Sequence record: OR515477.1
Source of the DNA: Escherichia phage Es2
Length of the DNA stretch: 64,000 nt
Direction: 5' to 3' (one strand)
The notes under the pieces are model-generated. The model saw nothing but the letters and a program-made list of their open reading frames with translations, did no database searches and had not been told where the DNA came from. Positions 1 through 64,000 of the stretch are shown here, in pieces. How positions within the stretch are numbered: position 1 is the stretch's first letter; every line of letters begins with the position of its first letter. Position numbers and translations under genes: made by a program.

Positions 1-23
1 ATAAATTGAACTGGAGAAGCAAC

Positions 24-248
24 ATGACAGAACAAGAATTGAATGAACGTAAGCTGGTAATGCTTCGCTTACTAAATATTTTCTCTGGTATGGACGGTGG
101 AATTGACTTTGTTCATCTACGTTCTTTCGTAGAAGAAGCTGAAGGCGAATCTATCACTAAAATCCTTAAACACATGGGATTACTTTTAGATGCTGCTAAT
201 GTGGCTACTGAATATAAAATAGAAGATCTACCGGAGCGTGTTAAATGA
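24..248 (+). CDS. hypothetical early protein
   Basis: Track ORF 6..248 (begins at TTG); in-frame ATG at 24 has a GGAGA RBS upstream. Confidence 0.5.
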   Translation: MTEQELNERKLVMLRLLNIFSGMDGGIDFVHLRSFVEEAEGESITKILKHMGLLLDAANVATEYKIEDLPERVK

Positions 249-436
249 AACGATTAGTTAGATTTAAGTGTTGTGGTTCCGAGCACATTTTCACACATCT
301 TCGTGAATTTAAAATGTGTGATTGTGGTAAATCAGGCTATGACTCAGGAGATGGGTTCTACACCCGTACTCTAGGGAACTTCAATGATCTAGAATTTGAA
401 GATCTCGAAAAACAAGATAAACCGACCGTTGGCTGA
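245..436 (+). CDS. hypothetical Cys-rich small protein
   Basis: Track ORF; ATGA overlap with upstream ORF; 3' end overlaps predicted tRNA by about 14 nt. Confidence 0.4.
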   Translation: MKRLVRFKCCGSEHIFTHLREFKMCDCGKSGYDSGDGFYTRTLGNFNDLEFEDLEKQDKPTVG

Positions 437-498
437 ATGGCTTAGGCGAAGGATTGCAAATCCTTTTTATGTGAGTTCAAATCTCATGCGGTCGTCCA
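423..498 (+). tRNA. tRNA-Cys (anticodon GCA)
   Basis: Hand-folded: acceptor CGACCGT/GCGGTCG, anticodon stem AAGGA/TCCTT with loop TTGCAAA, T-arm GTGAG-TTCAAAT-CTCAT, encoded CCA. Confidence 0.65.
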
Positions 499-650
499 AT
501 TTGCTGAAAGAATTGTTAAATCAATTCAGGCACGCGTAGGAACACTGTCTCCGTAATTGAAAGATGAGGCACGGTTTGGAGAGGTATGCCGCTACACGCT
601 ACGGTGCTAACTCCGTCTAGGTGAAAATCCTAGTCAGCAATATAAATTTA

Positions 651-733
651 GGGTCGTTAGCCAAGCGGTTTGGCGGTGGACTGTTAATCCATGTCGAAAG
701 ACAACGTAGGTTCGAATCCTACACGGCCCGCCA
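651..733 (+). tRNA. tRNA, anticodon GTT (Asn-decoding) with unusually long variable arm
   Basis: Acceptor GGGTCGT/ACGGCCC, D stem GCCA/TGGC, anticodon loop CTGTTAA, 13-nt variable region, T-arm GTAGG-TTCGAAT-CCTAC, CCA. Confidence 0.6.
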
Positions 734-835
734 AATTCTGTGTAGAGTTAAGTAAACCGGTAGCCAACCAGCTATCATTGCTGATATCGAATTCAGCCAC
801 AGATACCATTTTCATTAATAACTGAGGAAACAAGC

Positions 836-1021
836 ATGTCCAAGAATGTAATTGCACAGCTAGAAGTTCATCGTGATAACACAGCTAATAACATTAAGTG
901 CCGACAAAAAGATATTGAAGCTCGAAAGGCTGATCTTTTAATGAGTATTCGAGAGCTTAATGTACGGAAAGAGTTTCTTAAAGAACTTAATGCAGCTATT
1001 GAAAAACTCAAAGTTGAGTAA
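836..1021 (+). CDS. hypothetical coiled-coil protein
   Basis: Track ORF with GAGGAAA RBS. Confidence 0.55.
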   Translation: MSKNVIAQLEVHRDNTANNIKCRQKDIEARKADLLMSIRELNVRKEFLKELNAAIEKLKVE

Positions 1022-1030
1022 ATAAATTAT

Positions 1031-1107
1031 GCGACCGGGGCTGGCTTGGTAATGGTACTCCCCTGTCACGGGAGGGAATGTGGGTTCAAATCCCATCGGT
1101 CGCGCCA
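1031..1107 (+). tRNA. tRNA-Asp (anticodon GTC)
   Basis: Perfect acceptor GCGACCG/CGGTCGC, anticodon stem CTCCC/GGGAG with loop CTGTCAC, T-loop TTCAAAT, CCA. Confidence 0.8.
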
Positions 1108-1132
1108 AATTAATTTAGTATGAGAATATACT

Positions 1133-1480
1133 ATGCGTAATGCTAAAGAAGAGTTGTTACTTGCCTTAAAAAATACTAATTCTGAAGTTAAATGTATTAA
1201 AATAGAATTCGGGTATTATGGGGATAAAAAAGTTTGGGTATTACCTTTAGGTTATACAGAAAAAGATATTGAGGATTTTCTTAATAATCTAGACTTTAAG
1301 TACGATTCTGGGTATGGTGGGCAATTACTTTATGGTAATGTATGGTTTGCCGACGGAACTTGGCTAGAACGTGGGGAATACGATGGTGCTGAGTGGTGGG
1401 AGTACAAAGCTACCCCGGAAATTCCAGAGGAATGCCGAACAATTAATGGTGAAGTAGATAATACTTTACTATTAAACTAA
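1133..1480 (+). CDS. hypothetical early protein
   Basis: Track ORF, 115 aa. Confidence 0.55.
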   Translation: MRNAKEELLLALKNTNSEVKCIKIEFGYYGDKKVWVLPLGYTEKDIEDFLNNLDFKYDSGYGGQLLYGNVWFADGTWLERGEYDGAEWWEYKATPEIPEECRTINGEVDNTLLLN

Positions 1481-1872
1481 AAGAATTTCAGTGCAGAACA
1501 CGGAGCTAGCAATTCGGAAGTGCTGACTCATGATAAGCTGCCTATGTACTTGCTAAGCGGTCGTGTCCAAGACTCGGACTCTTGCACTGAAAACAATCAA
1601 ACATTCTAGCGTGGTTGATGGGGAAACCAGCTTGGCTAGGGCAGAAGCTCGTTCGATTCGAGTGAAAGAATGGTTCTCGTAAGTCCGCACAAGTGATAGC
1701 AGGTTCGAGTCCTGTCTAGAATGACACTATAAAGTTTACTTATTATGTAGGTTCCGATAGATCGGCGGGTCTATTCTGGCATTTAAGAGAAGTCTCGCAA
1801 ACTTCTTTGTCAGCCGTGGGGTTGGTAGCCTCCAGGTGGCCTACACAATAAGTAAATTTATTAAAAATTCAT

Positions 1873-1901
1873 TTGCTATTTTTCTTAATTATCTGTATAA
1901 T
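1873..1901 (+). promoter_or_regulatory. early-type sigma70 promoter (TTGCTA - 17 bp - TGTATAAT)
   Basis: -35 TTGCTA at 1873, extended -10 TGnTATAAT at 1894-1901, conserved AT-rich leader and GAGAAGG RBS. Confidence 0.7.
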
Positions 1902-1933
1902 ATATTTTATAAAGTGAAGAGAAGGAAAGCAAA

Positions 1934-2083
1934 ATGAAACACAAGATAGCCCAAGTTTTTATGGCATTATGGTGTATGCCAATAGCTATAACAGCATTTA
2001 ATCTAGATACTTTTACTATAGAAGAAAAATGTATCGGATTAGTTAGCGGCTTTAGTATGCTTGGCTTATCTTTGTTGTGGTTG
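1934..2083 (+). CDS. hypothetical 49-aa hydrophobic peptide (below ORF-track size cutoff)
   Basis: Hand translation MKHKIAQVFMALWCMPIAITAFNLDTFTIEEKCIGLVSGFSMLGLSLLWL; directly downstream of promoter and RBS. Confidence 0.5.
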
Positions 2084-2096
2084 AAGAAATAATATT

Positions 2097-2174
2097 CTCC
2101 GTGTAGCTCAGTTTGGCCAGAGCGTTTCGTTTGGGGCGATAGGGTCGGGGGTTCAAATCCTCCCACGGAGACCA
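2097..2174 (+). tRNA. tRNA-Pro (anticodon TGG)
   Basis: Acceptor CTCCGTG/CACGGAG, anticodon loop TTTGGGG, T-loop TTCAAAT, CCA. Confidence 0.65.
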
Positions 2175-2180
2175 AACAAT

Positions 2181-2258
2181 TGCGGGTTAGATCTCTGGTA
2201 GAGATCGCTAGTCTCATAAGCTAGAAAGAGGTAGGTTCGATTCCTGCACCCGCTTCCA
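2181..2258 (+). tRNA. tRNA-Met (anticodon CAT)
   Basis: Anticodon stem CTAGT/GCTAG with loop CTCATAA, T-arm GTAGG-TTCGATT-CCTGC, CCA. Confidence 0.65.
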
Positions 2259-2278
2259 TTTTAATAGAGGATTTCGAA

Positions 2279-2446
2279 ATGAAAGTATTTCGATTAGTAG
2301 TAAGTGACAAACGGTTAGGTAAGAATACATCAAAATCCCTACTCGCTCATTACGGTAAAAATTGGGATGAAGTAATGGCAGAGTTTAGTACTAATCACCC
2401 TTACTTGAAAGTTCACTCTATTAAAGAAGTATATAATGGTTACTAA
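2279..2446 (+). CDS. hypothetical 55-aa protein (below ORF-track size cutoff)
   Basis: Hand translation MKVFRLVVSDKRLGKNTSKSLLAHYGKNWDEVMAEFSTNHPYLKVHSIKEVYNGY; AGAGGA RBS; sits between two tRNAs. Confidence 0.45.
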   Translation: MKVFRLVVSDKRLGKNTSKSLLAHYGKNWDEVMAEFSTNHPYLKVHSIKEVYNGY

Positions 2447-2447
2447 T

Positions 2448-2526
2448 AGATCGCTAGCTCAATAGGTTTAGTAGCATCCGACTTTTAATCGGAAGGTTCT
2501 GGGTTCGAGTCCCAGGCGATCTACCA
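2448..2526 (+). tRNA. tRNA-Lys (anticodon TTT)
   Basis: Perfect acceptor AGATCGC/GCGATCT, anticodon stem TCCGA/TCGGA with loop CTTTTAA, T-arm CTGGG-TTCGAGT-CCCAG, CCA. Confidence 0.75.
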
Positions 2527-2530
2527 AATT

Positions 2531-2604
2531 GCTCGGTTAGTTTAATGGGAGAACCCCGTCTTTACACGGCGGTTGAGATAGTTCAATTCTATCACCGAGT
2601 ACCA
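2531..2604 (+). tRNA. tRNA-Val (anticodon TAC)
   Basis: Acceptor GCTCGGT/ACCGAGT, anticodon stem CCGTC/GGCGG with loop TTTACAC, T-arm GATAG-TTCAATT-CTATC, CCA. Confidence 0.65.
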
Positions 2605-2623
2605 ATTAACTCAAAATAAGGAA

Positions 2624-2983
2624 TTGCAAATGCAATTATCAAGCAAGATTCAAGGTTATTTCGGTCATGTAACAATGGAGTTCGCTATCTCTAAAGGTTG
2701 GGACTTCGAACAAGATTTAGCTGAGTTCTACAAAGATATTGATCTGAACGTACCGTACATGGGACTTTCTACTGGTCAGGAGATCACAGAAGCCGATGTA
2801 TTCAAGGCAAGTCAAGGTGAGGTAACACCTAGTTTTGCCGAGTTCTGGTTAGGCATTACGTTAAAAGAAGATGCACCAGATAGTGGTGTACTAATGTCTA
2901 GTATGCACTCTGGAAGTTCCGATTACCTTTTCATTAGCGATGTTAAGGAAATACAAGAAGTCTGCAAAAATGTACTTGCTTGA
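2624..2983 (+). CDS. hypothetical early protein
   Basis: Track ORF, 119 aa, AAGGAA RBS. Confidence 0.6.
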   Translation: MQMQLSSKIQGYFGHVTMEFAISKGWDFEQDLAEFYKDIDLNVPYMGLSTGQEITEADVFKASQGEVTPSFAEFWLGITLKEDAPDSGVLMSSMHSGSSDYLFISDVKEIQEVCKNVLA

Positions 2984-3004
2984 TGCTTAATTTCTTGTTA
3001 TAAT
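2976..3004 (+). promoter_or_regulatory. early-type sigma70 promoter feeding the tRNA block
   Basis: TTGCTT - 17 bp - TATAAT; leader contains hairpin GATGAGGAGAAATCCTCATC; no ORF follows, tRNAs downstream. Confidence 0.65.
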
Positions 3005-3242
3005 ATTTATATAAATTGATGAGGAGAAATCCTCATCATAGTTCACTAAGGTATTAGCTCGACCTAGGACTGGCTGCCAAAAAGCACGATCCCTACGATT
3101 CGGGAAAAGTTCTAGATTGGTCCACTAGATTCAGCGGCAACTGAATAGTGTATTGGGTTTGCGAGATGACGTAGTTCCTTCCGCTCTAAGCGAAGGTGCT
3201 GTAGTTACGCCGAGCTAATAGCCTTAGTAAACTAAAGAATTT

Positions 3243-3321
3243 GGGGAATGGGTCTGCATGGAGTGGACACCTCGCTTGCACCGAGGACATCAGAACGGTT
3301 CGATTCCGTTATTCTCCACCA
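3243..3321 (+). tRNA. tRNA-Ala (anticodon TGC)
   Basis: Acceptor GGGGAAT/ATTCTCC, anticodon stem CCTCG/CGAGG with loop CTTGCAC, T-arm AACGG-TTCGATT-CCGTT, CCA; 7-nt variable loop. Confidence 0.65.
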
Positions 3322-3326
3322 AATAC

Positions 3327-3403
3327 GCGTGATTGATGGAATGGGCATACATACCGTCCTTAGAAGTCGGGTTTTGAGGGTTCGAATCCCTTGTCACGCA
3401 CCA
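3327..3403 (+). tRNA. tRNA, anticodon TAG (Leu-decoding) with short variable loop
   Basis: Acceptor GCGTGAT/GTCACGC, anticodon loop CTTAGAA with one stem mismatch, T-arm GAGGG-TTCGAAT-CCCTT, CCA; isotype uncertain. Confidence 0.5.
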
Positions 3404-3515
3404 AATTTGATGGTCAGAGTAAATTAAACCTACTATCTCGGTTGAGCTGTTTTAATGGGTTCGAATCCCAGCGGGGCGTAACTGCCTGGTGTGATAGAGG
3501 CATCATCTTATTATT

Positions 3516-3606
3516 GGAAGAGCAAATCGAATTGGCGACGAAAACCGCTTGGAAAGTGGCTGACTGGTAAAACGGCTTGAGAGTTCAAATCTCTCCTCTT
3601 CCGCCA
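3516..3606 (+). tRNA. tRNA-Ser (anticodon GGA), type II
   Basis: Perfect acceptor GGAAGAG/CTCTTCC, anticodon loop TTGGAAA, long variable arm, T-arm GAGAG-TTCAAAT-CTCTC, CCA. Confidence 0.7.
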
Positions 3607-3618
3607 AACAATTTATAT

Positions 3619-3713
3619 GGTAGGTCAATCCAATGGCTGGCGCTGGACTCCGACTTGAAATCGGTTGATCGTAGTGATACGGTGTAAGGGTTCGATCCCC
3701 TTACCTACCTCCA
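3619..3713 (+). tRNA. tRNA-Ser (anticodon TGA), type II
   Basis: Perfect acceptor GGTAGGT/ACCTACC, anticodon loop CTTGAAA, long variable arm, T-arm AAGGG-TTCGATC-CCCTT, CCA. Confidence 0.7.
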
Positions 3714-4079
3714 AATCTTGAAGTATGCCGGAATCGGTAGACGGGGCTGCCTAAAAGGTTTATAGGGAACATCCACTCCCTGCAACATACCTCATAAAGC
3801 GGCTGAGATAAATGGTCTATCTCGTGAAGGTTCAAGTCCTTCTGCTTCTTGATACATCTATGGCTCAAAGTGTAACGGTGCTATTTGATGCTCTTGGTAA
3901 GACTTCCCCGACATGCGTTCGGGAGTAAGCTGCTAAGACTAGAGTAGAAGAGTTTCTGAGAGCCGCCACAATTGAAAATTCGTACTCGTCTTGAGCTGCG
4001 CGCAATAGGAGATAACTTGATTAGTATTCTAGAACATGCTAATTGAGGAAGGTTTCGCTAACCCTGCGAGTTTTCAATT

Positions 4080-4156
4080 GTGGCTATATCATAATTGGTT
4101 AATGATCCTGATTGTGAATCAGGCCTATGTGGATTCGAATTCCACTAGCCACCCCA
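4080..4156 (+). tRNA. tRNA-His (anticodon GTG)
   Basis: Perfect acceptor GTGGCTA/TAGCCAC, anticodon stem CCTGA/TCAGG with loop TTGTGAA, T-arm GTGGA-TTCGAAT-TCCAC, CCA. Confidence 0.8.
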
Positions 4157-4180
4157 AATTAACTTAAATAGGAAATAAAT

Positions 4181-4387
4181 ATGGCTGATTTCTGCAAACA
4201 ATGCTCCATTGATATGTGGGGTAAAGATACTGGTGATCTTTCTGGTTTGATTACAGAAGCTGAAGTTAAAGAAGGCTACGGTGCTGCTGTGATCTGCGAA
4301 GGATGCGGAGTTATTCGAGTAGATCATGAAGGCAAACGTTTAGAAGATCCAAAAAGTATTAAGAAGAAGGTTAGCCAAGTAGGTTAA
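4181..4387 (+). CDS. hypothetical CxxC-CxxC small protein
   Basis: Track ORF 68 aa, AGGAAA RBS; 3' end overlaps next tRNA by about 23 nt. Confidence 0.5.
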   Translation: MADFCKQCSIDMWGKDTGDLSGLITEAEVKEGYGAAVICEGCGVIRVDHEGKRLEDPKSIKKKVSQVG

Positions 4388-4440
4388 GGCTGGGGTCTCT
4401 GAAATCCTGATCAGTGGTTCGAATCCACTACCTTCTGCCA
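4365..4440 (+). tRNA. tRNA-Gln (anticodon CTG)
   Basis: Perfect acceptor AGAAGGT/ACCTTCT, anticodon loop CTCTGAA, T-arm AGTGG-TTCGAAT-CCACT, CCA. Confidence 0.65.
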
Positions 4441-4446
4441 AACAAT

Positions 4447-4524
4447 TGGGGATTAGCTTAGCTTGGCCTAAAGCTTCGGCCTTTGAAGTCGAGATCATTG
4501 GTTCAAATCCAATATCCCCTGCCA
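4447..4524 (+). tRNA. tRNA-Gln (anticodon TTG)
   Basis: Acceptor (T)GGGGAT/ATCCCCT, anticodon stem TCGGC/GTCGA with loop CTTTGAA, T-arm ATTGG-TTCAAAT-CCAAT, CCA. Confidence 0.65.
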
Positions 4525-4535
4525 GCTAAATTAAT

Positions 4536-4610
4536 GCGTGATTAGTTCAGTGGCTAGAATAACTGGCTTCCAACCAGTAGACACGAGTTCGACTCTCGTA
4601 TCCCGCACCA
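4536..4610 (+). tRNA. tRNA-Gly (anticodon TCC)
   Basis: Acceptor GCGTGAT/ATCCCGC (one mismatch), anticodon stem ACTGG/CCAGT with loop CTTCCAA, T-arm ACGAG-TTCGACT-CTCGT, CCA. Confidence 0.65.
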
Positions 4611-4624
4611 AATAAGGAAACGTT

Positions 4625-4846
4625 ATGCACGTTTTTGAGTTTCGTAATAAAAATACTGATAAGCGAGTTATCATTATTGGAGAAACATACCGAGCATATG
4701 AACAAACTGACGGCTCTGTTATCTTGAATGATGAGAAAGGAGGTTTTAGCTTTTATCCAGAAGAACCTTATGAAGAGTTTCGTACTAAGTTTCTTTTACC
4801 AGACTGGCTAGCAGTAGCCGAGCAACGAGAATCCGAAGATGGCTGA
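4625..4846 (+). CDS. hypothetical early protein
   Basis: Track ORF 73 aa, AAGGAAA RBS. Confidence 0.55.
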   Translation: MHVFEFRNKNTDKRVIIIGETYRAYEQTDGSVILNDEKGGFSFYPEEPYEEFRTKFLLPDWLAVAEQRESEDG

Positions 4847-5003
4847 TAACCTAAAATTAAGGGTCGACAAACAAAAGAAATACATTGAGGTTGAATTAGG
4901 CGAAGAACGATTAAAGCTAACTTTCGAGTTTCTTCAGCAGTTGGCTATGACAGTTATGACTGATAAGTCTCCTGTTATTGAAAAAGAAATCCCGTTGAAA
5001 TAA
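4839..5003 (+). CDS. hypothetical 54-aa protein (below ORF-track size cutoff)
   Basis: Hand translation MADNLKLRVDKQKKYIEVELGEERLKLTFEFLQQLAMTVMTDKSPVIEKEIPLK; start overlaps upstream stop (ATGGCTGA). Confidence 0.45.
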   Translation: MADNLKLRVDKQKKYIEVELGEERLKLTFEFLQQLAMTVMTDKSPVIEKEIPLK

Positions 5004-5013
5004 CGGGATCATC

Positions 5014-5088
5014 GCTCCTAAAGCATTGCTGGCGATGCAGTTGCCTTGTAAGCATCTGAACCGGGTTCGATTCCTGGTGGGAGCACCA
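5014..5088 (+). tRNA. tRNA-Thr (anticodon TGT)
   Basis: Acceptor GCTCCTA/TGGGAGC, D stem GCAT/ATGC, anticodon loop CTTGTAA, T-arm CCGGG-TTCGATT-CCTGG, CCA. Confidence 0.65.
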
Positions 5089-5103
5089 AATTTAAAAATT
5101 CAT

Positions 5104-5132
5104 TTGCTTTCTCTCTTATTTATTGTTATAAT
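5104..5132 (+). promoter_or_regulatory. early-type sigma70 promoter
   Basis: TTGCTT - 17 bp - TATAAT, then conserved leader ATAAATTAATGAGAGG. Confidence 0.7.
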
Positions 5133-5162
5133 ATTCATATAAATTAATGAGAGGGAAGCCAA

Positions 5163-5456
5163 ATGAAACGTTATCTTTCTGTTGTGTTCCAAACTGGTGG
5201 TCAACGCTATACTTACGAATTTCCTGGCTCTTGGAAGATCAAAGAAGGTGATCAAGTAGTAGTGTTAACACCGCGTGAGGGTTTTAAGGTAGTAACGGTT
5301 AAGCAAGTATTTCCAAAAGAGCGTGAACCAGCTAAAGGCATTCGCTATAAGATGATTCATGGTGTAGTTCGTCAAGTACCACGAGCGGAAGTCGAAATCA
5401 AAGTAGATAAAGATGGTAAACTTAAATATACCTCTTGCTTAGACGAGTTGCTATAA
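5163..5456 (+). CDS. hypothetical early protein
   Basis: Track ORF 97 aa, promoter and RBS upstream. Confidence 0.6.
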   Translation: MKRYLSVVFQTGGQRYTYEFPGSWKIKEGDQVVVLTPREGFKVVTVKQVFPKEREPAKGIRYKMIHGVVRQVPRAEVEIKVDKDGKLKYTSCLDELL

Positions 5457-5662
5457 TGAGGATTACTTTTACAGAAAAGATCATGAGTAATGGTGTTATG
5501 ATCATTACCGCATGGGATGGTAATCAGTGGTGTAGTGTTTCAGGTATTAAGCCTGAAGAACAAACACTAGATAATATCTCAAAGATTAAGCGAAGAATGA
5601 CAGAACGTGCACGACTTCCAGGTGCACCTAGAAATGGCAAACGTTCTGCTGCAAAATGTTAA
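5456..5662 (+). CDS. hypothetical early protein
   Basis: Track ORF 5435..5662 trimmed to in-frame ATG at 5456 that overlaps upstream stop (TAATG). Confidence 0.5.
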   Translation: MRITFTEKIMSNGVMIITAWDGNQWCSVSGIKPEEQTLDNISKIKRRMTERARLPGAPRNGKRSAAKC

Positions 5663-5663
5663 T

Positions 5664-5740
5664 GCTTCGGTAGCTTAGCGATCTAAAGCACTCGGCTGAT
5701 AACCGAGAGATCGGGGGTTTAAATCCCTCCCGGAGTACCA
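5664..5740 (+). tRNA. tRNA-Ile (anticodon GAT)
   Basis: Perfect anticodon stem CTCGG/CCGAG with loop CTGATAA, T-loop TTTAAAT, CCA. Confidence 0.65.
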
Positions 5741-5836
5741 AATTTAGGAATTAAGACTATGCGTCCAGGAAAGTTTAAAAAAGCTAATTGGTCTAAAGAG
5801 TATAAAGAATACTTACTTAGTCTAGTAAAACATAAT

Positions 5837-5912
5837 AGTTAGTTGGCAGAGTGGTTATGCACCTCCTTCATACGGAGCGACTACAGTGGTTCAAATCCAC
5901 TACTAACTACCA
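5837..5912 (+). tRNA. tRNA-Met (anticodon CAT), second copy; initiator/elongator/Ile2 not resolved
   Basis: Perfect acceptor AGTTAGT/ACTAACT, anticodon loop TTCATAC, T-arm AGTGG-TTCAAAT-CCACT, CCA. Confidence 0.65.
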
Positions 5913-5949
5913 TTAAAAGAGCTAGAGATAGCTAACTTTAGGAGCAGCT

Positions 5950-6144
5950 ATGTTAACAATTAAAATAATGTCAGCCAAGAATGGGGAACAGATTCATACA
6001 GGCAAAAGTGTAAGCTTTAATCCTAGAAATAAAAGACTGGCTATAGTTGGAGTAGACCAAGCCATCTTTTTAAAAGAAGATGAAGTAGCATATGTCATGA
6101 ACCAAACTGGTAAGACAGTTTCCGTATACTATGGAAAAGTATAA
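5950..6144 (+). CDS. hypothetical early protein
   Basis: Track ORF 64 aa, AGGAG RBS. Confidence 0.55.
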   Translation: MLTIKIMSAKNGEQIHTGKSVSFNPRNKRLAIVGVDQAIFLKEDEVAYVMNQTGKTVSVYYGKV

Positions 6145-6186
6145 AGAATAAATAGCTGAGCCAAATTCTAACATCGGGGAGATCTA

Positions 6187-6555
6187 ATGAAAGCATATCA
6201 AAACCTTAAATCTGGCGTAATTAATATTGTTCATAATAATCAGATCATTCAGCTATATTCCGATAATGGTGAACTTAAACAGAAAGTTCTAGTTGAAGAT
6301 CTAGAAGGTATCACACCTCACTTTGACCCTGAGGCCTTTCGCATTGTAGATGTGGAAGTGGTTCCTCAAATCGAAGGTGGTCAGCACCTAAATGTCAATG
6401 TATTAAGCCGTGATCAGCTTTTGGATGCGCAGAAACATCCTGAAAAATACCCTCAATTAACTATCCGTGTTTCAGGGTACGCTGTTCGATTTAATGCACT
6501 GACTCGTGAACAACAGAACGACGTTATTAGTCGTACATTTACTCAGGCGATGTAA
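6187..6555 (+). CDS. hypothetical early protein
   Basis: Track ORF 122 aa. Confidence 0.6.
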
Positions 6556-6636
6556 TGGGGTTTGGGTACGATTTCTCCCAGCTACGCAAGGTAGTCGAGC
6601 AAACTCCGTTTATCTCCCAAGTTTTAGGAGAAATGT

Positions 6637-6951
6637 GTGGATCGAGCATTAAGACGTCATCACAGGCAACGTGTAAAGAACAACCGCAAGAAGTACTGGA
6701 CAGTCTTTCCACATGAAGAAAGCCCTAAGCGGTTAGGTATTATCACTACTACTCCTTGCATCTGTTCTTGTTGGATGTGTGGGAACCCTCGCAAGTACTA
6801 TAAGAATAGTAAAGCAGGCATGAAAACCTCGGAGATCAGGAAAATGGAAGCGATGATTATGGGCATCTCAAATGATGAATTTGATGGCTTTGTAGGATTC
6901 GGAGAAGGAATCAGCTCAGGCTGTTTAGAAGATGAACGCCCCGACCTGTAA
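6637..6951 (+). CDS. hypothetical Cys-rich protein
   Basis: Track ORF 104 aa, CICSCWMCG motif. Confidence 0.5.
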   Translation: MDRALRRHHRQRVKNNRKKYWTVFPHEESPKRLGIITTTPCICSCWMCGNPRKYYKNSKAGMKTSEIRKMEAMIMGISNDEFDGFVGFGEGISSGCLEDERPDL

Positions 6952-6961
6952 TTAATAACAA

Positions 6962-6996
6962 ACCCCAGCTATTGAATAAGTAGTCTGGGGTTTTTC
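6962..6996 (+). terminator. intrinsic terminator
   Basis: Hairpin CCCCAG...CTGGGG followed by TTTTT. Confidence 0.6.
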
Positions 6997-7072
6997 TGTA
7001 TAAAGGTACATAATATATGTATAATAAAATTCATCCACATTAGGTTAATTTAAAAGACTTAATGGAGGTAAT

Positions 7073-7420
7073 ATGAGCCGTACTTATCGTAGACAATCTG
7101 GTGATCAGTGGTGGAAGTCTAAAGAACAATTCTCTCAAGAATATTCTTTCCTCAAAGAAAATGGCTACTGGATTCGTGTTATTTATGCCAAATCCTGGGA
7201 CGACATCAAAAAAGAAATGAAGGAAGCAACCATTCGTAATGAGAAAAAGGATGGTTATAACTGGAATTCCATTAGTAAGAATGTTAAGTGGCATTCTAAT
7301 AAAATGGTTCGTCAAGGGAATCGTCAAGAACTCCACCGCGTGATGAAAGATCCAGAAAATTACGACTATAATCGCGACCATGACATGCGTAAGCGTGGAT
7401 TATGGTGGTGCTATGACTAA
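7073..7420 (+). CDS. hypothetical early protein
   Basis: Track ORF 115 aa, GGAGG RBS. Confidence 0.6.
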   Translation: MSRTYRRQSGDQWWKSKEQFSQEYSFLKENGYWIRVIYAKSWDDIKKEMKEATIRNEKKDGYNWNSISKNVKWHSNKMVRQGNRQELHRVMKDPENYDYNRDHDMRKRGLWWCYD

Positions 7421-7437
7421 ATTCTGAAATAATTCAT

Positions 7438-7466
7438 TTGCTAAACCTCTCTTTTCTTGCTATAAT
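7438..7466 (+). promoter_or_regulatory. early-type sigma70 promoter
   Basis: TTGCTA - 17 bp - TATAAT, conserved leader TTTATAAATTGATAAGAGAGG. Confidence 0.7.
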
Positions 7467-7496
7467 ATATTTATAAATTGATAAGAGAGGTTTGAA

Positions 7497-7778
7497 ATGA
7501 AAAATCGCCTAGACTGTGCCATTCATGTTCTTGAACATGATGTTACGGGAACCTGTATGTCTTACCACGAAGCAGGTCGTTTAATTAAAGAACGCGTGGC
7601 AGATGTGTGCGGATTGAAGATTACTGCTGAGGAAGCTGATGATCTTTTAGGTCAAGCACTGGAGAAAACCGAAATGTTCCTCTGCGATTCTTGTTCTTGG
7701 TGGTGTGAAGCTCACGAACGTTCTTTCAACGATTATGATGTATGTCGTGATTGTAGTGGGGAGGATAAAGATGAATAA
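7497..7778 (+). CDS. hypothetical Cys-rich protein
   Basis: Track ORF 93 aa; CDSCSWWC and CRDCSG motifs. Confidence 0.55.
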   Translation: MKNRLDCAIHVLEHDVTGTCMSYHEAGRLIKERVADVCGLKITAEEADDLLGQALEKTEMFLCDSCSWWCEAHERSFNDYDVCRDCSGEDKDE

Positions 7779-8067
7779 GTTTATTATTGCACTGATGATC
7801 TCCGCAGTTAGTTTCGGTTCTCTGGCGTCTACCAAAGTTTCTATGAAAAATGGTAATGTTAAAGTCCAACAGAACGGTATTATTACTGAGTATGGTAAAG
7901 TTCGTGATGTTAAAGAACGTAATGGTAAGGTAGAAATCTATACTAATAAAAACTTCTCTACTCCAGCCGTTACTATTAGCAAACGCGGTGAAATAACCAC
8001 TCAACGTACTAATAGCTCCAGTTCTTTTACTTGTCGTTATGATTGCGACTTTGAAGGGGAAGAGTAA
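7771..8067 (+). CDS. hypothetical secreted protein (signal peptide)
   Basis: Track ORF 7705..8067 trimmed to ATG at 7771 with GAGGA RBS; N-terminus MNKFIIALMISAVSFGSLAS. Confidence 0.55.
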   Translation: MNKFIIALMISAVSFGSLASTKVSMKNGNVKVQQNGIITEYGKVRDVKERNGKVEIYTNKNFSTPAVTISKRGEITTQRTNSSSSFTCRYDCDFEGEE

Positions 8068-8068
8068 C

Positions 8069-8377
8069 ATGGAAAAGAACGTGAAAAAACTAAACATCAA
8101 CAGCACAGTGCAGATTCCAGCAACTAAGGATGTTTTAACATTCCTACGGAGTGAAAACGCTCAGTTTTGGCATGATCATGTTGTAAAGAACGGTAGTACT
8201 CCAGATGTAGTTTACTTTGCTAAAAAACGTATCGAAGAATATAAAGATCCAGAGATTAAAGATGGGATGATAACTATGCAATTGTGGGTAGCCATGAATA
8301 CGTTTGGACCTACTATGAGTCTAGGAGTTACTCCACTGTTTACTAATATTCTAATTAATGAAAAGGATCTGAAATGA
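8069..8377 (+). CDS. hypothetical early protein
   Basis: Track ORF 8039..8377 trimmed to ATG at 8069 with GAAGAG RBS. Confidence 0.5.
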   Translation: MEKNVKKLNINSTVQIPATKDVLTFLRSENAQFWHDHVVKNGSTPDVVYFAKKRIEEYKDPEIKDGMITMQLWVAMNTFGPTMSLGVTPLFTNILINEKDLK

Positions 8378-8658
8378 TTATCTCTCCATTTGCTCTTTGG
8401 TTCGTCATCGGATCTATAGTAGCTATTTACAGCTTGGTTGATGATCTGTATATTTCTAAGAATAAAGATGTAATATTATACATTATACATAAAACTCGAC
8501 CGTTAGATCTGCCTCCTCTTGATGATAAAACATTACTGAGATGTGCTAGATCTATGATATTTATTGTGGATATTCTTCTAGGCCCAACATCTGTGTTTTT
8601 CTTTTATAGAAAGACTCGTAATATGAAAAAATTTAAAGCTGAAATGCAGAATACCTAA
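8374..8658 (+). CDS. hypothetical membrane protein
   Basis: Track ORF 94 aa; two hydrophobic segments; ATGA overlap. Confidence 0.55.
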   Translation: MIISPFALWFVIGSIVAIYSLVDDLYISKNKDVILYIIHKTRPLDLPPLDDKTLLRCARSMIFIVDILLGPTSVFFFYRKTRNMKKFKAEMQNT

Positions 8659-8768
8659 AGAACTCGCGTAGGACCGAGTTGCGTCACCTGCAACTGTTAC
8701 GGATAAGGGAGTCGTGCCCCTTAGTGCGGTAAGTGGTGAGGTGGCTGCTAGCCCTAACTGGAGATAAT

Positions 8769-9113
8769 ATGACTATATTACTAATTCTTGTTACAACTTG
8801 GTTTTTAATCGGTGCTGGATATGCGATAGCTATTATTAGACATTTGGATGAACATTCTGCTGAATGGTTTGTTAAGTATCTACGTATTGATGGTCAAGAA
8901 CAGAAGTTTAAAGACGAAAAGCAGAAAAAAGCAGTAAATAATATGACAGCCAAAGAATGCTTGTTCTACATGCGTATTGTAGGGTTCTTTGGACTATTAG
9001 TTGCTGGCCCAATTGGTTCTACCATTGCCCCATATAAAGAAACAGTTGCTGACATCAAATTGTGGAGAAATGCAGGGGTACTGCACAAAGCTAGAAAAAC
9101 TAATATTACATAA
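8769..9113 (+). CDS. hypothetical membrane protein
   Basis: Track ORF 8733..9113 trimmed to ATG at 8769 with GGAGA RBS; hydrophobic N-terminus. Confidence 0.55.
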   Translation: MTILLILVTTWFLIGAGYAIAIIRHLDEHSAEWFVKYLRIDGQEQKFKDEKQKKAVNNMTAKECLFYMRIVGFFGLLVAGPIGSTIAPYKETVADIKLWRNAGVLHKARKTNIT

Positions 9114-9156
9114 GATTGACACTAAGTCAGCTTACTAGCAAAAGCAAATAATGACA

Positions 9157-9193
9157 AAGCCCAGCCTGCACTTTTGCGACTGGGCTATTTTTA
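9157..9193 (+). terminator. intrinsic terminator
   Basis: Hairpin GCCCAG...CTGGGC followed by T-run. Confidence 0.6.
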
Positions 9194-9207
9194 TAATAAA
9201 ATTTTAG

Positions 9208-9236
9208 TTGCTTAGATGCCCAAACTTTTGTATAAT
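9208..9236 (+). promoter_or_regulatory. early-type sigma70 promoter
   Basis: TTGCTT - 17 bp - TGTATAAT, RBS AAGAGGA. Confidence 0.7.
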
Positions 9237-9267
9237 ATGTTTATAGATTGAGGCAAGAGGATTAAAT

Positions 9268-9966
9268 ATGAGGATTATTTCTAAGTTCGCCGATGTGTAT
9301 GATTTGCAGAACAGTTTGTTTGACCCAGATCGTGTGTGGGAACGTAAAACTGAGGAGTTACTGGTTAAAGTAACCGATGATGCAGAAAAGAACATTGTGC
9401 ATACTCGCCAGGTATTTCGTGATGGTTCGCTATCTTTCCGTGGTGATTTCGAATACTTTGTAAACCCACTATTTGTTGCAGGTGAAGTTTACTGGTTACA
9501 CGAGCTGTACTGCTGGCATCCAGCATTTAGCTTCAAAACGTTCAACCTCGACACTATGTTCGATAAAATGGAAGAGATGGGATTGCATGCTCGCTCTTAC
9601 TTAATGGATAAGAGTCGCGGAGATGTTCGTGAAACAATGCGTGATTTGCTCGCTGAAGCAAAACCTAAAGCAGAACGTATCTTATCCGAACTGCGTGTAC
9701 CGATTGCATATGTGAAAGGTATTAAGAAGAACGATAACGATGATGTTCGTAACTTCGTGATTCAGACTAACATTCGTTTCCATCAGTCAGGTATTCCGTG
9801 GCAGGAAATTGAAAGTAACTTATACCGTTTACACCAAGTTCTCGAACAGTATATCTTCGGTGTACTAGGAACTGGTGAGCCTGATATGATTAAAGTATCA
9901 GATAAAGACAGGTTAGCAGCGCATGGATTTGATACAAAAACTTCTTTCAGGAATATGGCAAGGTAA
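9268..9966 (+). CDS. hypothetical early protein
   Basis: Track ORF 232 aa. Confidence 0.65.
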   Translation: MRIISKFADVYDLQNSLFDPDRVWERKTEELLVKVTDDAEKNIVHTRQVFRDGSLSFRGDFEYFVNPLFVAGEVYWLHELYCWHPAFSFKTFNLDTMFDKMEEMGLHARSYLMDKSRGDVRETMRDLLAEAKPKAERILSELRVPIAYVKGIKKNDNDDVRNFVIQTNIRFHQSGIPWQEIESNLYRLHQVLEQYIFGVLGTGEPDMIKVSDKDRLAAHGFDTKTSFRNMAR

Positions 9967-10372
9967 GTGGTATATCCTGGGAGCAGGTCTAGCGATAGGC
10001 ATCGGGTTCGGTGCTTATCACTTAGTAGATAAAGTGGAGACTTTAGCGGGAGATCTTGCGGTAGCTACTAAAAAGATCTCTTCTCTAGAAACTTCCCTTA
10101 ATAAGGTGAAAGCTGAGAGCGAACTTCGGGAGACTCGAATGAACCAGTATTTCACAATGAATAATATTTCGCAAGCAGATCTAGACAAAAAGATTAAGCA
10201 GCTAGATAAAGCTCTTAGTCGTCAAGATATTATAGCTGCAAAGCCTGGATTGGTAACATTAATAGCTAAAAAGCAGAGTAGAGAGTTCGAGGAAAGATTA
10301 GCATGTTTAACTGGAAACTTGGAATACTGCTCGCAGCCGCAATCACAATCACAGGCTGTGCAGAAGAAATAA
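9923..10372 (+). CDS. hypothetical membrane-anchored coiled-coil protein
   Basis: Track ORF 149 aa; N-terminal TM helix; start uncertain (overlaps upstream ORF). Confidence 0.5.
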   Translation: MDLIQKLLSGIWQGKWYILGAGLAIGIGFGAYHLVDKVETLAGDLAVATKKISSLETSLNKVKAESELRETRMNQYFTMNNISQADLDKKIKQLDKALSRQDIIAAKPGLVTLIAKKQSREFEERLACLTGNLEYCSQPQSQSQAVQKK

Positions 10373-10656
10373 AACCAGAGCCTTCTCATGAGTTAAAGCA
10401 AGCTCATGTAGACTGGCCTAAAGGACTTCAACCTTGTAGCTTTGACTTTAAGTTTGAAAAGAAATTAGCTACAAATGGGGAAGATGGCGTAGTAGTTGTT
10501 GTACCATATAAAGATTGGAATGCAAAAGCAAAATGTGAGGAAGCAGTTTACTCTTACATTTCACGACTGACTGGTATGGTTTGCTTCTATCGCCAAGATT
10601 TACAAGAAAAACGTTGCTTAGTTTACTATCCACCAATTAACAATAGGAAAGATTAA
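10303..10656 (+). CDS. putative lipoprotein
   Basis: Track ORF 117 aa; signal peptide ending in lipobox-like ITGC. Confidence 0.5.
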   Translation: MFNWKLGILLAAAITITGCAEEIKPEPSHELKQAHVDWPKGLQPCSFDFKFEKKLATNGEDGVVVVVPYKDWNAKAKCEEAVYSYISRLTGMVCFYRQDLQEKRCLVYYPPINNRKD

Positions 10657-11408
10657 TGTCAGTATTAGTCGGTTTACATGGTGAAGCTGGTTCGGGAAAA
10701 GATACCGTTGCAAAATTAATTATCGATTGGTGTAATGACACGTATCCAACGTGTTTATCCCGTCGTTATAGTTTTGCTAAGCCCGTTTATGAACTTGCAT
10801 CCGTAATCCTCGGTGTAACTCCAGAGTTTCTAGGAGAGCGCAGAGGAAAAGAGATTGCTCAATGGTTTACGGTCACACAATCTCAATTGGAGCGAGCTAG
10901 AGATGTGTGGTTTAAATACGGTATCGATAAGTTTGAAGACTTCTCGTACGTTTGGCCTATTTTTGAGGAAAAATATCTTAATCCTCAACAACTTATCTCA
11001 GAGAATAAAGAAGACGGACTTTATAGTTTATTTATTTCTCCGAGAAAAATGTTACAGCTCGTAGGGACAGAGCTAGGAAGGCAGCTGGTGCATGAACGCA
11101 TTTGGCTCATAATTCTGGAGCAATCCATCGCTAAAGACGACCCAGACGTCGCCGTAATAACAGATGTTAGATTCCCCAATGAAGGAGAGCTACTCAGAGA
11201 AACAAACCATTTAGATATGGATTCTTTGATAGTAAATGTAGTACCCGCTGAGCAGAAGTTTACTATTAAATCAGATCATCCATCTGAAAGTGGTATTCCT
11301 GCAAAATATATTACTCACGAATTAGTTAATAAATTCGATGGTATCAATAACCTTAAACTAGAAGTTTATAACTTCTGTGACTTAGAGCTAGAACCACTAG
11401 TTGGATAA
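10656..11408 (+). CDS. dnk: deoxynucleoside monophosphate kinase
   Basis: 250 aa; P-loop GEAGSGKDT; size matches my recollection of the T5 enzyme. Confidence 0.75.
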   Translation: MSVLVGLHGEAGSGKDTVAKLIIDWCNDTYPTCLSRRYSFAKPVYELASVILGVTPEFLGERRGKEIAQWFTVTQSQLERARDVWFKYGIDKFEDFSYVWPIFEEKYLNPQQLISENKEDGLYSLFISPRKMLQLVGTELGRQLVHERIWLIILEQSIAKDDPDVAVITDVRFPNEGELLRETNHLDMDSLIVNVVPAEQKFTIKSDHPSESGIPAKYITHELVNKFDGINNLKLEVYNFCDLELEPLVG

Positions 11409-11420
11409 TCAAGGATCGCT

Positions 11421-12020
11421 ATGACTAATAAAAAAGAAGAAAAGACTAACCTGTTTCACTCCATTCGCCAATCTAACGAGTATACCTTTTTCTTTGATGA
11501 AGAATTAGGCCCACCAGATGAATACCGTGATTTATCAATGGTACTTATGCAGGCAAATGAGGACGACGAAATTAATCTGATGATTAATGGTCCGGGTGGT
11601 TATGTTGATACTGCTGCACAGTTATCTAACTTAATTGCTAATTGCCGTGGAACAGTTATAGGGCATCTGATTGGTCCTAGTGCTTCTGCTTACTGCACAA
11701 TTTTCCTATCCTGTCATGGGTGGGTAGTACATCCACATGCTACGCTAATGGGGCACACGTTCTCTGGCGGATTCTGTGAGAAGGGTCAAGAAATTAAGAA
11801 AGCCTATGAATCTTACAACAAGTTCGTAGAAGATATGATGCTAGATGTCTACTATCCGTTCTTCTCAATAGACGAAATCGACGAGATGGTAAAAGACAAC
11901 AAAAATATCTATCTAGATAGCAAAGAAATCCATAAGCGTATTGAAATCTTGGCAAAATATCGATCTGAGCAATATAATAAAGCCCAGTTACCTCAATTAG
12001 AGGAGCACAGTGAAGAGTAA
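11421..12020 (+). CDS. ClpP-like serine protease (putative)
   Basis: 199 aa; MINGPGGYVD and GPSASAY segments resemble the ClpP/S14 fold; no search run. Confidence 0.5.
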   Translation: MTNKKEEKTNLFHSIRQSNEYTFFFDEELGPPDEYRDLSMVLMQANEDDEINLMINGPGGYVDTAAQLSNLIANCRGTVIGHLIGPSASAYCTIFLSCHGWVVHPHATLMGHTFSGGFCEKGQEIKKAYESYNKFVEDMMLDVYYPFFSIDEIDEMVKDNKNIYLDSKEIHKRIEILAKYRSEQYNKAQLPQLEEHSEE

Positions 12021-12030
12021 GTAGTTTTAA

Positions 12031-12062
12031 GCCAGGGTTTAACGACCCTGGCTTTTCTTTTA
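12031..12062 (+). terminator. intrinsic terminator
   Basis: Hairpin GCCAGGG...CCCTGGC followed by TTTTCTTTT. Confidence 0.65.
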
Positions 12063-12123
12063 TCTAAAATTCTTCTTGACAACGACAAAATTTTATGCTC
12101 CAGAAGTGATCTTTAAAAACACA

Positions 12124-12152
12124 TTGTAATTTTCCTCCAAAATTAGTATAAT
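12124..12152 (+). promoter_or_regulatory. sigma70 promoter upstream of lysis genes
   Basis: TTGTAA - 17 bp - TATAAT; a consensus TTGACA also lies at 12076. Confidence 0.55.
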
Positions 12153-12176
12153 GGTACTGGTTAGAGGAGGTTACAA

Positions 12177-12833
12177 TTGGAAAAGTTCTTACAATTATTA
12201 ACGGTACTGCTCCAAGAAGCGAAAGATCCAGCATCGCTTCTTAAACGTCTGCTAACTATCTTAGTTGCTGTCATTATTTTCTTATTTGTTAGTAATACTA
12301 GCGAGGTGATGTCATTCTTAAAGACTTTCTCCACGTCTGCGGTTCTACAGGATGTTCAAACTCAAAGGATAGATAACTTTCCTAATGTAGCTAGAGAAAA
12401 AAGCATGGTACTCTTTTCTCAAACGGGTGCGGATGCTGTTTTTGTCGTCAAGTATAAACCCGATGCCATTAATGATTATTCTAACATTATTGCATGGGAA
12501 AGCAATGCGCAATTAGATAGGGCTGACTTGGCCGATAAAGCGGTAAATAAAACGTCTGAGCTATATAGACGTCACTTGGAAGGCTTTAACTACGCATCGG
12601 ATTTAAGTGTAAAAGTAAATAAATACATGGGGTTAGATATACCTGCGTTTAAGAACGTTACTTTTAATTACATATACACTTGTCCATATTTCAATCTAAA
12701 CAATATCTATGCTGGATATATTGGTATTGCTTGGAAAGATAATCCTGTAGATGCAGCCGATTCTGAGAAATTTAACGAGTATTTAACAAAGCTCTGTTCC
12801 CCACAACAGAGATCTTTAGGTAGATCAATATGA
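12177..12833 (+). CDS. hol: holin (putative), TTG start
   Basis: 218 aa; TM segment near N-terminus; directly upstream of endolysin; GAGGAGG RBS before TTG. Confidence 0.6.
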   Translation: MEKFLQLLTVLLQEAKDPASLLKRLLTILVAVIIFLFVSNTSEVMSFLKTFSTSAVLQDVQTQRIDNFPNVAREKSMVLFSQTGADAVFVVKYKPDAINDYSNIIAWESNAQLDRADLADKAVNKTSELYRRHLEGFNYASDLSVKVNKYMGLDIPAFKNVTFNYIYTCPYFNLNNIYAGYIGIAWKDNPVDAADSEKFNEYLTKLCSPQQRSLGRSI

Positions 12834-13243
12834 GTTTTAAATTTGGTAAAAATAGTGAAAAACAATTAGCTACCGTTAAGCCAGAGCTACAAAAAGTAGC
12901 TCGTAGAGCTTTAGAATTATCTCCATATGATTTCACGATCGTACAGGGTATTCGTACAGTAGCACAAAGTGCCCAGAATATTGCTAATGGTACTTCATTT
13001 TTAAAAGATCCTAGTAAAAGCAAGCATATTACTGGGGATGCCCTTGATTTTGCTCCATATATTAATGGCAAAATTGATTGGAATGATTTAGAAGCATTTT
13101 GGGCAGTTAAAAAGGCTTTTGAACAAGCAGGTAAAGAACTAGGCATTAAACTTCGTTTTGGTGCTGATTGGAATGCTTCGGGAGACTATCACGATGAAAT
13201 AAAACGTGGTACCTATGATGGCGGTCATGTCGAACTAGTTTAA
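12830..13243 (+). CDS. lys: endolysin, L-alanyl-D-glutamate peptidase type
   Basis: 137 aa; H..D..H zinc-peptidase-like motif positions (HITGDALDF, DGGHVE); size matches my recollection of T5 Lys. Confidence 0.75.
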   Translation: MSFKFGKNSEKQLATVKPELQKVARRALELSPYDFTIVQGIRTVAQSAQNIANGTSFLKDPSKSKHITGDALDFAPYINGKIDWNDLEAFWAVKKAFEQAGKELGIKLRFGADWNASGDYHDEIKRGTYDGGHVELV

Positions 13244-13254
13244 TTGATAACTGA

Positions 13255-13278
13255 GGCGGGAATATTCCCGCCTTTTTA
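13255..13278 (+). terminator. intrinsic terminator
   Basis: Hairpin GGCGGG-AATATT-CCCGCC followed by TTTTT. Confidence 0.7.
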
Positions 13279-13320
13279 GGCAAAGGGGGCTTTAATAATT
13301 TTTGAAGATAGGAGAAAGCC

Positions 13321-13737
13321 ATGTTTGCAGAACTATTCACTATGATGCTGCTAGGTATCTGGAAAATAAGTCTAGTAGTATTCGTTTTAATGATAGTTTT
13401 TACTATCCTTGCATTAACTACCCGAAATAGCTTACTAATAAAGGTTATTCACGGACTAGAGTATATAATTATGGGTTCATTCGGCGTTTGTAAATGCAAT
13501 TGCCATAGAGATACGAAATATTGTTGGTTATGGATGGAACTAGAGAATCCTATATCCATAGCTTTGGCTGTTTCATTCGGCATGATTCTTATGGCCCTTA
13601 CTCTAGCATTAATTCCTTTGATGTTAGCTGGGGGAGTTACAGCGTATTTCACCCTTTTCTCCCCGATACTTATGTACTCAATTTACCCAATAACTATGTA
13701 TCTAGTTAGGAAAAGATTTATACATGCAGTAGATTAA
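13321..13737 (+). CDS. hypothetical multi-pass membrane protein
   Basis: Track ORF 138 aa, several hydrophobic segments. Confidence 0.55.
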   Translation: MFAELFTMMLLGIWKISLVVFVLMIVFTILALTTRNSLLIKVIHGLEYIIMGSFGVCKCNCHRDTKYCWLWMELENPISIALAVSFGMILMALTLALIPLMLAGGVTAYFTLFSPILMYSIYPITMYLVRKRFIHAVD

Positions 13738-13750
13738 GATAAAAAAGTAG

Positions 13751-13779
13751 TTGACTTTTAGCCCTAGTTATTATATAAT
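13751..13779 (+). promoter_or_regulatory. early-type sigma70 promoter
   Basis: TTGACT - 17 bp - TATAAT, leader CATAAATTAGTTAAGAGAGG. Confidence 0.7.
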
Positions 13780-13812
13780 ATATACATAAATTAGTTAAGA
13801 GAGGTATATATT

Positions 13813-14244
13813 ATGTCTGATCGTTTCTATACTCAAATGGCGGAACATTTTCGTATACCACATTACGAGCTAAACATTGCACTCCGTGATCATGACTCTC
13901 CTGAGTACAAAAAGCTCGAAAAGAAAGCGGAAAAATCTATTGATACAAAGGTAGGTGCATCTATGTCTAAGGGCAAAAAGTTAACTCGTCTTGATCTTAA
14001 TAAAATTTTAACTGAACTTTTGGGTACTGATATTGAAGGTGCTAAATTACCGCTTCTTGTACTAGAGACTATGATTAAAAAGGTCAAAAATAAAGAGTAT
14101 AAAAAGGTAGAAGTCCCAGAAGGCAGATTAAAGGCTCCTTATCAGGAAGCATTAACCGAGTGTTTGGGTGTAAATCTTGATCTGAGCACCGCAACCGTAA
14201 AAACTATGAAAAACTTCTTAGAGGCCATTAATAACTATGAGTAA
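13813..14244 (+). CDS. hypothetical early protein
   Basis: Track ORF 143 aa. Confidence 0.6.
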   Translation: MSDRFYTQMAEHFRIPHYELNIALRDHDSPEYKKLEKKAEKSIDTKVGASMSKGKKLTRLDLNKILTELLGTDIEGAKLPLLVLETMIKKVKNKEYKKVEVPEGRLKAPYQEALTECLGVNLDLSTATVKTMKNFLEAINNYE

Positions 14245-14527
14245 ATTAGTATATCTATTGAAAGGTTCTACTTGCAACCCTTGCAAAATGTTTGAGCCAG
14301 TATTTGATAAAGTAGTCAATGAATATAATTTGGAAGTCCATAAAGAGACTGATAATACAGAATTAATGCAGAAATTTGGCGTACGCCAAGTTCCTGTAGT
14401 AGTTCTGGCAGATCGCTTACCTAATGGTCGAGTAGAAGCTAATCATATTTTGATTGGACGTCAGCTTCGTAAAGAAACTATGCACGAAGCTATTAAAAAT
14501 TTCCTGGATGATAATCCAGAGGATTAA
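14237..14527 (+). CDS. thioredoxin/glutaredoxin-like protein
   Basis: 96 aa; CNPC active-site-like motif near N-terminus. Confidence 0.55.
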   Translation: MSKLVYLLKGSTCNPCKMFEPVFDKVVNEYNLEVHKETDNTELMQKFGVRQVPVVVLADRLPNGRVEANHILIGRQLRKETMHEAIKNFLDDNPED

Positions 14528-14534
14528 TAAACCA

Positions 14535-14566
14535 AGCCTGATCTTAGCGGATCAGGCTTTTATTTT
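14535..14566 (+). terminator. intrinsic terminator
   Basis: Hairpin AGCCTGATC...GATCAGGCT followed by T-run. Confidence 0.65.
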
Positions 14567-14568
14567 AC

Positions 14569-14597
14569 TTGCTTTCAGCTAAAAATTTTGGTATAAT
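14569..14597 (+). promoter_or_regulatory. early-type sigma70 promoter
   Basis: TTGCTT - 17 bp - GGTATAAT, leader TATAAATTGATTGGAGG. Confidence 0.7.
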
Positions 14598-14624
14598 ACT
14601 TATATAAATTGATTGGAGGATTAA

Positions 14625-14870
14625 ATGTTAGCGGAACAAGCAAAACGTTTAGCTAGGATAAATAGAGCTGCTCTTCTCAAGAGCAGAAAGAAGCCGTATA
14701 GATACGTTAAAAGACGGATTCTAGCTTCTGTAGAGGCTGGGGGTTCTTTTATACAATTTAATCGTGATGAAATTAGTTATGAAGCTATAAAAGCCCTCTA
14801 TAAAGATGGTTATACTCTAAAACTATCAAATAATTATGGTACAACTATTTTAAATGTTATTTGGGAATAA
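14625..14870 (+). CDS. hypothetical early protein
   Basis: Track ORF 81 aa. Confidence 0.55.
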   Translation: MLAEQAKRLARINRAALLKSRKKPYRYVKRRILASVEAGGSFIQFNRDEISYEAIKALYKDGYTLKLSNNYGTTILNVIWE

Positions 14871-15736
14871 TTATGAAAAAAGAATTTAATGTACATAAAA
14901 CACTAGTAGTACCTGATGATGTTAACTTATTCTTTGTTGGTGATATTCATGGATGCAACGATTTACTAGAAGATGCACTACAATTAGCTGGATATAACGG
15001 CAAGAAAGATTGCGTTGTATGCGTGGGAGATTTAATTGATCGAGGCACGCAGAACCTACAAGTTTTAGCTAAATTCCTGTATAATCCACGCTTTATCAGT
15101 GTCCGTGGTAATCATGACCAATTTATGATTGTGGGAGATTGGGCTAACTGGATGTATAACGGTGGTATGTGGGCTATGAATGAACTAGATGCAGATACCA
15201 TTAAAAATATTGCCGAAGACATGGCTGAAAAAATGCCAGTATTCCTAACTGTTAAACATCGCGGCAAGAAGTATGGTGTTGTTCATGGTGGTGTACCTTT
15301 TACATACAAAGAATGTGGTAATGAAGTAGAAACCCCAGTATGGGATAATCTTATTGCACAAGTAGAAGCAGCTAAGGAAGACCCACACGACCATCCTGGA
15401 TACCATGTTGAGCCATACTTATGGGATCGAGATGTAATCCAAGAAATAGGTTTTCACTTAGCTAAAAATGGTGAAGAACACTCATATTTCCAGCGTTATG
15501 CAGGGTTTAAAGAGAAATACATGGTAGAAGTACCTCCAGTTAATGGGGTAGACTTTGTATTTCATGGACATACCGGAGTACCTTACCCGATTTTATACCA
15601 GAACCGTGTTTATCTTGATACTGGCGGTGTTTTCAACGGGCAGTTGACGGTTGCGCAAGTTAATGATGAAACTGGGAAAATCACAACATTTACCACGCTT
15701 CGAGAAGATAGCTGTGGTGTACAGAGGATTCTTTAA
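14861..15736 (+). CDS. Ser/Thr protein phosphatase (calcineurin-like metallophosphatase)
   Basis: 291 aa; GDIHGC, GDLIDRG and RGNHD motifs. Confidence 0.75.
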   Translation: MGIIMKKEFNVHKTLVVPDDVNLFFVGDIHGCNDLLEDALQLAGYNGKKDCVVCVGDLIDRGTQNLQVLAKFLYNPRFISVRGNHDQFMIVGDWANWMYNGGMWAMNELDADTIKNIAEDMAEKMPVFLTVKHRGKKYGVVHGGVPFTYKECGNEVETPVWDNLIAQVEAAKEDPHDHPGYHVEPYLWDRDVIQEIGFHLAKNGEEHSYFQRYAGFKEKYMVEVPPVNGVDFVFHGHTGVPYPILYQNRVYLDTGGVFNGQLTVAQVNDETGKITTFTTLREDSCGVQRIL

Positions 15737-16023
15737 TGAATGATAGAATGAAAGAAGTACAAGAAGAATTACGAGCAATGCGTATTGATGCCCTTCGTTG
15801 GAGAGCATTAGTTAATGCTTTCGTCAAAGGAGATACCGGAGTAATATATTCTGGAATAGCAGTCAATTTTTGTTTTAATTCTCCTGCTGAAATAGAGATA
15901 GAAACAAGGCTTACTACCTACCTTAATGAGGTAGACCTTAAGGAAGGAGAGACTCCCGGGGAGTTTAAAACTAGAGTATTAACTACCTGGGTTGATAATT
16001 TAATACAAAAAAGGAGTAAGTGA
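15736..16023 (+). CDS. hypothetical early protein
   Basis: Track ORF 95 aa. Confidence 0.55.
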   Translation: MNDRMKEVQEELRAMRIDALRWRALVNAFVKGDTGVIYSGIAVNFCFNSPAEIEIETRLTTYLNEVDLKEGETPGEFKTRVLTTWVDNLIQKRSK

Positions 16024-16613
16024 TGAAGGTTAAATTCTGGTCAGACTTGCACTTAGACCACCCTGGAGCACTACGTTTCCGTCCGTGGTTTAAGAACATG
16101 AAAGAGCACGATGAGTATATTCTAGATACTTTATCCAAGCATATTGGTAAACGAACAAAACTTATTTTGCTAGGAGATATTGCAGTAGGTCGTGAAGGTC
16201 TGGCCAAATTAAAGTCGGTTATCCACAATGTCCCTAATCAACTCATTATGGGTAATCATGATGCGGAGCGTCAAGGACTGAGTATTAGGGACTTAGCGGA
16301 AGTTTATGACGATATTCAAGCTCTAGGCAAACAGACTGGAGGTGGCAAAAAGTTTTGGCTATCTCACTGCCCTTTGCACCCTAATGAACTTCGTGGCAAA
16401 CTAAATATTCACGGACATGTACATACTACTTCTTTACGTGATCCACGTTATATTAATGTCTCATTTGAAATGAGTAGAACTCCAATTCCACTAGAGGATA
16501 TTGTGTCTGGTAAGTTTACTAGTTACGATAGAGTGGTTAATTGTACTACCGGCGAGGTATTACAAATAGGAGAAGACGTAGCTGCTGTATTGCGTGGCGA
16601 TATAAATGTCTAA
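16020..16613 (+). CDS. metallophosphoesterase (second copy)
   Basis: 197 aa; GDIAVG and GNHD motifs, GHVH near C-terminus. Confidence 0.6.
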   Translation: MMKVKFWSDLHLDHPGALRFRPWFKNMKEHDEYILDTLSKHIGKRTKLILLGDIAVGREGLAKLKSVIHNVPNQLIMGNHDAERQGLSIRDLAEVYDDIQALGKQTGGGKKFWLSHCPLHPNELRGKLNIHGHVHTTSLRDPRYINVSFEMSRTPIPLEDIVSGKFTSYDRVVNCTTGEVLQIGEDVAAVLRGDINV

Positions 16614-16720
16614 GTATATAGCTAGGGCTATTATTAAACGAATTATACAAGTGATAGCAATACTTATAGTTATTTGTATTGCCATTGGCACAGGACTAGG
16701 CATTTTAATTAAAAGTTTTA

Positions 16721-16749
16721 TTTGCTAAAATGCCTAAATTTCTGTATAA
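16721..16749 (+). promoter_or_regulatory. early-type sigma70 promoter
   Basis: TTGCTA - 17 bp - TGTATAAT, leader TTTATAAATTGATGAGAAGG. Confidence 0.7.
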
Positions 16750-16780
16750 TTACTTTATAAATTGATGAGAAGGAATAAAA

Positions 16781-17212
16781 ATGAACAAAGTCGATAAAGC
16801 CTTAGTTTTCGCAGCAGCAGATAAGTTTGAACAAGTCAAGGCAACTTTCCGAACCTTGTTCCAGTCTTACGTTCAAGATAAGTCTAATCCTATTTCTGAA
16901 CGCTTAATGGTTTGGGAATGTCATGCTTGCAATGCCCTGCTAATTGCGGATTATCGTAGTGATATAGATAAAGATCTCTGTGAAATCCTCATCCCTGAGG
17001 AAGCAGAACGTTATCAGCTAATCTCTTTTCAAGATTTGGCAGAGCACATAATCCCTGATGATCTTTGGGATAAATACTATGGTGATCCTGAAGATGAGGG
17101 GATGACTCCAGAAGCATGTATTGAGTTAATCTGTAAGGATCATCCTGAAATTGCAGAAAAATTTGAAAAAGTTTTTGCTTCTGAGTTCTCTGGTGTTGTT
17201 AACGATTGGTAA
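16781..17212 (+). CDS. hypothetical early protein
   Basis: Track ORF 143 aa. Confidence 0.6.
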   Translation: MNKVDKALVFAAADKFEQVKATFRTLFQSYVQDKSNPISERLMVWECHACNALLIADYRSDIDKDLCEILIPEEAERYQLISFQDLAEHIIPDDLWDKYYGDPEDEGMTPEACIELICKDHPEIAEKFEKVFASEFSGVVNDW

Positions 17213-17228
17213 GTAATTAAAAAATTCA

Positions 17229-17257
17229 GTTGCTTTAAGCCTTAAAATTCTGTATAA
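17229..17257 (+). promoter_or_regulatory. early-type sigma70 promoter
   Basis: TTGCTT - 17 bp - TGTATAAT, leader TCATAAATTAATGAGAGAGG. Confidence 0.7.
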
Positions 17258-17272
17258 TAAGTTCATAAATTA

Positions 17273-17542
17273 ATGAGAGAGGAAATTCTAATGGAAAACA
17301 TGACTAAAAATGAAATGGCTAACGTTCTGGCAATTCTCCTCGACATGCAGGGTTTTGAGGGTCAGCTCATGAAGATGTCTATTCCGGCAATGAAAAAGAT
17401 GTATGATTCTCTGAATAAGAATGCTATGGCATTCAACCTTGCAAAACAGGAAGCACGTTTTGCTAAAGAGCATCAAGCGACTGCCGAACGTCGTGCAGCA
17501 TCTTTTGAGCGTGAAGTTAAGCAACTGAAAGGTAAGAAATAA
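17273..17542 (+). CDS. hypothetical early protein
   Basis: Track ORF 89 aa. Confidence 0.55.
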   Translation: MREEILMENMTKNEMANVLAILLDMQGFEGQLMKMSIPAMKKMYDSLNKNAMAFNLAKQEARFAKEHQATAERRAASFEREVKQLKGKK

Positions 17543-17564
17543 GGACTAAGGGAGTATATAATTA

Positions 17565-17846
17565 ATGTTGATTGAAATTCTTATTGGGTTACTAGTTCTT
17601 ACTACCCTAGTAGCGATTGGCGGAGTTATTGGGATTGTGAATGCACGAAAAAGCATGGAAAATATGCTTATTACTAATGATGGACTACACCACCGTTTGC
17701 TAGAGCAAGAGCAGGATATTGAATTAGCACAAAGACGCTCGGATATTCTTAAGGAAAAATTAAATAATATAGAAGCAATAGTTGGGAATAATAAATTACC
17801 TGCTAAAGTAATGCGTACACAGATAATCACGGAGATTAAAAAATGA
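17565..17846 (+). CDS. hypothetical membrane-anchored protein
   Basis: Track ORF 93 aa, N-terminal TM helix. Confidence 0.55.
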   Translation: MLIEILIGLLVLTTLVAIGGVIGIVNARKSMENMLITNDGLHHRLLEQEQDIELAQRRSDILKEKLNNIEAIVGNNKLPAKVMRTQIITEIKK

Positions 17847-18088
17847 TGATGTTTATTCTAGCGTTTTATCTAATTGTGGTTGGTGTACTGGTTACTAAGT
17901 ATCACACATGGACACCAAAGAATGTAGGTAAGGTAGCACTGTTTGTTATCCCAGTTCCACTTATTATCTTTTCTATGTTACTGGTGATGTTAATTGGTAA
18001 AGTAACAAAAACTGATATTAAACGTATTGCTGATGAATTGCAACAGTCTTGTGATATGGTAGAGGATATTATTAAAGATGAAGCTTAA
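17843..18088 (+). CDS. hypothetical membrane protein
   Basis: Track ORF 81 aa, two hydrophobic segments. Confidence 0.55.
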   Translation: MMMFILAFYLIVVGVLVTKYHTWTPKNVGKVALFVIPVPLIIFSMLLVMLIGKVTKTDIKRIADELQQSCDMVEDIIKDEA

Positions 18089-18404
18089 TTTTAATGAATT
18101 AAATACCTTACATGAGATATTACAGTTTGTGAATAATAATATTAGTATTCCAGATGATACTCTAGAAGTTCTCATGTTAATCGAGAAAAAGGTAGGAATT
18201 GAAATTGAGGATTCTTGGAAACCACTTTCTGTATTAACACCACTTAATATAAAAGTGATAGTTAAAAATATTGATACTGGTGAAGAGTGTGAAATGATTC
18301 GTAAAGAACTAGCTGATAGTTATTCACCAAAGTCTGTAGTAATGTACCATGATGATACTCCTAAGGTTCTACAGACAGCTAATTACGTATGGCGTCTACC
18401 ATGA
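18078..18404 (+). CDS. hypothetical early protein
   Basis: Track ORF 108 aa. Confidence 0.55.
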   Translation: MKLNFNELNTLHEILQFVNNNISIPDDTLEVLMLIEKKVGIEIEDSWKPLSVLTPLNIKVIVKNIDTGEECEMIRKELADSYSPKSVVMYHDDTPKVLQTANYVWRLP

Positions 18405-18503
18405 TTGATCTAGTACCAGTTACTGCGGGGCTAATAGCATTGCTAGTATTAGCAGTATTCATTATTGTGGAGCAGGCCAAAGTAATAAGGAGACTTAAAA
18501 ACA

Positions 18504-18704
18504 ATGATAAAACGTCTTGTTTATCAGGCACCAAAGATTGTAACTGAGTATTTTGTATTACTGCCTCAGATTGTATTTCTAACAGCATTATTTAATATAC
18601 TTTTTCGACATCTAGGAATAACGGAAAATATCTTCTACACTTCTGAACTACTTCCCTTTATGTACGAAGGCATCATCGTGGCAATTAACGGAGTTCGTAA
18701 ATGA
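18504..18704 (+). CDS. hypothetical early protein
   Basis: Track ORF 66 aa with AGGAGA RBS. Confidence 0.5.
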   Translation: MIKRLVYQAPKIVTEYFVLLPQIVFLTALFNILFRHLGITENIFYTSELLPFMYEGIIVAINGVRK

Positions 18705-19162
18705 CAGCACTACAACAACTACAGAATTACTGGTTTGATAACCAATTTAACGATCTCTTTATCCAGTTGTTTGTCGAAACGAACGGACGCTTCAACTACC
18801 GATTCTTTAATAAGTTTCACGAAACAAAATTCTCCCATACAGAAATTAACGCAGCAATTCAGGACTTAACAGGTTCTAAGGTAATTCAGTATCGTGAAGT
18901 AGACTTTACACCAGATTGTTTTGGATTTGAATTGTTTAAGAAAGCGTATAAATTTGGCAAGTTTGAGGATGCTCGTCAATGGGTTCATGATTTCTGGTAT
19001 AATACCGATATTGTTCCTAGTCGTGTGCTGATTCTTAACTGGATTGCTAAACAACACCCACCTAAAGCTCAATCGTCCTTCTTACCAACTGACACAGGAA
19101 ACCTTTACCATGACAGAAAAGAAAAATCCATTGCTGGAGCAGATGAAGGAATGGGAGAGTAA
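18701..19162 (+). CDS. hypothetical early protein
   Basis: Track ORF 153 aa. Confidence 0.6.
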   Translation: MTALQQLQNYWFDNQFNDLFIQLFVETNGRFNYRFFNKFHETKFSHTEINAAIQDLTGSKVIQYREVDFTPDCFGFELFKKAYKFGKFEDARQWVHDFWYNTDIVPSRVLILNWIAKQHPPKAQSSFLPTDTGNLYHDRKEKSIAGADEGMGE

Positions 19163-19481
19163 TATTGAAACTGGTCTAGTAGACGGAGAAGATATTGTTA
19201 ACTCTATGCTAGAAGTAACAGTGGATAATATTAACCCTATTTTGGCCGGGGAAACCTCAGATCTTATAGGACTTTCTAGTACATTCGATTCTTTGGCTAA
19301 ATTAGCCTTAGATAACGAAGAGATAACCAAAGAAGATCTCGCTACAGCTATGAATATGGCTATTAACGCCTATATTGGTAAACGTACTGATGAACTCGAT
19401 AAACAAATCAAAAAGCGTGATACAACGTTAGATCTTATGGAAATGGCCACTATGTTAAGAAGTGGTAAACAACTTCATTAA
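19110..19481 (+). CDS. hypothetical early protein
   Basis: Track ORF 19044..19481 trimmed to internal ATG at 19110; start uncertain. Confidence 0.45.
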   Translation: MTEKKNPLLEQMKEWESNIETGLVDGEDIVNSMLEVTVDNINPILAGETSDLIGLSSTFDSLAKLALDNEEITKEDLATAMNMAINAYIGKRTDELDKQIKKRDTTLDLMEMATMLRSGKQLH

Positions 19482-19486
19482 TTTTA

Positions 19487-19517
19487 GGGGCCAGGACTTA
19501 ATTGTTCTGGCCTTTTG
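19487..19517 (+). terminator. intrinsic terminator
   Basis: Hairpin GGCCAG...CTGGCC followed by TTTT. Confidence 0.6.
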
Positions 19518-19535
19518 TGTTTCAAGGAACTCCAA

Positions 19536-19739
19536 ATGCAAGTATACGTCCTTACTAGAGACATAAATGAGTATAATCAGGATGGTGAGTATTTTGTAAA
19601 AGTGTTCGCTGAAAAGCCAAGTAAACAACAACTATTAGACGCTGGAGTACCAGAAGACCAGGCTAAGTATATACTACAAGATAAAGAATTTACTGGAGAT
19701 GCTTACGAATGCTTCCATCTTAGTTGTGAGAATATCTAA
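19536..19739 (+). CDS. hypothetical early protein
   Basis: Track ORF 19515..19739 trimmed to ATG at 19536 with AAGGAA RBS. Confidence 0.5.
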   Translation: MQVYVLTRDINEYNQDGEYFVKVFAEKPSKQQLLDAGVPEDQAKYILQDKEFTGDAYECFHLSCENI

Positions 19740-19740
19740 T

Positions 19741-20187
19741 ATGAGAGAAAAAGTAAATGAATTATTAATCGAGGAAGCGAACAACTTCCCAATAAATAGG
19801 TTTATCAAATCGGATGGATCTATTAATAGAACTAAGATTAAGCAGTTACACCCCGACTTTCAACAAGAAGCGCTAAATCTTATATTTGTCAAGAAAGCTG
19901 TTGCAGCTCATGGGGTTTTCTTCGGGTATGAGCGTGTAAATTATAAGACAATGCAACAGCAGGTTGAGATATATTGTCCAGACCACAAGGGTTATTACTG
20001 GCAAACTGCTAGATCTCATTTAGAAGGGCATGGTTGTCGACTGTGCGCACACAAGGTTGTGCAGCGTATCACGGATTATGGAACTTATACCGTACCAGCA
20101 TGTTATCATAAATTTGTAATTGACGATAACCATATAGTTTGGTATAATAAGTTTTCAAAGTTAAGAATGGAGATAAATAGTGAGTAG
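19741..20187 (+). CDS. hypothetical protein with Cys/His cluster
   Basis: Track ORF 19699..20187 trimmed to ATG at 19741; CPDH...HGCRLCAH motif. Confidence 0.5.
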   Translation: MREKVNELLIEEANNFPINRFIKSDGSINRTKIKQLHPDFQQEALNLIFVKKAVAAHGVFFGYERVNYKTMQQQVEIYCPDHKGYYWQTARSHLEGHGCRLCAHKVVQRITDYGTYTVPACYHKFVIDDNHIVWYNKFSKLRMEINSE

Positions 20188-20470
20188 CTACATTGTATGG
20201 TCAAATCCATTAGCAGCACTTAGTAATAAATTATTTAAAACAGAATGGGGTAAAAACGAAATAGACTTAGGTAGTCGCCCAATACCAAATAAGCACCCAT
20301 TAGTACCCGAGCTATATAGGGTAGTTATAAATGGCACAGAGTATTTGGTCGATAAATTTGACAGAAAACGTTTACTAGAGGGTATCTACGATAATTCTAT
20401 ATCAATAAATGAATTAGTGGAACATGCCCAAATATATGATAAAAGCTGGATGTTAATATGGAAATCATAG
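20180..20470 (+). CDS. hypothetical early protein
   Basis: Track ORF 96 aa. Confidence 0.55.
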   Translation: MSSYIVWSNPLAALSNKLFKTEWGKNEIDLGSRPIPNKHPLVPELYRVVINGTEYLVDKFDRKRLLEGIYDNSISINELVEHAQIYDKSWMLIWKS

Positions 20471-20691
20471 CAATTATTTTAGTAGTTATGTTATTCATCG
20501 TAGTACTTGTATCTTTTGCTATTATGAGCAGAGCTAGAGAACTAGCAGAAGATCTAACAAAATTACGTGGTGAAGTGGCCGCCCTTAAACTACAGCGTGA
20601 GGCTTTAAAGTTGTTTGTAGTTCAGGGTAGCGTAGCTCATACACCAGAAGACTTCATCATATACCTCAAACGCTATATGGGGATTAAATAA
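20458..20691 (+). CDS. hypothetical membrane protein
   Basis: Track ORF 77 aa, N-terminal TM helix. Confidence 0.5.
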   Translation: MEIIAIILVVMLFIVVLVSFAIMSRARELAEDLTKLRGEVAALKLQREALKLFVVQGSVAHTPEDFIIYLKRYMGIK

Positions 20692-20876
20692 TGGAAACAC
20701 TTTTTCTTTTAATGCTCGTAGGTTCGTTAGTAGTTATATTAGCACTCCTATTAATCTGTAATATTCTTAATAATAAGAATTTAGGACTAAAGTGTGAGAA
20801 CCAAATCCTTAATCGTGAACTTGAGCAATATAACCTAGCAGCCCATAAACTATTAGACAAACTGGAGAATAAATAA
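20691..20876 (+). CDS. hypothetical membrane protein
   Basis: Track ORF 61 aa, N-terminal TM helix. Confidence 0.5.
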   Translation: METLFLLMLVGSLVVILALLLICNILNNKNLGLKCENQILNRELEQYNLAAHKLLDKLENK

Positions 20877-21475
20877 TGTTCACACAACAACCTATTCAAG
20901 TAGTACCAGACCATGAACTGAACACATGGGATTATAGCTTTAAAGATTTAACTGCTACTGTACAATTCAAATCTATGAAGCTAACATTTGCACACACTGA
21001 CCTTAGAGCATGTAAAGATCTTGAAGGTAAGCTAGAAGATGCTCGTAAGATTTTTGGCAAGGCTCGCATCCCGGCTGATAACCTGATTAATGCACTGATC
21101 GATGCAGGATACAAACTCGTGAAGGCTGAGGTTAACCGTCCTAGTACTCCAGTGACTATTAGAGATCCGTGGCAATCAGGGCCAATCGCAATGCTAAATA
21201 AATCATCGGATTTGCACAATGTTCCATGTGGCGGTACGCTGTCGTCTAATCAATCCTATCGAGTTGGGGAAGATTATGGGCCTTCTATACAGTTGAAACA
21301 TACTCAAGAAGCTCTTGAGTCTGACATGAAAAGCGTAGCACCGGGGAACTCTGGAGTTTCTAGGAATTCTGTCTATACTGTTCATTTAAACAATCCTGGT
21401 AATCATGGAAGTTTAGAGGATGCTATTATGGAGGCGTTGGGAGCTGTCATTAATGAAGATAAGAGAGGTAATTAA
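20876..21475 (+). CDS. hypothetical early protein
   Basis: Track ORF 199 aa. Confidence 0.6.
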   Translation: MFTQQPIQVVPDHELNTWDYSFKDLTATVQFKSMKLTFAHTDLRACKDLEGKLEDARKIFGKARIPADNLINALIDAGYKLVKAEVNRPSTPVTIRDPWQSGPIAMLNKSSDLHNVPCGGTLSSNQSYRVGEDYGPSIQLKHTQEALESDMKSVAPGNSGVSRNSVYTVHLNNPGNHGSLEDAIMEALGAVINEDKRGN

Positions 21476-21822
21476 TGATATTTGGTAAAACAAAAATAGC
21501 CCCTGCTGGGGAAAATTTAATTACTCTTAGCCTCTACTATAAGGATGAAAATGTAGAAATAGAAACATTAGAGTATGTTCTTATAAATACTAATAAGCCT
21601 AAAATAGGAGAGTTACTTGGTATAATCTCTAATATCTCTGATAGGGAAGATATTCCAAGTATAACACCAAAGAATATAGCTCACTTAGCACAACAATTAG
21701 GAATCTTGTGGTATAAAGTAGATCTTCCAGCTAAAGAAAGAACCAAAGGAACCTTTGCAGAGATCGCAAGAAAACCTAAGTCAGAAAAGAAAGAAACAGG
21801 GGAGCAAGCGTCTGATATATGA
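21475..21822 (+). CDS. hypothetical early protein
   Basis: Track ORF 115 aa. Confidence 0.55.
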   Translation: MIFGKTKIAPAGENLITLSLYYKDENVEIETLEYVLINTNKPKIGELLGIISNISDREDIPSITPKNIAHLAQQLGILWYKVDLPAKERTKGTFAEIARKPKSEKKETGEQASDI

Positions 21823-22532
21823 TTAAAGAAGCCGAAAAATTAAAACGTCTCATCCAGCTAGCGCGGGGTGCTACACAAAAGAGTCTTTCCCAGCTAACTA
21901 ATGAAGAAAAATATGCAGTAATGTTTTTAGGAGATCATTATCCTGCTAGGTGGGATAAAGGTAAGATCAAGTATGATCGTGATGCAAAACAAGTTGTTTG
22001 GTCAGGCTCATATGTAGAAGTGAATAAAGCATTAAAGGCTTTAGATCCTGAAGCAAAAGGTTTCTCTTCTAATGCTATTCATATTCTAATTGATGAAGAT
22101 CTCCCAAGATTTAAGGAAGCATCATTTAAAGAAGCATTAGCTAGTGAAGATCTTATTCCTTTTAAACACGGTAAGTATGCACATCTTCCACCACTAGAAA
22201 AAGAGAAACCTACTCTAGTTAAAGATGAAGTTTATCGTGGGATTGGCACAATGCTAGCGAGTTTGACTGTAGCTCTCCATAAAGATCTAGAGTTAACGCC
22301 CCTAGAAAACGCTGTGCATTTCATGTGCCATAAGTACGAGGATACATTTAAAGAGCTATGTAAGTCGCTAGGAATGCCAAGTTACACGATATTAAACTAT
22401 GCTCCTGAATATACTAGAGCAGCTCGTGGAACTATGGATTACGATGATACAGGATCCACTGCTTCCTATTTAGCAACTTATATCTACTTCGCATCCTTAG
22501 GTATCAAACTCAAATCCAAGAAGGAGGAATAA
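21819..22532 (+). CDS. hypothetical early protein
   Basis: Track ORF 237 aa; last coding gene before the repeat region. Confidence 0.6.
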   Translation: MIKEAEKLKRLIQLARGATQKSLSQLTNEEKYAVMFLGDHYPARWDKGKIKYDRDAKQVVWSGSYVEVNKALKALDPEAKGFSSNAIHILIDEDLPRFKEASFKEALASEDLIPFKHGKYAHLPPLEKEKPTLVKDEVYRGIGTMLASLTVALHKDLELTPLENAVHFMCHKYEDTFKELCKSLGMPSYTILNYAPEYTRAARGTMDYDDTGSTASYLATYIYFASLGIKLKSKKEE

Positions 22533-22549
22533 AAGTTAACAAAAAGTTC

Positions 22550-22579
22550 TTGCATTCTCATACCCAAACATGTTATAAT
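22550..22579 (+). promoter_or_regulatory. sigma70-like promoter firing into the non-coding repeat region
   Basis: TTGCAT - 18 bp - TATAAT; no ORF downstream. Confidence 0.45.
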
Positions 22580-22918
22580 AATCTCATAGATTAACAACTA
22601 CTCTAGTTGATTAACTCTAGGGGCGATGATTATTACACGAATGTCTCGTATAGCTTGCGGCCTAGCAACAGCGGTATGACGGCATGAGTACTCACGTAAT
22701 TAATCACGCGCCCACAGGAGAGACTCTCATGAAATTGGGGGTCTCTTTTTCTTTATATTATTTAAATATTTTTAATGGCAATATCTGTGTTCAAGATGAT
22801 ACACCTGTTGCCGCTCATCTGCTAGGATGGCACAACACTTTCTTCTAGACTCCTAAGTTTCTAGGAATAGTTGAGCACTAACTCTAGAGTTTACATTAAA
22901 CTTTAAATCTGTTTCTCT

Positions 22919-23075
22919 AGTCAACTCAGGCGGTTTTCATATTCCTAGAAACTCTAGCAATAGGCGGTTAATACAGGGCGGTTTTAGGGAGGGCGGTTAT
23001 TTCTAGAAGACATTTTTTGAAAACACATTTCTAGAAATTACTGTCGTATTTGCACACTGCATTTCTAGAAATTTA
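22919..23075. repeat. GGCGGTT direct repeats and ATTTCTAGAAAT palindromic 12-mers
   Basis: Four GGCGGTT(T/A) copies between 22919 and 23000; TTTCTAGAA(A/G) palindromes at about 23010, 23030 and 23062. Confidence 0.7.
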
Positions 23076-23643
23076 TGGTCGGATTTGCACAAACGCCTAA
23101 GTTTTTAGGAACATATAATCTCTTGAAAATGGCAGCATTATTTCGGGCCGAAGGCCCGTGATTGCCTGAGTTTTTAGAGCCACAAGAATTTTCACTTGTC
23201 AAGCTATTTTGCCCCATTTAGCAAATAAAATTTTACTTTATCTCCTCTAATCTCAAATTAACCCAAATCTTCTCAACTCTTCCCCAAAATACCCGCAAAT
23301 CAGGTGCTCCGCACCAAACATGCGCCTCTCCCACAGTTCCCCCAAAATTTCTCTCGCTCTCTCAACTTCTCCCCAAACATACACAATCACACACCCTCCA
23401 ATCGAAGCCACAAAAATCTTGTCGGATTCGCACATCTTAATCCTAGAAAAACCGTGTCGGATTTGCACATACCCCACAGGATTCGAACGCAGTTCGAGAT
23501 TGCTGGAGTTTTTAGGAAAATTCATTGTCGGATTCGCACACTATAAAAATTTTTCGGGTCGGATTTGCACACTACCAAAAATTGTCGGATTCGCACATAC
23601 ACGCCCGCACGTAACACCCGTGGAGCAATGTCGGATTTGCACA
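23042..23643 (+). repeat. eight direct copies of 15-bp motif (T/G)GTCGGATT(T/C)GCACA
   Basis: Copies at 23042, 23077, 23420, 23455, 23525, 23556, 23582 and 23629, all in the same orientation. Confidence 0.85.
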
Positions 23644-23667
23644 AAAGCGCAGGGCAATTGCCCTGCG
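23644..23667. repeat. perfect 24-bp palindrome AGCGCAGGGCAATTGCCCTGCGCT
   Basis: Read directly; centred on CAATTG, immediately after the last 15-bp repeat. Confidence 0.85.
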
Positions 23668-23880
23668 CTAAATGAGAATAAAAATAAGAATCATTCTCAT
23701 TTAGAAAGCGGAATGAGAATGATAATAATTCGCATTTAGAAAGCGAAATGAGAATCAATCTCATTTAAGAACGGAAACGAAAATTATTCAGGAAGTGAAA
23801 CGATTCTCATTTAGAAAGTGGAATGATTCTCATTTAGAAAGTGGAATGCAAATGATAATGATTCGCATTTAAGAATGGAA
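23668..23880. repeat. degenerate repeat family TCATTTAGAAAG(C/T)GGAATGA(T/G)
   Basis: At least six related copies with internal dyads (GAATGATTCTCATTC-like); a further copy at 24207-24232. Confidence 0.7.
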
Positions 23881-24012
23881 GTGAGAAACACTGTTATTTA
23901 AGTTATCCACAGACTTATCAACAGCACGATTTGACTTGACAAAATTCTAGCCATTTTGAGGCGTTATCAACAGACTTATCAACAGCTTATCCTACTGTAT
24001 AAATATACAGTA
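23880..24012. repeat. inverted-repeat arm L with DnaA-box-like 9-mers
   Basis: TTATCCACA at 23903 and TTATCAACA at 23915, 23964 and 23976; palindrome CTGTATAAATATACAG; reverse-complementary to 27111-27245. Confidence 0.8.
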
Positions 24013-24378
24013 TTCCTATGCAGTGAATAATTCTAATATACAGCTAAAACGCTCTCAAACGCATTCTAACGCGTTTAATTTTGGTGGGGATACTAAAACA
24101 CGGGCAAAATTGGAGGAGGCTTAGAAATTAGTTAGCTCGCTAACGATCACACAAGGCGACACGTAACATCCTAACCATTAGCAGGCTAACCATCGCGGGC
24201 GCGGTCAAATGAGAATGATTCTCATTTGAGAATTGGGGGCACTTCCTGATAGTTGCGCCCCGTGATTATTACAGTAGTGGGCAACCTTTACGCTTTGCCC
24301 ATTCCCGCCACTCATCTTGATGTCTAGACTTGCGACGGCGTACTAAAAACCATTTATACCAGTGATTAAACCATCGTT

Positions 24379-24582
24379 TCATAAATCCTCCTCCGGTAGT
24401 CGGTGCGTGATTTTTTCCTCCTCTCCGTAGGAATCCACTAAATGCTGATAATAACCATCGTGATCATAAATCACTTTATCATATTCGCCACGCTCGACCG
24501 CTTGTCGGTTTTCCGGCGTATCTGGCACGTAAAAAACATCAACCATTGTACTGATTTTGGTTACAACAATTTTATTGCTCAT
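24379..24582 (-). CDS. hypothetical small acidic protein
   Basis: Track ORF 67 aa; about 15 Asp/Glu against 7 Lys/Arg; last gene of the leftward operon. Confidence 0.55.
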   Translation of the reverse strand: MSNKIVVTKISTMVDVFYVPDTPENRQAVERGEYDKVIYDHDGYYQHLVDSYGEEEKITHRLPEEDL

Positions 24583-24607
24583 AATAACGCTCCGTTATTA
24601 TATAATC

Positions 24608-24952
24608 TCATTGTGCCACCTTTCGAAACGCTGTTTCAATACTTTCCGCAGTTGACTGAATATACGCGCCTTTCATGATCAGGCGCTCAGTGCATACCTT
24701 ACGGAAGATATTAATAAAATCATCTTCATTTTCTGCAATTAACGCTTCACCCATAACCTGAACGTCACAAGATGCAAAGGTCAAAAATTGAAACGCTAGT
24801 TCACGGGCAACGACCTCATTGATTTTATAATGCGCCTTGCCCTCATAAATATTAATAACGCCCTTATATGTTGGGGAAAGCTGATTTAAATAATTTGCTA
24901 ATAATGCTGGGCGGCAATTAGCAATAAAACGATTGCCTTCATAAATAACCAT
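24608..24952 (-). CDS. hypothetical protein
   Basis: Track ORF 24608..24967 trimmed to MVIYEG start with GGGAGG RBS. Confidence 0.55.
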   Translation of the reverse strand: MVIYEGNRFIANCRPALLANYLNQLSPTYKGVINIYEGKAHYKINEVVARELAFQFLTFASCDVQVMGEALIAENEDDFINIFRKVCTERLIMKGAYIQSTAESIETAFRKVAQ

Positions 24953-25079
24953 TTGACAGCCTCCCAATTAGATAGCCAGATAATAACATAAAGATCCCCA
25001 ATGAAAGGGGGTCATTTTTAAATAGGGTGGCGGTAAAACCGCCAGCCATTGCAAGGATGATAACAATAACGCTTTTCAT
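24939..25079 (-). CDS. hypothetical 46-aa membrane micro-protein
   Basis: Hand translation MKSVIVIILAMAGGFTATLFKNDPLSLGIFMLLSGYLIGRLSNGYL; overlaps neighbouring genes; below track cutoff. Confidence 0.4.
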   Translation of the reverse strand: MKSVIVIILAMAGGFTATLFKNDPLSLGIFMLLSGYLIGRLSNGYL

Positions 25080-25288
25080 AGTACCCCACGAAACGCAGCG
25101 TAAAAGGTGGCAAAATGTTTAACTGTTTCAGCTATCACGTTGCCGCGCTTGTCAAATTTCTTTTCTGTAACACGAAAGGCATTCTTATTACGTGCTACAT
25201 ATTCAATTTTACAATCTTCCCGCTCGAACGTGTTAACATCCACCAGCTTAAAGCCTTTCGAACGTGCAAGAGAAACATTGCGGATCAT
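25076..25288 (-). CDS. hypothetical basic protein
   Basis: Track ORF 70 aa; AGGAG RBS 8 nt upstream. Confidence 0.55.
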   Translation of the reverse strand: MIRNVSLARSKGFKLVDVNTFEREDCKIEYVARNKNAFRVTEKKFDKRGNVIAETVKHFATFYAAFRGVL

Positions 25289-25293
25289 TTTTA

Positions 25294-25440
25294 TTCTCCT
25301 TTACTAGTCATGCAGCCCAGCAGATAAGAAAATGCAGCGATACCCGCGCCAATAATAACCGCGTGAACACCGAAAGCTATTGCAAAAAGGGATAAAATAG
25401 CGCCCAAGATACCTGCTAGAATAGCTCGAAAAATAACCAT
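25294..25440 (-). CDS. hypothetical 48-aa membrane micro-protein
   Basis: Hand translation MVIFRAILAGILGAILSLFAIAFGVHAVIIGAGIAAFSYLLGCMTSKGE; GGAGA RBS; below track cutoff. Confidence 0.45.
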
Positions 25441-25486
25441 TTTCATTCTCCTAGTTTGCGGGGCGAAAGTAACGCCCCGTTATTAC

Positions 25487-25717
25487 TTACATTAAAACAA
25501 TTTTTGCCGCTTGTTTTTTAGTACAGTGTTCCGCTTTCAGGGTATCCAGCAAAAAGCCGGCCGTTTGCTGATCGATTTTATCGGCGTTGTATAGTTCTTG
25601 GATGGTGTTATAAGTTTTAGCAATGCCGAACTCCTGCACCATTTCATGAATGATGGCGCGATTAGATACCCAGCCTTGCGCGGTGAACAGATGACTAGCA
25701 GAAGAATAAGCAACCAT
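25487..25717 (-). CDS. hypothetical protein
   Basis: Track ORF 25487..25750 trimmed to MVAYSS start with GGAGG RBS. Confidence 0.55.
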   Translation of the reverse strand: MVAYSSASHLFTAQGWVSNRAIIHEMVQEFGIAKTYNTIQELYNADKIDQQTAGFLLDTLKAEHCTKKQAAKIVLM

Positions 25718-25835
25718 TTTAAACCTCCAAATTTTTGGGAAAATTTTCAACCGTCCTCAAACGGTGTAAAGGCATTATAACAAAAAAGGTCGCCATAAAA
25801 GGCGACCTTTACAAAACTTTACATTAGATTATTTA

Positions 25836-26846
25836 TTACTCGTTTTCGGTGTTAGTGGTAAAAGTAGAAATATCGATACCTTTTACCATTTCATCAATCA
25901 TTTCAGCGATGTTAAAACTTTGCACCATTTCCAACATTGCCGCTTCCATAGCTGCCCCTGCTACCGCTTTCGCTTTCTGGTTGCTTGGGGCATACTGGTC
26001 AACCGCTACGCTCAGCAGGTTGGCAATTACTACTCGACCGATAGGCGTATCAATATAACCTTTAATCATGAACGGTGCTTTTTTAGCCGCTACTTTCGTA
26101 ATTTGAGTCAGTGCAATTTTACCCGCTTCCAGTTTTGCAGCGTTTACAACGGCGGATTTATTAGCGGCAACGATGTTAGCAATCTTGGTCATGGTATTTT
26201 TTCCTTTATTTTCAGTGATTTGAGTATTAACGCTTTGAGTGTTAGAATTTACAGCATGGTTTTCTACGCTGTCAATAATCTGATCTTCATCTTTCCAGAA
26301 AGAAAAACCAGCGCTTTCTATATCCCCATCATAAATATACGGGTATAGCTCCCGTGGTAACAAAAAATTACCGTCGCCATCAAAAGCCATTATACCGGTA
26401 TATTGAGATCCGTCGTTATCCGGCTTATACCATCCAGCGGGTAAATACTTCCAGATAACATCTAAAAATCCCTCAATGCTAGAAAGTCCATTTATCAGAT
26501 CAAGCCCAATAAGCTCAAAACCATTTATATTAAATGATTGACGGCCTGAATTGCTATGATACGCAACAATAGTATTGCCCTGCGCAACAATAAAATCGGT
26601 ATCCGGCCCCGCTCCCCTGCCCGTAAAGATATGGCAATCCCGATTATGTAAAACTAGCGTTGCCCCTTGCTTATATAAGGGTAGAAAACTATCCATATCA
26701 TAGGCGTCATATTCATCAAAAAAGTTTTGATGAATAGTTTCAACCTTGTTAATAAAATGTTTAATGCTGGTTGACTTGCTACCGTCCAGCAGGTTACGCA
26801 ATGCACCTTTTAAGACGGTTGCGTTATCTGGTTTATAAAGCCTCAT
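25836..26846 (-). CDS. hypothetical protein with Ala/Lys-rich C-terminal half
   Basis: Track ORF 336 aa; first gene of the leftward operon. Confidence 0.65.
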   Translation of the reverse strand: MRLYKPDNATVLKGALRNLLDGSKSTSIKHFINKVETIHQNFFDEYDAYDMDSFLPLYKQGATLVLHNRDCHIFTGRGAGPDTDFIVAQGNTIVAYHSNSGRQSFNINGFELIGLDLINGLSSIEGFLDVIWKYLPAGWYKPDNDGSQYTGIMAFDGDGNFLLPRELYPYIYDGDIESAGFSFWKDEDQIIDSVENHAVNSNTQSVNTQITENKGKNTMTKIANIVAANKSAVVNAAKLEAGKIALTQITKVAAKKAPFMIKGYIDTPIGRVVIANLLSVAVDQYAPSNQKAKAVAGAAMEAAMLEMVQSFNIAEMIDEMVKGIDISTFTTNTENE

Positions 26847-27110
26847 TTGTTCGGCCTCCTCGTTAATCGGTGAGTGAATGATAAAGGTATTTTCTTTCTA
26901 GGGGCAAATATTATTTTACCTTTTTATTTTCTTTGCCTAACTCCTAGTTTTATGCTAATCGCGCAGCGGTACAGTAAAGAGCAAAACACGGCGAAGCCAC
27001 CAGGGCGACGGGTGAAGGCTTTACTTTAATATTACCCCACTGCATTTAGCTCGTTAGAAAGCGATTTAGGCCGCTTAAAATTGATTGCAGTTGTTAACAC
27101 TACCTTTTTA

Positions 27111-27245
27111 CCCTGTATATTTATACAGTAGGATAACCTGTGGATAAGTCTGTGTAAAAGTCCTTATATCGCCGCCTATCATGTCAAGTTATTTTACAAA
27201 ATGTATAAGTCTGTGGATAACTTAAATAATAGTGTTTCTCACTAA
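27111..27245. repeat. inverted-repeat arm R with DnaA-box-like 9-mers
   Basis: TGTGGATAA at 27139 and 27212; palindrome CTGTATATTTATACAG; reverse-complementary to 23880-24012. Confidence 0.8.
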
Positions 27246-27410
27246 CTAATTTATGCAGTTATTATATCGTAAAATATAGTTAGTTGGCTAATAGGATTTT
27301 AAAGTGATTATGAGTCCGCTAATTAAACCTGAAAAACTCATTAGCTAGTCTGCTAATCATTTTGATATAATATAATAGAGATTAAATTAATAACATAAGG
27401 AAACAATTAG

Positions 27411-27929
27411 ATGCCTAAATATAAACATATAGATTATGACCTTTTTAATAGTTACTTTTATTATGATGAAACATCGTTATCATTTTTACGCTGGCGAGAA
27501 GATCATGCCATCGCTGGTGGTTTAAATGGTAATTATTGGCAAGTTGAATTATTAGATAAAGGACAATTCAAAGTACATAGAATTATTTTTTGTATAATGA
27601 ATGGTGGTATAGATAGCGAGCTAATGATTGATCATATTGATCGTAACCCCCGTAATAATAACATTTGGAATCTTCGCGCGGTTGATAGTTCCCAGAATAA
27701 CTATAATAAGACTCCTAGTGAGTATGAAAACTATAAGCGTGCTAATGGTATCCCTAGAAACATTTACGTTAATAAAATTCGCCCCCGTGATAGTTTCGGG
27801 CGTGATTATTTAACTGCTCAAATTAAGAATCCTATTACTAACAAGCGTGTTAGTAAGTCTGGTTATGATTTACAAGAGTTATTATTATGGCTTGAAGCTA
27901 AAAAAGCTGAATTCGGAATTGTCAATTAA
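27411..27929 (+). CDS. HNH endonuclease (homing-endonuclease-like)
   Basis: 172 aa; HIDRNPRNNNIWNLR...SQNNYNK His-Me finger pattern; AT-rich gene inside a more GC-rich module. Confidence 0.65.
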   Translation: MPKYKHIDYDLFNSYFYYDETSLSFLRWREDHAIAGGLNGNYWQVELLDKGQFKVHRIIFCIMNGGIDSELMIDHIDRNPRNNNIWNLRAVDSSQNNYNKTPSEYENYKRANGIPRNIYVNKIRPRDSFGRDYLTAQIKNPITNKRVSKSGYDLQELLLWLEAKKAEFGIVN

Positions 27930-28154
27930 TTTATTTTATAAATTAACTCGTTTAGTCTTGATTTTTAAAAGTCAAGACCTTTTTCAACTATTTTTCAATT
28001 TTGCGGTTGTTAAATATTTGTTAAACCGAAAATAAGCCGCCTAAAACGCCCCAGAACGCGATGAAAGTTTTAGTCATGCCATTGCATTGCCTACCCTCGT
28101 TTATCGCTACCACGAGCTTTTTAGATTTTGTCAAGTAGGGGAAAGCAAATATAA

Positions 28155-28445
28155 ATGAAAAAATTACTTGCCTATCTGCTATGTTTTGTGGTATTCACGC
28201 GCCCGTTTCTTTTAATTTTAGTGTGCCGCGCCCTAGTCGCCGCACGCCGTCCGGTGAATCGTGTCTTTACGTTTCTTTACAAAAATAAGGTTGCGCCATT
28301 TTCGGGAATCCCCTATTATTTATCACGTAGGGCGGCAATGACGAACTACACGGCGGGAAGTTTACCGCCACGCTCTTTAAAAATTGGGTATATCTTAAAG
28401 CCTATCGGCGGTAAACTTATTCATTATAAGGAATCGACGATATGA
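28155..28445 (+). CDS. doubtful ORF (possible small secreted protein)
   Basis: Track ORF 96 aa with hydrophobic N-terminus, but GC-rich and structured region; could be non-coding. Confidence 0.25.
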   Translation: MKKLLAYLLCFVVFTRPFLLILVCRALVAARRPVNRVFTFLYKNKVAPFSGIPYYLSRRAAMTNYTAGSLPPRSLKIGYILKPIGGKLIHYKESTI

Positions 28446-28645
28446 AACAAACGCTTTTGATAACTGGTAAACCAGCTAAAAAATTAGATGGTACTACTAA
28501 AAAATTGTTGACAGTAGCGCAAAGATCCATAAGATATAGATTCACGCAGTACAAGAAAGGCCGCCAGCAAGGTTTAGAAATGATCTGGCGAAATATTATG
28601 ATTGACCTGAAAGAAAATCATAAAAAACTGCAAAAAATTGTTTGA
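28442..28645 (+). CDS. hypothetical small basic protein
   Basis: Track ORF 67 aa; bracketed by a 17-bp perfect inverted repeat. Confidence 0.5.
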   Translation: MKQTLLITGKPAKKLDGTTKKLLTVAQRSIRYRFTQYKKGRQQGLEMIWRNIMIDLKENHKKLQKIV

Positions 28646-28670
28646 CACCCTAGCCGATAGGCTTTAAGAT
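28642..28670 (+). promoter_or_regulatory. sigma70 promoter overlapping an inverted-repeat arm
   Basis: Consensus TTGACA at 28642, 17-bp spacer, TAAGAT at 28665; overlaps IR arm 28653-28669. Confidence 0.5.
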
Positions 28671-28875
28671 GTACCCAGTTCGATGAGAGCGATAACTTGA
28701 TACAATTTGACGGTCGGTGCTTACCATAATGCATCCCGCCCCCTAACTGGGATATAGCGGCCTGAGTGGAGTTCTTTAAATTGATTATAATGGCGAGCGG
28801 ATTGTTACTTATTACCTGCTACTATTTTCTAGTAGGTAATGCGAAACAATCCCCTAAATAACTGGAGTTTATACT

Positions 28876-29127
28876 ATGCAAAACGTTACTAATGCGCCGA
28901 AAATTGGTCAATCCGTTTTTATCCCTTTCGTTACCAAAACGGATGAATTAACCGGAAAAGCCGAACGTATTAAAGGTGCGGCGCTTATGCCGTTCGATAC
29001 AATCGACGCGGTATACGCTGAAAATGAACGCAGTAACAACGGCAAGCCGATTTATAACGTTCGCGTTAAATCCGGCGACGTTGTAAAGGTTGTTCAACGC
29101 AACGAAAAATGGGAAGCTGTACTGTAA
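28876..29127 (+). CDS. hypothetical pre-early protein
   Basis: Track ORF 83 aa, GGAG RBS; followed by a 9-bp-stem hairpin at 29143-29168. Confidence 0.6.
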   Translation: MQNVTNAPKIGQSVFIPFVTKTDELTGKAERIKGAALMPFDTIDAVYAENERSNNGKPIYNVRVKSGDVVKVVQRNEKWEAVL

Positions 29128-29225
29128 TCTAGTGTTAACTTTATATTCCCCTGAAATATGGGGAATATAACGATTAACATTAGTTAATCATAATCCCTTA
29201 AATTAAACTAATAGGAGTTTATATC

Positions 29226-29633
29226 ATGACTAACGCAAAAACCGCAAAATTCGCATGGAATGAAGAAAACACCCAAAAAGCTGTTACCATGTACCAGCAG
29301 TTAATCAACGAAAACGGTTTAGATTTCGCAAATAGTGACGGGCTGAAAGAGATTGCAAAAGCAGTAGGCGCGGCTTCTCCCGTATCCGTTCGCTCAAAAT
29401 TGACCAGTGCAAAAGCCTACCAGAAAAGCGATAAGCCGCGTAAAGTTGGCGGCGGCAGTTCTGTACGCAAAGCGCATTATGTGCGTGTTATTGCTAAACA
29501 TGCCATTGATTCCGGCATTATCAAAGACGCTGACGATCTGGCATCACTGGAAAGTGCAAAACTTGAAACGCTGGACGCGGTAGCGCAATTGCTAGGCGTT
29601 GCCGATGAAGTGAAACAAGCCGCAGGCGAATAA
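29226..29633 (+). CDS. A2: A2-like pre-early protein (putative DNA-binding)
   Basis: 135 aa; position immediately upstream of the A1-like gene; assignment by synteny and size only. Confidence 0.5.
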   Translation: MTNAKTAKFAWNEENTQKAVTMYQQLINENGLDFANSDGLKEIAKAVGAASPVSVRSKLTSAKAYQKSDKPRKVGGGSSVRKAHYVRVIAKHAIDSGIIKDADDLASLESAKLETLDAVAQLLGVADEVKQAAGE

Positions 29634-29722
29634 TAGTTATACATTGCCCTTCCTAGTGGGAGGGCAATAATATAACTGTTTAGCGATAGTTATTTTCTTC
29701 CCTTAAATCAGGAGTTTTAAAA

Positions 29723-29920
29723 ATGATTTTCTTTCCTACTGAATCATTAATTTTAGGCTTGTTTATTATGGCGGCCTCATTATTGTTCGCTTATTTTCAA
29801 AATGATTTAGATTCATATTATTTTAAACGTAAATCTAAGTTAGCAAAGCGTTTAGGTCTGATTTGTTTTATTGCCGCCGTTGCTTGTGGTGTTAGTTCTA
29901 GCCTTATGCCTTTAAATTAA
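29723..29920 (+). CDS. hypothetical membrane protein
   Basis: Track ORF 65 aa, two hydrophobic segments. Confidence 0.5.
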   Translation: MIFFPTESLILGLFIMAASLLFAYFQNDLDSYYFKRKSKLAKRLGLICFIAAVACGVSSSLMPLN

Positions 29921-30016
29921 TGTTGCAAATTATAACGCCTATTATTCAAGGCGTTATATTTGGCAATATTTGCCAATAACAAACGTTTTTTAATCCCTTT
30001 AATGGAGTTTATTACT

Positions 30017-31681
30017 ATGATTATTTCCGCAGAAAAACAAACCGTTATCCTGAAAATGGCCGCTGACTTTAATTTCTATGGTAAACGTCTGCGCGCCACT
30101 AAACTGGAGGTCTGCGACGATATATCAAAAGCGGTCTACGATACAACAAAACACTCGACCGCCATTTGTGATTGGCTGGAAGCAAATAAACCAGTTAAAC
30201 CAAAAGCTGCAAAAGTAGCAAAAGCTATTAAAAACGATGAGCGCCCCGAAGCGGCTGGGATCGTTTCTAGCACGGTTGAACAGTGGGAAGTAAAACAAGG
30301 CAAACGCTTTATTATTACGTCGATTCAGAATAATACTTTCCCGCATAAAAACTTTTTGGCCTCGCTTGAACAGTATGCTAAATACATCGGCGCTGATTTG
30401 CTTGTTTCTAAGTATATTTATAATAAAAACGGCTTCCAAAATGGTGAAGGTGCGGATGGAATCAAATATGATTCCGCGTTCGATAAGTATATTTGCAGCA
30501 AAAACGTGTTTTTAAACAACCGCCGTTTTGCTTTCATGGCTGAAATTAACGTTTTGCCTACCGCAGATTATCCGCTTTCTGGATTCGCTGAAACTGCAAC
30601 GGCGCTTAATCTTGAAGGTCTGGCAATTGGTCACGCTAAAATCACCGCCGAAAGCGTGCCAGCTTTAAAAGGTGAAGTAGTACGCCGCATGTACTCAACC
30701 GGAACGGCAACGCTAAAAAACTACATTCAGCAGAAAGCAGGGCAAAAAGCGGAAGCGCTGCATAACTTCGGTGCGCTGATTGTTGAGTTCGACGAAGACG
30801 GTGAGTTTTTTGTACGCCAGCTTGAAACAATGGACGAAAGCGGGGTGTTTTATGATCTGAATGTTTGCGCTACTCCCGCAGGATGCTATGAAACATCGGG
30901 GCATGTTTTAGGTTTACAATATGGCGACATCCACGCAGAAAAATTAGATGATGATTGTGCCGTTGCGTCATGGGCTGGCGAAAATAGCTTGCTTGATATT
31001 CTTAAACCAAAATATCAGTTTATCCATGACGTTCACGATTTTACATCTCGCAATCATCATAATCGTGCGTCCGGTGTATTCCTAGCGAAACAGTACGCCG
31101 CCGGACGTGATAAAGTTCTGGATGATCTTATCGATACGGGGCGCGTGCTGGAATCAATGGAACGTGATTTTAGTCAAACGATCATTGTTGAATCGAATCA
31201 CGATTTGGCGCTATCCCGTTGGCTGGATGATCGTAATGCTAACATTAAAGACGATCCAGCAAACGCCGAACTATATCACCGCCTGAATGCTGCAATTTAC
31301 GCGGCAATCGGTGAACACGACGAAACGTTTAACGTGTTAGATTATGCGCTGCGCAAGGTTGCAGGTTGCGAGTTTAACGCCATTTTCCTAACAACTGACC
31401 AATCATTTAAAATTGCAGGCATCGAGTGTGGCGTACACGGTCACAACGGCATTAACGGAAGCCGTGGCAATCCTAAACAGTTTAAGAAATTGGGCAAACT
31501 GAACACGGGGCATACGCATACGGCAAGCATTTACGGCGGGGTATACACCGCTGGCGTGGCTGGTAGTCTGGACATGGGTTACAACGTTGGCGCGTCAAGC
31601 TGGACGCAAACGCATTTAATTACCTATGCAAACGGTCAGCGCACTTTGATTGACTTTAAAAACGGTAAATTCTTTGCGTAA
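30017..31681 (+). CDS. A1: A1-like pre-early protein with metallophosphatase motifs
   Basis: Track ORF 29960..31681 trimmed to ATG at 30017 with GGAG RBS (554 aa); ESNHD and GHTHT phosphoesterase-like motifs. Confidence 0.7.
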   Translation: MIISAEKQTVILKMAADFNFYGKRLRATKLEVCDDISKAVYDTTKHSTAICDWLEANKPVKPKAAKVAKAIKNDERPEAAGIVSSTVEQWEVKQGKRFIITSIQNNTFPHKNFLASLEQYAKYIGADLLVSKYIYNKNGFQNGEGADGIKYDSAFDKYICSKNVFLNNRRFAFMAEINVLPTADYPLSGFAETATALNLEGLAIGHAKITAESVPALKGEVVRRMYSTGTATLKNYIQQKAGQKAEALHNFGALIVEFDEDGEFFVRQLETMDESGVFYDLNVCATPAGCYETSGHVLGLQYGDIHAEKLDDDCAVASWAGENSLLDILKPKYQFIHDVHDFTSRNHHNRASGVFLAKQYAAGRDKVLDDLIDTGRVLESMERDFSQTIIVESNHDLALSRWLDDRNANIKDDPANAELYHRLNAAIYAAIGEHDETFNVLDYALRKVAGCEFNAIFLTTDQSFKIAGIECGVHGHNGINGSRGNPKQFKKLGKLNTGHTHTASIYGGVYTAGVAGSLDMGYNVGASSWTQTHLITYANGQRTLIDFKNGKFFA

Positions 31682-31735
31682 TTAAATTATTACCCTAGCG
31701 GCTTGAAATACAGCCGCTATTATAGGAGTCAAAAA

Positions 31736-31993
31736 ATGAAAGTTACATTACCCAAAACATTAGACGAAAAAGCGTTTATTTCCCCCGATGAAATGGAATC
31801 CGATAAAGTTTACAGCTTCGGGCCTATCCTAGCCGCCAAAACTAATACTGATGGAATTATTACAGTCGATTATCGTGATAATGATATTGTTCCCTTTGAC
31901 GATGATGACGCTTTTTACGAGTGGTTAAGCGATAATAATTTACCCGTAAGTGGTGAATTAACGCCGTATCAGATGCAAATCATTATCAAATAA
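31736..31993 (+). CDS. hypothetical pre-early protein
   Basis: Track ORF 31703..31993 trimmed to ATG at 31736 with AGGAG RBS. Confidence 0.55.
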   Translation: MKVTLPKTLDEKAFISPDEMESDKVYSFGPILAAKTNTDGIITVDYRDNDIVPFDDDDAFYEWLSDNNLPVSGELTPYQMQIIIK

Positions 31994-32032
31994 TTTAAAT
32001 CCCCTTATTAAACTAATTGGAGTTTTATAACT

Positions 32033-32425
32033 ATGAAAAAGCAAAATATCCCATTCGACCGCGCTCAGTCCTCAATTGTTCTGGTTTATTCCAACGGCGA
32101 ACGTTACCACGTCGAGGCGGGGCACGTTATTGATGACCTATTAGATTTCAATGACGCTTTGCAGGTTACTACCTTTGCATATACGCAGGGCAAACTAACC
32201 AGCCATATTAAAGCAAAAGGCGTTTATGTTGACACGGTGAAACAAGAAACGATTATCATCGACGCCGTAAAATCCGGCCTAGCCTTTGCAGTTGTCGCGC
32301 CTTGCCTCGCTTGCCTTGATGATCAATTGATTAGTGCAAAGGTCTACACATGTGCGGGGATTCGTTCTAGCGTATCCGGTGAGGATGTTAGTTTTATCGC
32401 TGATGCGTTGGCTTATGGTCTTTAA
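32033..32425 (+). CDS. hypothetical pre-early protein
   Basis: Track ORF 130 aa, GGAG RBS. Confidence 0.6.
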   Translation: MKKQNIPFDRAQSSIVLVYSNGERYHVEAGHVIDDLLDFNDALQVTTFAYTQGKLTSHIKAKGVYVDTVKQETIIIDAVKSGLAFAVVAPCLACLDDQLISAKVYTCAGIRSSVSGEDVSFIADALAYGL

Positions 32426-32505
32426 TAGTTGATTTATTATTGCCCGCTTATAAATAGCGGGTAATGCTGAATTAATCTAATCCCTTAAATGGAGAACGTA
32501 ACAAA

Positions 32506-33240
32506 ATGAGTCAAGTTAAAACGAATATTACCCGCTCTTTCCCGCATATTTCCCGCGTTATGATTTGGGATCTGGACGGCACTATCATTAATTCTTTCCA
32601 TCGTGTAGCGCCTTGTTTTGATAGCGAGGGCAATTTAGATTTAAATAAATATAAAAATGAAGCCTGCAAACATCATTTAATAATGCAGGATTCATTATTG
32701 CCATTAGTTGAATATATGCGCCAGTGTATGAATGACGCTAACACGTTAAACATTATTTGCACCGCTCGACTGATGAGCAAGTCAGATTATTATTTCTTGC
32801 GTAAACAAGGATTGCGGGGGCGTGGAAATAGCAATATCCGCGTGTTTTCCCGCGATACCCTGCACAAATACTTTAAAGCTGATAAAGTTAGCGAGATATA
32901 CCACAGTAAGGACGCAGTTTATAAATCTTATTATTTTGAATTATTTAAACAATTATATCCGAACGCTGATTTTACAATGATTGATGATCATAAAGGCGTG
33001 TTAGCGGCGGCGGCATCATACGGATTTAAAACGCTGGACGCACAAGCCGTTAACGATATTCTATCAATCGGTGTTACATTGATTGGTGAAACCTTTATTG
33101 ATGAATCGCTCGACGATGATAATGATTATCAGTTCCTAGCAGACCGCCTGCAATTATGTTGGGAAGGTATGACCGAGGAAGAACGCGCAGAATATAGTTG
33201 CAGTCCTCAACAGTACATCGAGAAATTAAAAGTTGCATAA
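32506..33240 (+). CDS. dmp: 5'-deoxyribonucleotidase, HAD family
   Basis: 244 aa; HAD motif I IWDLDGTIINS; size and position match my recollection of T5 dmp. Confidence 0.75.
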   Translation: MSQVKTNITRSFPHISRVMIWDLDGTIINSFHRVAPCFDSEGNLDLNKYKNEACKHHLIMQDSLLPLVEYMRQCMNDANTLNIICTARLMSKSDYYFLRKQGLRGRGNSNIRVFSRDTLHKYFKADKVSEIYHSKDAVYKSYYFELFKQLYPNADFTMIDDHKGVLAAAASYGFKTLDAQAVNDILSIGVTLIGETFIDESLDDDNDYQFLADRLQLCWEGMTEEERAEYSCSPQQYIEKLKVA

Positions 33241-33397
33241 TAATTAAAGTTGAAATAGTCACGGTGTGTAATGATAACATGCCGTGACTATTAGTCTGCT
33301 AAGTACCGGGCGGTAATGAGACTCATTCTCATCTGGTGGGCCACTGGACACACCTCCATGTGTAATCTTATGAAATTTGGCAAAAAGGTAATTAGCG

Positions 33398-33601
33398 CTA
33401 TTTACGGACTGACTGCTCAAAGACTTCCCGCCACAGAGGGTCAGTCTTAACTAGATTATTAATATGCTCAATAGCTTCATCAAATCTCATGAATCCTTCC
33501 GGGATTTCCGAAGACTTAGGAAAAACTTGCAGCATCTCCTGTGTGATACCCATCTTTTCAAGATCTTCTTGGGTTAACTTAAACTGTCCGAATTCTTTCA
33601 T
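33398..33601 (-). CDS. hypothetical protein
   Basis: Track ORF 67 aa. Confidence 0.5.
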   Translation of the reverse strand: MKEFGQFKLTQEDLEKMGITQEMLQVFPKSSEIPEGFMRFDEAIEHINNLVKTDPLWREVFEQSVRK

Positions 33602-33843
33602 GAACTTCTCCTGTCTACCGGCTTATCTCCAGATTCTGACATACGAAATCTCTTTCGTGACGCCCGAGAACCGTCCGCCCACTCCCTCTCAAACTCCGCA
33701 CGTTTCTTCGCAAACCTCCGCTCTCTTTCCGCAATCTCCCGCGACACTTCCGCAATATATTTACGATGCGTATTAATAGCCGCAGTCATTCCGAAAACTC
33801 CCGCGATTACCCCGATAATAAAAGCAATTACAATACTAAACAT
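33598..33843 (-). CDS. hypothetical single-pass membrane protein with charged tail
   Basis: Track ORF 81 aa; N-terminal TM helix then Arg/Glu-rich region. Confidence 0.5.
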   Translation of the reverse strand: MFSIVIAFIIGVIAGVFGMTAAINTHRKYIAEVSREIAERERRFAKKRAEFEREWADGSRASRKRFRMSESGDKPVDRRSS

Positions 33844-34030
33844 CTAGTTCTCTCTCAATTTGCAGAATACGAGTGCTATCACAACGTTGCAATTCTACTA
33901 ATTTTTCTATAGCAAATTGTTGTTGTTTTACCTGGGCCTCTAGAGTTTTTAGGCGAACGTACACGGTGTAAGAAATAATGAAAGCTGACCAAACTGCTAG
34001 TACTATTAATATAGCTACTACTTCCATCAT
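33836..34030 (-). CDS. membrane micro-protein, paralog c
   Basis: Track ORF 64 aa MMEVVAILIV...; TM helix plus coiled-coil tail; ATGA overlap with paralog b. Confidence 0.5.
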   Translation of the reverse strand: MMEVVAILIVLAVWSAFIISYTVYVRLKTLEAQVKQQQFAIEKLVELQRCDSTRILQIERELDV

Positions 34031-34134
34031 TTACGTTTCTCCAGTAACAGAGTTTCAATTCTAGCTAAGTGGTTATCTAAAATACATTGCCCGATAATCA
34101 CAATCCCTAGTAGTGCAATAATTACCCATTCCAT
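34027..34134 (-). CDS. membrane micro-protein, paralog b (35 aa)
   Basis: Hand translation MEWVIIALLGIVIIGQCILDNHLARIETLLLEKRK; below track cutoff. Confidence 0.45.
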   Translation of the reverse strand: MEWVIIALLGIVIIGQCILDNHLARIETLLLEKRK

Positions 34135-34289
34135 TGTTTACGCTCCTCTAATAAAATTTCAATCCTAGATAATCTGTTACTCAACTGCATTAATTTAGCT
34201 TCTACTTGTGTTATAGAGGTATCTATTACACGTAAGCCTACAAAGAGAAGTATCAGTAAGATGAATATGCCAATAATTACCCATTCCAT
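34122..34289 (-). CDS. membrane micro-protein, paralog a (55 aa)
   Basis: Track ORF 34122..34319 trimmed to MEWVIIGIFILL start that overlaps upstream stop (TAATG). Confidence 0.5.
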   Translation of the reverse strand: MEWVIIGIFILLILLFVGLRVIDTSITQVEAKLMQLSNRLSRIEILLEERKQWNG

Positions 34290-34480
34290 TAAATCCACCC
34301 CGCCATAGCTGCTAACCAAAAACCTACGAAAATAAAGAATAGGATAGTTCCGAACCCAAAACTATTTATCCAGCTATCATATACCTCTCCACGTCTGCTC
34401 TTTCTTTTGTTTGACATATCTTTCATGCTCCTATAAATGTGATTTTTGAAATATTCTATAATTTGTGCACAACCGACCAT
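34289..34480 (-). CDS. hypothetical membrane protein
   Basis: Track ORF 63 aa; C-terminal hydrophobic segment. Confidence 0.5.
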   Translation of the reverse strand: MVGCAQIIEYFKNHIYRSMKDMSNKRKSRRGEVYDSWINSFGFGTILFFIFVGFWLAAMAGWI

Positions 34481-34593
34481 GCCTGTGAACTCATAGAAGG
34501 ACTTCTACTTTTCTTACATAGTGGTTTCTGCCAATATACCATCCAAGAAATAAAAAATTTAGTTTACTTGGATGTCTTTTTGTTTTATACTAA

Positions 34594-34860
34594 TTACAGG
34601 TAATTAGATTGCTCTAGTTTAAATTTACAATCACCGTATTTAAGGTCAAACTGACTGAGATCCCACCACCCAAACTTAGTACGGAGCTGTACTACTGGAA
34701 AGCGATCTCCCTTAATACGAACTTTTTGAACCTTGAGGCCGTAATGTTCCTCTCCAGCACCACCAAAAGATTTTACAAACCCCGTACAAAATGGTTTGGG
34801 GGCAGGTGCACAACCAGATAACATAACTGCGGCAACTAGTGCAATCACAAACTTTTTCAT
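34594..34860 (-). CDS. llp: Llp-like lipoprotein (candidate receptor-blocking lytic-conversion protein)
   Basis: 88 aa; signal peptide with lipobox LSGC; divergent from the receptor-binding protein gene. Confidence 0.65.
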   Translation of the reverse strand: MKKFVIALVAAVMLSGCAPAPKPFCTGFVKSFGGAGEEHYGLKVQKVRIKGDRFPVVQLRTKFGWWDLSQFDLKYGDCKFKLEQSNYL

Positions 34861-34945
34861 ATTTATCTCTCCATTTCTAATTTATGAATCTATTATAGCA
34901 AAATAGAGAGATGAAAGCAAATACATTTTTATAATAGGAGATTAT

Positions 34946-36703
34946 ATGGGTTTTTTCGCTGGAAAATATAGCGATGGTAAGACCGTACTATCTTTAAATA
35001 CTGAATCTGGTGGTGACATTAATCGTCACTATAGCCCAAATGCCAATAGTATTTTTCATAGTGATATGCCATTTGTCCTAGTTGATGGTACTTACGAGGC
35101 TGGGTTAGGTAATGCCGGGAATGGGTTTTTTGTATGTCAAATGCCCTCTGACATAATAAATATTAAATCTAATGACCCGGGTAGAGTTATACTAACTGCT
35201 ATTGAAATTAATGGTACTCACAGAGCTTTTCTTAATGGTACTCAGAGTAAGGTTGGTCAAACTATAGTTGCCACTCAGGCAGACCCCTTTAGGTCTTTTG
35301 CCAGTGTTTCTCAAACCAGTGGATTTGCATTTGGTAATAGTCTAGCATCTGGCACTTATAACTACAACCCCTCTCTAGGGCATGAAGAATCTATCTCTAG
35401 AAGTGGCACAGGGGGTACTACGTTACATAGTACGTATCATGGTATAGTTAGGCCCGGTGGTGGAGCACCTGTAGGAGTTACTGTTGCAGAAGCCTTTGCA
35501 CAATTAGGTTTTCCTACTAATAGTAGCACAGTACCTGTAGATGGTAATAACCCATACTATTGGGATCCTGGATGGATGGCTCCTCTAGGAGCAGCATATA
35601 GGGGGCATGATTGGTTTTATGTTTGCAATTCTAATATACGTGGATATGGTGGGGTTAGGCAAGGGCTCCCTGGTAATGTAAATACTATGTACCATGATGG
35701 TGGTAATAGATTTGTTTGTAGAGGGTCTACTACTAATTTAGCTAACCAGTCGGGTGACTCTACAATACTACAGGACTGGTATAATATAACTCCTACTAAG
35801 GTTATTTGGTATGTTCTTAATTTAAGGTACTCAAATGGTGGAATGAGTATTTCAGGTAACCCTTTCACTGGTTCTGATATTCTTATATCTCCTTCTAATT
35901 TTATAATTAAAGGGGTAAGTCTCCCTAATACCGGGTATAAATTTATTAATCAGAATGCTTTTGGTAACCTAGGTTACCGTCCTGATATGGAGTATATAGG
36001 GAATAACGCTGCGTATACTGGGGTTTTTGGGGATACCACTGCAAGGTGTGAACTTGTAGGATCTAGTAATGGAGGGTTGTGGTCTCCTGTAGATTATGGA
36101 GGTGCCAAATCACAGATTAGCATTTACAAATTTGGAGCAGGTAAACAGTGGTATGTAAACTCTAACGATAATACTATTGGTAATGAGCATGGGGTTGTTT
36201 GGGGACCATCAGCAGTTCCATTACGACTTTTTGGAGGAAATGTAGGTAGCTCTTACATGGGGGATGATATTACTCCTAGCTATCCAGGAACTGGGGATAG
36301 GTACGTTGGTTTATCAACTATTGGGCTAGGTATACCTGGTGGCAATGCTACAGTAATTCTTACTACTGAAGTTATATCAGGTAATCTTAACTGTGCAGGT
36401 GTCCCAGCTAACACATGGAATAATGGTGTGTTTCAAGTACAAGGAAGAAAAGCGCATAGTTATAGTAATGGAGATGCAATATTCCACCAGATTCTAACGC
36501 TACCTGTGGGCTATCTAGTACCTTTTCATACTACAGCAGCTTTTAGATACACCCCTAATAATGCTTTAAGCAGGAATAGTTTTATATATACCGCTAAAAA
36601 CCTAGGAAATGGAAATGTAGAGTTAGGGGTAGTTATGCATGTCAGTTTAGGTAGTGCAGTTTTCTTACCTAGACTAAGAGTAACAGTTCAACGCCTTACC
36701 TAA
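34946..36703 (+). CDS. oad: receptor-binding tail protein (pb5-like)
   Basis: 585 aa, Gly/Asn-rich; position next to llp and before terminase; receptor identity not determinable here. Confidence 0.65.
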
Positions 36704-36713
36704 AGGAGGAAAT

Positions 36714-37196
36714 ATGGCAAATGATGTACTAGTACCAGATCTTATGTCCCCTGAAGGGATGGATGTGATTGAAGCTTATTTACAGTGCGGCAGCGATGTG
36801 CCTTCTGCCGCACGTAGTCTTGGAATGTCCGAAATTGCTTTCCGAGATATTATGAATCGTAGTGAAGTTAAGAACTACTTAAATGATATTTTTATGGAGA
36901 GTGGTTTCCGTAATAGGGATCGTTTATTTGGTGTTCTAGATGAAGTTATTAAACGTAAGCTAGAGGAGCTAGAAGAAACTGGCATGGGTTCTGACCAAGA
37001 TATTATGGATATTCTCTGGAAAGCACATAAAATGAAAATGGAAGAAATGAAGATGATGGTAGAGTTGGAAAAAGCTAAAGCTGCTGTCCGTGCTCCTGCT
37101 AATCAGACCAATATTCAGAATAACATTATTGCTGGAGCTGGGGATCAAAACTACATGGATTTAATTACTTCCCTAGCTACTGGAGGTAAAAAGTAA
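36714..37196 (+). CDS. terminase small subunit
   Basis: 160 aa, directly upstream of and overlapping the large terminase gene. Confidence 0.7.
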
Positions 37197-38512
37197 TGGA
37201 AGTATCAAGACCCTATGTTAATACAGTAGACGTTATTGACTTCGGAATAGATAAACGTTTCTTCCGTCTACCTGTTTCAGGAATACTAGCACAAGAGGGT
37301 ATTACACCTAATGGTCCTCAAATAGCAATTATTAATGCACTAGAAGACCCTAGACATCGTTTTGTAACAGCGTGTGTGTCACGTCGTGTAGGCAAATCCT
37401 TCATCGCATACACACTTGGGTTTCTAAAATTGCTGGAACCCAATGTGAAGGTGTTAGTAGTTGCCCCTAACTATTCACTGGCTAATATTGGTTGGTCACA
37501 GATTCGTGGTCTTATCAAGAAATATGGGCTACAAACAGAACGTGAGAACGCTAAGGATAAAGAGATTGAGTTAGCTAATGGTTCTCTATTTAAACTAGCT
37601 TCTGCAGCGCAGGCTGACTCCGCAGTTGGACGTTCATATGACTTTATCATTTTTGACGAAGCTGCAATTTCTGATGTAGGTGGTGATGCTTTTAGAGTTC
37701 AGTTGCGACCTACTCTGGATAAGCCTAATTCTAAGGCTCTGTTTATCTCTACTCCTCGTGGTGGTAACTGGTTTAAAGAGTTTTATGCCTACGGATTTGA
37801 TGATACGCTACCTAACTGGGTATCTATTCATGGTACATATCGTGATAACCCTCGTGCCGACCTGAATGACATTGAGGAAGCACGTCGTACTGTTAGTAAA
37901 AACTACTTCCGCCAGGAATATGAGGCTGATTTCTCTGTATTCGAAGGACAGATCTTTGATACCTTTAACGCTATCGATCATGTTAAAGACCTCAAAGGTA
38001 TGCGTCACTTCTTTAAAGATGATGAAGCATTCGAAACATTACTTGGTATTGACGTTGGTTATCGTGATCCTACGGCAGTTCTTACTATTAAATATCATTA
38101 CGATACAGATACTTACTATGTATTAGAAGAGTACCAGCAGGCGGAGAAAACTACAGCTCAACATGCCGCTTATATTCAGCACTGTATAGATCGTTATAAT
38201 GTAGATCGTATCTTTGTTGACTCTGCAGCAGCTCAGTTCCGTCAGGACTTAGCTTATGAACATGAAATTGCATCAGCTCCAGCTAAAAAGTCTGTCCTAG
38301 ATGGCCTAGCATGTTTGCAAGCGCTATTCCAACAGGGTAAGATTATTGTAGATGCTTCATGTTCCTCCCTAATTCATGCATTGCAGAATTATAAGTGGGA
38401 CTTCCAAGAAGGCGAAGAGAAATTATCACGTGAAAAACCACGTCATGATGCTAACTCTCACCTTTGTGATGCACTGCGCTATGGAATTTACTCTATTTCC
38501 CGTGGTAAATAA
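37196..38512 (+). CDS. terminase large subunit
   Basis: 438 aa; Walker A-like RRVGKS and Walker B DFIIFDEA. Confidence 0.85.
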   Translation: MEVSRPYVNTVDVIDFGIDKRFFRLPVSGILAQEGITPNGPQIAIINALEDPRHRFVTACVSRRVGKSFIAYTLGFLKLLEPNVKVLVVAPNYSLANIGWSQIRGLIKKYGLQTERENAKDKEIELANGSLFKLASAAQADSAVGRSYDFIIFDEAAISDVGGDAFRVQLRPTLDKPNSKALFISTPRGGNWFKEFYAYGFDDTLPNWVSIHGTYRDNPRADLNDIEEARRTVSKNYFRQEYEADFSVFEGQIFDTFNAIDHVKDLKGMRHFFKDDEAFETLLGIDVGYRDPTAVLTIKYHYDTDTYYVLEEYQQAEKTTAQHAAYIQHCIDRYNVDRIFVDSAAAQFRQDLAYEHEIASAPAKKSVLDGLACLQALFQQGKIIVDASCSSLIHALQNYKWDFQEGEEKLSREKPRHDANSHLCDALRYGIYSISRGK

Positions 38513-38626
38513 ATAAGTATAGGATGGGATACTACTCAGTTGGTATCCCATTCCTGCATTTTAAAATCCCCTTTACAAATTCGATACGATTATGTATACT
38601 ATATTCATACAGTTGAGGAGAACACT

Positions 38627-39064
38627 ATGGCAAGCAATATAAAATATAAACGCGATGCTATATCCCTTATGAGAGACGGAATAAAAAGTCAATATAAAAA
38701 AGACTCTCAATGTGCTATCTGCGGTTGTGCTGAAGAATTAGAGCTTCATCATTACCATACGGTGTCTCTACTAGTTAAAAAATTTGCTAAAGAACTCCAA
38801 TTGGATTTCACTGACGAAGAAACAGTCCTCTCAAATAGGACGGCATTCTATGATCGATATAGGCATGAGCTAGTAGAAGACACTGTTACCCTTTGTGTAC
38901 ACCATCACCAATTATTACATAAGGTTTACACAAAAGAACCTCCTTTATTTTCTGCTAATAAGCAAAAAGTGTGGGTTCAAAAGCAGAAAGACAAATTACA
39001 GAATCCTCAAGAAAAGACACAAGTCAAGACTGAAACAAAATCAGGATTCGCAAGGTTCTTATAA
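38627..39064 (+). CDS. HNH endonuclease
   Basis: Track ORF 38540..39064 trimmed to ATG at 38627 with GAGGAG RBS; CAICGC...HHYH...CVHHHQLLH. Confidence 0.65.
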   Translation: MASNIKYKRDAISLMRDGIKSQYKKDSQCAICGCAEELELHHYHTVSLLVKKFAKELQLDFTDEETVLSNRTAFYDRYRHELVEDTVTLCVHHHQLLHKVYTKEPPLFSANKQKVWVQKQKDKLQNPQEKTQVKTETKSGFARFL

Positions 39065-40275
39065 TGGGTTTTAAAAGCTGGATTACTGAAAAGCTAAATC
39101 CGGGTCAACGTATTATAAGAGACATGGAACCAGTTAGTCACCGCACTAACCGTAAGCCTTTTACCACTGGACAAGCCTATAGCAAGATTGAGATTCTCAA
39201 TCGAACTGCCAATATGGTTATAGATAGTGCGGCGGAGTGTTCTTATACTGTCGGAGATAAATATAATATTGTCACGTATGCCAATGGCATCAAGGCAAAG
39301 ACTCTAGACACTCTCTTAAATGTACGACCTAATCCATTCATGGATATAAGCACATTCCGTAGACTTGTAGTCACTGACCTACTTTTTGAAGGTTGTGCGT
39401 ACATCTATTGGGATGGCACAGCACTTTATCATGTCCCTGCTGCACTAATGCAAGTAGAGGCAGATGCCAATAAGTTTATCAAAAAATTTATATTTAATAA
39501 CCAGATAGACTATCGCGTAGATGAGATTATCTTTATAAAGGATAACAGTTACGTGTGTGGCACAAATTCTCAAATTTCTGGACAATCTCGTGTTGCCACT
39601 GTTATTGATTCTCTTGAGAAGCGTTCTAAGATGCTTAACTTTAAAGAGAAGTTCCTCGATAACGGAACCGTGATTGGTCTTATTCTTGAGACGGATGAAA
39701 TCCTGAACAAGAAATTGCGTGAGCGTAAACAAGAAGAATTACAACTAGATTATAATCCTAGTACTGGTCAGTCCTCTGTCCTGATTCTAGATGGTGGTAT
39801 GAAAGCTAAACCGTACTCCCAAATATCCTCTTTTAAAGATCTAGACTTTAAGGAAGACATTGAAGGATTTAATAAATCTATCTGTCTAGCCTTTGGTGTT
39901 CCGCAAGTGCTACTTGATGGTGGTAATAACGCGAACATTCGACCAAACATCGAACTGTTCTATTACATGACTATCATTCCTATGCTGAACAAACTGACTA
40001 GTTCTCTAACTTTCTTTTTTGGTTATAAGATCACTCCTAATACAAAGGAAGTCGCAGCATTAACACCAGATAAAGAAGCAGAGGCTAAACATTTAACCTC
40101 ATTGGTTAATAATGGTATTATAACCGGTAACGAAGCTCGTTCAGAGCTGAACCTGGACCCTTTAGATGATGAGCAGATGAATAAGATTCGTATTCCTGCT
40201 AACGTCGCTGGTTCCGCAACAGGTGTATCTGGTCAAGAAGGTGGCAGACCCAAAGGTTCCACCGAGGGAGATTAA
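39064..40275 (+). CDS. portal protein
   Basis: 403 aa; position between terminase and protease. Confidence 0.8.
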   Translation: MGFKSWITEKLNPGQRIIRDMEPVSHRTNRKPFTTGQAYSKIEILNRTANMVIDSAAECSYTVGDKYNIVTYANGIKAKTLDTLLNVRPNPFMDISTFRRLVVTDLLFEGCAYIYWDGTALYHVPAALMQVEADANKFIKKFIFNNQIDYRVDEIIFIKDNSYVCGTNSQISGQSRVATVIDSLEKRSKMLNFKEKFLDNGTVIGLILETDEILNKKLRERKQEELQLDYNPSTGQSSVLILDGGMKAKPYSQISSFKDLDFKEDIEGFNKSICLAFGVPQVLLDGGNNANIRPNIELFYYMTIIPMLNKLTSSLTFFFGYKITPNTKEVAALTPDKEAEAKHLTSLVNNGIITGNEARSELNLDPLDDEQMNKIRIPANVAGSATGVSGQEGGRPKGSTEGD

Positions 40276-40277
40276 GA

Positions 40278-40760
40278 ATGATTGATTATAGTGGTCTAAA
40301 GACCATTTTTGGTGAAAAACTGCCAGAATCTCATATCTTCTTTGCTACGGTTGCTGCACATAAATATGTTCCTAGCTATGCTTTTCTTCGAAGAGAACTA
40401 GGGCTTTCATCTGCGCATACTAACCGTAAAGTATGGAAGAAATTTGTAGAGGCTTATGGTAAAGCAGTTCCTCCGGCCCCACCATTAACTCTTTCTAAAG
40501 ATTTAACTGCTAGCATGTCAGTTGAAGAAGGAGCAGCATTAACACTTTCTGTTACTGCAACTGGTGGTACTGGTCCATATACTTATGCATGGACTAAAGA
40601 TGGTTCTCCTATTCCTGGTGCTTCAGGGGCTACCTATACTAAGCCTACAGCAGCAGCTGAGGATGCTGGCTCTTATAAAGTAACTGTAACAGATAGTAAG
40701 CGAGTAAGTAAGGATTCTACTGCGTGCACTGTGACAGTTAACCCTGGGGTTGGAGGCTAA
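40278..40760 (+). CDS. capsid decoration protein with Ig-like domain (pb10-like)
   Basis: 160 aa; C-terminal Ig-like segment ATGGTGPYTYAWTKDGSPIPGA. Confidence 0.65.
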   Translation: MIDYSGLKTIFGEKLPESHIFFATVAAHKYVPSYAFLRRELGLSSAHTNRKVWKKFVEAYGKAVPPAPPLTLSKDLTASMSVEEGAALTLSVTATGGTGPYTYAWTKDGSPIPGASGATYTKPTAAAEDAGSYKVTVTDSKRVSKDSTACTVTVNPGVGG

Positions 40761-40763
40761 TAA

Positions 40764-41396
40764 ATGACACAAGCTGCGATTGACTATAATAAGTTAAAAT
40801 CAGCACCGGTTCATTTAGATGCTTATATTAAATCTATTGATAGCGAATCCAAAGAGGGTGTTGTAAAAATCCGTGGATTCGCTAATACAATTAGTAAAGA
40901 TCGCGCTGGTGATGTAATTCCTGCTTCTGCATGGAAAACGTCTAATGCACTTACTAACTACATGAAAAACCCGATTATTCTTTTCGGACACGATCATCGT
41001 CGTCCAATCGGTAAGTGTATTGATCTTAACCCTACTGAAATGGGCCTCGAAATCGAATGCGAGATCTATGAAAGTTCTGACCCGGCTATCTTTTCACTAA
41101 TTAAAAACGGTGTACTGAAAACTTTTAGTATCGGATTCCGCTGCCTAGATGCAGAGTGGGATGAAGCTACTGATATATTTATTATTAAAGATTTAGAACT
41201 ATACGAAGTTTCGGTAGTTTCTGTACCTTGTAATCAGGACTCAACATTCAATCTCGCTAAGAGTATGAATGGTCATGATTATACTGAATGGCGTAAATCT
41301 TTTACTGCAATAAGTTCTAAAGCTGCCCCAGCTCAAGAACGTAATCTTTCTGAACTAGAAAAACTTGCGATAGCTTTAGGCTACGTTAAAGAATAA
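40764..41396 (+). CDS. prohead protease
   Basis: 210 aa; position immediately upstream of the major capsid gene. Confidence 0.75.
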   Translation: MTQAAIDYNKLKSAPVHLDAYIKSIDSESKEGVVKIRGFANTISKDRAGDVIPASAWKTSNALTNYMKNPIILFGHDHRRPIGKCIDLNPTEMGLEIECEIYESSDPAIFSLIKNGVLKTFSIGFRCLDAEWDEATDIFIIKDLELYEVSVVSVPCNQDSTFNLAKSMNGHDYTEWRKSFTAISSKAAPAQERNLSELEKLAIALGYVKE

Positions 41397-41413
41397 CGGA
41401 GAATTATTTAAAA

Positions 41414-42790
41414 ATGACTATTGATATTAATAAGCTGAAAGAAGAACTTGGTCTGGGTGATCTGGCTAAATCTCTGGAAGGTCTGACCGCTGCTCAGAAA
41501 GCTGCTGAAGCTGAACGTATGCGTAAAGAGCAGGAAGAAAAAGAACTGGCTCGTATGAATGACCTGGTTTCTAAAGCAGTTGGCGAAGATCGTCAGAAAC
41601 TGGAACAAGCTCTGGAACTGGTTAAGTCTCTGGATGAGAAATCTAAGAAGAGCGCAGAACTGTTCGCACAGACCGTAGAAAAACAACAGGAAACTATTGT
41701 TGGTCTTCAGGATGAAATTAAATCTCTGCTGACAGCTCGTGAAGGTCGTTCCTTCGTCGGTGATAGCGTAGCTAAAGCACTGTATGGTACTCAGGAAAAC
41801 TTTGAAGACGAAGTAGAAAAACTGGTTCTGTTATCTTATGTAATGGAAAAAGGCGTATTCGAGACCGAGCATGGTCAGAGACACCTGAAAGCAGTGAATC
41901 AGTCTTCTTCCGTAGAAGTTTCTAGTGAAAGCTATGAAACTATTTTCTCTCAGCGTATTATCCGCGACCTGCAGAAAGAGCTGGTAGTTGGTGCACTGTT
42001 CGAAGAACTGCCGATGTCTAGTAAGATTCTTACTATGCTGGTTGAACCGGATGCTGGTAAAGCTACTTGGGTTGCTGCTTCTACCTATGGTACTGATGCA
42101 ACTACTGGTGATGAAGTTAAAGGCGCTCTTAAAGAAATTCACTTCAGTACTTACAAACTGGCTGCTAAGTCCTTCATTACTGATGAAACTGAAGAAGATG
42201 CAATCTTCTCCCTGCTGCCACTGCTACGTAAGCGTCTGATTGAAGCACACGCTGTTTCTATCGAGGAAGCGTTTATGACCGGTGATGGTACTGGTAAGCC
42301 TAAAGGTCTGTTGACTCTTGCTAGCGAAGATGGTGCTAAAGTTACTACTGAAGCTAAAGCTGATGGTACTGTTCTGGTAACTGCTAAAACCATTTCTAAA
42401 CTACGTCGTAAACTGGGCCGTCATGGTCTGAAACTGAGCAAACTGGTACTTATCGTATCTATGGATGCTTACTATGATCTTCTGGAAGATGAAGAATGGC
42501 AGGATGTTGCACAGGTTGGTAACGATGCTGTTAAACTGCAAGGTCAGGTTGGTCGTATCTATGGTCTGCCGGTTGTAGTTTCTGAGTACTTCCCAGCTAA
42601 AGCAGCTGAGAAAGAGTTCGCAGTTATTGTTTATAAAGATAACTTCGTAATGCCACGCCAGCGTGCTGTTACTGTTGAACGTGAGCGTCAAGCTGGTAAA
42701 CAGCGTGATGCATACTACGTTACTCAGCGTGTTAACCTGCAACGTTACTTTAGTAATGGTGTTGTATCCGGTGCTTACGCTACCGCTTAA
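41414..42790 (+). CDS. major capsid protein precursor with N-terminal scaffolding-like domain
   Basis: 458 aa; coiled-coil-rich N-terminal third. Confidence 0.85.
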   Translation: MTIDINKLKEELGLGDLAKSLEGLTAAQKAAEAERMRKEQEEKELARMNDLVSKAVGEDRQKLEQALELVKSLDEKSKKSAELFAQTVEKQQETIVGLQDEIKSLLTAREGRSFVGDSVAKALYGTQENFEDEVEKLVLLSYVMEKGVFETEHGQRHLKAVNQSSSVEVSSESYETIFSQRIIRDLQKELVVGALFEELPMSSKILTMLVEPDAGKATWVAASTYGTDATTGDEVKGALKEIHFSTYKLAAKSFITDETEEDAIFSLLPLLRKRLIEAHAVSIEEAFMTGDGTGKPKGLLTLASEDGAKVTTEAKADGTVLVTAKTISKLRRKLGRHGLKLSKLVLIVSMDAYYDLLEDEEWQDVAQVGNDAVKLQGQVGRIYGLPVVVSEYFPAKAAEKEFAVIVYKDNFVMPRQRAVTVERERQAGKQRDAYYVTQRVNLQRYFSNGVVSGAYATA

Positions 42791-42810
42791 TACAGGCTTT
42801 TCAGCCGATA

Positions 42811-42836
42811 AGGAGAGCTTCGGCTCTCCTTTTTTA
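42811..42836 (+). terminator. intrinsic terminator
   Basis: Hairpin AGGAGAGC-TTCG-GCTCTCCT followed by TTTTTT. Confidence 0.8.
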
Positions 42837-42849
42837 TTGGGAAAAATAA

Positions 42850-43362
42850 ATGCAAATAATCACAGCTGAAGACTATAGATTATACGGTGGGTTAAAACGA
42901 CCGGAACTAGAATCTGGTGTAGAAATGATGATTACTGCTGCCAATGCGCTGATTACTAGCCTTCTAGGCATGGATGATGCTGATGCGGTAGACCAGTTAA
43001 TCAATACAAAACCTACTCGTAAAAAATACTTTTTAAGTTCTCCCTCAGCTACTTCAGTAACCAAAATGACTATTAATGATAAGGAGATAGATCCCGAGCA
43101 ATACAAGTTATACTCAGATGGGGTTATACTTCTTAAATTTAATCCTCCAGAAGGTTATATGGATGTAGAATACACACAAGGTGGATTTAATCCAATACCT
43201 GAGGATCTCAAACTTGCAGCATGCATGCTAGTAGATCATTGGCACAAACAGGATTATCGCCAAGCTAAAACAATTGGTGGAGAAACAGTTACTTTTAATA
43301 ATACTAAGTCTGGTATACCAGAGCATATTCGTACTATTATTGAAGTCTACAGGAGAGTATAA
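42850..43362 (+). CDS. head-tail connector / head completion protein (putative)
   Basis: 170 aa; position after capsid gene. Confidence 0.55.
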   Translation: MQIITAEDYRLYGGLKRPELESGVEMMITAANALITSLLGMDDADAVDQLINTKPTRKKYFLSSPSATSVTKMTINDKEIDPEQYKLYSDGVILLKFNPPEGYMDVEYTQGGFNPIPEDLKLAACMLVDHWHKQDYRQAKTIGGETVTFNNTKSGIPEHIRTIIEVYRRV

Positions 43363-44129
43363 TGTCTCTTTCTGATTTAGCTACACAAATTATTAAGGAG
43401 CAACTAGATACTGCGGGACGTTCCGAGAATAATAAGAATACCGTTGTATATTCTGTTGAAACAGGACTGAAAGATCCTACTAGAGATGGTACTGTTGCTC
43501 AGGTATCTTTTAAATTCTCAAAACCTGTATCCCAAGACCTCCTTAATGTTAGGACCGCTTCTATTCTAAAAGCAGTTTCTTCTAGCTTAGATCTAACAGG
43601 AGACTTAGGTGCTTTAGAAAGTCTTATTCAAGCAACCGCTGGTAAAAAATCCTCTGTAGGTAAAAAACGTTCTACTGGTAGAGTTCAAGTAAACTTTGGG
43701 GATCCTAGAGACGTAGAAGATGGATATTCTGGTGCAGTAACAGGTGCTTCAGGACGTTTTGTATCTAATAGCAATATGAAGGTTATTCTGGAGTTGGTTG
43801 CTAAAGAATACCTTATAAAGGATATGAAAAAAGCAGGAGCTCCACTTAAATTTAGAACAGGTCGTTTTGCAAATTCTCTAAAAGTTAAAGATGTTATGCT
43901 TAGAGATGCTGGAACTAGCAAAGGTGCTCCTGAATTAAATGTTACATATAATTATATGGTACGTCCATATTCAGTATTTAATCCTGCAGTATCTACATAT
44001 CGAAGGTTGTCATTACGACCCTACCCAGGTGCTAGAAACCCTCAAAGACTAATTGGAGAGGCGATAGCTAAAGCTGCAAGAGACTTAATTCACTCCAGAT
44101 ACAAAATTAAGGTTAATCAAGGAACCTAA
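43362..44129 (+). CDS. head-tail joining / tail completion protein (putative)
   Basis: 255 aa; position. Confidence 0.5.
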   Translation: MSLSDLATQIIKEQLDTAGRSENNKNTVVYSVETGLKDPTRDGTVAQVSFKFSKPVSQDLLNVRTASILKAVSSSLDLTGDLGALESLIQATAGKKSSVGKKRSTGRVQVNFGDPRDVEDGYSGAVTGASGRFVSNSNMKVILELVAKEYLIKDMKKAGAPLKFRTGRFANSLKVKDVMLRDAGTSKGAPELNVTYNYMVRPYSVFNPAVSTYRRLSLRPYPGARNPQRLIGEAIAKAARDLIHSRYKIKVNQGT

Positions 44130-44132
44130 TAA

Positions 44133-44618
44133 ATGGATCACAGAACAAGTATAGCACAAGCTCTGGTTGACCGAATAGCCAAACAAATGGATGGCTCCCA
44201 ACCAGATGAATATTTTAATAACTTGTATGGAAACGTCTCACGTCAAACTTATAAGTTTGAGGAGATAAGAGAGTTTCCTTATGTTGCAGTTCATATCGGA
44301 ACTGAAACTGGGCAGTATCTTCCCTCAGGTCAACAGTGGATGTTTTTAGAACTTCCTATCCTGGTGTATGATAAAGAGAAAACAGACATTCAAGAGCAAC
44401 TTGAAAAACTCGTAGCGGATATAAAAACCGTTATTGACACAGGTGGAAATTTAGAATATACTGTTAGTAAACCTAATGGATCGACCTTCCCATGTGAGGC
44501 GACTGATATGAGCATTACATCAGTTAGTACAGATGAGGGTCTACTGGCCCCATATGGTTTAGCAGAAATAAATGTAACAGTGAGGTATCAGCCTCCACGT
44601 AGGTCACTTCGCAGATAA
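44133..44618 (+). CDS. tail terminator / completion protein (putative)
   Basis: 161 aa; position immediately upstream of the tail tube gene. Confidence 0.5.
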   Translation: MDHRTSIAQALVDRIAKQMDGSQPDEYFNNLYGNVSRQTYKFEEIREFPYVAVHIGTETGQYLPSGQQWMFLELPILVYDKEKTDIQEQLEKLVADIKTVIDTGGNLEYTVSKPNGSTFPCEATDMSITSVSTDEGLLAPYGLAEINVTVRYQPPRRSLRR

Positions 44619-44644
44619 GTTACAGATTAGGAGAAAATAATTAA

Positions 44645-46051
44645 ATGTCTTTACAACTATTACGTAATACTCGAATCTTCGTGTCTACGGTTAAGACTGG
44701 TCACGATAAGACCAACACGCAAGAGATTCTAGTTCAGGATGATATTTCTTGGGGTCAGGACAGTAACTCAACAGATATTACTGTTAACGAAGCTGGTCCG
44801 CGTCCTACTCGTGGTTCTAAACGTTTTAACGATTCTTTAAATGCGGCTGAGTGGAGTTTTTCTACTTATATCCTGCCATACAAGGATAAAACTACTAGCA
44901 AACAAATTGTCCCTGACTATATGTTATGGCATGCACTTTCTAGTGGTAAAGCTATTAACCTTGATGGAGATACCGGAGCACATAATAATGCTACTAACTT
45001 CATGGTTAACTTCAAAGATAACGCATATCACGAACTGGCTATGCTGCATATTTACATTCTAACTGACAATGCGTGGAGTTACATTGACTCTTGCCAGATC
45101 AACCAGGCAGAAGTTAACGTTGATATTGAAGATATTGGTCGTGTAACTTGGTCTGGTAATGGTAATCAGCTCATCCCGTTAGACAGCCAACCATTTGACC
45201 CTGATGCATTAGGTATTGATGATGAAACCTATATGGCTATTCAGAGTTCTTACATTAAGAACAAGTTAACTATCCTAAAAATTAAGGATATGGATTCTGA
45301 TAAGGCATATGATATTCCTATTACTGGTGGTACTTTTACCATTAATAACAACATCACGTACCTAACCCCGAATATTATGTCACGTGTAAATATTCCAATC
45401 GGCTCATTTACTGGTGCGTTTGAACTAACGGGTTCTTTGACAGCATACCTTAATGATAAGTCTCTAGGATCTATGGAATTATATAAAGATCTAATTAAAA
45501 CCCTTAAGGTAGTTAACCGTTTTGAAATCGCACTTATTTTGGGTGGTGAATATGACGAGGAACGTCCGGCAGCTGTGTTAGTTGCTAAACAGGCGCACGT
45601 TAACATTCCTACTATTGAGACTGATGATGTACTTGGTACTTCAGTAGAGTTTAAGGCTATTCCTACAGATTTGGATACTGGTGACGAGGGTTATCTCGGA
45701 TTTTCTAACAAGTATACAAAAACTACTGTGGCTAATCTGATTGCTACGGGGGATGGTGCTAAAACTCCACCAAAACTAGTTGAATCAATCACAGTTAAAT
45801 CTGCTGGTGAGGCTACTTCTGTAACAAATAGTAATACTTTACAGATGTCTGTTGAGGTAACACCTCCAGAAGCTACTAATAAGGCTGTAACTTGGTCTAT
45901 TTCTAGCGGTAACGCAGCTACGATTGATGCAGAATCAGGGTTATTAACAGCTGATGCTTCTAGAACTGGTGCAGTTACTGTGAAGGCTGTAGCTAAAGAC
46001 GGTTCTGGTGTAGAAGGTACTAAAACTATCACAGTTAGTGCTGGTGGTTAA
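44645..46051 (+). CDS. major tail tube protein with C-terminal Ig-like domain (pb6-like)
   Basis: 468 aa; C-terminal Ig-like segment VTVKAVAKDGSGVEGTKTITVSAG. Confidence 0.8.
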   Translation: MSLQLLRNTRIFVSTVKTGHDKTNTQEILVQDDISWGQDSNSTDITVNEAGPRPTRGSKRFNDSLNAAEWSFSTYILPYKDKTTSKQIVPDYMLWHALSSGKAINLDGDTGAHNNATNFMVNFKDNAYHELAMLHIYILTDNAWSYIDSCQINQAEVNVDIEDIGRVTWSGNGNQLIPLDSQPFDPDALGIDDETYMAIQSSYIKNKLTILKIKDMDSDKAYDIPITGGTFTINNNITYLTPNIMSRVNIPIGSFTGAFELTGSLTAYLNDKSLGSMELYKDLIKTLKVVNRFEIALILGGEYDEERPAAVLVAKQAHVNIPTIETDDVLGTSVEFKAIPTDLDTGDEGYLGFSNKYTKTTVANLIATGDGAKTPPKLVESITVKSAGEATSVTNSNTLQMSVEVTPPEATNKAVTWSISSGNAATIDAESGLLTADASRTGAVTVKAVAKDGSGVEGTKTITVSAGG

Positions 46052-46055
46052 ATAA

Positions 46056-46955
46056 ATGTACTACTCTCTAATGCGAGAGTCAAAAGTTATAGTTGAGTAT
46101 GATGGTAGGGCATTTCATTTTGATGCCCTATCAAACTATGATGTACAAACCTCCTACGAGGAATTCAAGACTCTTCGTAGGACTGTTCATCGTAGAACTA
46201 ACTATGCAGACTCTATTATAAATGCTCAAACCCCTTCTTCTATCTCTCTAGCAGTAAATTTTAGTAATACTCTTACTGAAGCTAACTTCTTTGAATGGTT
46301 AGGTTTTGATAGAAAAGGTAATACTTTCTTACTCCCATTATATAGTAATAATATTGAACCTATTATGTTTAATATCTATATAGTAAATAAAGATAATAAC
46401 TGTGTATATTTTGAAAACTGCTATGTATCTACAGTAGATTTTTCTTTAGATAAAAATATACCAATTCTTAATGTTGGTATTGAATCGGGAAAATTTTCCG
46501 AAGTATCTACGTATAGGGAAGCAGCTTCTATTATACAGGGTGAAGTAATGTCTTACAGCCCAGTAATAGCTTCTACTAATGGCAGCATCTTACCAGGTCT
46601 TATTTCTGCCTCTTTATCTTTCCAACAGCAGTGCTCCTGGAGAGAGGATAAGAGTGTTTTTGATATAAATAAAATTTATAATAATAAAAGAGCTTATGTA
46701 ACTGAAATGAATGCTTCGGCAACCATTTCTCTGTACTACTTAAAACGTTTTGCAGGAGACATGGTTTACAATATCGAACCGGAGATAGATGTACCATTAA
46801 ATATAAGAAATAATAATATTTCTATAGATTTTCCTTCAGCACGTATTACAAAACGCCTAGATTTCTCAGATGTGTATAGAGTTGAGTGGGATATTATACC
46901 TACTGCTTCTTCAGACCCAGTGAGAATAGATTTCTTTGGAGAAATTAAAAAATGA
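46056..46955 (+). CDS. tail tip ring protein (p140-like)
   Basis: 299 aa; position and size. Confidence 0.6.
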   Translation: MYYSLMRESKVIVEYDGRAFHFDALSNYDVQTSYEEFKTLRRTVHRRTNYADSIINAQTPSSISLAVNFSNTLTEANFFEWLGFDRKGNTFLLPLYSNNIEPIMFNIYIVNKDNNCVYFENCYVSTVDFSLDKNIPILNVGIESGKFSEVSTYREAASIIQGEVMSYSPVIASTNGSILPGLISASLSFQQQCSWREDKSVFDINKIYNNKRAYVTEMNASATISLYYLKRFAGDMVYNIEPEIDVPLNIRNNNISIDFPSARITKRLDFSDVYRVEWDIIPTASSDPVRIDFFGEIKK

Positions 46956-47356
46956 TTAATTTAAAAGATATTACTCTCGATACTCGTACTATTACTCTTT
47001 CCTACCCGGGTATGCCGAACTTTAAACTAGAACTTAACTATATGTCTCGTGCTACCTCTAAACGTGTTATTTCTTCTGCTAAACGCGATGAATGGGTTAA
47101 TGGTACTTTGATTCAGGTACAGGATGATGATAAGTTCATTGAAGCCTTTGTTGACGCAGCTATTAAAGGTTGGACCGGTTTGACTGTAGGTGATGTTGAA
47201 AAACTGATGCTGATTGAAACAGATGCTGATCCTGCTACTGAAGTTCCTTTTAGCCGCGATAATGCTGTAATGCTCATGCAGAACTCTGCTGCGTTTGATT
47301 CTTGGATCAACCAGACAGTGTTCCACTTAGATACTTTTCGTAGCCCAAAAGCGTAA
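46952..47356 (+). CDS. tail assembly chaperone (putative)
   Basis: 134 aa; position upstream of tape measure. Confidence 0.5.
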   Translation: MINLKDITLDTRTITLSYPGMPNFKLELNYMSRATSKRVISSAKRDEWVNGTLIQVQDDDKFIEAFVDAAIKGWTGLTVGDVEKLMLIETDADPATEVPFSRDNAVMLMQNSAAFDSWINQTVFHLDTFRSPKA

Positions 47357-47417
47357 AGAACTTCTAGATGCTGTTGCTGATTTCGCAGATAAATGTATTA
47401 AAAGCTCAGCATCTAAA

Positions 47418-47786
47418 ATGACCAAACAACAATATTTAATACTTTGTGAGTCAATGGGTATAGAACCTGATCCTAAGGCTATGCCTGTTGAACTCGAAGA
47501 TTTTCCACCTATTGTGGCTATTAGTATGAATATTTATAATAGTCTGATTGACTGCTTCATACCAAGTGACTTTCCTATCTTTATAGGTAAAGATAAGGCT
47601 GCTCTAGGTGTTTTATTTGATATTTATGGGATTACTGATCCTATAGAGAAAGAATTTGTTCTACACATTATCAATATATTTGATGCTAAAGCTGTAGATG
47701 CTGCACGTAAACGTGCTGAGAAGCATAAACCGCAAAACGGAAGGATTCCTAACGTTAAGCCACATGCTAGATCTCGTGCACGGTAA
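47418..47786 (+). CDS. hypothetical tail assembly protein
   Basis: 122 aa; basic C-terminus; position upstream of tape measure. Confidence 0.5.
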   Translation: MTKQQYLILCESMGIEPDPKAMPVELEDFPPIVAISMNIYNSLIDCFIPSDFPIFIGKDKAALGVLFDIYGITDPIEKEFVLHIINIFDAKAVDAARKRAEKHKPQNGRIPNVKPHARSRAR

Positions 47787-47821
47787 AAGTTTCCTCCAAT
47801 GGGCGTTCCACGATGAGGCTT

Positions 47822-47853
47822 GGCTCTGGGTGATTTGCCCAGAGCCTTTTTTA
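47822..47853 (+). terminator. intrinsic terminator
   Basis: Hairpin GGCTCTGGG...CCCAGAGCC followed by TTTTTT. Confidence 0.8.
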
Positions 47854-47869
47854 TTGGGAAAAATAAAAT

Positions 47870-50800
47870 ATGACTGACAAGCTAATACGAGAATTACTAA
47901 TAGACGTTAAACAGAAGGGGGCAACTCGTACTGCAAAGTCTATTGAAAACGTATCTGATGCATTAGAGAATGCTGCTGCTGCTTCTGAACTAACAAATGA
48001 GCAGTTAGGTAAAATGCCCAGAACTCTTTATTCCATTGAGAGGGCAGCAGACAGAGCAGCGAAAAGTCTTACTAAAATGCAAGCTAGTAGGGGTATGGCT
48101 GGTATCACTAAATCCATTGATGGTATTGGTGATAAGCTAGACTACCTAGCTATCCAGCTTATTGAAGTAACAGATAAACTAGAAATTGGATTCGATGGAG
48201 TTTCTAGATCTGTTAAAACAATGGGTAATGATGTTGCAGCTGCAACAGAAAAAGTCCAGGATAGATTATACGATACTAATAGAGCATTAGGTGGCACAGC
48301 TAGGGGTTTTAATGATACTGCTGGTGCCGCTGGTAGAGCTTCTAGAGCTATTGGTAATACTTCTGGTTCAGCACGTGGTGCAACTCGTGATTTTGCGGCA
48401 ATGGCTAAGATCGGTGGTAGTCTACCTATTATGTACGCAGCTCTTGCTTCCAACATCTTCGTTTTGCAATCAGCATTTGAACAACTTAAACTAGGTGATC
48501 AGCTAAATCGTCTAGAAAAATTTGGTGTTATAGTAGGTACTCAGACAGGTACTCCTGTTCAGACCCTTGCTAGATCGTTACAAGAAGCTGCCGGATATGC
48601 TATTTCTTTTGAGGAAGCAATGAGACAGGCATCTTCAGCATCTGCTTATGGATTTGATGCTGAACAACTTAATAAATTTGGTTTAGTAGCTCGTCGTGCG
48701 GCTGCTGTTCTTGGCGTTGATATGACTGATGCACTTAACCGTGTAATTAAGGGCGTATCTAAACAAGAAATCGAACTTCTGGATGAACTTGGTGTTACTA
48801 TTCGCCTTAACGATGCTTATGCTGATTACGTTAAACAGTTAAATGCTGCAAACACAGGTATAACATATAATGTTAATAGTCTTACCACTTTCCAGAAACA
48901 ACAAGCATACGCTAACGCGGTAATTGCTGAATCTACTAAGCGGTTTGGCTACCTAGATGAAGTACTACGTGCAACTCCATGGGAGCAATTTGCTGCTAAT
49001 GCAGATGCTGCACTAAGAAAAATACAACAAGCTGCTGCTAAGTATTTAGGGCCAGTAATTGATGCTATCAATACAGTATTTTATACATCTCAGGCTTCTA
49101 TATCTGCGGAGGCAGCTAGAGCTCAAGAAAAAACTAATAGACAGATAGACCCTACCAACGTTGGTGCTGTTGCTTTAAGTTTAGCTGCTTCTGAAGAAGG
49201 CTATAATAAAGCTCTAGATATGTATAAGGAATCTCTTGATAAGCGTAATAAGCTAAAATCTGAGTTCGATAAACGAATGGAACAAGCAGATTTCTATACA
49301 AAACTAGCTATACGTCAAGTTGGTGAAGGTATTCCTGTTGGTCTCGCAGCAGCAGGTGCTTCGGAGGCCAATAAGCAATTTGTAGCAGAAACTGCAGCTA
49401 TGGGTCTACAAGTAACTAGACTTGGTAAGGAAGTAGAGGATTCTACAGAGAACCTCAATGCTTGGAAATCAGCGTATCAAGCTGCTGGGGCTGCTGCTGC
49501 AAAGGCTAGTCCAGAGTTTCAGAAGCAAATTAATCTACAGAGAGATACTACTGATCCTGATGCTGTATACGATTTTAATTCTACTGTATTAAAAGGTCTA
49601 ACTGAGCAACAGAAAGCGTACAATCAGACTAAGAAAACTGCTAGTGACTTAGCTAATGATATACAGAACGTTGCTCAGAATACAGATACTGCTGCTAAAA
49701 CTAGTGCTACTTTAGCAGATGCTATAAAAAACATAGAATCTCTATCTCTAGGTACTGGTAAGAGTGCTGATGAATACGTTAAAAATCTTAACCTAGGCTA
49801 CAACACTCTGTCTGAAATGAAAACTGCGTCTCAGGCCTTATCTGAGTACGTTAAACTAACCGGTAATGAGACTAAGAACCAGTTAGCAGTTCAACAGAAG
49901 ATAGCTGACGTATACAACCAAACTAAAGATAAAGAAAAGGCACAGGAAGCCGGTAGGCGTTTAGAACTCCAACAGTTAGAAGAGCAAGAAGCTGCTTTAC
50001 GCCGTGTTCTTCAAACAAACCAGGGAAATAAAGCTGTTGAGAAAGAAATTGAAAAAATTCAGCTGGAGAAACTTAAACTTACTAATCAGGGTATGGAGGC
50101 TCAGAAGAAAGTTAAGGATTATACAGATAAAATTCTGGGTGTAGACCGTGAGATAGCTCTTCTGAATGACCGTACTATGACTAGCACTCAGTATAGATTA
50201 GCACAGTTAAGGTTAGAACTAACCATAGAGGAAGAAAAATACGAGTGGTACTTAAAACAAGCGGATAAACAAAAAGAGGCAGAGCAGTCTAGACGTGCTC
50301 AAGCACAGATAAGTAGAGAGTTATGGGAAGCAGAGAAACAAGCTACTGCTACTCATGTATCCGCCCTTATGGATGCCTTAGAGGTTAGCCAAACGCAGAG
50401 AAATGTCACTGGTCAGTCACAGATTCTCACTGAAAGGTTATCTATTCTGCAGCAGCAGCTGGAACTGTCTAAAGGTAATACTGAAGAAGAAATTAAATAT
50501 CGTAATGAGATTTATAAAACTTCAGCAGCCTTAGAGCAGCTTAGAAAACAGAGAGATAGCCAGATGCAGCAACAGGTAGGGTCTTCTGTAGGTGCTGTAT
50601 ATACTCCTACAACTGGACTATCTGGAGAAGATAAAGATTTTGCTGATATGGGAAATAGAATGGCTTCTTATGATCAGGCAATCTCTAAACTATCTGAGCT
50701 AAACTCTGAAGCAACCGCTGTAGCTCAAAGCATGGGTAACTTAACCAATGCTATGATTCAATTCTCTCAGGGATCTTTAGATACTACATCTATGATTGCT

Positions 50801-51550
50801 TCCGGTATGCAGACTGTGGCCTCTATGATTCAATATAGTACTAGTCAACAGGTTAGTGCAATTGATCAGGCTATTGCAGCAGAGCAGAAACGAGATGGTA
50901 AATCTGAAGCATCTAAAGCTAAACTGAAAAAGTTAGAAGCTGAAAAGCTGAAGATTCAACAAGACGCAGCTAAGAAGCAGATTATCATCCAAACTGCCGT
51001 AGCTGTAATGCAGGCGGCAACAGCTGTACCTTACCCGTTCTCTATCCCTCTAATGGTAGCGGCAGGTTTGGCAGGTGCATTAGCTCTTGCTCAAGCATCT
51101 TCTGCATCTGGTATGTCAAGTATTGCTGATTCTGGAGCGGATACAACTAGTTACCTAACCTTAGGAGAGCGCCAGAAGAATATAGATGTGTCTATGTCTG
51201 CTAATGCTGGTGAATTATCTTATATTCGTGGCGATAAAGGCATAGGCGGTGCTAATTCATTTGTGCCTCGTGCCGAAGGTGGTAATATGTACCCTGGGGT
51301 TAGCTATCAAATGGGGGAGCATGGTACAGAAGTAGTTACCCCTATGGTTCCTATGAAAGCTACGCCTAATGATGAGCTAAAAACCTCATCCAACTCAACT
51401 TCAGGAAGACCTATCATCCTGAATATTAGTGCTATGGATGCTGCAAGTTTTAGAGAGTTTGCTTCTAGTAATAGTGGTGCTCTAAGAGACGCGGTAGAAT
51501 TAGCTCTGAATGAGAACGGTGCTAGTCTGAAAACATTAGGAAATTCTTAA
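47870..51550 (+). CDS. tape measure protein (pb2-like)
   Basis: 1226 aa; long coiled-coil regions, Ala/Gly-rich hydrophobic stretch near C-terminus. Confidence 0.85.
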   Translation: MTDKLIRELLIDVKQKGATRTAKSIENVSDALENAAAASELTNEQLGKMPRTLYSIERAADRAAKSLTKMQASRGMAGITKSIDGIGDKLDYLAIQLIEVTDKLEIGFDGVSRSVKTMGNDVAAATEKVQDRLYDTNRALGGTARGFNDTAGAAGRASRAIGNTSGSARGATRDFAAMAKIGGSLPIMYAALASNIFVLQSAFEQLKLGDQLNRLEKFGVIVGTQTGTPVQTLARSLQEAAGYAISFEEAMRQASSASAYGFDAEQLNKFGLVARRAAAVLGVDMTDALNRVIKGVSKQEIELLDELGVTIRLNDAYADYVKQLNAANTGITYNVNSLTTFQKQQAYANAVIAESTKRFGYLDEVLRATPWEQFAANADAALRKIQQAAAKYLGPVIDAINTVFYTSQASISAEAARAQEKTNRQIDPTNVGAVALSLAASEEGYNKALDMYKESLDKRNKLKSEFDKRMEQADFYTKLAIRQVGEGIPVGLAAAGASEANKQFVAETAAMGLQVTRLGKEVEDSTENLNAWKSAYQAAGAAAAKASPEFQKQINLQRDTTDPDAVYDFNSTVLKGLTEQQKAYNQTKKTASDLANDIQNVAQNTDTAAKTSATLADAIKNIESLSLGTGKSADEYVKNLNLGYNTLSEMKTASQALSEYVKLTGNETKNQLAVQQKIADVYNQTKDKEKAQEAGRRLELQQLEEQEAALRRVLQTNQGNKAVEKEIEKIQLEKLKLTNQGMEAQKKVKDYTDKILGVDREIALLNDRTMTSTQYRLAQLRLELTIEEEKYEWYLKQADKQKEAEQSRRAQAQISRELWEAEKQATATHVSALMDALEVSQTQRNVTGQSQILTERLSILQQQLELSKGNTEEEIKYRNEIYKTSAALEQLRKQRDSQMQQQVGSSVGAVYTPTTGLSGEDKDFADMGNRMASYDQAISKLSELNSEATAVAQSMGNLTNAMIQFSQGSLDTTSMIASGMQTVASMIQYSTSQQVSAIDQAIAAEQKRDGKSEASKAKLKKLEAEKLKIQQDAAKKQIIIQTAVAVMQAATAVPYPFSIPLMVAAGLAGALALAQASSASGMSSIADSGADTTSYLTLGERQKNIDVSMSANAGELSYIRGDKGIGGANSFVPRAEGGNMYPGVSYQMGEHGTEVVTPMVPMKATPNDELKTSSNSTSGRPIILNISAMDAASFREFASSNSGALRDAVELALNENGASLKTLGNS

Positions 51551-51554
51551 AACT

Positions 51555-51584
51555 GGAGGAGGACTTTGAGTCCTCCTTTTCTTT
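51555..51584 (+). terminator. intrinsic terminator
   Basis: Hairpin GGAGGAC-TTTGA-GTCCTCC followed by TTTTCTTT. Confidence 0.75.
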
Positions 51585-51659
51585 ATGGAAAAATAAAAAT
51601 TTCTTGATAAAATTTTCTAATACTATTATAATAATTGTATCTAAGAGGAGAAATTAACT

Positions 51660-52274
51660 ATGAGATTACCAGACCCATACACGAATCCAGAACTTTCAGG
51701 ATTAGGATTCGAAAGTGTTAACCTGATTGATAATGACCCAGTAATTCGTGATGAGTTACCTAATGGTAAAGTTAACGAAGTTAAGGTATCTGCTCAGTAC
51801 TGGGGTATAAATATTTCTTACCCAGAATTGTTTCCCGATGAATATAGTGTTCTCGATTCCTTTATTCTAGAGTATAAGAGGACAGGAGGCTATATTGATG
51901 TTATATTACCTCAGTATGAGGCTTTTAGGGTTAGGGGTAATACTAACTTAGTAAATATACCAGCAGGACAAAAAGGCTCCAATATTACTATGGATACAAA
52001 AGGTATTCTTACGGGTATCCCTAAACCAGGTGATTTATTTAAGTTATCCAATCACCCAAAAGTTTATAAAATAACATCATTTAATAGATCTGGTAATTCA
52101 TGGTCTATTAACGTATATCCTGACCTATTTATAACTACTACTGGAGCTGAAAAACCAGTATTTAATGGGATACTATTTAGAACAAAACTCATGAATGGTG
52201 ATGCTTTCGGATCTACATTAAATAATAATGGAACATACTCCGGCATCTCATTAAATTTACGGGAAAGTTTATGA
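51660..52274 (+). CDS. distal tail protein (Dit, pb9-like)
   Basis: 204 aa; position after tape measure. Confidence 0.75.
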   Translation: MRLPDPYTNPELSGLGFESVNLIDNDPVIRDELPNGKVNEVKVSAQYWGINISYPELFPDEYSVLDSFILEYKRTGGYIDVILPQYEAFRVRGNTNLVNIPAGQKGSNITMDTKGILTGIPKPGDLFKLSNHPKVYKITSFNRSGNSWSINVYPDLFITTTGAEKPVFNGILFRTKLMNGDAFGSTLNNNGTYSGISLNLRESL

Positions 52275-55120
52275 AAAAAATACTAGATAGTGCTAGAAAC
52301 TACTTAAAAAATAATAGCAGAATAAAAACTGCTAGTCTAATTTCTTTAGAATTACCTGGCTCTACTGGTACTAGTACTGCTTTTATTTACTTAACTGACT
52401 ATTTTAGAGATGTACTATATAATGGTATTTTGTACCAGGCCGGTAAAGTTAAGTCTATTAGCACACATAAACAAAATAGAGATTTATCTATTGGCAGCCT
52501 ATCTTTTACTATTACAGGTACAGCGCAGGATGAAGTACTGAAATTAGTGCAGAATGGTGTATCTTTTTTAGACAGATTAGTATCAATTCACCAAGCAATT
52601 ATTACAGAAGATGGTTCTATTTTATCTGTAGACCCAGACACAAATGGGCCTTTATTATACTTTAGAGGTAGAATTACTGGTGGAGGTATTAAGGATAATA
52701 TTAGCACTTCGGGAGTTGGAACCTCCACAATTACTTGGAATTGTTCTAACCAATTCTATGATTTTGATAGGGTTAATGGTAGATTTACTGATGATGCTTC
52801 TCATAGAGGGCTTGAAGTTGTAGCAGGACAATTACTTCCATCTAACGGGGCTAAAAGACTTGAGTACCAAGAAGACTACGGTTTCTTTCATGCCAATAAA
52901 AGTATCTCTATTCTAGCAAAGTATCAGGTACAGGAAGAAAGATACAAACTAAAGTCTAAGAAAAAGCTATTTGGACTATCTAGAAGTTATAGTCTTAAAA
53001 AGTATTATGAGACTGTTACTAAAGAAGTAGATATAGATTTTAACCTTGCTGCTAAGTATATACCAGTAGTTTATGGTGTACAGAAAATACCAGGAATACC
53101 TATTTTTGCGGATACGGAATTACATAATCCTAACATAGTTTATGTAGTATATGCTTTTGCTGAAGGAGAGATAGACGGTTTTCTTGACTTTTCCTTTGGG
53201 GATAACCCTATGATTTGTATGGACTCTAATGATAGCTCCGCTAGAACCTGCTTTGGTACTAAAAAAGTGGCTGGGGACACCATGCAAAGAATAGCGTCAG
53301 GAACACCTTCTAGTAGTCCTTCCGTTCATGGGCAGGAGTATAAGTATAATGATGGTAATGGTGACATAAGAATTTGGACGTATCATGGAAAACCTGACCA
53401 AACGGCTTCTGAAGTACTAGTAGATATAGCTAAAGAACGTGGGTTCTACCTTCAGAATATGAATGGCAATGGACCGGAGTATTGGGATGCTAGGTATAAA
53501 CTACTAGATACTGCATACGCAGTGGTGCGCTTCACTATTAATGAAAATAGGACTGAGATTCCTGAAGTTAGTGCTGAAATTCAAGGTAAAAAAGTAAAAG
53601 TCTATCATTCTGATGGTAGAGTAACTGCTAATAGTACTAGTTTAAATGGTATTTGGCAAACACTTGATTACTTAACCTCTGATAGATATGGCGCTAATAT
53701 TACCCTTGATCAGTTCCCTCTTCAGCAACTAATACAGGAAGCAGCTATTTTAGATATTATAGATGAATCCTATCAGGTATCTTGGCAGCCGTATTGGAGA
53801 TACGTTGGGTGGACTGATCCACTAGCAGAAAATAGACAAATAGTACAAATGAATACTATTCTGGATACATCTGAATCAGTATTTAAAAATGTGCAAGGTT
53901 TATTAGAGTCCTACGGTGGGGCTATTAACAATTTATCTGGCCAGTATAGAGTTACTGTAGAAAAATACTCTAATACTCCGCTAGAGATTAATTTTCTAGA
54001 TACTTACGGTGATTTGGAGCTATCAGATACTACTGGTAGAAATAAATTCAATTCAGTTCAAGCATCTATCGTAGATCCCGCCCTTAGTTGGAAAACTAAT
54101 TCCATTACATTCTATAATTCCAAGTATAAGGAACAGGACAAGAACCTAGATAAAAAATTACAACTGTCTTTTGCTAATATTACTAATTATTATACTGCAA
54201 GAAGTTTTGCTGATAGGGAGCTTAAGAAATCCAGATACTCAAGAACACTCTCTTTCTCATTACCATATCAATTCATTGGTATTGAACCTAATGATGCTAT
54301 TGCATTTACATACGACCGTTATGGGTGGGATAAGAAGTATTTCCTAGTAGACGAAGTGGAAAACTCTAGGGAAGGAAAAATAAATGTTACCCTACAGGAA
54401 TATGGAGAAGATGTATTTATCAATTCTGAGCAGGTTGATAATAGCGGTAATGATATTCCTGATATTAGTAATAATGTCCTTCCTCCTAGAGACTTTAAAT
54501 ATACTCCTACTCCTGGCGGTTTAGTAGGCTCTATAGGTAAAAATGGTGAGTTATCTTGGCTTCCGAGTCTAACCAATAATGTAGTCTATTACTCTATCGT
54601 GCATTCCGGTCATGCTGAACCTTATATTGTGCAGCAACTAGAAACAAATCCCAACGAACGGATGATCCAAGAGATAATTGGAGAGTCTGCAGGTTTAGCA
54701 ATATTTGAAATAAGGGCTGTGGATATAAACGGTAGAAGAAGTTCTCCAGTAACATTATCTATAGAACTTAACTCTGCTAAAAACCTAAGTGTAGTATCTA
54801 ATTTTAGGGTAACTAATACGGCTTCTGGGGATGTAACTGAGTTTGTAGGCCCAGATGTAAAACTAGCTTGGGATAGAATACCAGAAGAAGATATAATAGA
54901 GAGTATATTCTATACTCTGGAGATCTATGATTCCCAGAATAGAATGCTAAGAAGTGTACGTATTGAAAATCAGTATACTTATGACTATTTATTAACGTAT
55001 AATAAGGCAGATTTTGCTCTTCATAACAGTGATGCTCTAGGAATCAATAGAAAACTATATTTTCGTATTAGAGCAGAAGGAGATGATGGAGAACAGTCTG
55101 TGGAGTGGGCATCCATTTAA
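52271..55120 (+). CDS. baseplate hub protein (pb3-like)
   Basis: 949 aa; position and size. Confidence 0.8.
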   Translation: MKKILDSARNYLKNNSRIKTASLISLELPGSTGTSTAFIYLTDYFRDVLYNGILYQAGKVKSISTHKQNRDLSIGSLSFTITGTAQDEVLKLVQNGVSFLDRLVSIHQAIITEDGSILSVDPDTNGPLLYFRGRITGGGIKDNISTSGVGTSTITWNCSNQFYDFDRVNGRFTDDASHRGLEVVAGQLLPSNGAKRLEYQEDYGFFHANKSISILAKYQVQEERYKLKSKKKLFGLSRSYSLKKYYETVTKEVDIDFNLAAKYIPVVYGVQKIPGIPIFADTELHNPNIVYVVYAFAEGEIDGFLDFSFGDNPMICMDSNDSSARTCFGTKKVAGDTMQRIASGTPSSSPSVHGQEYKYNDGNGDIRIWTYHGKPDQTASEVLVDIAKERGFYLQNMNGNGPEYWDARYKLLDTAYAVVRFTINENRTEIPEVSAEIQGKKVKVYHSDGRVTANSTSLNGIWQTLDYLTSDRYGANITLDQFPLQQLIQEAAILDIIDESYQVSWQPYWRYVGWTDPLAENRQIVQMNTILDTSESVFKNVQGLLESYGGAINNLSGQYRVTVEKYSNTPLEINFLDTYGDLELSDTTGRNKFNSVQASIVDPALSWKTNSITFYNSKYKEQDKNLDKKLQLSFANITNYYTARSFADRELKKSRYSRTLSFSLPYQFIGIEPNDAIAFTYDRYGWDKKYFLVDEVENSREGKINVTLQEYGEDVFINSEQVDNSGNDIPDISNNVLPPRDFKYTPTPGGLVGSIGKNGELSWLPSLTNNVVYYSIVHSGHAEPYIVQQLETNPNERMIQEIIGESAGLAIFEIRAVDINGRRSSPVTLSIELNSAKNLSVVSNFRVTNTASGDVTEFVGPDVKLAWDRIPEEDIIESIFYTLEIYDSQNRMLRSVRIENQYTYDYLLTYNKADFALHNSDALGINRKLYFRIRAEGDDGEQSVEWASI

Positions 55121-57177
55121 TGATTTCGAATAATGCACCAGCCAAAATGGTCTTAAATAGTATAATGACTGGATATACAATGGCATATGTCCAGCACTCT
55201 ATATATACTGACTATGACGTTATTGGTAGATCTTTTTGGTTAAAGACAGAAGAAAGTATAGATAGACGTGATTATACTGGTATAGATACTTTCTTCGTAA
55301 TGATTAATAATCTAACCCCTTCTACCTCCTACGGGGTTCAGGGGGCTTTCTATGACTCAATTATTGACTCAGAGTTACTGGAAGCTAAGATTGGTATCAA
55401 CCTCTCTAATGAAACTAACTTTAGAACAAAGGAAAAGCCAATAATTACTGCAGCAAGATCTGAATCAGAACCCGTCGACGTGGGTGTTGGTGCTCCAATA
55501 GTTGTTGTAGATACTACTGGGGAAGCTAGTTACTGCACTATTGAATTAAAAAGTACTGCATCAGAAGATAGTGAATGGGTTAAGTATTATATAGGCGCAT
55601 TGGGATCTACTATCAAATTTGGTGGTGTTCCGGTTGGCGACTATAAGATCAGAATATCGGGTCAAGTTACGATGCCAGATGGTGTTACAGTTGACTCATC
55701 TGGTTATTATGAATACCCTAGCGTTTTCACTGTAGCTTATAATTTCGTACCACCTACTGCACCTACTAACATTGCCTTTAAAGCTGCACGAATCGCAGAC
55801 GGTAAGGAACGATATGATGTTAGAATAGAGTGGGACTGGGAACGTGGTGCTGGTGCTAATGTCCGTGAATTTCTAGTCACTTATATAAACTCTGAGGAAT
55901 ATGCTAAGACTGGCTGGGCTAAAGCTCAAAAGATAAACGTTGGGGCTGCTAGAGCTGCAACGATCATATCATTCCCATGGAAAGTTGAGCATACTTTTAA
56001 GGTATCATCAATTGCCTGGGGACCAAATAAGCAAGATATAACAGAATCAGCTCCTGTAACATTTATATTGAATGAAGATACTCCTCTAGACAACAGCTTT
56101 GTCAATGAGACGGGTATTGATGTTAATTATGCCTTTATTAAAGGTAGTATGAAAGATGGAGAAATCTGGAGGCAGACATTCTTAATCGACGCAGCCACTG
56201 GCGCTATTAACATTGGTCTGTTAGATGAAGAAGGAAAAGCACCTATTTCTTTTGACCCTATAAACCGTGTTGTTAACGTTGATGGGAAAGTAATTACTAG
56301 AGATATTAATGCTGCAAACTTTATTATGACTAACTTATCCGGTAAGGATAATCCAGCAATTTACACTCAAGGTAAATCTTGGGGGGATAATAACTCCGGT
56401 ATTTGGATGGGCATGGATAATACCTCTGCCAAAGCTAAGTTAGACATTGGTAATGCCACACAGTGGATTCGTTATGATGGTGATGTGCTACGTATTTCTA
56501 GCGGTGTAGTAATTGGAACACCAAATGGTGACGTAGATATTGAAACTGGTTTGCAAGGCAAACAAACCGTATTTATTTATAAACTTGGTAAAAGTTTGCC
56601 AGCAAAACCATTAGAGCAAGATTATCCCCCTCCTGGTTGGTCTAAAACACCGCCTAATCGTACTGATATGACTCAGAATATCTATGCTACTACTGGTACT
56701 TTAGATCCTGTTACTAATAGATTATTAGAGGGTACTAGCTGGTCTGATGTAGTTCAGTGGAGTGGTACTGAAGGTACTATAGGGCATGACGGACAACGTG
56801 GTCCTGGGATGTACTCCTTAGGCATACCTGGTCTTGGGGGCTGGGATGATGGACAAGCTAATTCCTTCTTCCAGAATAACTTTGGTAGTCCCCCTGTTAA
56901 ATATGATGTATTAACTGAATTTAATAGTAATGCCCCACAATCAGCATTTACACGGCAATGGAATGGTTCTAGTTGGGTTAACCCTGCAATGGTTCTCCAC
57001 GGAAACATGATTGTTAATGGAACAGTGACGGCAGATAAAATTGTAGCAGGAAATGCTTTCTTGTCTCAAATTGGTGTTAATATCATCTATGATAGAAATG
57101 CTGCGTTATCCGGGAATCCTGAGGCATACTACAAGATGAAGATAGACCTAAATAGTGGGTATATCCATATAAGGTAA
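55105..57177 (+). CDS. central straight fibre protein (pb4-like)
   Basis: 690 aa; position and size. Confidence 0.75.
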   Translation: MGIHLMISNNAPAKMVLNSIMTGYTMAYVQHSIYTDYDVIGRSFWLKTEESIDRRDYTGIDTFFVMINNLTPSTSYGVQGAFYDSIIDSELLEAKIGINLSNETNFRTKEKPIITAARSESEPVDVGVGAPIVVVDTTGEASYCTIELKSTASEDSEWVKYYIGALGSTIKFGGVPVGDYKIRISGQVTMPDGVTVDSSGYYEYPSVFTVAYNFVPPTAPTNIAFKAARIADGKERYDVRIEWDWERGAGANVREFLVTYINSEEYAKTGWAKAQKINVGAARAATIISFPWKVEHTFKVSSIAWGPNKQDITESAPVTFILNEDTPLDNSFVNETGIDVNYAFIKGSMKDGEIWRQTFLIDAATGAINIGLLDEEGKAPISFDPINRVVNVDGKVITRDINAANFIMTNLSGKDNPAIYTQGKSWGDNNSGIWMGMDNTSAKAKLDIGNATQWIRYDGDVLRISSGVVIGTPNGDVDIETGLQGKQTVFIYKLGKSLPAKPLEQDYPPPGWSKTPPNRTDMTQNIYATTGTLDPVTNRLLEGTSWSDVVQWSGTEGTIGHDGQRGPGMYSLGIPGLGGWDDGQANSFFQNNFGSPPVKYDVLTEFNSNAPQSAFTRQWNGSSWVNPAMVLHGNMIVNGTVTADKIVAGNAFLSQIGVNIIYDRNAALSGNPEAYYKMKIDLNSGYIHIR

Positions 57178-57183
57178 TAAATA

Positions 57184-57606
57184 ATGAGTACTGAAAATAG
57201 AGTTATAGACTTAGTAATAGATGAGAAAGTGCCTTATGGTCTACTAATGCAATTCTTAGATGTTGATGATAGTACTTATCCCCCTACAAATACCCCTGTT
57301 AACTTAACGGGGTATTCTCTAAGGGGTACTATAAAGAATAGCCTTGATGAGACTGCGGAAACTTTAGCATCTTTTACTACTAAAATTATTGATGCTGCTC
57401 AAGGTGCTATAGCTATAAGTTTACCCATAGAAGCGGTAGAGAATATTGGTGAAAAAGCCACCAAAGAAAGAGATAGATATAACCCTCGTCAGCGATTCGC
57501 AGGATACTATGATATAATTATGACTAGAGATGTTATAGGATCTGCAATTAGCTCCTTTCGTATAATGGAGGGTAAAGTATTTATCAGTGATGGGGTAACT
57601 AAATAA
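57184..57606 (+). CDS. collar protein (p132-like)
   Basis: 140 aa; position immediately upstream of fibre genes. Confidence 0.6.
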
Positions 57607-59960
57607 TGGCAGTAACTACTAAAATTATCGTACAGCAGATATTAAATATTGATGATACTAAAGCTACTGCTAGTAAATTTCCTAGATATACAGTAACTCT
57701 AGGTAATTCTATTAGCTCTATTACTGCAAGTGAGTTAGTATCTTCTATTGAGGCAGCAGCTAAGTCTGCTGCAGCTGCAAAAGATTCTGAGATAGCGGCT
57801 AAAACTTCGGAGCTTAACGCTAAGAACTCTGAACAGGAAGCTGCTATTTCTGCTGGAGCTTCTGAAGCTTCTGCTACTCAGTCTGCTACCTCTGCTACTC
57901 AGTCTGCCACTTCTGCTACTAAATCTGCAGAATCAGCTGCAGCTGCAAAAACCTCTGAAACCAATGCTAAGTCTAGTGAAACAAAAGCTAAAACCTCCGA
58001 GACTAATGCAAAAACTAGTGAAACTAATGCAAAGTCTAGTGAAATCAAAGCTAAGGCCTCCGAGACTAATGCTAAGGCTAGTGAAACTAATGCTGCTGCT
58101 TCGGCTGCAGCGGCAAAACTTAGTGAGGATAATGCAAAAATCAGTGAGACTAATGCTGCTGCATCCGCTGCGGATTCCAGTGGTTTTAGGAATGAGGCGG
58201 AAACATTCTCTACACAAGCTGCCACATCAGCTTCTGCTGCAAAAACCTCCGAAACAAAGGCTAAAACTAGCGAAACTAATGCAAAAGCTAGTGAGACTAA
58301 AGCCAAAGCTAGTGAGACTAACGCAGCTAGTTCCGCAACTTCAGCTAGTCAGTCAGTAACTACTATTCAAGGCTTAAAATCAGATGTTGAGCAGCTAAAA
58401 TCAGATACTCAGGCCATTAAAAACAGTGCTGTAACAGAGACAACAGCTATAAAGGCAGATGTTGCGCAGTTAAAAACGGATACACAAGGTATTAAAGATA
58501 GCGCGGTAGCTGAGACAACAACTTTAAAAAACCAAGCTGCAACTTCTGCAACTAATGCTGCTAATTCTGCAGCAGAAGCGGGGAGACAGGCTACTGCTGC
58601 TGCTAATAGTACTAATACTGCTAAAACTGAAGCCGATCGTTCAAAAACTGAGGCTGATAGATCAGAAGCTGCTGCCAATGCTACTCCTGACATTCAGCCT
58701 CTTCCAGATGTATGGATACCGTTCAACGATTCACTGGATATGATTACGGGCTTTTCTCCATCTTATAAAAAGATTGTTATTGGTGACGATGAAATTACGA
58801 TGCCGGGCGACAAGATTGTTAAATTTAATCGAGCGTCTACTGCAACGTATGTTAATAAGTCTGGCGCGTTCACAATTGCTGAAATCGATGAACCAAGATT
58901 TGAACGTGAAGGTTTGCTTATTGAGGGGCAGAGAACTAATTATCTATTAAACTCAAATAAACCGCAGTCGTGGCCTATACACTCATCACTAAATAAAGAG
59001 TTTAGTAGCGACAATTTTAACTTCAACTATGCAACAGTATCGCCGACTAATGGTATTATAGGGACAACAGGTGGCTACATGATAATCAATGTTGCCACCA
59101 GAGATAGGTTTAATCTACCTAACGGTGAAAGTTTTACTTTTTCTTGTCGTGCAAAAGGTAGCAAGTGCAGACTCAGAGCGCGTGTAGCTTACGCTGGTGA
59201 TGGTGGTGCTGATGTTTTTTCGGCAGACGCATACCTTGACTTTGATTCAGTATCGGCTTCAGTAAGCGGTCAAACCAATCTTATTAGATCAAAAGTTGAA
59301 CAGCGTGGAGAATGGCTTTATTTTGAAGTGACATACACGGCGGACGCTGATCGCAACGCCATAAACTGTGCTTTCTTTTTTGCTAACAAGATTAGAGAAG
59401 AACCATTTTATGAAGATTCAACGATTACGCTAGCTACATCACAAATTGAGCTTGGCTCCTGCGCATCATCGTTTATTGTATCAGGTGGCACTCCAACCAC
59501 AAGAGCAAGTGACGTTGTGACCATTCCAGCACAAAACAACCTTGCTATTAGGCCATTTACTGTTCTTTGCGAAGTAAACAAAAATTGGACTACTCCACCA
59601 AATGTAGCCCCACGTATATTTGATGTCGGTGGGCACCAGATTGATGATAATTATTTGTCACTTGGGTTTGTATCAACAGGAAAGCTGGCTGCAAATGTCG
59701 GAATGATTCAACCGCAGATTGCTGTTGATGGGGATAAGTTTGTTGTTGGTTTAAGGGCTAAATCAGACTTATCTGTTAATGCTATATTCAATGGCAATTA
59801 TACAACTAACCCTAATGGTAAAGAGTTCGGAATCACGGCAACATCGTACCGATTCGGAGGGCAAACTGCGGCGGGAACTCGTCACTTATTTGGCCATATC
59901 CGCAATTTAAGAATCTGGTTTAAAGAGCTAACTGATAGACAAATGAAGGAGTATGTATGA
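57606..59960 (+). CDS. long tail fibre protein, proximal part (LtfA-like) with tandem repeat shaft
   Basis: 784 aa; tandem SETNAK(A/T) repeats (aa about 90-250) and Ala/Thr-rich coiled coil. Confidence 0.7.
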   Translation: MAVTTKIIVQQILNIDDTKATASKFPRYTVTLGNSISSITASELVSSIEAAAKSAAAAKDSEIAAKTSELNAKNSEQEAAISAGASEASATQSATSATQSATSATKSAESAAAAKTSETNAKSSETKAKTSETNAKTSETNAKSSEIKAKASETNAKASETNAAASAAAAKLSEDNAKISETNAAASAADSSGFRNEAETFSTQAATSASAAKTSETKAKTSETNAKASETKAKASETNAASSATSASQSVTTIQGLKSDVEQLKSDTQAIKNSAVTETTAIKADVAQLKTDTQGIKDSAVAETTTLKNQAATSATNAANSAAEAGRQATAAANSTNTAKTEADRSKTEADRSEAAANATPDIQPLPDVWIPFNDSLDMITGFSPSYKKIVIGDDEITMPGDKIVKFNRASTATYVNKSGAFTIAEIDEPRFEREGLLIEGQRTNYLLNSNKPQSWPIHSSLNKEFSSDNFNFNYATVSPTNGIIGTTGGYMIINVATRDRFNLPNGESFTFSCRAKGSKCRLRARVAYAGDGGADVFSADAYLDFDSVSASVSGQTNLIRSKVEQRGEWLYFEVTYTADADRNAINCAFFFANKIREEPFYEDSTITLATSQIELGSCASSFIVSGGTPTTRASDVVTIPAQNNLAIRPFTVLCEVNKNWTTPPNVAPRIFDVGGHQIDDNYLSLGFVSTGKLAANVGMIQPQIAVDGDKFVVGLRAKSDLSVNAIFNGNYTTNPNGKEFGITATSYRFGGQTAAGTRHLFGHIRNLRIWFKELTDRQMKEYV
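57880..58350 (+). repeat. in-frame tandem repeats (about 21-bp units) within the fibre gene
   Basis: Repeated ACTAGTGAAACTAATGCAAAA-like units encode the SETNAK heptads; generates spurious ORFs in other frames. Confidence 0.8.
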
Positions 59961-60235
59961 GAGATATAATCCTAAAATTCACGGATAAATCAGCATATAA
60001 AGATTTTCTCTTAAAAATAGAGTGGGATACTAATGAAACTTTGCAAAACCAAATAATGCTTGATGAAATTGGATATACTTATACTGAAATCTCTCCGCTA
60101 GGTGATGATGAGCCTAGATGCATCCGTAATGAGGGGTATTATGTTAATGTAAGGATTCTTGATGAATCCTTTACTTACGAATACTTTGAGCCTTTTATAG
60201 TTCAGCTAGAACAGCCTCTTAGAGAGTGGGCATAA
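59957..60235 (+). CDS. hypothetical protein between the fibre genes
   Basis: Track ORF 92 aa; ATGA overlap with upstream gene. Confidence 0.5.
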   Translation: MRDIILKFTDKSAYKDFLLKIEWDTNETLQNQIMLDEIGYTYTEISPLGDDEPRCIRNEGYYVNVRILDESFTYEYFEPFIVQLEQPLREWA

Positions 60236-60244
60236 GGTTTTATA

Positions 60245-61990
60245 ATGGTAACTAAAACAGTAATTCCTACGGATATTACAAAACTTAAAAACGAGTCACT
60301 TAATAAGAATAATAACCTGAGTGACTTAGCAGACCGTGCAGCAGCATGGCTAAATGTGCGTCCTATTGGATCCACCCCTCTTGCGGGGGATCCTGTTGGG
60401 GACTATGATGCCGCAACTAAACGTTGGGTAGAGAATAAGATTAACACTGGTACAGTTGGACCCACTATGAATGGTGTTATGAACTACGGTGTTGGTGATT
60501 TTCACCTCCGAGATAGTCGTGCATATATTCAACCATACGAAGTCGTTTCTGACGGACAGCTTCTTAATAGGGCTGACTGGCCTGAGCTTTGGGCTTATGC
60601 TCAGATGGTTGGGCTTATAGAGGATTCCGTCTGGTTAGCGGATAAATTCCAGCGTGGTAAATACTCATCAGGAGATGGAACAACAACTTTTCGTGTTCCA
60701 GATAGGAATGGGGTACAGCAAGGGTCAATACGTGCTCTTTATGGTCGTGGTGATGGCGGTATGTCCGACGCTAACGGTCGTGCTTTTGAATCCGCTGCAC
60801 CGAATATTACAGGTGCTGTTCCTAGCTACTCAGGAGGTATGTATGCTCAGGTATTCGGTTCTGCTGCTAGAGGTGCATTCTTTTCTGATAATATGCTTTT
60901 TCCTAACGGGGATGGGGATGTCATCCCTGCAGGTAAGACACCGCTTACTGGCCGTTGTAACACGCTAAATTTTGACGCCTCACGTTCAAGTCCAATTTAC
61001 GGAGCATCAAATGATGAGATTCTTACACGAAATTTTGTAGGTGTATGGGTGATTCGTGCATCTGGTGGTTTCGTTGCAGCAAATACATCATGGAGTGTTA
61101 TTAACGGCGATGCGACCAGACCGATAGACGGCACAAGAGTTGAATCAGGGAAAGTAAGCGTAGAATATAAGATTGGAACGGCTATTGAGGCGCAGGGTAA
61201 TGTCTATACTGCTGCAACAATGGGTGGGGCATATTCTACCCAGCTCTCTGTTAAAAATGCCACTACGGGCAAAGAGAAAGATATCAGCGTCACAGAAGAT
61301 GGTGATCTGTGGTCCGACCGCTTTAAGGCTAGATTTGGCACCCGTATGGCTTGGGCTCAGACCGGCTGGGCCTATGGCACATTTTCCCAAGCCAACCAAT
61401 CCATCGGTAACGACTACAATTTCTACAGTATTCTTAGCGGCTCCCAAAGTTCAAGCACGGGCTATAAAACTCATACCCATATTGGTCAAATCCACAATGA
61501 CAACGGTTCATTTGCTGATAGCTGCTGGCATGTTGCAGGTGATGATGATAACAAATATGGTGTACGTTTAAAAATTCAGCCTAATAATAATAGTATTTAT
61601 TTCTATTCTTGGTGGCCTGGTGCTTCAGCAGTCTATACTTTGCAATTAAATGCTGTATCTGATTCTCGCTTAAAGCATGATATTAAGGCTATAGACGCAA
61701 CTAAGTCCATCGAGGTATTAAAAGGATTAGAATTCCAATCCTTTGTATATAATAACGATGAAAAATCTCGCGTCCGACGTGGGGTTATTGCTCAGCAAGT
61801 AGAGACTATAGAACCACTTTATGTAAAAACTAGAAGATTTTATAATAATGATGGGGTGGAGCAAGAACAGAAGGAATTAGATACGACTCCAATGCTTCTT
61901 GACACTATGCATGTCGTGCAAGAACTTATAAAACGGATTGAATCTTTGGAAGAAGAACTCAAACAATTAAAAGTACAATTAGTACAGTAA
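60245..61990 (+). CDS. long tail fibre protein, distal part (LtfB-like) with C-terminal intramolecular-chaperone-like domain
   Basis: 581 aa; C-terminal SDSRLKHDI...RRGVIAQQVE segment and terminal coiled coil resemble self-cleaving fibre chaperone domains. Confidence 0.65.
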   Translation: MVTKTVIPTDITKLKNESLNKNNNLSDLADRAAAWLNVRPIGSTPLAGDPVGDYDAATKRWVENKINTGTVGPTMNGVMNYGVGDFHLRDSRAYIQPYEVVSDGQLLNRADWPELWAYAQMVGLIEDSVWLADKFQRGKYSSGDGTTTFRVPDRNGVQQGSIRALYGRGDGGMSDANGRAFESAAPNITGAVPSYSGGMYAQVFGSAARGAFFSDNMLFPNGDGDVIPAGKTPLTGRCNTLNFDASRSSPIYGASNDEILTRNFVGVWVIRASGGFVAANTSWSVINGDATRPIDGTRVESGKVSVEYKIGTAIEAQGNVYTAATMGGAYSTQLSVKNATTGKEKDISVTEDGDLWSDRFKARFGTRMAWAQTGWAYGTFSQANQSIGNDYNFYSILSGSQSSSTGYKTHTHIGQIHNDNGSFADSCWHVAGDDDNKYGVRLKIQPNNNSIYFYSWWPGASAVYTLQLNAVSDSRLKHDIKAIDATKSIEVLKGLEFQSFVYNNDEKSRVRRGVIAQQVETIEPLYVKTRRFYNNDGVEQEQKELDTTPMLLDTMHVVQELIKRIESLEEELKQLKVQLVQ

Positions 61991-61995
61991 TAAAA

Positions 61996-62030
61996 GAAAA
62001 CCCCAGTGGACAAAATCCACTGGGGTTTTA
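61996..62030. terminator. bidirectional intrinsic terminator between convergent genes
   Basis: Hairpin CCCCAGTGGA...TCCACTGGGG flanked by an A-run upstream and T-run downstream. Confidence 0.8.
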
Positions 62031-62034
62031 TTAC

Positions 62035-62295
62035 TTATTTACTGCCTTCTATAATACCAAGATTATAAATGGCTAAAAGGAATTTTAAATGCTCATTGTC
62101 ACTATTAGTGCAAAGTTCTATAAAACCTTCAGGATCCCAAAAAGTAACATTACCTTCTTTATCTGTTTTCAGCACAAACTTTTCGGATTCAGTGGTTTTA
62201 ATCTGATAAGTAGACATATTGGTATTAACAATACCTACCATACTAGGGTTAGTAAAATTATTTGTTTCCTGAACTTCCAAATCCACCTTCTCCAC
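62035..62295 (-). CDS. hypothetical protein
   Basis: Track ORF 86 aa; overlaps start of dUTPase gene region. Confidence 0.5.
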   Translation of the reverse strand: MEKVDLEVQETNNFTNPSMVGIVNTNMSTYQIKTTESEKFVLKTDKEGNVTFWDPEGFIELCTNSDNEHLKFLLAIYNLGIIEGSK

Positions 62296-62704
62296 GTTCT
62301 GTCTCCTCTAGTTCATCAACGATTTCAAAATGATGAGTTGAATAGTGTGGTAGTACCACTAGCTGACAAAGTCTTTCAAAATTTTCCAGGGTTTGCATTT
62401 CGGAACCGTAATTGAATAGGTTCATCTTAATAGTTCCACGATAGTCTGAGTCGATCACTCCTGCGGTGTTTGCAATCATCAGATGACGCTTACCTAAGGA
62501 GCTACGAGGAACTACCAAACCGAACCAACCTCGCGGAATTTCTACCGCGACACCGGTGTCAATCATTAAGGATTTGCCTGGTGCAATAGCACGTAAATCT
62601 GCAGCAGGGTTAGTACCAAAGAATGCTCGCAGATCCATACCTGCAGCATCTTCGGAACCAATCTTAGGCATACAATCTGGATGAGTTAATTTAATTTTAA
62701 TCAT
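62258..62704 (-). CDS. dut: dUTPase
   Basis: 148 aa; GVIDSDYRG and C-terminal RGEGGFGSSG motifs. Confidence 0.9.
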   Translation of the reverse strand: MIKIKLTHPDCMPKIGSEDAAGMDLRAFFGTNPAADLRAIAPGKSLMIDTGVAVEIPRGWFGLVVPRSSLGKRHLMIANTAGVIDSDYRGTIKMNLFNYGSEMQTLENFERLCQLVVLPHYSTHHFEIVDELEETERGEGGFGSSGNK

Positions 62705-63576
62705 TGTTCTGCAATCTCCAAAATATCTTTTGTAAACTTATCTAATACATCTTGACCTACAGCGGCGATAGCATCTACACAGTAGGTTGGTAAATCAACC
62801 AGAATTAAGTTTCGATAAAGTAATTCTTCCGAAGCATTTAAATTCTGTATATATTTCTGTTTTCCAGGTAGTGGAAGCTGATCAATAATATCCAGAACGT
62901 TACCAAATTCACGAATAATATTATACCCGCGTTTTGCCCCAATACCTTCAACACCTCGGATATTATCCCCTAAATCACCCATAATTGCTTTCAGAGAGAT
63001 AAACTGCTCTACATCGTCAACATTATGATGCTCATACATATCACGAAGATGATATTCACGACGTGTTGTAAAAGAAAAACGAGAAACTTTATCAGTTAAT
63101 AAAGTATCCCAGTCACCATCAGTAGAAATCAACCAAACGTGATCATACAGATGTCCAATGAGTTTAACAATATAAGCCGCCATATCATCTGCTTCTACAC
63201 CACGAATAGTGAAAGTTGGGAATGTAGTTTCACATAATTCGAAAGCATCTTTCAAATACTCGAAGAACTGCTCATCTAATGCTTTCTCCTCTTCCGTACG
63301 CTGAGAGTATTTCTCATCTCGGTTCCCTTTATACTCGGGGAGATGCTCTAAGCGGAATGCAGACTTTCCTTTATCTCCTAAAACTATTGTAGTTCTAGCG
63401 GAATAAGATTTTGCTAGAGACTGAATAGTGGAAACATAACTTGAGGCAAATGGTTTTTTACTGTTATTATGCTTGAAGCGAAAGCCTAAGTTAGTTCCAT
63501 CGACAATCATTAGGTTACGACGGGAAGCCATTTCAGCTTCCTCTTCTTCAATAAATTTTCCCCAGGATTTACTCAT
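62701..63576 (-). CDS. D15: 5'-3' exonuclease / flap endonuclease (D15-like)
   Basis: 291 aa; N-terminus MSKSWGKFIEEEEAEMASRRNLMIVDGTNLGFRF matches my recollection of T5 exonuclease; acidic PIN-like residues. Confidence 0.9.
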   Translation of the reverse strand: MSKSWGKFIEEEEAEMASRRNLMIVDGTNLGFRFKHNNSKKPFASSYVSTIQSLAKSYSARTTIVLGDKGKSAFRLEHLPEYKGNRDEKYSQRTEEEKALDEQFFEYLKDAFELCETTFPTFTIRGVEADDMAAYIVKLIGHLYDHVWLISTDGDWDTLLTDKVSRFSFTTRREYHLRDMYEHHNVDDVEQFISLKAIMGDLGDNIRGVEGIGAKRGYNIIREFGNVLDIIDQLPLPGKQKYIQNLNASEELLYRNLILVDLPTYCVDAIAAVGQDVLDKFTKDILEIAEQ

Positions 63577-64000
63577 TATTTAATTAAGTCCTCAACAGAT
63601 GCATGATGTAGCCACGGCTCAAATAAACCAATTACGATTTCCATGTCTTTCTTATTTAACACCATATGGGTACGACTCATTAAGTTGTCAACCATCGGGT
63701 CTGAGCTATCCAAAGCTATTAACCACTGTCCTCTGTCTTTCTTGAATATTAATGCAGGTTTGGAGTTCATCTGCTCACCTTCACGTGAGCATTGCTGCCA
63801 CCACTTCTCTAGAGTGGATTCACCAACATTAAATAAATTACTTGATATATTATCATCTTTATACCACTTAACTTCGAAGCAGTATTTACTAATGTGTCCA
63901 CTTTGTGGTGGAAGGTAGATGTCACCTTTTAGTCCATGGCTCTGGCCAAAAGCACCAGAGCCAGGAACACGTTCCCACTCAAGACCTGTACGCTCACGTA
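63576..64000 (-). CDS. hypothetical replication-region protein, partial (5' end beyond window)
   Basis: Hand translation shows the frame of track ORF 63576..63770 stays open to the window edge. Confidence 0.5.
   Translation of the reverse strand, partial: RERTGLEWERVPGSGAFGQSHGLKGDIYLPPQSGHISKYCFEVKWYKDDNISSNLFNVGESTLEKWWQQCSREGEQMNSKPALIFKKDRGQWLIALDSSDPMVDNLMSRTHMVLNKKDMEIVIGLFEPWLHHASVEDLIK

Follow-up and report, generated by a model that had tools for sequence, protein, structure and literature searches.

We identified the array of direct repeats and palindromes at positions 22919–23075 of the 64-kb window (the whole stretch of DNA that was analysed) as, by sequence homology, this phage's copy of the already described Repeat Region 3 block of T5-like phages. 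The repeats are clustered far beyond chance, and the array appears to be a conserved, cis-acting element, with protein binding as the most plausible reason for its conservation. Its invariant elements are the direct repeats, GGGCGGTT in two copies and GTCGGATTTGCACA, together with a hairpin, while the dyads are mostly not conserved. As a function we put forward, at just short of even confidence, a protein-binding array for the cutting and packaging of concatemers at the boundaries of the terminal repeat (DTR).

Repeat content and genomic position of the array

Conservation was scored on an alignment of the block from 23 phages (Tequintavirus, Epseptimavirus and phiR2-01), in which identity to the window was calculated by element. 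The parts of the array and of both DTR boundaries are as follows.

22858: weak palindrome copy TTTCTAGGAA, just outside 22919–23075
22929–22935, + strand: GGCGGTT copy 1, the most variable copy (mean identity 0.90, minimum 0.50)
22942–22951, unstranded: degenerate palindrome TTCCTAGAAA, poorly conserved (mean identity 0.52)
22963–22969, + strand: GGCGGTT copy 2, first unit of a 14–15-bp tandem series
22976–22983, + strand: copy 3, GGGCGGTT, essentially invariant (identity 0.99)
22991–22998, + strand: copy 4, GGGCGGTT, essentially invariant (identity 0.99)
22999–23010, unstranded: palindrome-like ATTTCTAGAAGA (10/12), never a perfect dyad
23027–23038, unstranded: perfect 12-mer ATTTCTAGAAAT, second palindrome, perfect in this phage only (1/23)
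23043–23056, + strand: DRD repeat GTCGTATTTGCACA, one mismatch to the family consensus
23061–23072, unstranded: perfect 12-mer ATTTCTAGAAAT, third palindrome, core TTTCTAGAAA kept in 19/23
23078–23091, + strand: DRD repeat GTCGGATTTGCACA, invariant (identity 0.99)
23095–23110, unstranded: inverted-repeat motif CCTAAGTTTTTAGGAA, with related copies at 22851, 23164 and 23502
23144–23156, unstranded: hairpin/palindrome GGGCCGAAGGCCC, invariant, 21–33 bp outside the repeat boundary
23167–23186, unstranded: right terminal-repeat boundary in T5 terms, ...GAGTTTTTA followed by GAGCCACAAG, first repeat base 23177
23421–23643, + strand: six further exact DRD copies, inside the terminal repeat
33308–33350, + strand: left-terminus block GGGCGGTAATGAGACTCATTCTCAT...GGACA, holding the last of the three GGGCGGT words in the window

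The preliminary description had counted three to five palindromes in the array, and inspection gave two exact copies of ATTTCTAGAAAT, one match at 10 of 12 positions and a weaker one at 22942, with 22858 falling just outside. When the 12-mer was counted over the 64-kb window, as had been suggested, it was found only at 23027–23038 and 23061–23072, and three of the five occurrences of the core TTCTAGAA lie at 23001, 23029 and 23063. For five TTTCTAGAAA-like sites within 214 bp, a Poisson scan estimate gives a chance of ~2e-6 to 3e-5. The four GGCGGTT repeats described at the outset are likewise present, at 22929, 22963, 22977 and 22992 on the + strand, and represent half of the eight sites in the window (both strands; expected total 3.36); by the same type of estimate, four such words within 70 bp have a window-wide chance of ~6e-8 to 2e-6. 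Both reported copies of the 15-bp DRD motif, GTCGGATT(T/C)GCACA, could be located at 23043 (one mismatch) and 23078. At up to two mismatches this motif has 11 matches in the window against 0.52 expected, and eight copies, seven of them exact, form the DRD family at 23043–23643. With six of these lying inside the terminal repeat, the family straddles the repeat boundary. The third palindrome and the DRD copy next to it constitute a composite repeat of 34–35 bp. An extra DRD-like copy, ATCGGATTTGCACA, was observed at 21205–21218 within the coding ORF 20876–21475, and almost every T5-like locus inspected has such a copy ~1.7–2.0 kb ahead of the outside pair.

Avoidance of the XbaI site TCTAGA, which had been named as a control for the palindrome counts, does not hold in this DNA, as the site is over-represented with 37 occurrences against 22.3 +/- 4.4 in shuffles, none of which reached 37. 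The shorter word CTAG occurs 310 times in the window and is densest in the 500 bp at 22601–23100, with 13 occurrences compared to a mean of 2.4. CTAG-rich repeats were also seen in the equivalent zones of Aeromonas and Vibrio relatives.

Judged by its sequence, the window belongs to a T5-like phage (Demerecviridae) in reverse orientation: the 16 tRNA genes, the pre-early genes dmp, A1 and A2 and the late structural genes follow the order of T5, reversed, and the 2-kb non-coding stretch that holds the array matches 457 phage records, best the Salmonella phages STP-SP2 and SESL at 92%. The DTR boundaries of the window were assigned by homology to the annotated ends of relatives. The genome end of T5, identical to the end of its left terminal repeat (10219), aligns to 23176|23177, and the independently annotated repeat ends of SIA3lw and phiR2-01 fall on exactly the same junction, with the coverage-based annotations of Kenya-K38 and K18 lying 30–100 bp further in. 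The left end of T5 aligns to 33350|33351. The terminal repeat, collapsed to one copy, therefore spans 23177–33350 (10,174 bp), and the array lies 100–258 bp outside of it, on the early-gene side.

No convincing ORF was found over 1.85 kb, from 22533 to ~24380, and the early operon (ending at 22532) as well as the pre-early operon (ending at ~24379) point into this non-coding stretch, with a terminator at 22716–22749 upstream of the array. A consensus scan of 22780–23180 returned no sigma-70 promoter-like site, and an Rfam scan of 20000–27000 at E <= 1 returned nothing in the array and sub-threshold chance matches elsewhere. Two ORFs that are annotated as hypothetical proteins in some records were rejected, 23065–23217 (- strand) due to 1-nt indels in relatives and 22684–22848 (+ strand) due to relatives being unrelated upstream of 22790. 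Caution is consequently advised in annotating small ORFs called in this block, such as 23065–23217. A possible sigma-54 promoter, TGGCAC-N5-TTTC at ~22826, was also discarded, being poor in conservation across relatives and having no GC at -12.

Two further features of the stretch should be mentioned in their own right. The 65-bp non-coding block TTCAAGATGATACACCTGTTGCCGCTCATCTGCTAGGATGGCACAACACTTTCTTCTAGACTCCT at 22790–22854 is 100% identical to T5 and near-invariant in 20 of 23 relatives, despite mutually unrelated DNA directly upstream. Furthermore, 22549–22756 (+ strand) carries a candidate small RNA, composed of an extended -10 promoter (TTGCAT-18-TGTTATAAT), a 171-nt stretch and the terminator; the 171-nt stretch has no conserved ORF, a predicted fold of -61.3 kcal/mol (z = -6.1) and no Rfam match, and the promoter together with the start AATCTCATAGATTA is also found in Klebsiella phage Sealy.

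Conservation and the motif shared by both genome ends

The Repeat Region nomenclature for T5 reportedly goes back to Wang et al. 2005. In a comparison of 25 T5-like phages, Repeat Region 3 of T5 was placed at 9194–10409 in AY587007 numbering (Davison, bioRxiv 10.1101/866236). With its 270-bp overhang and the boundary at 23177, the region would reach to ~22907 in the window and thus contain the whole array. The two blocks are homologous, with 85–88% identity to T5 ~10,220–10,600 (NC_005859) and near-identity over 22928–23176; they occupy the same position from the last pre-early gene to the first early operon, spanning the terminal-repeat end, and display the DRD family, palindromes and a DRA-like motif in the same order. 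They differ in the number of DRD copies, nine in T5 compared to eight at 23043–23643 here (the order being conserved in 23 phages), of which three and two, respectively, lie outside the repeat. In addition, the first GGCGGTT copy is intact in this phage and reads GGGCAGTT in T5 (GGCAGTT in T5 and several relatives), and the perfect second 12-mer palindrome is unique to this phage and not found in T5. According to the same preprint, what these repeats do cannot be guessed, and the model proposed there deals with DnaA boxes located deeper within the repeat (Davison, bioRxiv 10.1101/866236). In the T5 repeat literature that we searched, no function is assigned to these repeats.

Within the 23-phage alignment, the hairpin GGGCCGAAGGCCC reached an identity of 1.00, the second DRD copy 0.99 and the first 70 bp of the repeat 0.92, compared to 0.42–0.66 for the spacers and the segment 22871–22927. 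GGCGGTTATTTCT is invariant. The distance from array to boundary is constant, with almost no indels, and the start of copy 4 of GGGCGGTT precedes the first terminal-repeat base by 186 bp both here and in STP-SP2. The adjacent gene, at 33–61% protein identity in most relatives, is conserved far less than the non-coding block. The tandem GGCGGTT series (14–15 bp) comprises two to five units depending on the relative, with extra units in OSYSP and NG_A1 and fewer in GreteKellenberger.

The palindromes behave differently from the direct repeats. In the first of them, ATTTCTAGAAGA, the left half ATTTCT is invariant and the right half variable, the second is replaced in relatives by TTTCCAGAAA, TTTCTGGAAA or similar sequences, and the third is kept as (G/A)TTTCTAGAAAT in 19 of the 23 phages. 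In STP-SP2, the closest complete relative (111,769 bp), ATTTCTAGAAAT is absent and TTTCTAGAAA occurs once. These data bear directly on the original proposal that the dyad-symmetric 12-mers are operators for a small dimeric transcription regulator of the phage, which we regard as hardly credible: two perfect 12-bp dyads and one near-dyad, 28–34 bp apart, are indeed present and one dyad is conserved in 19 of 23 relatives, but symmetry is not conserved for two of three copies (the central one being perfect in 1 of 23), STP-SP2 keeps a single TTTCTAGAAA, GGGCGGT stands at the other DTR boundary as well, and with convergent operons and the terminator at 22716–22749 bracketing the region and no promoter-like site in or beside the dyads in the consensus scan (22780–23180), there is no evident promoter to operate on. 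What stands of the proposal is a conserved cis array with plausible protein binding, whereas the operator function for a transcription regulator finds little support.

In more distant relatives, the surrounding non-coding DNA (Sealy, My1 and AhSzq-1) could not be aligned, and the repeat words persist. Klebsiella phage Sealy contains GGGCGGTT twice, followed by ATTTCCAGAAAC, outside the boundary, and more than 10 DRD copies which flank a TTTTTTAGAGCCACAGG boundary motif on both sides; its hairpin CACGGTGTGTCACCGTG differs in sequence from GGGCCGAAGGCCC of T5-like phages and takes the same place. In Pectobacterium phage My1, a member of another subfamily, CAGGGCGGTTTAGGGGGAGGGCGGTTATTCCCTAGA lies 168 bp outside the annotated repeat end, and in Aeromonas phage AhSzq-1 the outside GGGCGGTT pair is retained as GGGCGGTTTAGGGGCGGTTATT. 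Proteus phage M4H10_20 has GGGCGGT once, inward of the boundary-like motif, and in Vibrio phage pVp-1 no GGGCGGT was found outside the boundary. A search of IMG/VR with a 27-mer anchor yielded 11 close relatives only; since the 14-mer GAGGGCGGTTATTT and the 16-mer GGGCGGTAATGAGACT hit many unrelated contigs at chance rate, only T5-like contigs were used from these searches.

The word GGGCGGT occurs three times in the window (both strands), at 22976, 22991 and 33308, in each case on the + strand and beside a DTR boundary. The copy at 33308–33314 lies 36–42 bp inside the boundary 33350|33351. The total is not above chance (2.33 expected) and only the placement is unusual, with a probability of ~1e-6 that was judged post hoc. 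STP-SP2 has four GGGCGGT[AT]A sites in its entire genome, three of which are located at the two boundaries. My1 carries a nearly identical version of the left-terminus sequence GGGCGGTAATGAGACTCATTCTCAT at its own left end, and a terminal motif GGGCGGTAA(T/C)GAGACT was found at a fixed distance (27–43 nt) from the ends of the records for My1 and a number of complete T5-like genomes, as well as just downstream of dmp in the Vibrio (pVp-1), Aeromonas and Proteus relatives. The left-end copy of T5 itself is degenerate (GGTGGCGGTTAG). Recurrence of GGGCGGT at the other DTR boundary suggests a function at the genome ends rather than as a gene operator. A link by motif between both DTR boundaries was not found in the T5-related literature searched. 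As sequences common to both cuts, a candidate terminal inverted repeat and G(A/G)GCCAC were considered and rejected, being inconsistent among T5, this phage and My1.

Several observations concern the neighbouring DNA inside the repeat. Iterons of the form AATGAGA-N5-TCTCATT are located at 23680–23880 and 24207–24227, and the same dyad follows GGGCGGT at 33315–33333; they resemble a Fur box. In the whole STP-SP2 genome, only three copies of ATGAGA-N5-TCTCAT are present, of which two lie in the injection-stop zone and one at the left terminus. Flanked by the DnaA-box pairs in the injection-stop zone of the window, the sequence TACTGTATAAATATACAGTA at 23995–24014 fits the LexA SOS-box consensus at 19 of 20 positions. 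CTGT-N8-ACAG boxes were seen at the equivalent place in Sealy and the Proteus, Aeromonas and Vibrio relatives, with an imperfect one in My1; LexA is not mentioned in the preprint on T5-like repeats (Davison, bioRxiv 10.1101/866236). A perfect 22-bp palindrome, GCGCAGGGCAATTGCCCTGCGC, is situated at 23646–23667, approximately where the major single-strand interruption of T5 (9748/9749) maps.

Packaging, transfer and other possible functions

Short direct repeats arrayed around a cut site are a typical feature of the sites recognised by small terminases, as in lambda cosB, SPP1 pacL/pacR and P1 pac. Comparable to these sites (lambda cosB R-sites/cosQ, SPP1 pacL/pacC/pacR, P1 pac hexamers), repeats of a single orientation are located on both sides of the cut here, with A/T-rich bendable DNA between them, and as in lambda cosQ a related element is found some tens of bp upstream of the cut that would terminate packaging. 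The likeness is one of position and layout, with no sequence similarity seen. It should be noted that direct terminal repeats of ~10 kb are made by T5-type phages and by none of lambda, SPP1 and P1, and that, unlike the sites of those phages, the array is 180–250 bp away from the cut, on the non-packaged side. By homology the array is adjacent to the cut that creates the genome end of T5, SIA3lw and phiR2-01, and the GGGCGGT core is the element common to the second cut site, in this phage as well as in My1 and the Aeromonas, Proteus and Vibrio relatives.

T5 injects its DNA starting with the left end. If, as is usual, the DNA packed last is the first to leave, packaging would begin at the right end, a direction deduced from the order of injection. 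In the model that we favour, the tandem GGGCGGT(T/A) units would be recognised by the terminase complex, with the putative small terminase (36714–37196) and the large subunit (37196–38512) as candidate readers, or else by another protein that processes the ends. The array would be situated 180–250 bp upstream of the initiating cut at 23176|23177, creating the first-packaged end, and the single GGGCGGT 36–42 bp upstream of the terminating cut at 33350|33351, in a cosQ-like position. As accessory or architectural sites, the model includes the hairpin, the DRD repeats that flank the array and the A/T-rich TTTC..GAAA elements. Homology, location relative to experimentally annotated ends, pattern of conservation and the motif common to both boundaries are observed, and what we infer is the identity of the bound protein and that its binding would steer cutting or packaging. 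The candidate small terminase is assigned by PHROG family only, and Pfam gave no match for it, for A2 or for A1. Going one step further, we tentatively suggest as a possibility that the end machinery of the T5 family recognises its DNA by the word GGGCGGT(T/A)A, with the array nucleating packaging initiation and the single copy specifying the terminating cut; if true, this would be the first pac/cos-like signal pair defined for a phage with ~10-kb direct terminal repeats. The gene between those of the large terminase and the portal (38540–39064, 174 aa) displays weak similarity to HNH endonucleases, and its counterpart in STP-SP2 is annotated as 'nicking endonuclease'.

Against the packaging reading, it must be considered that the outside array is not universal, as seen from Proteus M4H10_20 and Vibrio pVp-1, that it resides on that side of the initiating cut which is not packaged with this end, and that the left-end copy in T5 itself has degenerated. 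The array of Sealy, moreover, is ~510 bp from the boundary-like motif, so that the array alone cannot set the cut position. Our literature search returned nothing on packaging signals of T5.

The main rival is a signal for second-step transfer that depends on A2, which we consider unlikely. Here, the array would be bound by A2 (29226–29633) together with A1, or by a membrane or host factor, and the bound factor would grip the first DNA past the injection stop and restart or ratchet its entry, with the left-terminal GGGCGGT anchoring or protecting the first-entering end. A2 is a DNA-binding protein essential to second-step transfer by an unknown mechanism, and a homologue is encoded in the window. 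The injection stop signal of T5 (9140–10149) maps inside the repeat, to ~23250–24280, and the array, beyond the left-repeat end, is the first DNA of the second step; in T5 terms it is found at ~8.5% of the genome, compared to 7.9–8.3% for the stop. Its location outside the repeat restricts it to the junction of left repeat and unique DNA, as would suit an injection-specific signal, and every relative with A1 retains the motif at the terminus that enters first. However, the fixed distance of 42–43 nt between the left-terminal motif and the end fits the specification of a cut site better than end binding, the Vibrio and Proteus relatives without the outside array still encode A1, and the A2 literature examined reports no sequence-specific binding.

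An origin-like element, in which DRD and GGGCGGTT would serve as iterons for a phage initiator such as the UL9-like helicase D2 and the A/T-rich palindromes as unwinding element, appears weaker than A2-dependent transfer and, in our view, quite improbable. Replication from such a site would copy the terminal repeat and could serve its duplication. The array shares with iteron-type origins tandem repeats of the same orientation and variable copy number, a 40-bp A/T-rich stretch (73–77% A+T, 23000–23049) and nearby DnaA-box pairs. T5 D2 resembles herpesvirus UL9, has a predicted helix-turn-helix and has been suggested to take part in initiating replication, STP-SP2 carries an 'obp' gene annotated as 'putative replication origin binding protein', and the DRD core TTCGCAC resembles HSV UL9 box I, CGTTCGCACTT. 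In contrast to iteron-type origins, no initiator gene is adjacent, the DnaA boxes are ~900 bp away and a motif is shared with the genome terminus. The A/T-rich segment is short and variable and is replaced in STP-SP2 and oselot, and an origin leaves the GGGCGGT at a fixed distance from the other terminus unexplained. Furthermore, earlier mapping placed the T5 origins near the genome centre (cited in Davison, bioRxiv 10.1101/866236).

There is finally a slim chance that the array is an architectural or host-factor site. In that case, a nucleoid protein of the host would bind to the repeats and the bendable, CTAG-rich elements, or these would adopt a bent or cruciform shape; the junction would be organised in this way, for example by a barrier that keeps early transcription apart from the repeat. 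CTAG reaches its peak density in the window here, together with several inverted repeats and a single-strand fold of z = -4.7, and the neighbouring injection-stop zone is equipped with host-like motifs (DnaA boxes, a LexA-type box, Fur-like repeats). Nevertheless, no IHF consensus was detected in the array, the single site being at 23977, and neither GGGCGGTT nor DRD nor TTTCTAGAAA matched a host factor consensus. Retention of GGGCGGT across hosts as distant as Aeromonas favours a phage-encoded reader.

Implications for the T5 family

The array does not represent a new kind of element, but a known feature that is conserved throughout the family. Comparison between relatives separates its invariant parts, namely the two copies of GGGCGGTT, DRD, the hairpin and the boundary block, from incidental ones, to which most palindromes belong, and thereby touches on what the conserved repeats and palindromes near the end of the repeat may do. 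The link of the array to a conserved left-terminal motif is a new and testable lead, for which a short list of bases and three candidate proteins, the small terminase subunit, A2 and D2, can now be given. It bears on the question of how T5-type phages form their exact 10-kb terminal repeats.

Follow-up and report, generated by a model that had tools for sequence, protein, structure and literature searches.

A perfect 24-bp palindrome in a T5-like phage corresponds by sequence to T5 palindrome J and overlaps a predicted major nick site

Introduction

What the nicks in phage T5 DNA do and what the T5 injection stop signal (iss) consists of are old unsolved questions, and papers up to 2026 still call iss experimentally uncharacterized. 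A description of the T5 iss region is said to have been given by Heusterspreute et al. in 1987. The region is treated, with its repeats and palindromes, by Wang et al. (2005) and Davison (2020), and in Davison's proposal its DnaA boxes constitute the injection stop element. The major T5 nicks follow the consensus 5'-R/GCGCRGG-3' (here and below, a slash within a sequence marks the nick), five copies of which are found, uncut, on the un-nicked T5 strand (PMC3517423). T5 nick coordinates derive from old end-sequencing (pGCGC), EM map positions, and matches to the consensus, and not from base-resolution mapping. The T5 nicking functions, sciA and sciB, belong to the late region and are known genetically only; the sequence-level identity of these genes was not found in the literature that we searched. 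T5 mutants without nicks are viable.

Two independent T5 records annotate a major nick in the iss region. In NC_005859 (NC_005859/AY543070, Ksenzenko et al.), a 'major DNA single-chain interruption' is placed on the complementary strand at 9748/9749, which is the A/G step of ACAAAA/GCGCAGGGCAATTGCCCTGC (in its wider sequence, ...TGCACAAAA/GCGCAGGGCAATTGCCCTGCTCGCC...). AY587007 (Wang et al. 2005) has 'palindrome J' at 9650-9666 and 'direct repeat D copy 1' at 9672-9686; its 'major single-stranded nick 1, 7.9%', with the sequence CCCTGCGC (complementary to GCGCAGGG), overlaps the palindrome at 9661-9668. The sequence of the 7.9% nick is repeated in the right terminal repeat, where it is the 99.5% nick. 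The two references disagree within palindrome J, which reads GCAGGCAATTGCCCTGC in AY587007 (locus L054 of our set, 551-567) and GCAGGGCAATTGCCCTGC in NC_005859 (locus L001, 3730-3747). Because the GGG form is present in all relatives, the reading in AY587007 probably stems from strain variation or from a sequencing error.

Here, we compare with these annotations a palindrome in the genome of a T5-like phage. The element is already known, as T5 palindrome J and nick 1 in the iss region, and it is not a new kind of element. What is new is a modest comparative observation on the variants of the site.

Results

The palindrome lies within the terminal repeat of a T5-like genome

The window, i.e. 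the whole stretch of 64,000 nucleotides that was analyzed (Escherichia phage Es2, OR515477.1), was compared with pieces of the T5 genome by local BLAST. It is a Tequintavirus (T5-like) genome in the reverse complement of the T5 map, with one copy of the terminal repeat assembled. Its layout is as follows.

1-23177: T5 early region, from ~33 kb back to 10.2 kb (BLAST)
~23178-33350: terminal repeat (BLAST)
after ~33350, rest of the window: T5 from 111.5 kb back to 79.7 kb (BLAST)
23177-23257, no strand: inner boundary inferred for the terminal repeat from homology with two T5 annotations (10,219 and 10,139)
24269-24582, minus strand: last pre-early ORFs, i.e. the homologue of T5.017 (24379-24582) and a conserved 37-aa ORF (24269-24382), whose transcripts head toward the hairpin described below

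The palindrome is found about 390-470 bp (~0.4-0.5 kb) within the terminal repeat, depending on which T5 boundary annotation is chosen. It is housed in an ORF-free stretch of ~1.5 kb (22850-24270) that corresponds to the T5 iss region. The 1.6 kb around it match 457 phage records, which with few exceptions are T5-like Demerecviridae; Tequintavirus S130/S131 matches best (about 92%).

Two further observations concern this setting. The 37-aa ORF (MKRWFNHWYKWFLVRRRKSRHQDEWREWAKRKGCPLL, 24269-24382, minus strand) overlaps the stop of the T5.017 homologue; its frame is also visible in the T5 sequence, unannotated in NC_005859, and a short CDS is annotated at the counterpart place in phage SIA3lw. 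In addition, many T5-like GenBank records (e.g. NBSal005, SP01, faergetype, fuchur, gmork, and SPLA5b) begin or end at the equivalents of ~23178, the T5-type repeat boundary, or of ~23555, which is within the array of direct repeat D (DRD). This spread reflects either different repeat boundaries or different end-calling among relatives.

The palindrome is longer than expected by chance

AGCGCAGGGCAATTGCCCTGCGCT, which occurs once in the 64-kb window, is a perfect dyad of 12 + 12 nt centered on CAATTG. An earlier reading of the window, made from the sequence only, had recognized both its length and its center; the position it gave (23644-23667) was shifted by 2 nt, and the palindrome really occupies 23646-23669. 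The flanking outer pair, A23645/A23670, is unpaired, so that 24 bp is the full length. The same reading had described the palindrome as GC-rich in AT-rich surroundings and as immediately following the last 15-bp repeat. Both descriptions hold, with a GC content of 67% against 39% for the window, and a gap of 2 nt from the end of TGTCGGATTTGCACA at 23629-23643. The features of this neighborhood are listed below.

23042-23643, plus strand: DRD array, eight copies of the 15-bp repeat, spread across the inner terminal-repeat boundary inferred above
23629-23643, plus strand: 15-bp repeat TGTCGGATTTGCACA (T5 'direct repeat D copy 1'), with a junction to the nick consensus that relatives keep unchanged
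23639-23646, minus strand: T-rich tail TTTTGTGC, directly 3' of the hairpin, candidate terminator U-tract
23646-23669, no strand: perfect 24-bp palindrome AGCGCAGGGCAATTGCCCTGCGCT, homologue by alignment of T5 'palindrome J' (AY587007)
23646-23653, plus strand: T5-type nick consensus A/GCGCAGG, assigned from the T5 nick annotations, the consensus, and the orientation of the window; equivalent to the nicked (minus) strand of T5
23662-23669, minus strand: mirror consensus A/GCGCAGG, made by the perfect outer arm; absent in T5, EPS7, phiR2-01, and similar phages
23668-23900, no strand: AATGAGAAT...ATTCTCATT palindromic repeats (T5 DRC/DRE, palindromes E-I), directly upstream of the hairpin on the minus strand

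A+T-rich DNA commonly contains short palindromes, and the window holds 24 perfect ones of at least 12 bp where 21 are expected, which would suit a chance occurrence without function. However, AGCGCAGGGCAATTGCCCTGCGCT is the longest perfect palindrome anywhere in the 64 kb, and a length of 24 bp was reached in none of 200 first-order Markov simulations of the window, in which the longest palindrome measured 16.5 bp on average and 22 bp at most. Shuffled sequence gave no match to the palindrome with three mismatches permitted. The site is moreover kept in >400 phage records and is the peak of conservation in its neighborhood. A chance palindrome, to which we attach practically no probability, is ruled out by these length statistics and by conservation in hundreds of related phages.

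The left arm of the palindrome matches the T5 major-nick consensus

As judged by sequence alignment, the palindrome is the homologue of T5 palindrome J, which bears a T5 major nick site. The dyad GCAGGGCAATTGCCCTGC has palindrome I/direct repeat C on one side and direct repeat D copy 1 on the other. BLAST mapping of the window onto T5, the two T5 annotations, and an alignment of 34 relatives place the nick position on the T5 minus strand, within the terminal repeat and adjoining direct repeat D copy 1. On the plus strand of the window, A/GCGCAGG at 23646-23653 matches R/GCGCRGG. Since this strand corresponds to the T5 minus strand, a nick is predicted between A23646 (3'-OH) and G23647 (5'-P). 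The assignment is tight in T5, because the 8.6-10.9-kb interval contains only four GCGC sites, one of which fits the consensus on the nicked strand. The sequence-only reading had guessed at a nick site, which is consistent with the T5 annotations at the homologous position (9748/9749; 9661-9668) and with the consensus on the plus strand; its more general suggestion of a recognition site agrees with membership in the T5 palindrome J/nick 1 class.

The other major T5 sites read GGAGA/GCGCAGGGGG at 18.5% (short form GA/GCGCAGGGG), GGAGA/GCGCAGGGCTTTT at 32.6% (short form GA/GCGCAGGGC), and GGTGG/GCGCGGGCAAA at 64.8% (short form GG/GCGCGGGC). A hairpin as a general feature of nick sites was considered and rejected, since it is present at 32.6% and absent at 18.5% and 64.8%. 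The window contains R/GCGCRGG five times on the plus strand and twice on the minus strand. Because of these two minus-strand copies and of the five copies on the un-nicked T5 strand, the consensus is insufficient alone for nicking; its strand bias (5 versus 2 in the window, and 5 on the un-nicked strand of T5) was discarded as uninformative evidence.

Two other places in the window touch on nicking. The homologue of the T5 18.5% site, in the dnk gene at 10833-10846, reads GGAGA/GCGCAGAGG where T5 has GCGCAGGGG. This breaks R/GCGCRGG at position 7, and the window phage may therefore lack the 18.5% nick. At 61184-61202 (plus strand), ATTGAG/GCGCAGGGTAATG is another full match to R/GCGCRGG on the equivalent of the nicked strand, at ~82 kb in T5, and is a candidate for an additional or minor nick site.

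The nick consensus is constant in the sampled Markadamsvirinae, and the hairpin varies

Pattern scans of IMG/VR and GenBank loci yielded 34 distinct versions of the site. The DRD repeat followed by A or T and then AA/GCGCRGG is invariant in all of these Markadamsvirinae sequences (34/34), including those of the Klebsiella type that have no right arm. The block made of DRD repeat and nick consensus, together with the two arms, forms the conservation peak of the neighborhood. Looking for the palindrome in related phages, as the sequence-only reading had proposed, confirmed that the site is conserved, a 45-nt probe finding it in 410 GenBank records. Among 60 of these records taken at even intervals, the perfect 24-bp form accounted for 10 (about 17%) and a large-loop form for about 38%, the remainder being 18-20-bp forms. 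The versions in relatives include the following.

T5, DT57C, and Shivani types: ...CCCTGC-TC-GCC, 18-bp perfect dyad, outer G-C pairs across a 2-nt bulge
Second hairpin type: ...CCCTGCGACTT, 20-bp dyad
phiR2-01: 8-bp stem, 3-nt loop
EPS7/Epseptimavirus group: 8-bp stem formed by GCAGGGCA and TGCCCTGC, with A-rich loops of 8-10 nt that vary between phages
Contig L030: GCGCGGGGGGCAATTGCCCCCGC, A·T changed to G·C on both arms
Klebsiella-type phages (L018, L040, and L052): A/GCGCAGG kept, right arm wholly missing

The stem persists in the majority of genera; its 8 bp are retained in 12 hairpin variants with loops of 3-14 nt and with one double change from A-U to G-C, and in the bulged variants the outer GCGC remains paired via the 2-nt bulge. 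The gap between the arms is 3 nt in phiR2-01, 4 nt in T5 and the window, and 8-10 nt in the EPS7 group. When the 12 variants were folded together by RNAalifold, all eight core pairs were kept (8/8), with a single compensatory change; the covariation term was -0.15 kcal/mol, and the left arm is frozen by the nick consensus. The case for the stem structure is thus suggestive, not proven, as it rests mostly on tolerance of indels and the covariation is thin. Where the sequence-only reading had offered a hairpin or a cruciform, it is the hairpin that is supported, by a stem that is kept while loops change in relatives, and the duplex cruciform is unsupported. Considering that the consensus is kept where the hairpin is lost, and that two T5 nicks have no dyad, consensus and dyad are separable. 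Pectobacterium phage My1, which belongs to another subfamily, has the DRD and AATGAGAAT repeats; neither palindrome nor consensus is present at that position.

The minus strand displays terminator-like anatomy

RNA of the minus strand (the T5 plus strand), UUUAGCGCAGGGCAAUUGCCCUGCGCUUUUGUGC, folds into a 10-bp stem with an AAUU loop, followed by UUUUGUG. The centroid structure of this hairpin has an energy of -21.4 kcal/mol, and the MFE of the full 66 nt is -22.6 kcal/mol (z = -3.95), with none of 200 shuffles folding equally well. In a terminator scan, the T5 copy passes and is the sole terminator-like match across the T5 iss interval. The window copy is unflagged, because its longer, 12-bp stem leaves just four T in the next eight bases (UUUUGUGC). 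In the GenBank records of Shivani and VAH1, the site is annotated as a terminator on the same strand. Known RNA families were also considered and dismissed: several Rfam sRNA models align their own terminators to the minus-strand hairpin, and to this hairpin alone, all below their gathering scores (the best, rliI, at 28 versus 45 bits). Since the matches are well under these thresholds, they indicate terminator-likeness only and no family membership.

The pre-early minus-strand ORFs end at 24269, and the hairpin is downstream of them, co-oriented and about 600 nt off. Between 24269 and the hairpin there is no better terminator-like site, only a weak candidate at 24070-24043. The hairpin that is annotated in T5 as a terminator after the last pre-early ORF has no T-run in the window phage, so that, on the minus strand, the palindrome is the first convincing candidate for a terminator. 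In the plus direction the hairpin is followed by AAATGAG, and there is therefore no terminator on that side. The second-longest palindrome of the window, AGGCGGGAATATTCCCGCCT at 13254-13273, is followed by TTTTT and lies just past the stop of the ORF at 12830-13243; it is obviously a textbook intrinsic terminator of the same design. Base-resolution data on T5 transcript ends were not found in the literature.

Other repeats and boxes surround the palindrome

The 15-bp repeat TGTCGGATTTGCACA is found letter-for-letter in My1 (Mccorquodalevirinae; locus L057, 12356-12390), which suggests that the DRD repeat is a conserved protein-binding site, possibly for packaging or for the repeat boundary. 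Repeats of the form AATGAGAAT(N)ATTCTCATT also occur at 24205-24229 and 33112-33136. Some copies resemble a Fur box, namely GAGAATGATAATAATTCGC at 23715 with four mismatches and GACGATGATAATGATTATC at 33112 with three. The stretch of AATGAGAAT repeats has BLAST matches in unrelated myoviruses of ~150 kb (Phapecoctavirus and Cronobacter CR8), which hints at a shared binding motif for a host factor. A LexA-like box, TACTGTATAAATATACAGTA at 23993-24012, differs at one position from the E. coli consensus TACTGTATATATATACAGTA; it is conserved in T5, and My1 has a similar box. A weaker LexA-like copy with three mismatches is present at 27111-27130, in the inverted-repeat partner region, and a promoter-like TTGAGA-17-TAGAAT is found just upstream of the box at 23993, on the minus strand (24058-24030). 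DnaA-box pairs spaced 3 bp apart occur at 23903-23923 (TTATCCACA and TTATCAACA) and at 23964-23984 (TTATCAACA twice); they are the boxes of Davison's proposal.

Discussion

We consider it likely that the palindrome is a copy of palindrome J with two overlapping functions, a nick site and a terminator of pre-early transcription. The left arm on the plus strand, A/GCGCAGG(GCAA), would be what the T5-type late nicking system (sciA/sciB in genetic terms) recognizes and cuts; this system makes the major interruption that maps to 7.9% in the left terminal repeat and to 99.5% in the right one. By homology, this late system would recognize R/GCGCRGG in some context and nick the plus strand at 23646/23647 in both copies of the terminal repeat. 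The minus-strand pre-early transcript would fold into a G+C-rich stem-loop of 10-12 bp followed by UUUUGUG, and its anatomy and conservation point to Rho-independent termination ahead of the DRD array and of the terminal-repeat boundary. Use of the dyad as an intrinsic terminator by the minus-strand transcript may be what keeps the right arm complementary. As a matter of geometry only, the predicted nick is on the template strand for this transcript, at the junction between stem and U-tract.

Could the palindrome be a Rho-independent terminator of pre-early transcripts and nothing else, with GCGCAGG incidental or uncut in the window phage? The hairpin with its UUUUGUG tail, the terminator annotations in Shivani and VAH1, the conservation of a stem that tolerates changes in its loop, and the clear terminator formed by another GC-rich perfect palindrome at 13254-13273 all agree with this. 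We nevertheless hold it to be unlikely, because the Klebsiella-type phages keep A/GCGCAGG by the DRD repeat though their right arm is lost, i.e. the consensus is conserved independently of the hairpin, because two T5 annotations put the 7.9% nick here, and because the GCGCAGGG core appears again at other T5 major nicks. Location, on the other hand, is what recommends the palindrome as an element of the injection stop signal, at which a hairpin, cruciform, or bound protein would help to halt transfer once about 8% of the genome is in the cell. The site is within the T5 iss feature (9140-10149), some 110-130 bp away from 9618, the FST shear point as calculated, and the palindrome is among the best-conserved islands of a non-coding region whose repeats and palindromes are credited with the stop in the literature, without experiments. 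Yet My1 has the whole architecture of DRD, DnaA-box, LexA-like, and AATGAGAAT repeats and no palindrome, the right arm is missing in Klebsiella-type relatives, cruciform extrusion would lack supercoiling in linear, nicked DNA, and no experiment in the literature ties the stop to palindrome J. A stop-signal role of this sort therefore appears improbable to us. A pause-site role, as offered by the sequence-only reading, is possible, because first-step transfer stops in the iss region.

The perfect two-fold symmetry in the lineage of the window could also be that of a site bound or cleaved by a dimeric protein, and PalJ is among the candidate palindromes in Davison's model, in which an A1/A2 'restriction-like' cut would release FST DNA with cohesive ends. 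The fixed half-site spacing of a dimeric operator or a type II-like site was not found, as the half-sites are separated by 3, 4, or 8-10 nt with bulged outer pairs, which a rigid dimer would not tolerate, and some relatives have one arm only. With arm spacings of 3-14 nt overall, the site fits poorly with a dimer or restriction-type site and well with a single-strand stem-loop, and we regard dimeric recognition as very improbable indeed.

For the preferred reading, a nick site combined with a terminator, the perfect 24-bp form has a particular consequence. In the lineage that has this form (the window, S130/S131, SP01, NBSal005, and others), A/GCGCAGGGCAATT is identical on both strands, so that perfect outer pairs place the nick consensus on both strands. 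Cutting of the minus strand at the mirror consensus would not be expected, because T5 spares the consensus copies on its un-nicked strand. None of the sampled records of the 24-bp type begins or ends at the palindrome; such an end would have hinted at a double-strand break. Nicking of both copies, which we view as a long shot, would produce two nicks 22 bp apart in virion DNA, i.e. a latent staggered double-strand break. If this were true, the break would lie at the boundary of first-step transfer and a second time near the right genome end, at a distance of about 0.45 kb, and each 5' overhang would be self-complementary and could snap back into a hairpin. It might then play a role in the injection pause, in releasing or circularizing first-step DNA, or in duplicating the terminal repeat; for this last role, the 3'-OH of the plus-strand nick would point into the repeat.

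The most deeply conserved part of the site is the nick consensus, and its partner arm acts like a single-strand hairpin or terminator, unlike a dimer-binding site. Natural variants separate the two features, being one-armed in the Klebsiella type, bulged in T5, and perfect over 24 bp with a dual-strand consensus in the lineage of the window. They provide material on the strand specificity of the T5 nickase and on the role of the hairpin in nicking, termination, and the injection pause.

Compared with typical intrinsic terminators, such as the one at 13254-13273 in the window, the palindrome is similarly perfect and G+C-rich, with an A+T tetraloop and a T-rich tail, and likewise follows co-oriented ORFs. 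It differs in its broken tail (TTTTGTG), in its distance of ~600 nt from the last ORF, and in its overlap with a DNA nick consensus. The sequence-specific one-strand nicks in virion DNA of Pseudomonas phage tf (5'-TACTGTGAC) and of phiKMV-like phages are also without an established function (PMC3517423); unlike T5-type nicks, these interruptions follow an unrelated consensus, occur in unrelated phage families, and have no palindrome at their sites. Within T5, the nicks at 18.5%, 32.6%, and 64.8% share R/GCGC(A)GGG with the window site, on the same strand. The 32.6% nick is also located in a stem-loop followed by TTTT (AAGCCCTG…CAGGGCTT), whereas those at 18.5% and 64.8% are intragenic and, unlike palindrome J, have no dyad. 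As two of the four distinct major sites of T5 are thus intragenic and without a hairpin, the dyad is not needed for nicking. The closest counterpart is T5 palindrome J/nick 1 itself, which has the same position as the palindrome of the window, between AATGAGAAT-type repeats and direct repeat D copy 1, and the same strand, GCAGGGCAATTGCCCTGC core, and A/GCGC step. In T5, however, the perfect dyad spans 18 bp, with outer GC pairs across a 2-nt bulge (…CCCTGCTCGCC), whereas in the window it is perfect over 24 bp.

Follow-up and report, generated by a model that had tools for sequence, protein, structure and literature searches.

The question raised by this locus is what a block of related palindromic repeats does between two convergent genes of a phage, and whether it acts as RNA or as DNA. 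The window, by which we mean the whole stretch of 64,000 nucleotides that was analysed, contains a gene-free stretch of ~1.85 kb (22533-24378) between convergent open reading frames that end at 22532 on the plus strand and at 24379 on the minus strand. The original prediction had put the extent of structured non-coding DNA at about 1.3 kb, which is too short by this measure, and had described a repeat family with internal dyads at 23668-23880, a further copy near 24207 and a set of 15-bp repeats, all of which are present. Overlapping units of 23, 28-29 and 35 bp fill 23668-23900, as found both by a repeat search and by TRF. The repeat search returned a 23-nt unit seven times (23689-23879 plus 24214), a 28-nt unit six times and a 91-nt pair of 80% identity (23679-23769 and 23812-23902), together with many inverted repeats among the units; the TRF periods in the array are 23, 29 and 35 bp. 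The common core of the units is a 21-bp dyad, AAATGAGAATnATTCTCATTT, which is present in five full and two to three half copies within 23668-23900 at centre-to-centre spacings of 23, 29 or 35 bp. When the whole 64-kb window was scanned with AAATGAGAATNATTCTCATTT, seven sites matched at 16 or more of 20 positions, six of them within 23682-24207 and the seventh at 33314, against a chance expectation under a first-order Markov model of ~1.1 sites with at least 15 matches in 64 kb. The 15-bp repeat KGTCGKATTYGCACA occurs eight times, against 0.05 expected.

The individual dyads are well preserved. Dyad 1, AAATAAGAATCATTCTCATTT (23682-23702), agrees with the dyad consensus at 19 of 20 positions and scores 19.3 bits against the window background, or 22.1 bits against a uniform background, with a Fur matrix derived from Escherichia coli that is described below. 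Dyad 2, GAATGATAATAATTCGCATTT (23717-23737), scores 18.5 bits with the same matrix, matches 13 of the 15 positions of the 7-1-7 Fur consensus and is overlapped by a weaker dyad register at 23711, and dyad 3, AAATGAGAATCAATCTCATTT (23746-23766; 18.0 bits), is part of a 29-bp unit. These are followed by two 23-bp units (23792-23835, with starts at 23792 and 23815) that carry mainly the right half-site ..ATTCTCATTT and match the consensus at 14 and 17 of 20 positions; the 23-nt repeat copies at 23799 and 23822 fall in them. Dyad 4, AAATGATAATGATTCGCATTT (23850-23870; 19.7 bits), recurs as an identical 21-mer in the myovirus Schickermooser, and a degenerate copy lies at 23879. A separate, perfect 21-bp palindrome, AAATGAGAATGATTCTCATTT (24207-24227), matches at all 20 positions and is the top Fur-matrix match of the window at 21.1 bits. 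It adjoins a G+C-rich hairpin just after the last pre-early gene, and a dyad of this type is kept in most relatives ~330 bp from the array. Hypothetical proteins have been annotated over the array in some records, a coding reading that we reject because steps of 23, 29 and 35 bp and a variable copy number in close relatives break any frame; in relatives the copy number changes in steps that are not multiples of 3.

It had further been proposed that a promoter at 22550 fires into the repeats, which would then be transcribed as a structured non-coding RNA. The TTGCAT-18-TATAAT element is indeed found at 22550-22579 on the plus strand, with a TG-extended -10 (TTGCAT-18-TGtTATAAT), and it begins a unit apart from the array (22550-22757), comprising promoter, a candidate structured transcript of ~170 nt and an intrinsic terminator. 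This strong terminator, with a 14-bp stem and a T-run (22716-22757), lies 140-200 nt after the promoter and ~920 nt before the repeats, and the ~170 nt that follow the promoter fold very stably (-61 kcal/mol, z = -6.3). The unit is nearly identical in Kenya-K38; T5 keeps the position of the promoter and has a diverged body, and no Rfam family matches the unit. On these predicted elements it looks like a self-contained small transcription unit and could encode a small RNA that has so far gone unannotated, at the border of the early region.

Transcription of the repeats themselves would be suggested by this conserved promoter-like element, which points at the region, and by the stable RNA folds that the repeats can form. 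Against this, the terminator intervenes between promoter and repeats, and the repeats fold equally on both strands (z -5.2 and -6.2), so that the predicted folds carry no strand-specific structure and do not discriminate, because DNA palindromes fold on both strands. The mismatches within the dyads also lack the wobble bias that would support pairing: among 69 distinct dyads from 39 loci, 98 of the 162 mismatched symmetric positions are non-wobble. Rfam matches to the repeats are confined to SprD, PrrF and GcvB at 18-26 bits, where the gathering scores are 42-100, which is chance level, and the number of units varies freely among close relatives. From these comparisons and predictions we reject the non-coding RNA interpretation as unlikely, and see virtually no chance that the repeats are transcribed from the 22550 promoter to act in this way. 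What stands of the original view is that the DNA is structured and non-coding and that a comparison with injection-stop regions is apt.

That comparison identifies the block. In all, 457 phage records match the region, with T5-like phages (Tequintavirus) throughout the top of the list and Salmonella phage VSe12 as the best DNA match (92%). The plus strand of the window is the reverse of the conventional T5 orientation. The array (23668-23900) aligns collinearly with positions 9464-9650 of T5 (AY587007), an interval for which the deposited record lists "direct repeat C copies 1-4" and "palindromes E, F, G, H, I" and which sits within the misc_feature "injection stop signal (iss)" of AY543070. 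Every one of the 37 close T5-like loci that cover this region has the array, in which 4-10 units reach at least 14 bits. First-step transfer in T5 has a calculated shear point of ~9618, and the repeats have been described in 25 T5-like phages (Davison 2020, bioRxiv 10.1101/866236). Position 9618 falls in copy 4 of direct repeat C, inside the block homologous to the array. Judged by this homology, the array is the direct-repeat-C and palindrome E-I segment of the T5-type injection stop signal region, and the repeat family is an already known, annotated T5 feature, because the deposited T5 features and the Davison preprint cover the homologous block.

The surroundings agree with this assignment, both in position (a long untranslated stretch where the terminal repeat has its inner end and pre-early genes border on early ones) and in the order of the flanking elements. 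T5 Repeat Region 3 (AY587007, AY543070) occupies the same place and has the same order of palindrome D, pairs of DnaA boxes, array, palindrome J with nick 1, and direct repeat D. T5 differs in that it lacks one 29-bp unit of this phage, the one to which dyad 3 belongs, and in that it has palindrome C where this phage has the additional perfect dyad at 24207; the number of units differs among relatives as well. Next to the array is a perfect 24-bp palindrome, AGCGCAGGGCAATTGCCCTGCGCT (23646-23669), the homologue of T5 palindrome J with its annotated 7.9% major nick, followed on the same side by six copies of the 15-bp repeat TGTCGGATTYGCACA (T5 direct repeat D) on the plus strand at 23420-23643. 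Two more copies of this repeat, at 23042 and 23077, lie outside the terminal repeat. On the other side of the array, four DnaA boxes (TTATCCACA once and TTATCAACA three times; plus strand, 23903-23984) form two pairs 3 bp apart, which corresponds to the IRD'-spacer-IRC' arrangement of T5. The window contains seven DnaA boxes, against 1.6 expected, and a cluster of them is present beside the array; electron microscopy placed the T5 replication origins near the middle of the genome (T5 literature).

Beyond the DnaA boxes lies a palindrome that resembles an SOS (LexA) box, TACTGTATAAATATACAGTA (23992-24011), which is T5 palindrome D. The SOS box has the consensus TACTG(TA)5CAGTA. The palindrome is one base off it, and a second SOS-like copy, CTGTATATTTATACAG, is found at 27110-27131 in an inverted duplicate of the DnaA-box element (27113-27220). 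The pattern CTGTAT-N4-ATACAG beside the array is kept in 32 of 39 loci. LexA is not mentioned in the Davison 2020 preprint (bioRxiv 10.1101/866236).

The inner boundary of the direct terminal repeat maps approximately to 23177-23205, as transferred from the annotated boundaries of T5 and Kenya-K38, and the left terminus of Kenya-K38 maps to ~33330 of the window. In the window the terminal repeat is therefore represented by a single collapsed copy, flanked by unique sequence at either end. This direct terminal repeat measures ~10 kb and includes the array 470-700 bp from its inner boundary, and the genes A1, A2 and dmp are located at 29960-33240. Just after the dmp terminator there is another Fur-like dyad, TAATGAGACTCATTCTCATCT (33314-33334); the left end of the Kenya-K38 genome, as annotated, maps within it (~33330). 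Many relatives have kept this dyad, but T5 lacks it and has a different left end. Within the dmp coding sequence itself, TGATAATGATTATCA (33117-33131) matches the 7-1-7 Fur consensus at 15 of 15 positions, encodes the acidic stretch DDDNDY and is found again in many relatives with scores of 14-18 bits; the coding sequence may have produced this match by coincidence. Several further features were observed in the remainder of the gene-free region. A block of ~95 nt (~22790-22883, TTCAAGATGATACACCTGTTGCCGCTCATCTGCTAGGATGGCACAACACTTTCTTCTAGACTCC...), outside the terminal repeat, matches T5 but for one substitution (A/G at ~22854), and the sequence just before it is strongly diverged from T5. Palindromes of the TTTCTAGAAA type occur, for example, at 23026-23039 and 23060-23073, three GGGCGGTT repeats lie at 22962-22998, repeats of the CCTAAGTTTTTAGGAA type are found within 22850-23410, and there is a strong C/T bias at 23230-23410, just inside the terminal-repeat boundary.

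Dyad arrays are not confined to Tequintavirus. An Epseptimavirus has one as well, and a Klebsiella Sugarlandvirus has five dyads that are exactly 35 bp apart. Unrelated myoviruses (Certrevirus, Seunavirus, Vequintavirus and Phapecoctavirus) also have such arrays, there with a 29-bp step and within long stretches free of genes; among them are the Cronobacter phages CR8 and CR3, Salmonella phage KE23 and the Escherichia phages Schickermooser, tuntematon and nimi. In these genomes two to four dyads lie in gene-free regions of 0.6-1 kb that are rich in other repeats (in our set of loci, L004 1477-1600, L005 1463-1580, L006 1501-1550, L066 1170-1365 and L067 1230-1310). In each of them the last dyad precedes a conserved G+C-rich element (..AGAAT..GGGCAC/GGGCAG..GGTGATTGTCTCC), and the sequence that follows the 24207 dyad of this phage, GAGAATTGGGGGCAC...GTGATT, is similar to it. 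No such sites were found in 14 metagenomic contigs that encode a distant relative of A1 (36-47% identical).

Several lines of evidence show that the dyads are equivalent in sequence to operators of the ferric uptake regulator, Fur. The Fur consensus is given either as a 19-mer, GATAATGATAATCATTATC, or in the 7-1-7 form, TGATAATnATTATCA. Measured against the textbook consensus, the phage dyads match only 14-15 of 19 positions of the 19-mer and 13 of 15 positions of the 7-1-7 form, because most of them carry GAGAAT instead of GATAAT, with G in place of the consensus T at the fourth base of the half-site. The phage core TGAGAATnATTCTCA accordingly shows one symmetric difference per half from TGATAATnATTATCA. 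Comparisons by matrix were made in both directions. In the forward direction, a palindromised matrix was built from 23 phage dyads only and used to scan 200 kb of E. coli K-12, a selection that takes in promoters known to be Fur-regulated; seven Fur-regulated regions (fecI, fecA, fhuA, fepB-entC, cirA, fepA-fes and fepD-entS) make up 0.78% of this sequence. Six of the top ten matches, and eight of the top 20, fall in these seven promoter regions, a result that none of 200 column-permuted control matrices equalled. In a further 100 kb of K-12 that had not been used before, the top match of the phage-dyad matrix is the ryhB promoter, and the feoA and tonB promoters are also among the top 12. Fur regulation of these E. 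coli promoters is established (EcoCyc/RegulonDB).

In the reverse direction, an unseeded Gibbs sampler was applied to ten Fur-regulated promoter regions of E. coli and returned the motif AATGATAATCATTATCATT, which is identical to the phage consensus AATGAGAATCATTCTCATT at 17 of 19 positions. The top five matches of the resulting matrix in the 64-kb window (24208, 23851, 23683, 23718 and 23747) all lie in the repeat block, and three of 500 permuted controls did as well. With 20-23 bits, the phage dyads score in the range of the E. coli sites that trained the matrix. Thus, reciprocal searches with the phage dyads and with E. coli Fur operators such as those of the ryhB, fhuA, fecI and fepB-entC promoters retrieve each other's sites; the half-site ATTCTCATT occurs in the E. 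coli ryhB and feoA sites, and ATTCTCGTT in that of fhuA. By sequence, the dyads are accordingly classed as putative Fur-box-type operators of the 7-1-7 type (TGAgAATnATTcTCA), with a fourth half-site base at which the phage favors G over T. They differ from host operators in their setting. Fur operators of the host lie at promoters, with one to three overlapping boxes, whereas the phage arrays have 5-10 strong tandem sites at steps of 23, 29 or 35 bp, lie at no promoter of an iron-responsive gene and have no gene downstream on either strand, let alone an iron-related one. The only promoter-like matches at the array are weak and are generated by the A+T-rich motif itself.

A few observations adjoin these comparisons. 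Hexamer periodicity has been described for Fur sites, and the dyad spacings in the window and 39 loci lie on a 6-bp ladder of 23, 29, 35, 41 and 47 bp (35 and 29 bp are by far the commonest, and sums of ladder values also occur), which recalls this periodicity but is offset by 5 modulo 6. Both matrices also give strong matches in K-12 upstream of oppA (L062 10940), in the map-rpsB intergenic region (L008 44581) and between yeiS and preT (L010 13861); we did not count these as Fur-regulated, and they could be either false positives or Fur sites that have escaped recognition. We also weighed, and rejected, a Zur box, whose consensus shares only the outer AAATG/CATTT with the dyads and differs from them in the inner five bases of each half-site. 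BLAST of the array against 5,426 complete E. coli genomes gave a single chance match in alkB, which says nothing either way because the sites are too short for BLAST. The searchable literature, whose coverage leaves out the 1987 and 2005 papers and Davison 2015, mentions neither Fur nor LexA in connection with the repeats, and the Fur-box reading of the T5 repeats may be new.

Taken together, we favor as rather probable the hypothesis that the known injection stop block is a protein-binding array at the level of DNA, with host Fur as its most likely occupant. The array, with its two-fold-symmetric 21-bp operators and one isolated perfect site, would work as double-stranded DNA and not as RNA. 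Fur is abundant, is present before infection and spreads along arrays of its sites. It would be the likeliest occupant in that it is there when the DNA arrives and needs no phage expression; since the pause in DNA entry requires no new protein synthesis, sites for pre-existing host proteins would be a logical design. The elements enter the cell in the order SOS-like box, two pairs of DnaA boxes, array and 7.9% nick site, and the array lies where first-step transfer ends in T5. We propose that Fur would bind the array on its entry into the cell and that, with DnaA and possibly LexA, it would become part of a complex of host proteins on the phage DNA, one that marks where first-step transfer gives way to second-step transfer, and that binding to the array would contribute to the pause. 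Clusters of host-factor sites in cis-acting elements have textbook parallels in the DnaA-box arrays of oriC and the IHF site in lambda cosB; likewise, predicted DnaA, SOS-like and Fur-like sites are packed in this phage in a non-coding control region by the genome end.

We hold the functional parts of this proposal with less confidence than the binding. That Fur is causally involved in the DNA-entry pause seems possible but doubtful. Similarly, we put forward only tentatively that the palindromes are genuine high-affinity Fur sites which, with the DnaA and LexA boxes, constitute a landing pad that sets the pause or its iron dependence, and that unrelated myoviruses have acquired such arrays. 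The array lies between convergent transcription units and at no promoter of an iron gene, an unusual setting for a Fur operator. Receptors repressed by Fur, for example FhuA or FepA, are often those used by T5-like phages, whose hosts may therefore be for the most part iron-starved cells with little active Fur. In addition, it is not obvious how a cytoplasmic protein, sitting on DNA that is already inside the cell, could stop the DNA behind it. Finally, 0.5-0.7 kb separate the array copy of the right terminal repeat from the right-hand physical end of the genome, a position that would suit packaging or end formation just as well.

Other readings at the level of DNA have to be weighed against Fur binding. 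The dyads could be operators of a phage-encoded protein, the pre-early protein A2 or another, in which case the likeness to Fur boxes would be convergent or incidental. A2 is a DNA-binding protein that is needed to resume (second-step) transfer (T5 literature), and the dyads, with their strongly conserved AAAT/ATTT flanks, are more uniform and symmetric than typical host Fur sites, as would suit a dedicated protein. Yet the arrest precedes any phage protein, and a phage protein could therefore act only in the release; moreover, the reciprocal matrix tests point specifically to Fur. The distribution of A2 also speaks against this reading, as tblastn found homologues in 438 records, all T5-like, and none in the array-bearing myoviruses or in most of the array-bearing Klebsiella Sugarlandvirus records. 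A search of Pfam returned no family for A1, A2, dmp or the open reading frame between A1 and A2, and with it no clue to a phage-encoded binder. Because the dyads occur in unrelated myoviruses, A2 homologues are confined to T5-like records and the 14 contigs with a distant A1 relative lack such sites, the distribution would be more easily explained by an enterobacterial host factor than by a phage-encoded binder, and we regard operators of a phage protein as fairly improbable.

Alternatively, the array could be a signal for packaging, for generation of the terminal repeat or for recombination or replication at the genome ends, with or without host accessory proteins. Its distance of 470-700 bp from the inner boundary of the terminal repeat, with the right copy equally far from the genome end, would fit such a role, as would the 15-bp repeats on both sides of that boundary, the location of the myovirus arrays in long gene-free regions full of iteron-like repeats and the annotated left terminus of the Kenya-K38 type inside another such dyad. 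T5, however, has no dyad at its experimentally defined left end, and its shear point maps inside the block; we consider an end function improbable. This reading is compatible with Fur binding and competes with it on function only. It is highly implausible that the palindromes brake the DNA mechanically in the tail or channel as cruciforms or hairpins, with no sequence-specific protein involved. This is the classical view cited in the literature, and the dense nested inverted repeats and the strongly negative folding z-scores on both strands are in line with it, but the arms are ~10 bp long, A+T-rich and often imperfect, and the excess of non-wobble mismatches (98/162) is again out of keeping with pairing. 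What is conserved is a base pattern, TG..AAT.ATT..CA, beyond mere pairing, and this pattern is kept in myoviruses that have no known two-step injection.

Occupation of the dyads by Fur thus remains the reading that we prefer, and its interest does not lie in the presence of the block as such, which is a textbook T5 feature and ordinary in another T5-like phage. The stop of T5 DNA entry at 8% has been an open question since the 1960s, and experimental studies of the repeats are still lacking according to papers from 2023 and 2026. If the repeats are of the Fur-box type and shared with unrelated phages, the vague description of "many repeats and palindromes" would give way to a specific and cheaply testable hypothesis. 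If true, this would suggest that lytic phages make general use of Fur beyond the control of promoters, in a way that has yet to be described.

Follow-up and report, generated by a model that had tools for sequence, protein, structure and literature searches.

We identify the two inverted arms in this 64-kb window (the whole stretch of DNA analysed) as the conserved 131-bp inverted repeat pair of T5-like phages, IRD'-spacer-IRC' and IRC-spacer-IRD, an assignment that is essentially certain. What the pair does is less firmly established, and we consider it somewhat better than an even chance that it serves as a landing pad for host proteins that aid the injection pause, and not as a replication origin. 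The repeat pair with its DnaA boxes is an already known feature, and finding it here adds no new element. For the IRC/IRD nomenclature Davison (2020; bioRxiv 10.1101/866236) cites Wang et al. (2005), and for the first report of paired DnaA boxes in the T5 arms a source from 1987; the same preprint compares the arm DnaA boxes across 25 phages. That preprint makes no mention of LexA; the palindrome beside the boxes is read here as a LexA box.

The window comes from a T5-like phage (Tequintavirus) in an orientation reversed relative to T5. It is collinear in alignment with T5 positions 105-10608 and is matched by 530 T5-like records. The edges of the terminal repeat were placed by alignment to T5, with window position 23177 at T5 121750 (the end of the right repeat) and approximately 33350 at T5 111532 or position 1, and both sides are unique T5 DNA (window 22790 = T5 10608; window 33643 = T5 111445). 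In T5-like phages, this terminal repeat of ~10 kb is the DNA that enters the cell first. The left arm aligns to ~9411-9541 of T5 (NC_005859), within a non-coding stretch and within the injection stop signal (iss) annotated at 9140-10149, to which it would correspond by position. The right arm has an HNH gene on one side and the T5.011-operon promoter on the other. Nucleotide identity to T5 in the alignment is 84.9% over the block of Repeat Region 3 and 86% over the block holding Repeat Region 2. The identity of the arms follows from this collinearity with the T5 left repeat, from how the T5 record annotates the repeat and the iss, and from agreement with the published account in arm length, number of box pairs (four) and gap size (3 bp). 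Position within the terminal repeat and flanking genes are likewise those of the T5 pair, from which nothing essential differs, this genome being ~85-91% identical to known isolates.

The inverted repeat is made up of two segments, 23880-23918 with 27205-27243 (39 nt, 97% complementary) and 23934-24010 with 27113-27189 (77 nt, 77%). Combined, the arms (23880-24010 and 27113-27243) are 131 nt each, 76% identical (100/131) and 3102 nt apart, so the inverted duplication described in the first-pass annotation is real. Its coordinates for six 9-mers and two AT-rich palindromes were also all correct: TTATCCACA occurs at 23903, TTATCAACA at 23915, 23964 and 23976 (+), and TGTGGATAA at 27139 and 27212, with the palindromes CTGTATAAATATACAG at 23995-24010 and CTGTATATTTATACAG at 27113-27128. 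It had overlooked a consensus box, TTTTACACA, at 27151-27159 (-) and a degenerate one, TTATACATT, at 27200-27208 (-), which bring the total to four box pairs, every one with a 3-bp gap. Also overlooked was a fifth, degenerate 9-mer, TTATCCTAC, present in both arms (23987-23995; 27128-27136 on the - strand) with a 3-nt overlap with the palindrome. Only one of the eight paired boxes is degenerate (27200-27208, the second IRC box); the same degenerate box is found in T5 and two other genomes, and decay of the IRC box in T5-type phages has been noted before (Davison, 2020). Between the boxes, a TTGACA is the sole spacer element common to both arms besides isolated single positions; neither sequence inspection nor the list of promoter matches gave a -10 hexamer at a usable distance from it. 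The remaining repeats of the stop region are the DRD and DRC/pal repeats of Davison (2020).

Table 1. Features of the arms and their surroundings (window positions; PWM scores refer to the LexA matrix described in the text).
Feature	Positions	Strand	Remarks
Terminal repeat (first-step-transfer, pre-early region) of T5-like genome	23177..33350 (boundaries approximate)	.	Single copy in window; ~10 kb; reversed vs T5
Other injection-stop-region repeats: TGTCGGATT(T/C)GCACA direct repeats, AATGAGAATGATTCTCATTT-type palindromes	23037..23879	.	Families D1-D5, I3-I6
Left arm, orthologue of T5 IRD'-spacer-IRC' (Repeat Region 3)	23880..24012	+	LexA-like box at inner end
Outer 23-mer AGTGAGAAACACTGTTATTTAAG	23880..23902	+	Partner 27221-27243 (-); conserved at least 90% in both arm sets; no known binding protein
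DnaA-box pair 1-2, left arm: TTATCCACA gac TTATCAACA	23903..23923	+	Box 1 consensus in 22/24 genomes; box 2 always position-6 variant
TTGACA	23936..23941	+	Partner 27182-27187 (-)
DnaA-box pair 3-4: TTATCAACA gac TTATCAACA, then 2 bp, then degenerate fifth 9-mer TTATCCTAC	23964..23995	+
LexA (SOS)-box-like palindrome TACTGTATAAATATACAGTA	23993..24012	.	One mismatch to TACTGTATATATATACAGTA; PWM 25.6 bits
Pre-early operon, seven ORFs homologous to T5.011-T5.017	24379..26846	-	Bracketed by arms
Probable T5.011-operon promoter, TTGCCC-18-TATCAT	26878..26907	-	~200 nt from right-arm LexA-like box
Right arm, orthologue of T5 IRC-spacer-IRD (Repeat Region 2)	27111..27243	-	T5 ~6098-6228
LexA-box-like palindrome CCCTGTATATTTATACAGTA	27111..27130	.	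Three mismatches to consensus; PWM 22.5 bits
Right-arm fifth 9-mer GTAGGATAA and box pair TGTGGATAA gtc TGTGTAAAA	27128..27159	-	Pair = TTATCCACA and TTTTACACA on - strand
Right-arm outer pair: degenerate TTATACATT (27200-27208) and TTATCCACA (27212-27220)	27200..27220	-

The boxes stand out by where they lie and how they are kept. The 9-mer TTATCMACA occurs seven times in 64 kb against 1.58 expected, a count reached in 0/100 shuffles, and six of the seven copies fall within the 262 nt of the arms (Poisson ~1e-16, a value that overstates independence, since the boxes repeat a 12-nt unit within a duplicated arm). The looser published consensus TTWTNCACA is not enriched, with six matches in the window vs 8.08 expected, four of them in the arms. 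An excess over base composition, which the first-pass annotation had named as a check, is thus found for the former pattern and not for the latter, and the signal consists of clustering and conservation, not of abundance. Across 24 T5-like genomes, a frequency matrix of 192 box instances reads T T A/t T N C/a A C A, with positions 1, 2, 4, 8 and 9 near-invariant. The variable sites are 3 (A/T) and 5 (any base), the two degenerate ones in TT(A/T)TNCACA, together with position 6 (C or A). At the latter, A is found in 54 of the 192 instances (~28%), outside the stringent consensus, and a stringent match is seen at some box positions only. With both arms present in 24/24 genomes, this pattern supports the first-pass reading of the boxes as DnaA-type sites, here taken to be under selection.

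Clustered, oriented DnaA boxes in arms of 66-67% AT, vs 61% in the window, might also be expected of a replication origin or a DnaA-dependent initiation site. The arms resemble E. coli oriC in their same-orientation clusters, including the perfect TTATCCACA, but oriC carries unwinding 13-mers and a GATC cluster, and its low-affinity site arrays have an 11-nt repeat where the arm boxes are spaced by 12 nt. No unwinding 13-mer (GATCTNTTNTTTT) was found within two mismatches in 23100-24400 or 26850-27420, there is no GATC in or near the arms, and GC skew follows only the coding strand and gene orientation. T5 origins have been located elsewhere, around the middle of the genome, by mapping cited in Davison (2020), and that preprint points out that the genes for replication enter only with the second-step DNA. 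Moreover, the element is an inverted pair in pre-early DNA, duplicated at both genome ends and lying in a region expressed before replication. The "origin-like element" of the first-pass annotation therefore appears very unlikely. Clusters of DnaA boxes away from any origin do occur in E. coli, where datA and DARS1/2, aided by IHF, titrate DnaA or remodel it. The arms share with these a handful of boxes, and an IHF core-consensus match, TATCAACAGCTTA, overlaps box 4 at 23977-23989, although this is the core only and six such matches occur in the window. An effect on the nucleotide state of DnaA is not a feature evidenced for the arms, and eight sites per injected DNA are too few to titrate the DnaA of a cell.

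The palindromes that had been described as AT-rich are, by their sequence, near-consensus LexA boxes, with a CTGT-N8-ACAG pattern scoring in the range of host boxes. In shuffles, 0.00 matches to TACTGTATATATATACAGTA as good as the left-arm box were expected. Under a LexA matrix built from an informally compiled set of 24 E. coli boxes, themselves scored with it, both arm boxes (Table 1) exceed the next-best site in the window (14.5 bits) and the shuffle maximum (16.7 bits), and the left-arm box outscores all 24 training boxes (12.5-23.8 bits). Its CTG...CAG is intact in 24/24 genomes; in the right arm both half-sites are intact in 20 of 24, with CAG changed to CAA in four. Our search found no literature linking T5 or Tequintavirus with LexA sites; papers from 1987, 2005 and 2015 were outside that search, and an earlier mention is possible. 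LexA operators are known from other mobile elements, among them colicin promoters (with tandem SOS boxes), phage GIL01 and CTX-phi. The arm boxes resemble these in the CTGT-N8-ACAG palindrome, the A/T spacer and a strength equal to or above that of host operators. They differ in that they overlap no known promoter, are fused to DnaA-like boxes, form an inverted duplicate and belong to a strictly lytic phage.

Since LexA boxes are classical operators, the arms might act in transcription, with host LexA and DnaA modulating pre-early expression through them. An arm-arm loop could repress or insulate T5.011-T5.017, or the arms could control uncharacterised promoters overlapping the LexA-like boxes, and expression would be tied to an SOS state provoked by the phage. 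The arms do bracket a single operon, which includes a homologue of a nuclease nicking host DNA at abasic sites created by host Ung; its endonuclease family, phrog_4227 (25076-25288), is the only one named among the seven ORFs. Promoter-like matches also overlap both LexA-like boxes (+ 27094-27121 and + 24004-24031), and another lies just upstream (- 24058-24030). However, these hexamers are not conserved in T5 or other relatives, and promoter-like matches in the region exceed those in shuffles only modestly (24 vs 14.4). The T5 record places the operon promoter at 6411-6489, immediately upstream of T5.011, and a promoter upstream of gene 011 is described in the literature as experimentally characterised. 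The right-arm box, ~200 nt away, neither overlaps nor closely follows this promoter, and the left arm lies downstream of the operon terminator. We thus regard transcriptional control as quite improbable.

We also compared the arms across related phages. On the homologue of T5.011 as anchor, 30/30 loci from 23 genomes showed the same arrangement, and in IMG/VR the composite motif was confined to contigs of 96-123 kb, the size of T5-like genomes, with the two-copy loci (n=10) always in the same inverted order, 1.7-4.1 kb apart. The inverted duplication, which the first-pass annotation had called unusual, is therefore the rule within the T5-like group. Against 23 other genomes, the left arm was the most uniformly conserved segment tested (median 94% nucleotide identity, minimum 91%), compared with 90% for the A2 gene, 85% for T5.011 and a median of 86% for the right arm; arm identity stayed at 91% or above even where the T5.011 protein was only 55-58% identical. 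Orthologous arms are 93% and 87% alike and paralogous arms 77%. The latter value is the same within and between genomes, and there is therefore no gene conversion. The features common to paralogous arms are the boxes, the palindrome, the outer 23-mer and TTGACA. The two arms evolve independently while keeping the same motifs. Arm-sized similarity was also seen in Serratia and Proteus phage records.

Further afield, a core of box3-box4-box5-LexA is kept in the Pectobacterium phages My1 and DU_PP_V (A1 66-68% identical), the rest of the arm having diverged; DU_PP_V has an additional LexA-like palindrome in the spacer. No such module was found in the available flanks of metagenomic phages whose A1 is distant (36-49% identical). 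Some phages are reported to have no second arm at all (Davison, 2020). Together with the degenerate box here and in T5 and the broken LexA half-sites in four of 24 genomes, this suggests that the right arm may be dispensable.

Inverted 131-nt ends around a segment of varying length (1.7 to 4.1 kb) and varying gene content (the T5.017 gene, for instance, is absent from four genomes) could suggest a mobile cassette that once brought in the variable T5.011-T5.017 set, with the arms as remnants of its terminal inverted repeats. Yet the flanks differ, with no direct duplication; none of the seven enclosed ORFs belongs to a transposase or recombinase family; inversion or relocation was seen in 0/23 genomes; the arms are conserved at least as well as the genes they enclose; and the motif is absent from IMG/VR outside T5-size contigs. 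A cassette origin is thus hardly credible.

The pause in T5 injection requires no new protein synthesis, and the restart alone needs A1 and A2, so host or virion factors must act in the pause. Membrane-bound DnaA has been proposed to hold the DNA during this pause (Davison, 2020), an idea to which the "DnaA sink" of the first-pass annotation would come close. In the landing-pad reading that we favour, each arm would be a cis-acting site for host DNA-binding proteins already present when the DNA arrives, offering two same-orientation DnaA-box pairs and a fifth degenerate box that directly adjoin a very strong putative LexA operator. After entry of the first ~9.5 kb, the arm nearest the entry point would be bound by LexA and by DnaA, a protein with a substantial membrane-associated fraction; the inverted partner 3 kb upstream would probably be bound too. 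The resulting nucleoprotein complex may help to pause the DNA at the envelope, or to anchor it there, during pre-early gene expression. Against this stand the share of boxes with A at position 6, the repetition of the pair boxes every 12 nt, the signs that the right arm may be dispensable, the informal make-up of the LexA matrix, and the lack of the module in the available flanks of metagenomic phages with a more distant A1. The real brake could also be the other repeats of the stop region, which are closer to the shear point as measured (Davison, 2020).

Alternatively, the arms may be sites of a phage protein, either A2 with A1 or the packaging machinery that makes the terminal repeats, with the likeness to DnaA and LexA sites incidental or secondary. 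Such a protein would recognise the outer 23-mer and the palindrome as well as the 12-nt units; A2 with A1 would act there in the restart of transfer or in cutting of the first-step DNA, the cutting having been proposed by Davison (2020). The A2 protein (window 29226-29633) is a member of a DNA-binding family, second-step transfer requires both proteins, the arms are confined to the terminal repeat, the position-6 variants depart from the DnaA consensus, and no host factor accounts for the conserved outer 23-mer or for TTGACA. On the other hand, the pause itself takes place without phage protein synthesis, A2 has no known binding specificity, and box substitutions follow the DnaA consensus at its two degenerate positions. 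The palindrome also outscores the host LexA boxes of the matrix, so that binding of host LexA there would be expected irrespective of any other ligand. We therefore hold a phage-protein site to be unlikely.

Within the landing-pad reading, the core of the arm may be a fused site for two host proteins, in which three tandem DnaA-type 9-mers run into a LexA operator. We suggest tentatively, while thinking it clearly less likely than not, that LexA forms part of the pause or anchor complex or couples the pause to the SOS state; under the latter variant, LexA cleavage after phage-induced breakdown of host DNA would help to release the pause.

How T5 injection comes to a halt once 8% of the genome is in, and how it resumes after a few minutes, has posed a question open since the 1960s, and papers from 2023 and 2026 still describe the stop as poorly understood and lacking functional studies. 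The repeat pair found here is the basis of the current DnaA hypothesis. Our comparative results narrow the targets, the best-conserved core being box3-box4-box5 with the LexA-type operator. If LexA does take part, two host regulators would be serving a strictly lytic phage as components, mechanical or timing, of its genome delivery.

By megablast the region matched 530 phage records, nearly all of them from T5-like phages infecting Salmonella, Escherichia or Klebsiella, and the nearest deposited phages were only ~91% identical, over 18 kb. Window positions 22790-33259 align collinearly with T5 (NC_005859) 10608-105 in reverse orientation. In the same alignment, the window runs on to the left of the repeat into the T5 early region, and to the right into the sequence found ahead of the right terminal repeat in T5, the receptor-binding/late region. 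Since both unique T5 flanks are aligned, the window contains the ~10-kb terminal repeat only once, at ~23177-33350; with one copy between both unique genome ends, the record is an assembly in which the repeat was collapsed or circularised. According to the T5 record, the terminal repeat is the first-step-transfer DNA, and the injection stop signal annotated there encompasses the position of the left arm. The ORFs enclosed by the arms are homologous to T5.011-T5.017, with A2 and A1 to their right.

That the arms are the IRC/IRD pair of T5 is established, and the inverted DnaA-box feature is already known. Davison described two 131-bp inverted repeats in T5, IRC-spacer-IRD (Repeat Region 2) and IRD'-spacer-IRC' (Repeat Region 3), each carrying a 52-bp spacer and four DnaA or DnaA-like boxes, in two pairs with 3-bp gaps, reported their conservation across 25 T5-like phages, and dated the first report of T5 DnaA boxes to 1987 (bioRxiv 10.1101/866236). 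The same author argued against a role in replication, as T5 origins lie near the genome centre and the replication genes have still to enter the cell, and proposed that membrane-bound DnaA on the boxes halts injection, both arms participating (bioRxiv 10.1101/866236). These sites lack experimental studies according to a 2023 paper on BF23, and a 2026 PNAS paper calls the mechanism of second-step transfer still poorly understood.

The first-pass annotation had assigned DnaA-type 9-mers and a neighboring AT-rich palindrome to each arm, and sequence inspection together with a pattern search found all of its coordinates correct. A repeat finder placed the boxes and palindromes within one inverted repeat of two segments, 23880-23918 with 27205-27243 (39 nt, 97% complementary) and 23934-24010 with 27113-27189 (77 nt, 77%). 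Combined, these give two arms of 131 nt with 76% identity, 3102 nt apart. The 9-mers indeed exceed expectation, as the window contains seven copies of the strict form where 1.58 are expected, a count that no shuffle reached, and six of the seven copies lie inside the arms. The loose consensus TTWTNCACA showed no window-wide enrichment (6 found against 8.08 expected), with four of its six matches inside the arms. It is therefore the clustering alone that is significant, and not the global abundance of the loose consensus. Because the boxes repeat a single 12-nt unit within a duplicated arm, raw box probabilities overstate their independence, and the functional argument rests on conservation rather than on raw counts. 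The exact IHF core match overlapping box 4 is weak evidence, because the window has six such matches in total; the right arm carries a one-mismatch copy of the core at 27134.

Features in and near the two arms (window positions unless stated otherwise)
Feature	Sequence	Position	Location or strand	Remarks
Direct repeats	TGTCGGATT(T/C)GCACA	23037-23643		At least 7 copies, irregular spacing; DRD repeats of T5 stop region
Palindrome	AGCGCAGGGCAATTGCCCTGCGCT	~23645-23669		Contains GCGC motifs
Palindrome family	AATGAGAATGATTCTCATTT-type	23682-23904 and 24207-24232	Stop region	
DnaA-type 9-mer	TTATCCACA	23903	Left arm	Pattern search
DnaA-type 9-mer	TTATCAACA	23915, 23964, 23976	Left arm	Pattern search
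IHF core match	TATCAACAGCTTA (consensus WATCAANNNNTTR)	23977-23989		Exact; overlaps DnaA box 4
LexA-like box	TACTGTATAAATATACAGTA	23993-24012	Left arm	One mismatch to canonical SOS box TACTGTATATATATACAGTA
Palindrome	CTGTATAAATATACAG	23995-24010	Left arm	
Fifth, degenerate 9-mer	TTATCCTAC		One per arm	Overlaps palindrome by 3 nt; absent from first-pass annotation
10-pair hairpin		24070-24043	Minus strand	Within 24013-24130
Hairpin and T-run		24057-24085	Plus strand	Within 24013-24130
LexA-like box		27111-27130	Right arm	Three mismatches to canonical SOS box TACTGTATATATATACAGTA
Palindrome	CTGTATATTTATACAG	27113-27128	Right arm	
Complement 9-mer	TGTGGATAA	27139, 27212	Right arm	Pattern search
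Consensus DnaA box	TTTTACACA	27151-27159		Absent from first-pass annotation
Degenerate DnaA box	TTATACATT	27200-27208		Absent from first-pass annotation
HNH homing-endonuclease gene		27411-27929	Directly outside right arm	Homologue of T5 hegG
Extra LexA-like palindrome	TACTGTATGCCTATACAGGT	5826-5845 of DU_PP_V (L118)	Right-arm spacer	71 nt from main one; 18.7 bits

We surveyed the arrangement at loci anchored on the T5.011 homologue, comprising 30 loci from 23 genomes. Both arms were present in the same arrangement in 30/30 loci, so the initial description of the inverted duplication as unusual is wrong for T5-like phages. The enclosed segment was inverted in none of the 23 genomes and, with target duplication and transposase also missing, the ends of a mobile cassette or transposon were rejected. 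Among the segments tested, the left arm was the most uniformly conserved (median 94% nucleotide identity, minimum 91%; compared with 90% for the A2 gene and 85% for the T5.011 gene), remaining at or above 91% even in genomes whose T5.011 protein shows just 55-58% identity. Orthologous arms were 93% (left) and 87% (right) identical, and paralogous arms 77.1% within a genome versus 76.8% between genomes. Given this equal paralogue identity (77%), ongoing gene conversion between the arms was rejected.

Several elements have been kept independently in both arms, namely the outer 23-mer, the box pairs, the spacer TTGACA, and the fifth box with its palindrome; apart from TTGACA, the spacers are unrelated between arms. 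Across 192 instances the box matrix reads T T A/t T N C/a A C A, then G, and most of the variation falls on the free positions of the DnaA consensus, 3 and 5. This substitution pattern supports DnaA-type recognition without proving it. The original reading of the 9-mers as DnaA boxes is reasonable and had been published already. Position 6 varies as well, with A in 28% of instances, which falls outside the stringent consensus. Recognition of the arms by phage proteins, either A2/A1 or packaging enzymes, is the main rival explanation, and would account for both the position-6 variants and the conserved 23-mer.

The palindrome at the inner end of each arm resembles a LexA box; shuffles of the window yielded no SOS-box match at three or fewer mismatches. 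Scored with an approximate weight matrix made from 24 E. coli SOS boxes, the left and right boxes reached 25.6 and 22.5 bits, compared with 12.5-23.8 bits for the training boxes, 14.5 for the next-best site in the window and 16.7 for the top of 30 shuffles. Both half-sites of CTG...CAG remain unbroken in every one of 24 left arms and in 20 of 24 right arms. Within IMG/VR, contigs of 96-123 kb, which is T5-like genome size, were the only ones to carry the composite of fifth box and palindrome, and where two such composites shared a locus, their inverted order was always the same and the distance between them 1.7-4.1 kb. The Davison 2020 preprint makes no mention of LexA or SOS (bioRxiv 10.1101/866236), nor did the literature searched, the 1987, 2005, and 2015 papers excepted, report LexA/SOS sites in T5, T5-like phages or Tequintavirus. 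The only element of this region that may be new is a putative LexA-type operator joined to each group of DnaA boxes.

A second rival would give the arms an SOS-tied transcriptional role, and it is made somewhat more attractive by the presence, in the enclosed operon, of a homologue of a nuclease nicking abasic sites that Ung generates in host DNA. Consensus promoter matches overlap both LexA-like boxes. A classical LexA/DnaA operator at a promoter was rejected, as the -35 hexamers of these matches are unconserved in T5 and other relatives. Furthermore, ~200 nt separate the right-arm palindrome from the characterised T5.011-operon promoter, the left arm is situated past the terminator of the T5.011-T5.017 operon, and the spacer TTGACA has no usable -10.

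We also compared more divergent loci anchored on A1. These include the Pectobacterium phages My1 and DU_PP_V, with A1 66-68% identical, in which most of the arm has diverged and the stretch of box 3, box 4, box 5, and LexA box has been kept. My1 has a decayed copy of the extra LexA-like palindrome in the same place as DU_PP_V. In searches with the Pectobacterium loci, the short stretches matching Serratia and Proteus phages and bacteriophage Eos all lay at or adjoining the arms. Distant metagenomic A1 contigs without a host assignment (L123-L148; 36-49% identity, GC 32-63%) showed no LexA-like or paired DnaA boxes within flanks of at most 10 kb, a result that says little for contigs of this kind, in which the equivalent region may fall outside the contig. 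From these comparisons, the arm module appears confined to the T5-like clade infecting Enterobacterales.

The clustered boxes had initially suggested an origin-like element. Neither 13-mer unwinding repeats nor GATC sites occur within the arms or close to them, and GC skew follows gene orientation only, with no skew switch found; the origin reading was rejected. An Rfam scan of 22500-28000 found nothing approaching any gathering score. The non-coding stretch from the left arm to the operon terminator (24013-24130), well conserved in most of 24 genomes and likewise lacking an Rfam match, may represent a terminator or a small transcript. Close by, an isolated AATGAGAATGATTCTCATTT-type palindrome (24207-24227) sits directly downstream of the last operon gene. 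The DRD repeats lie across the inner edge of the terminal repeat, and the AGCGCAGGGCAATTGCCCTGCGCT palindrome lies, by approximate alignment mapping, about at the annotated major single-strand nick of T5 (T5 9748/9749). Only some T5-like phages have an HNH insertion splitting Repeat Regions 1 and 2 (Davison).

Of the conserved elements that enter ahead of the measured shear point, the left arm comes last. In T5, the injection pause needs no phage protein synthesis, and restart alone requires A1 and A2. In the best-supported functional reading, the arms would be a cis-acting platform for host proteins already present at DNA entry. Inferring every step beyond motif conservation, we propose that DnaA, and very probably LexA as well, would bind the left arm and its inverted partner, and that the resulting complex would help to retain the DNA at the envelope until its release by A1 and A2.
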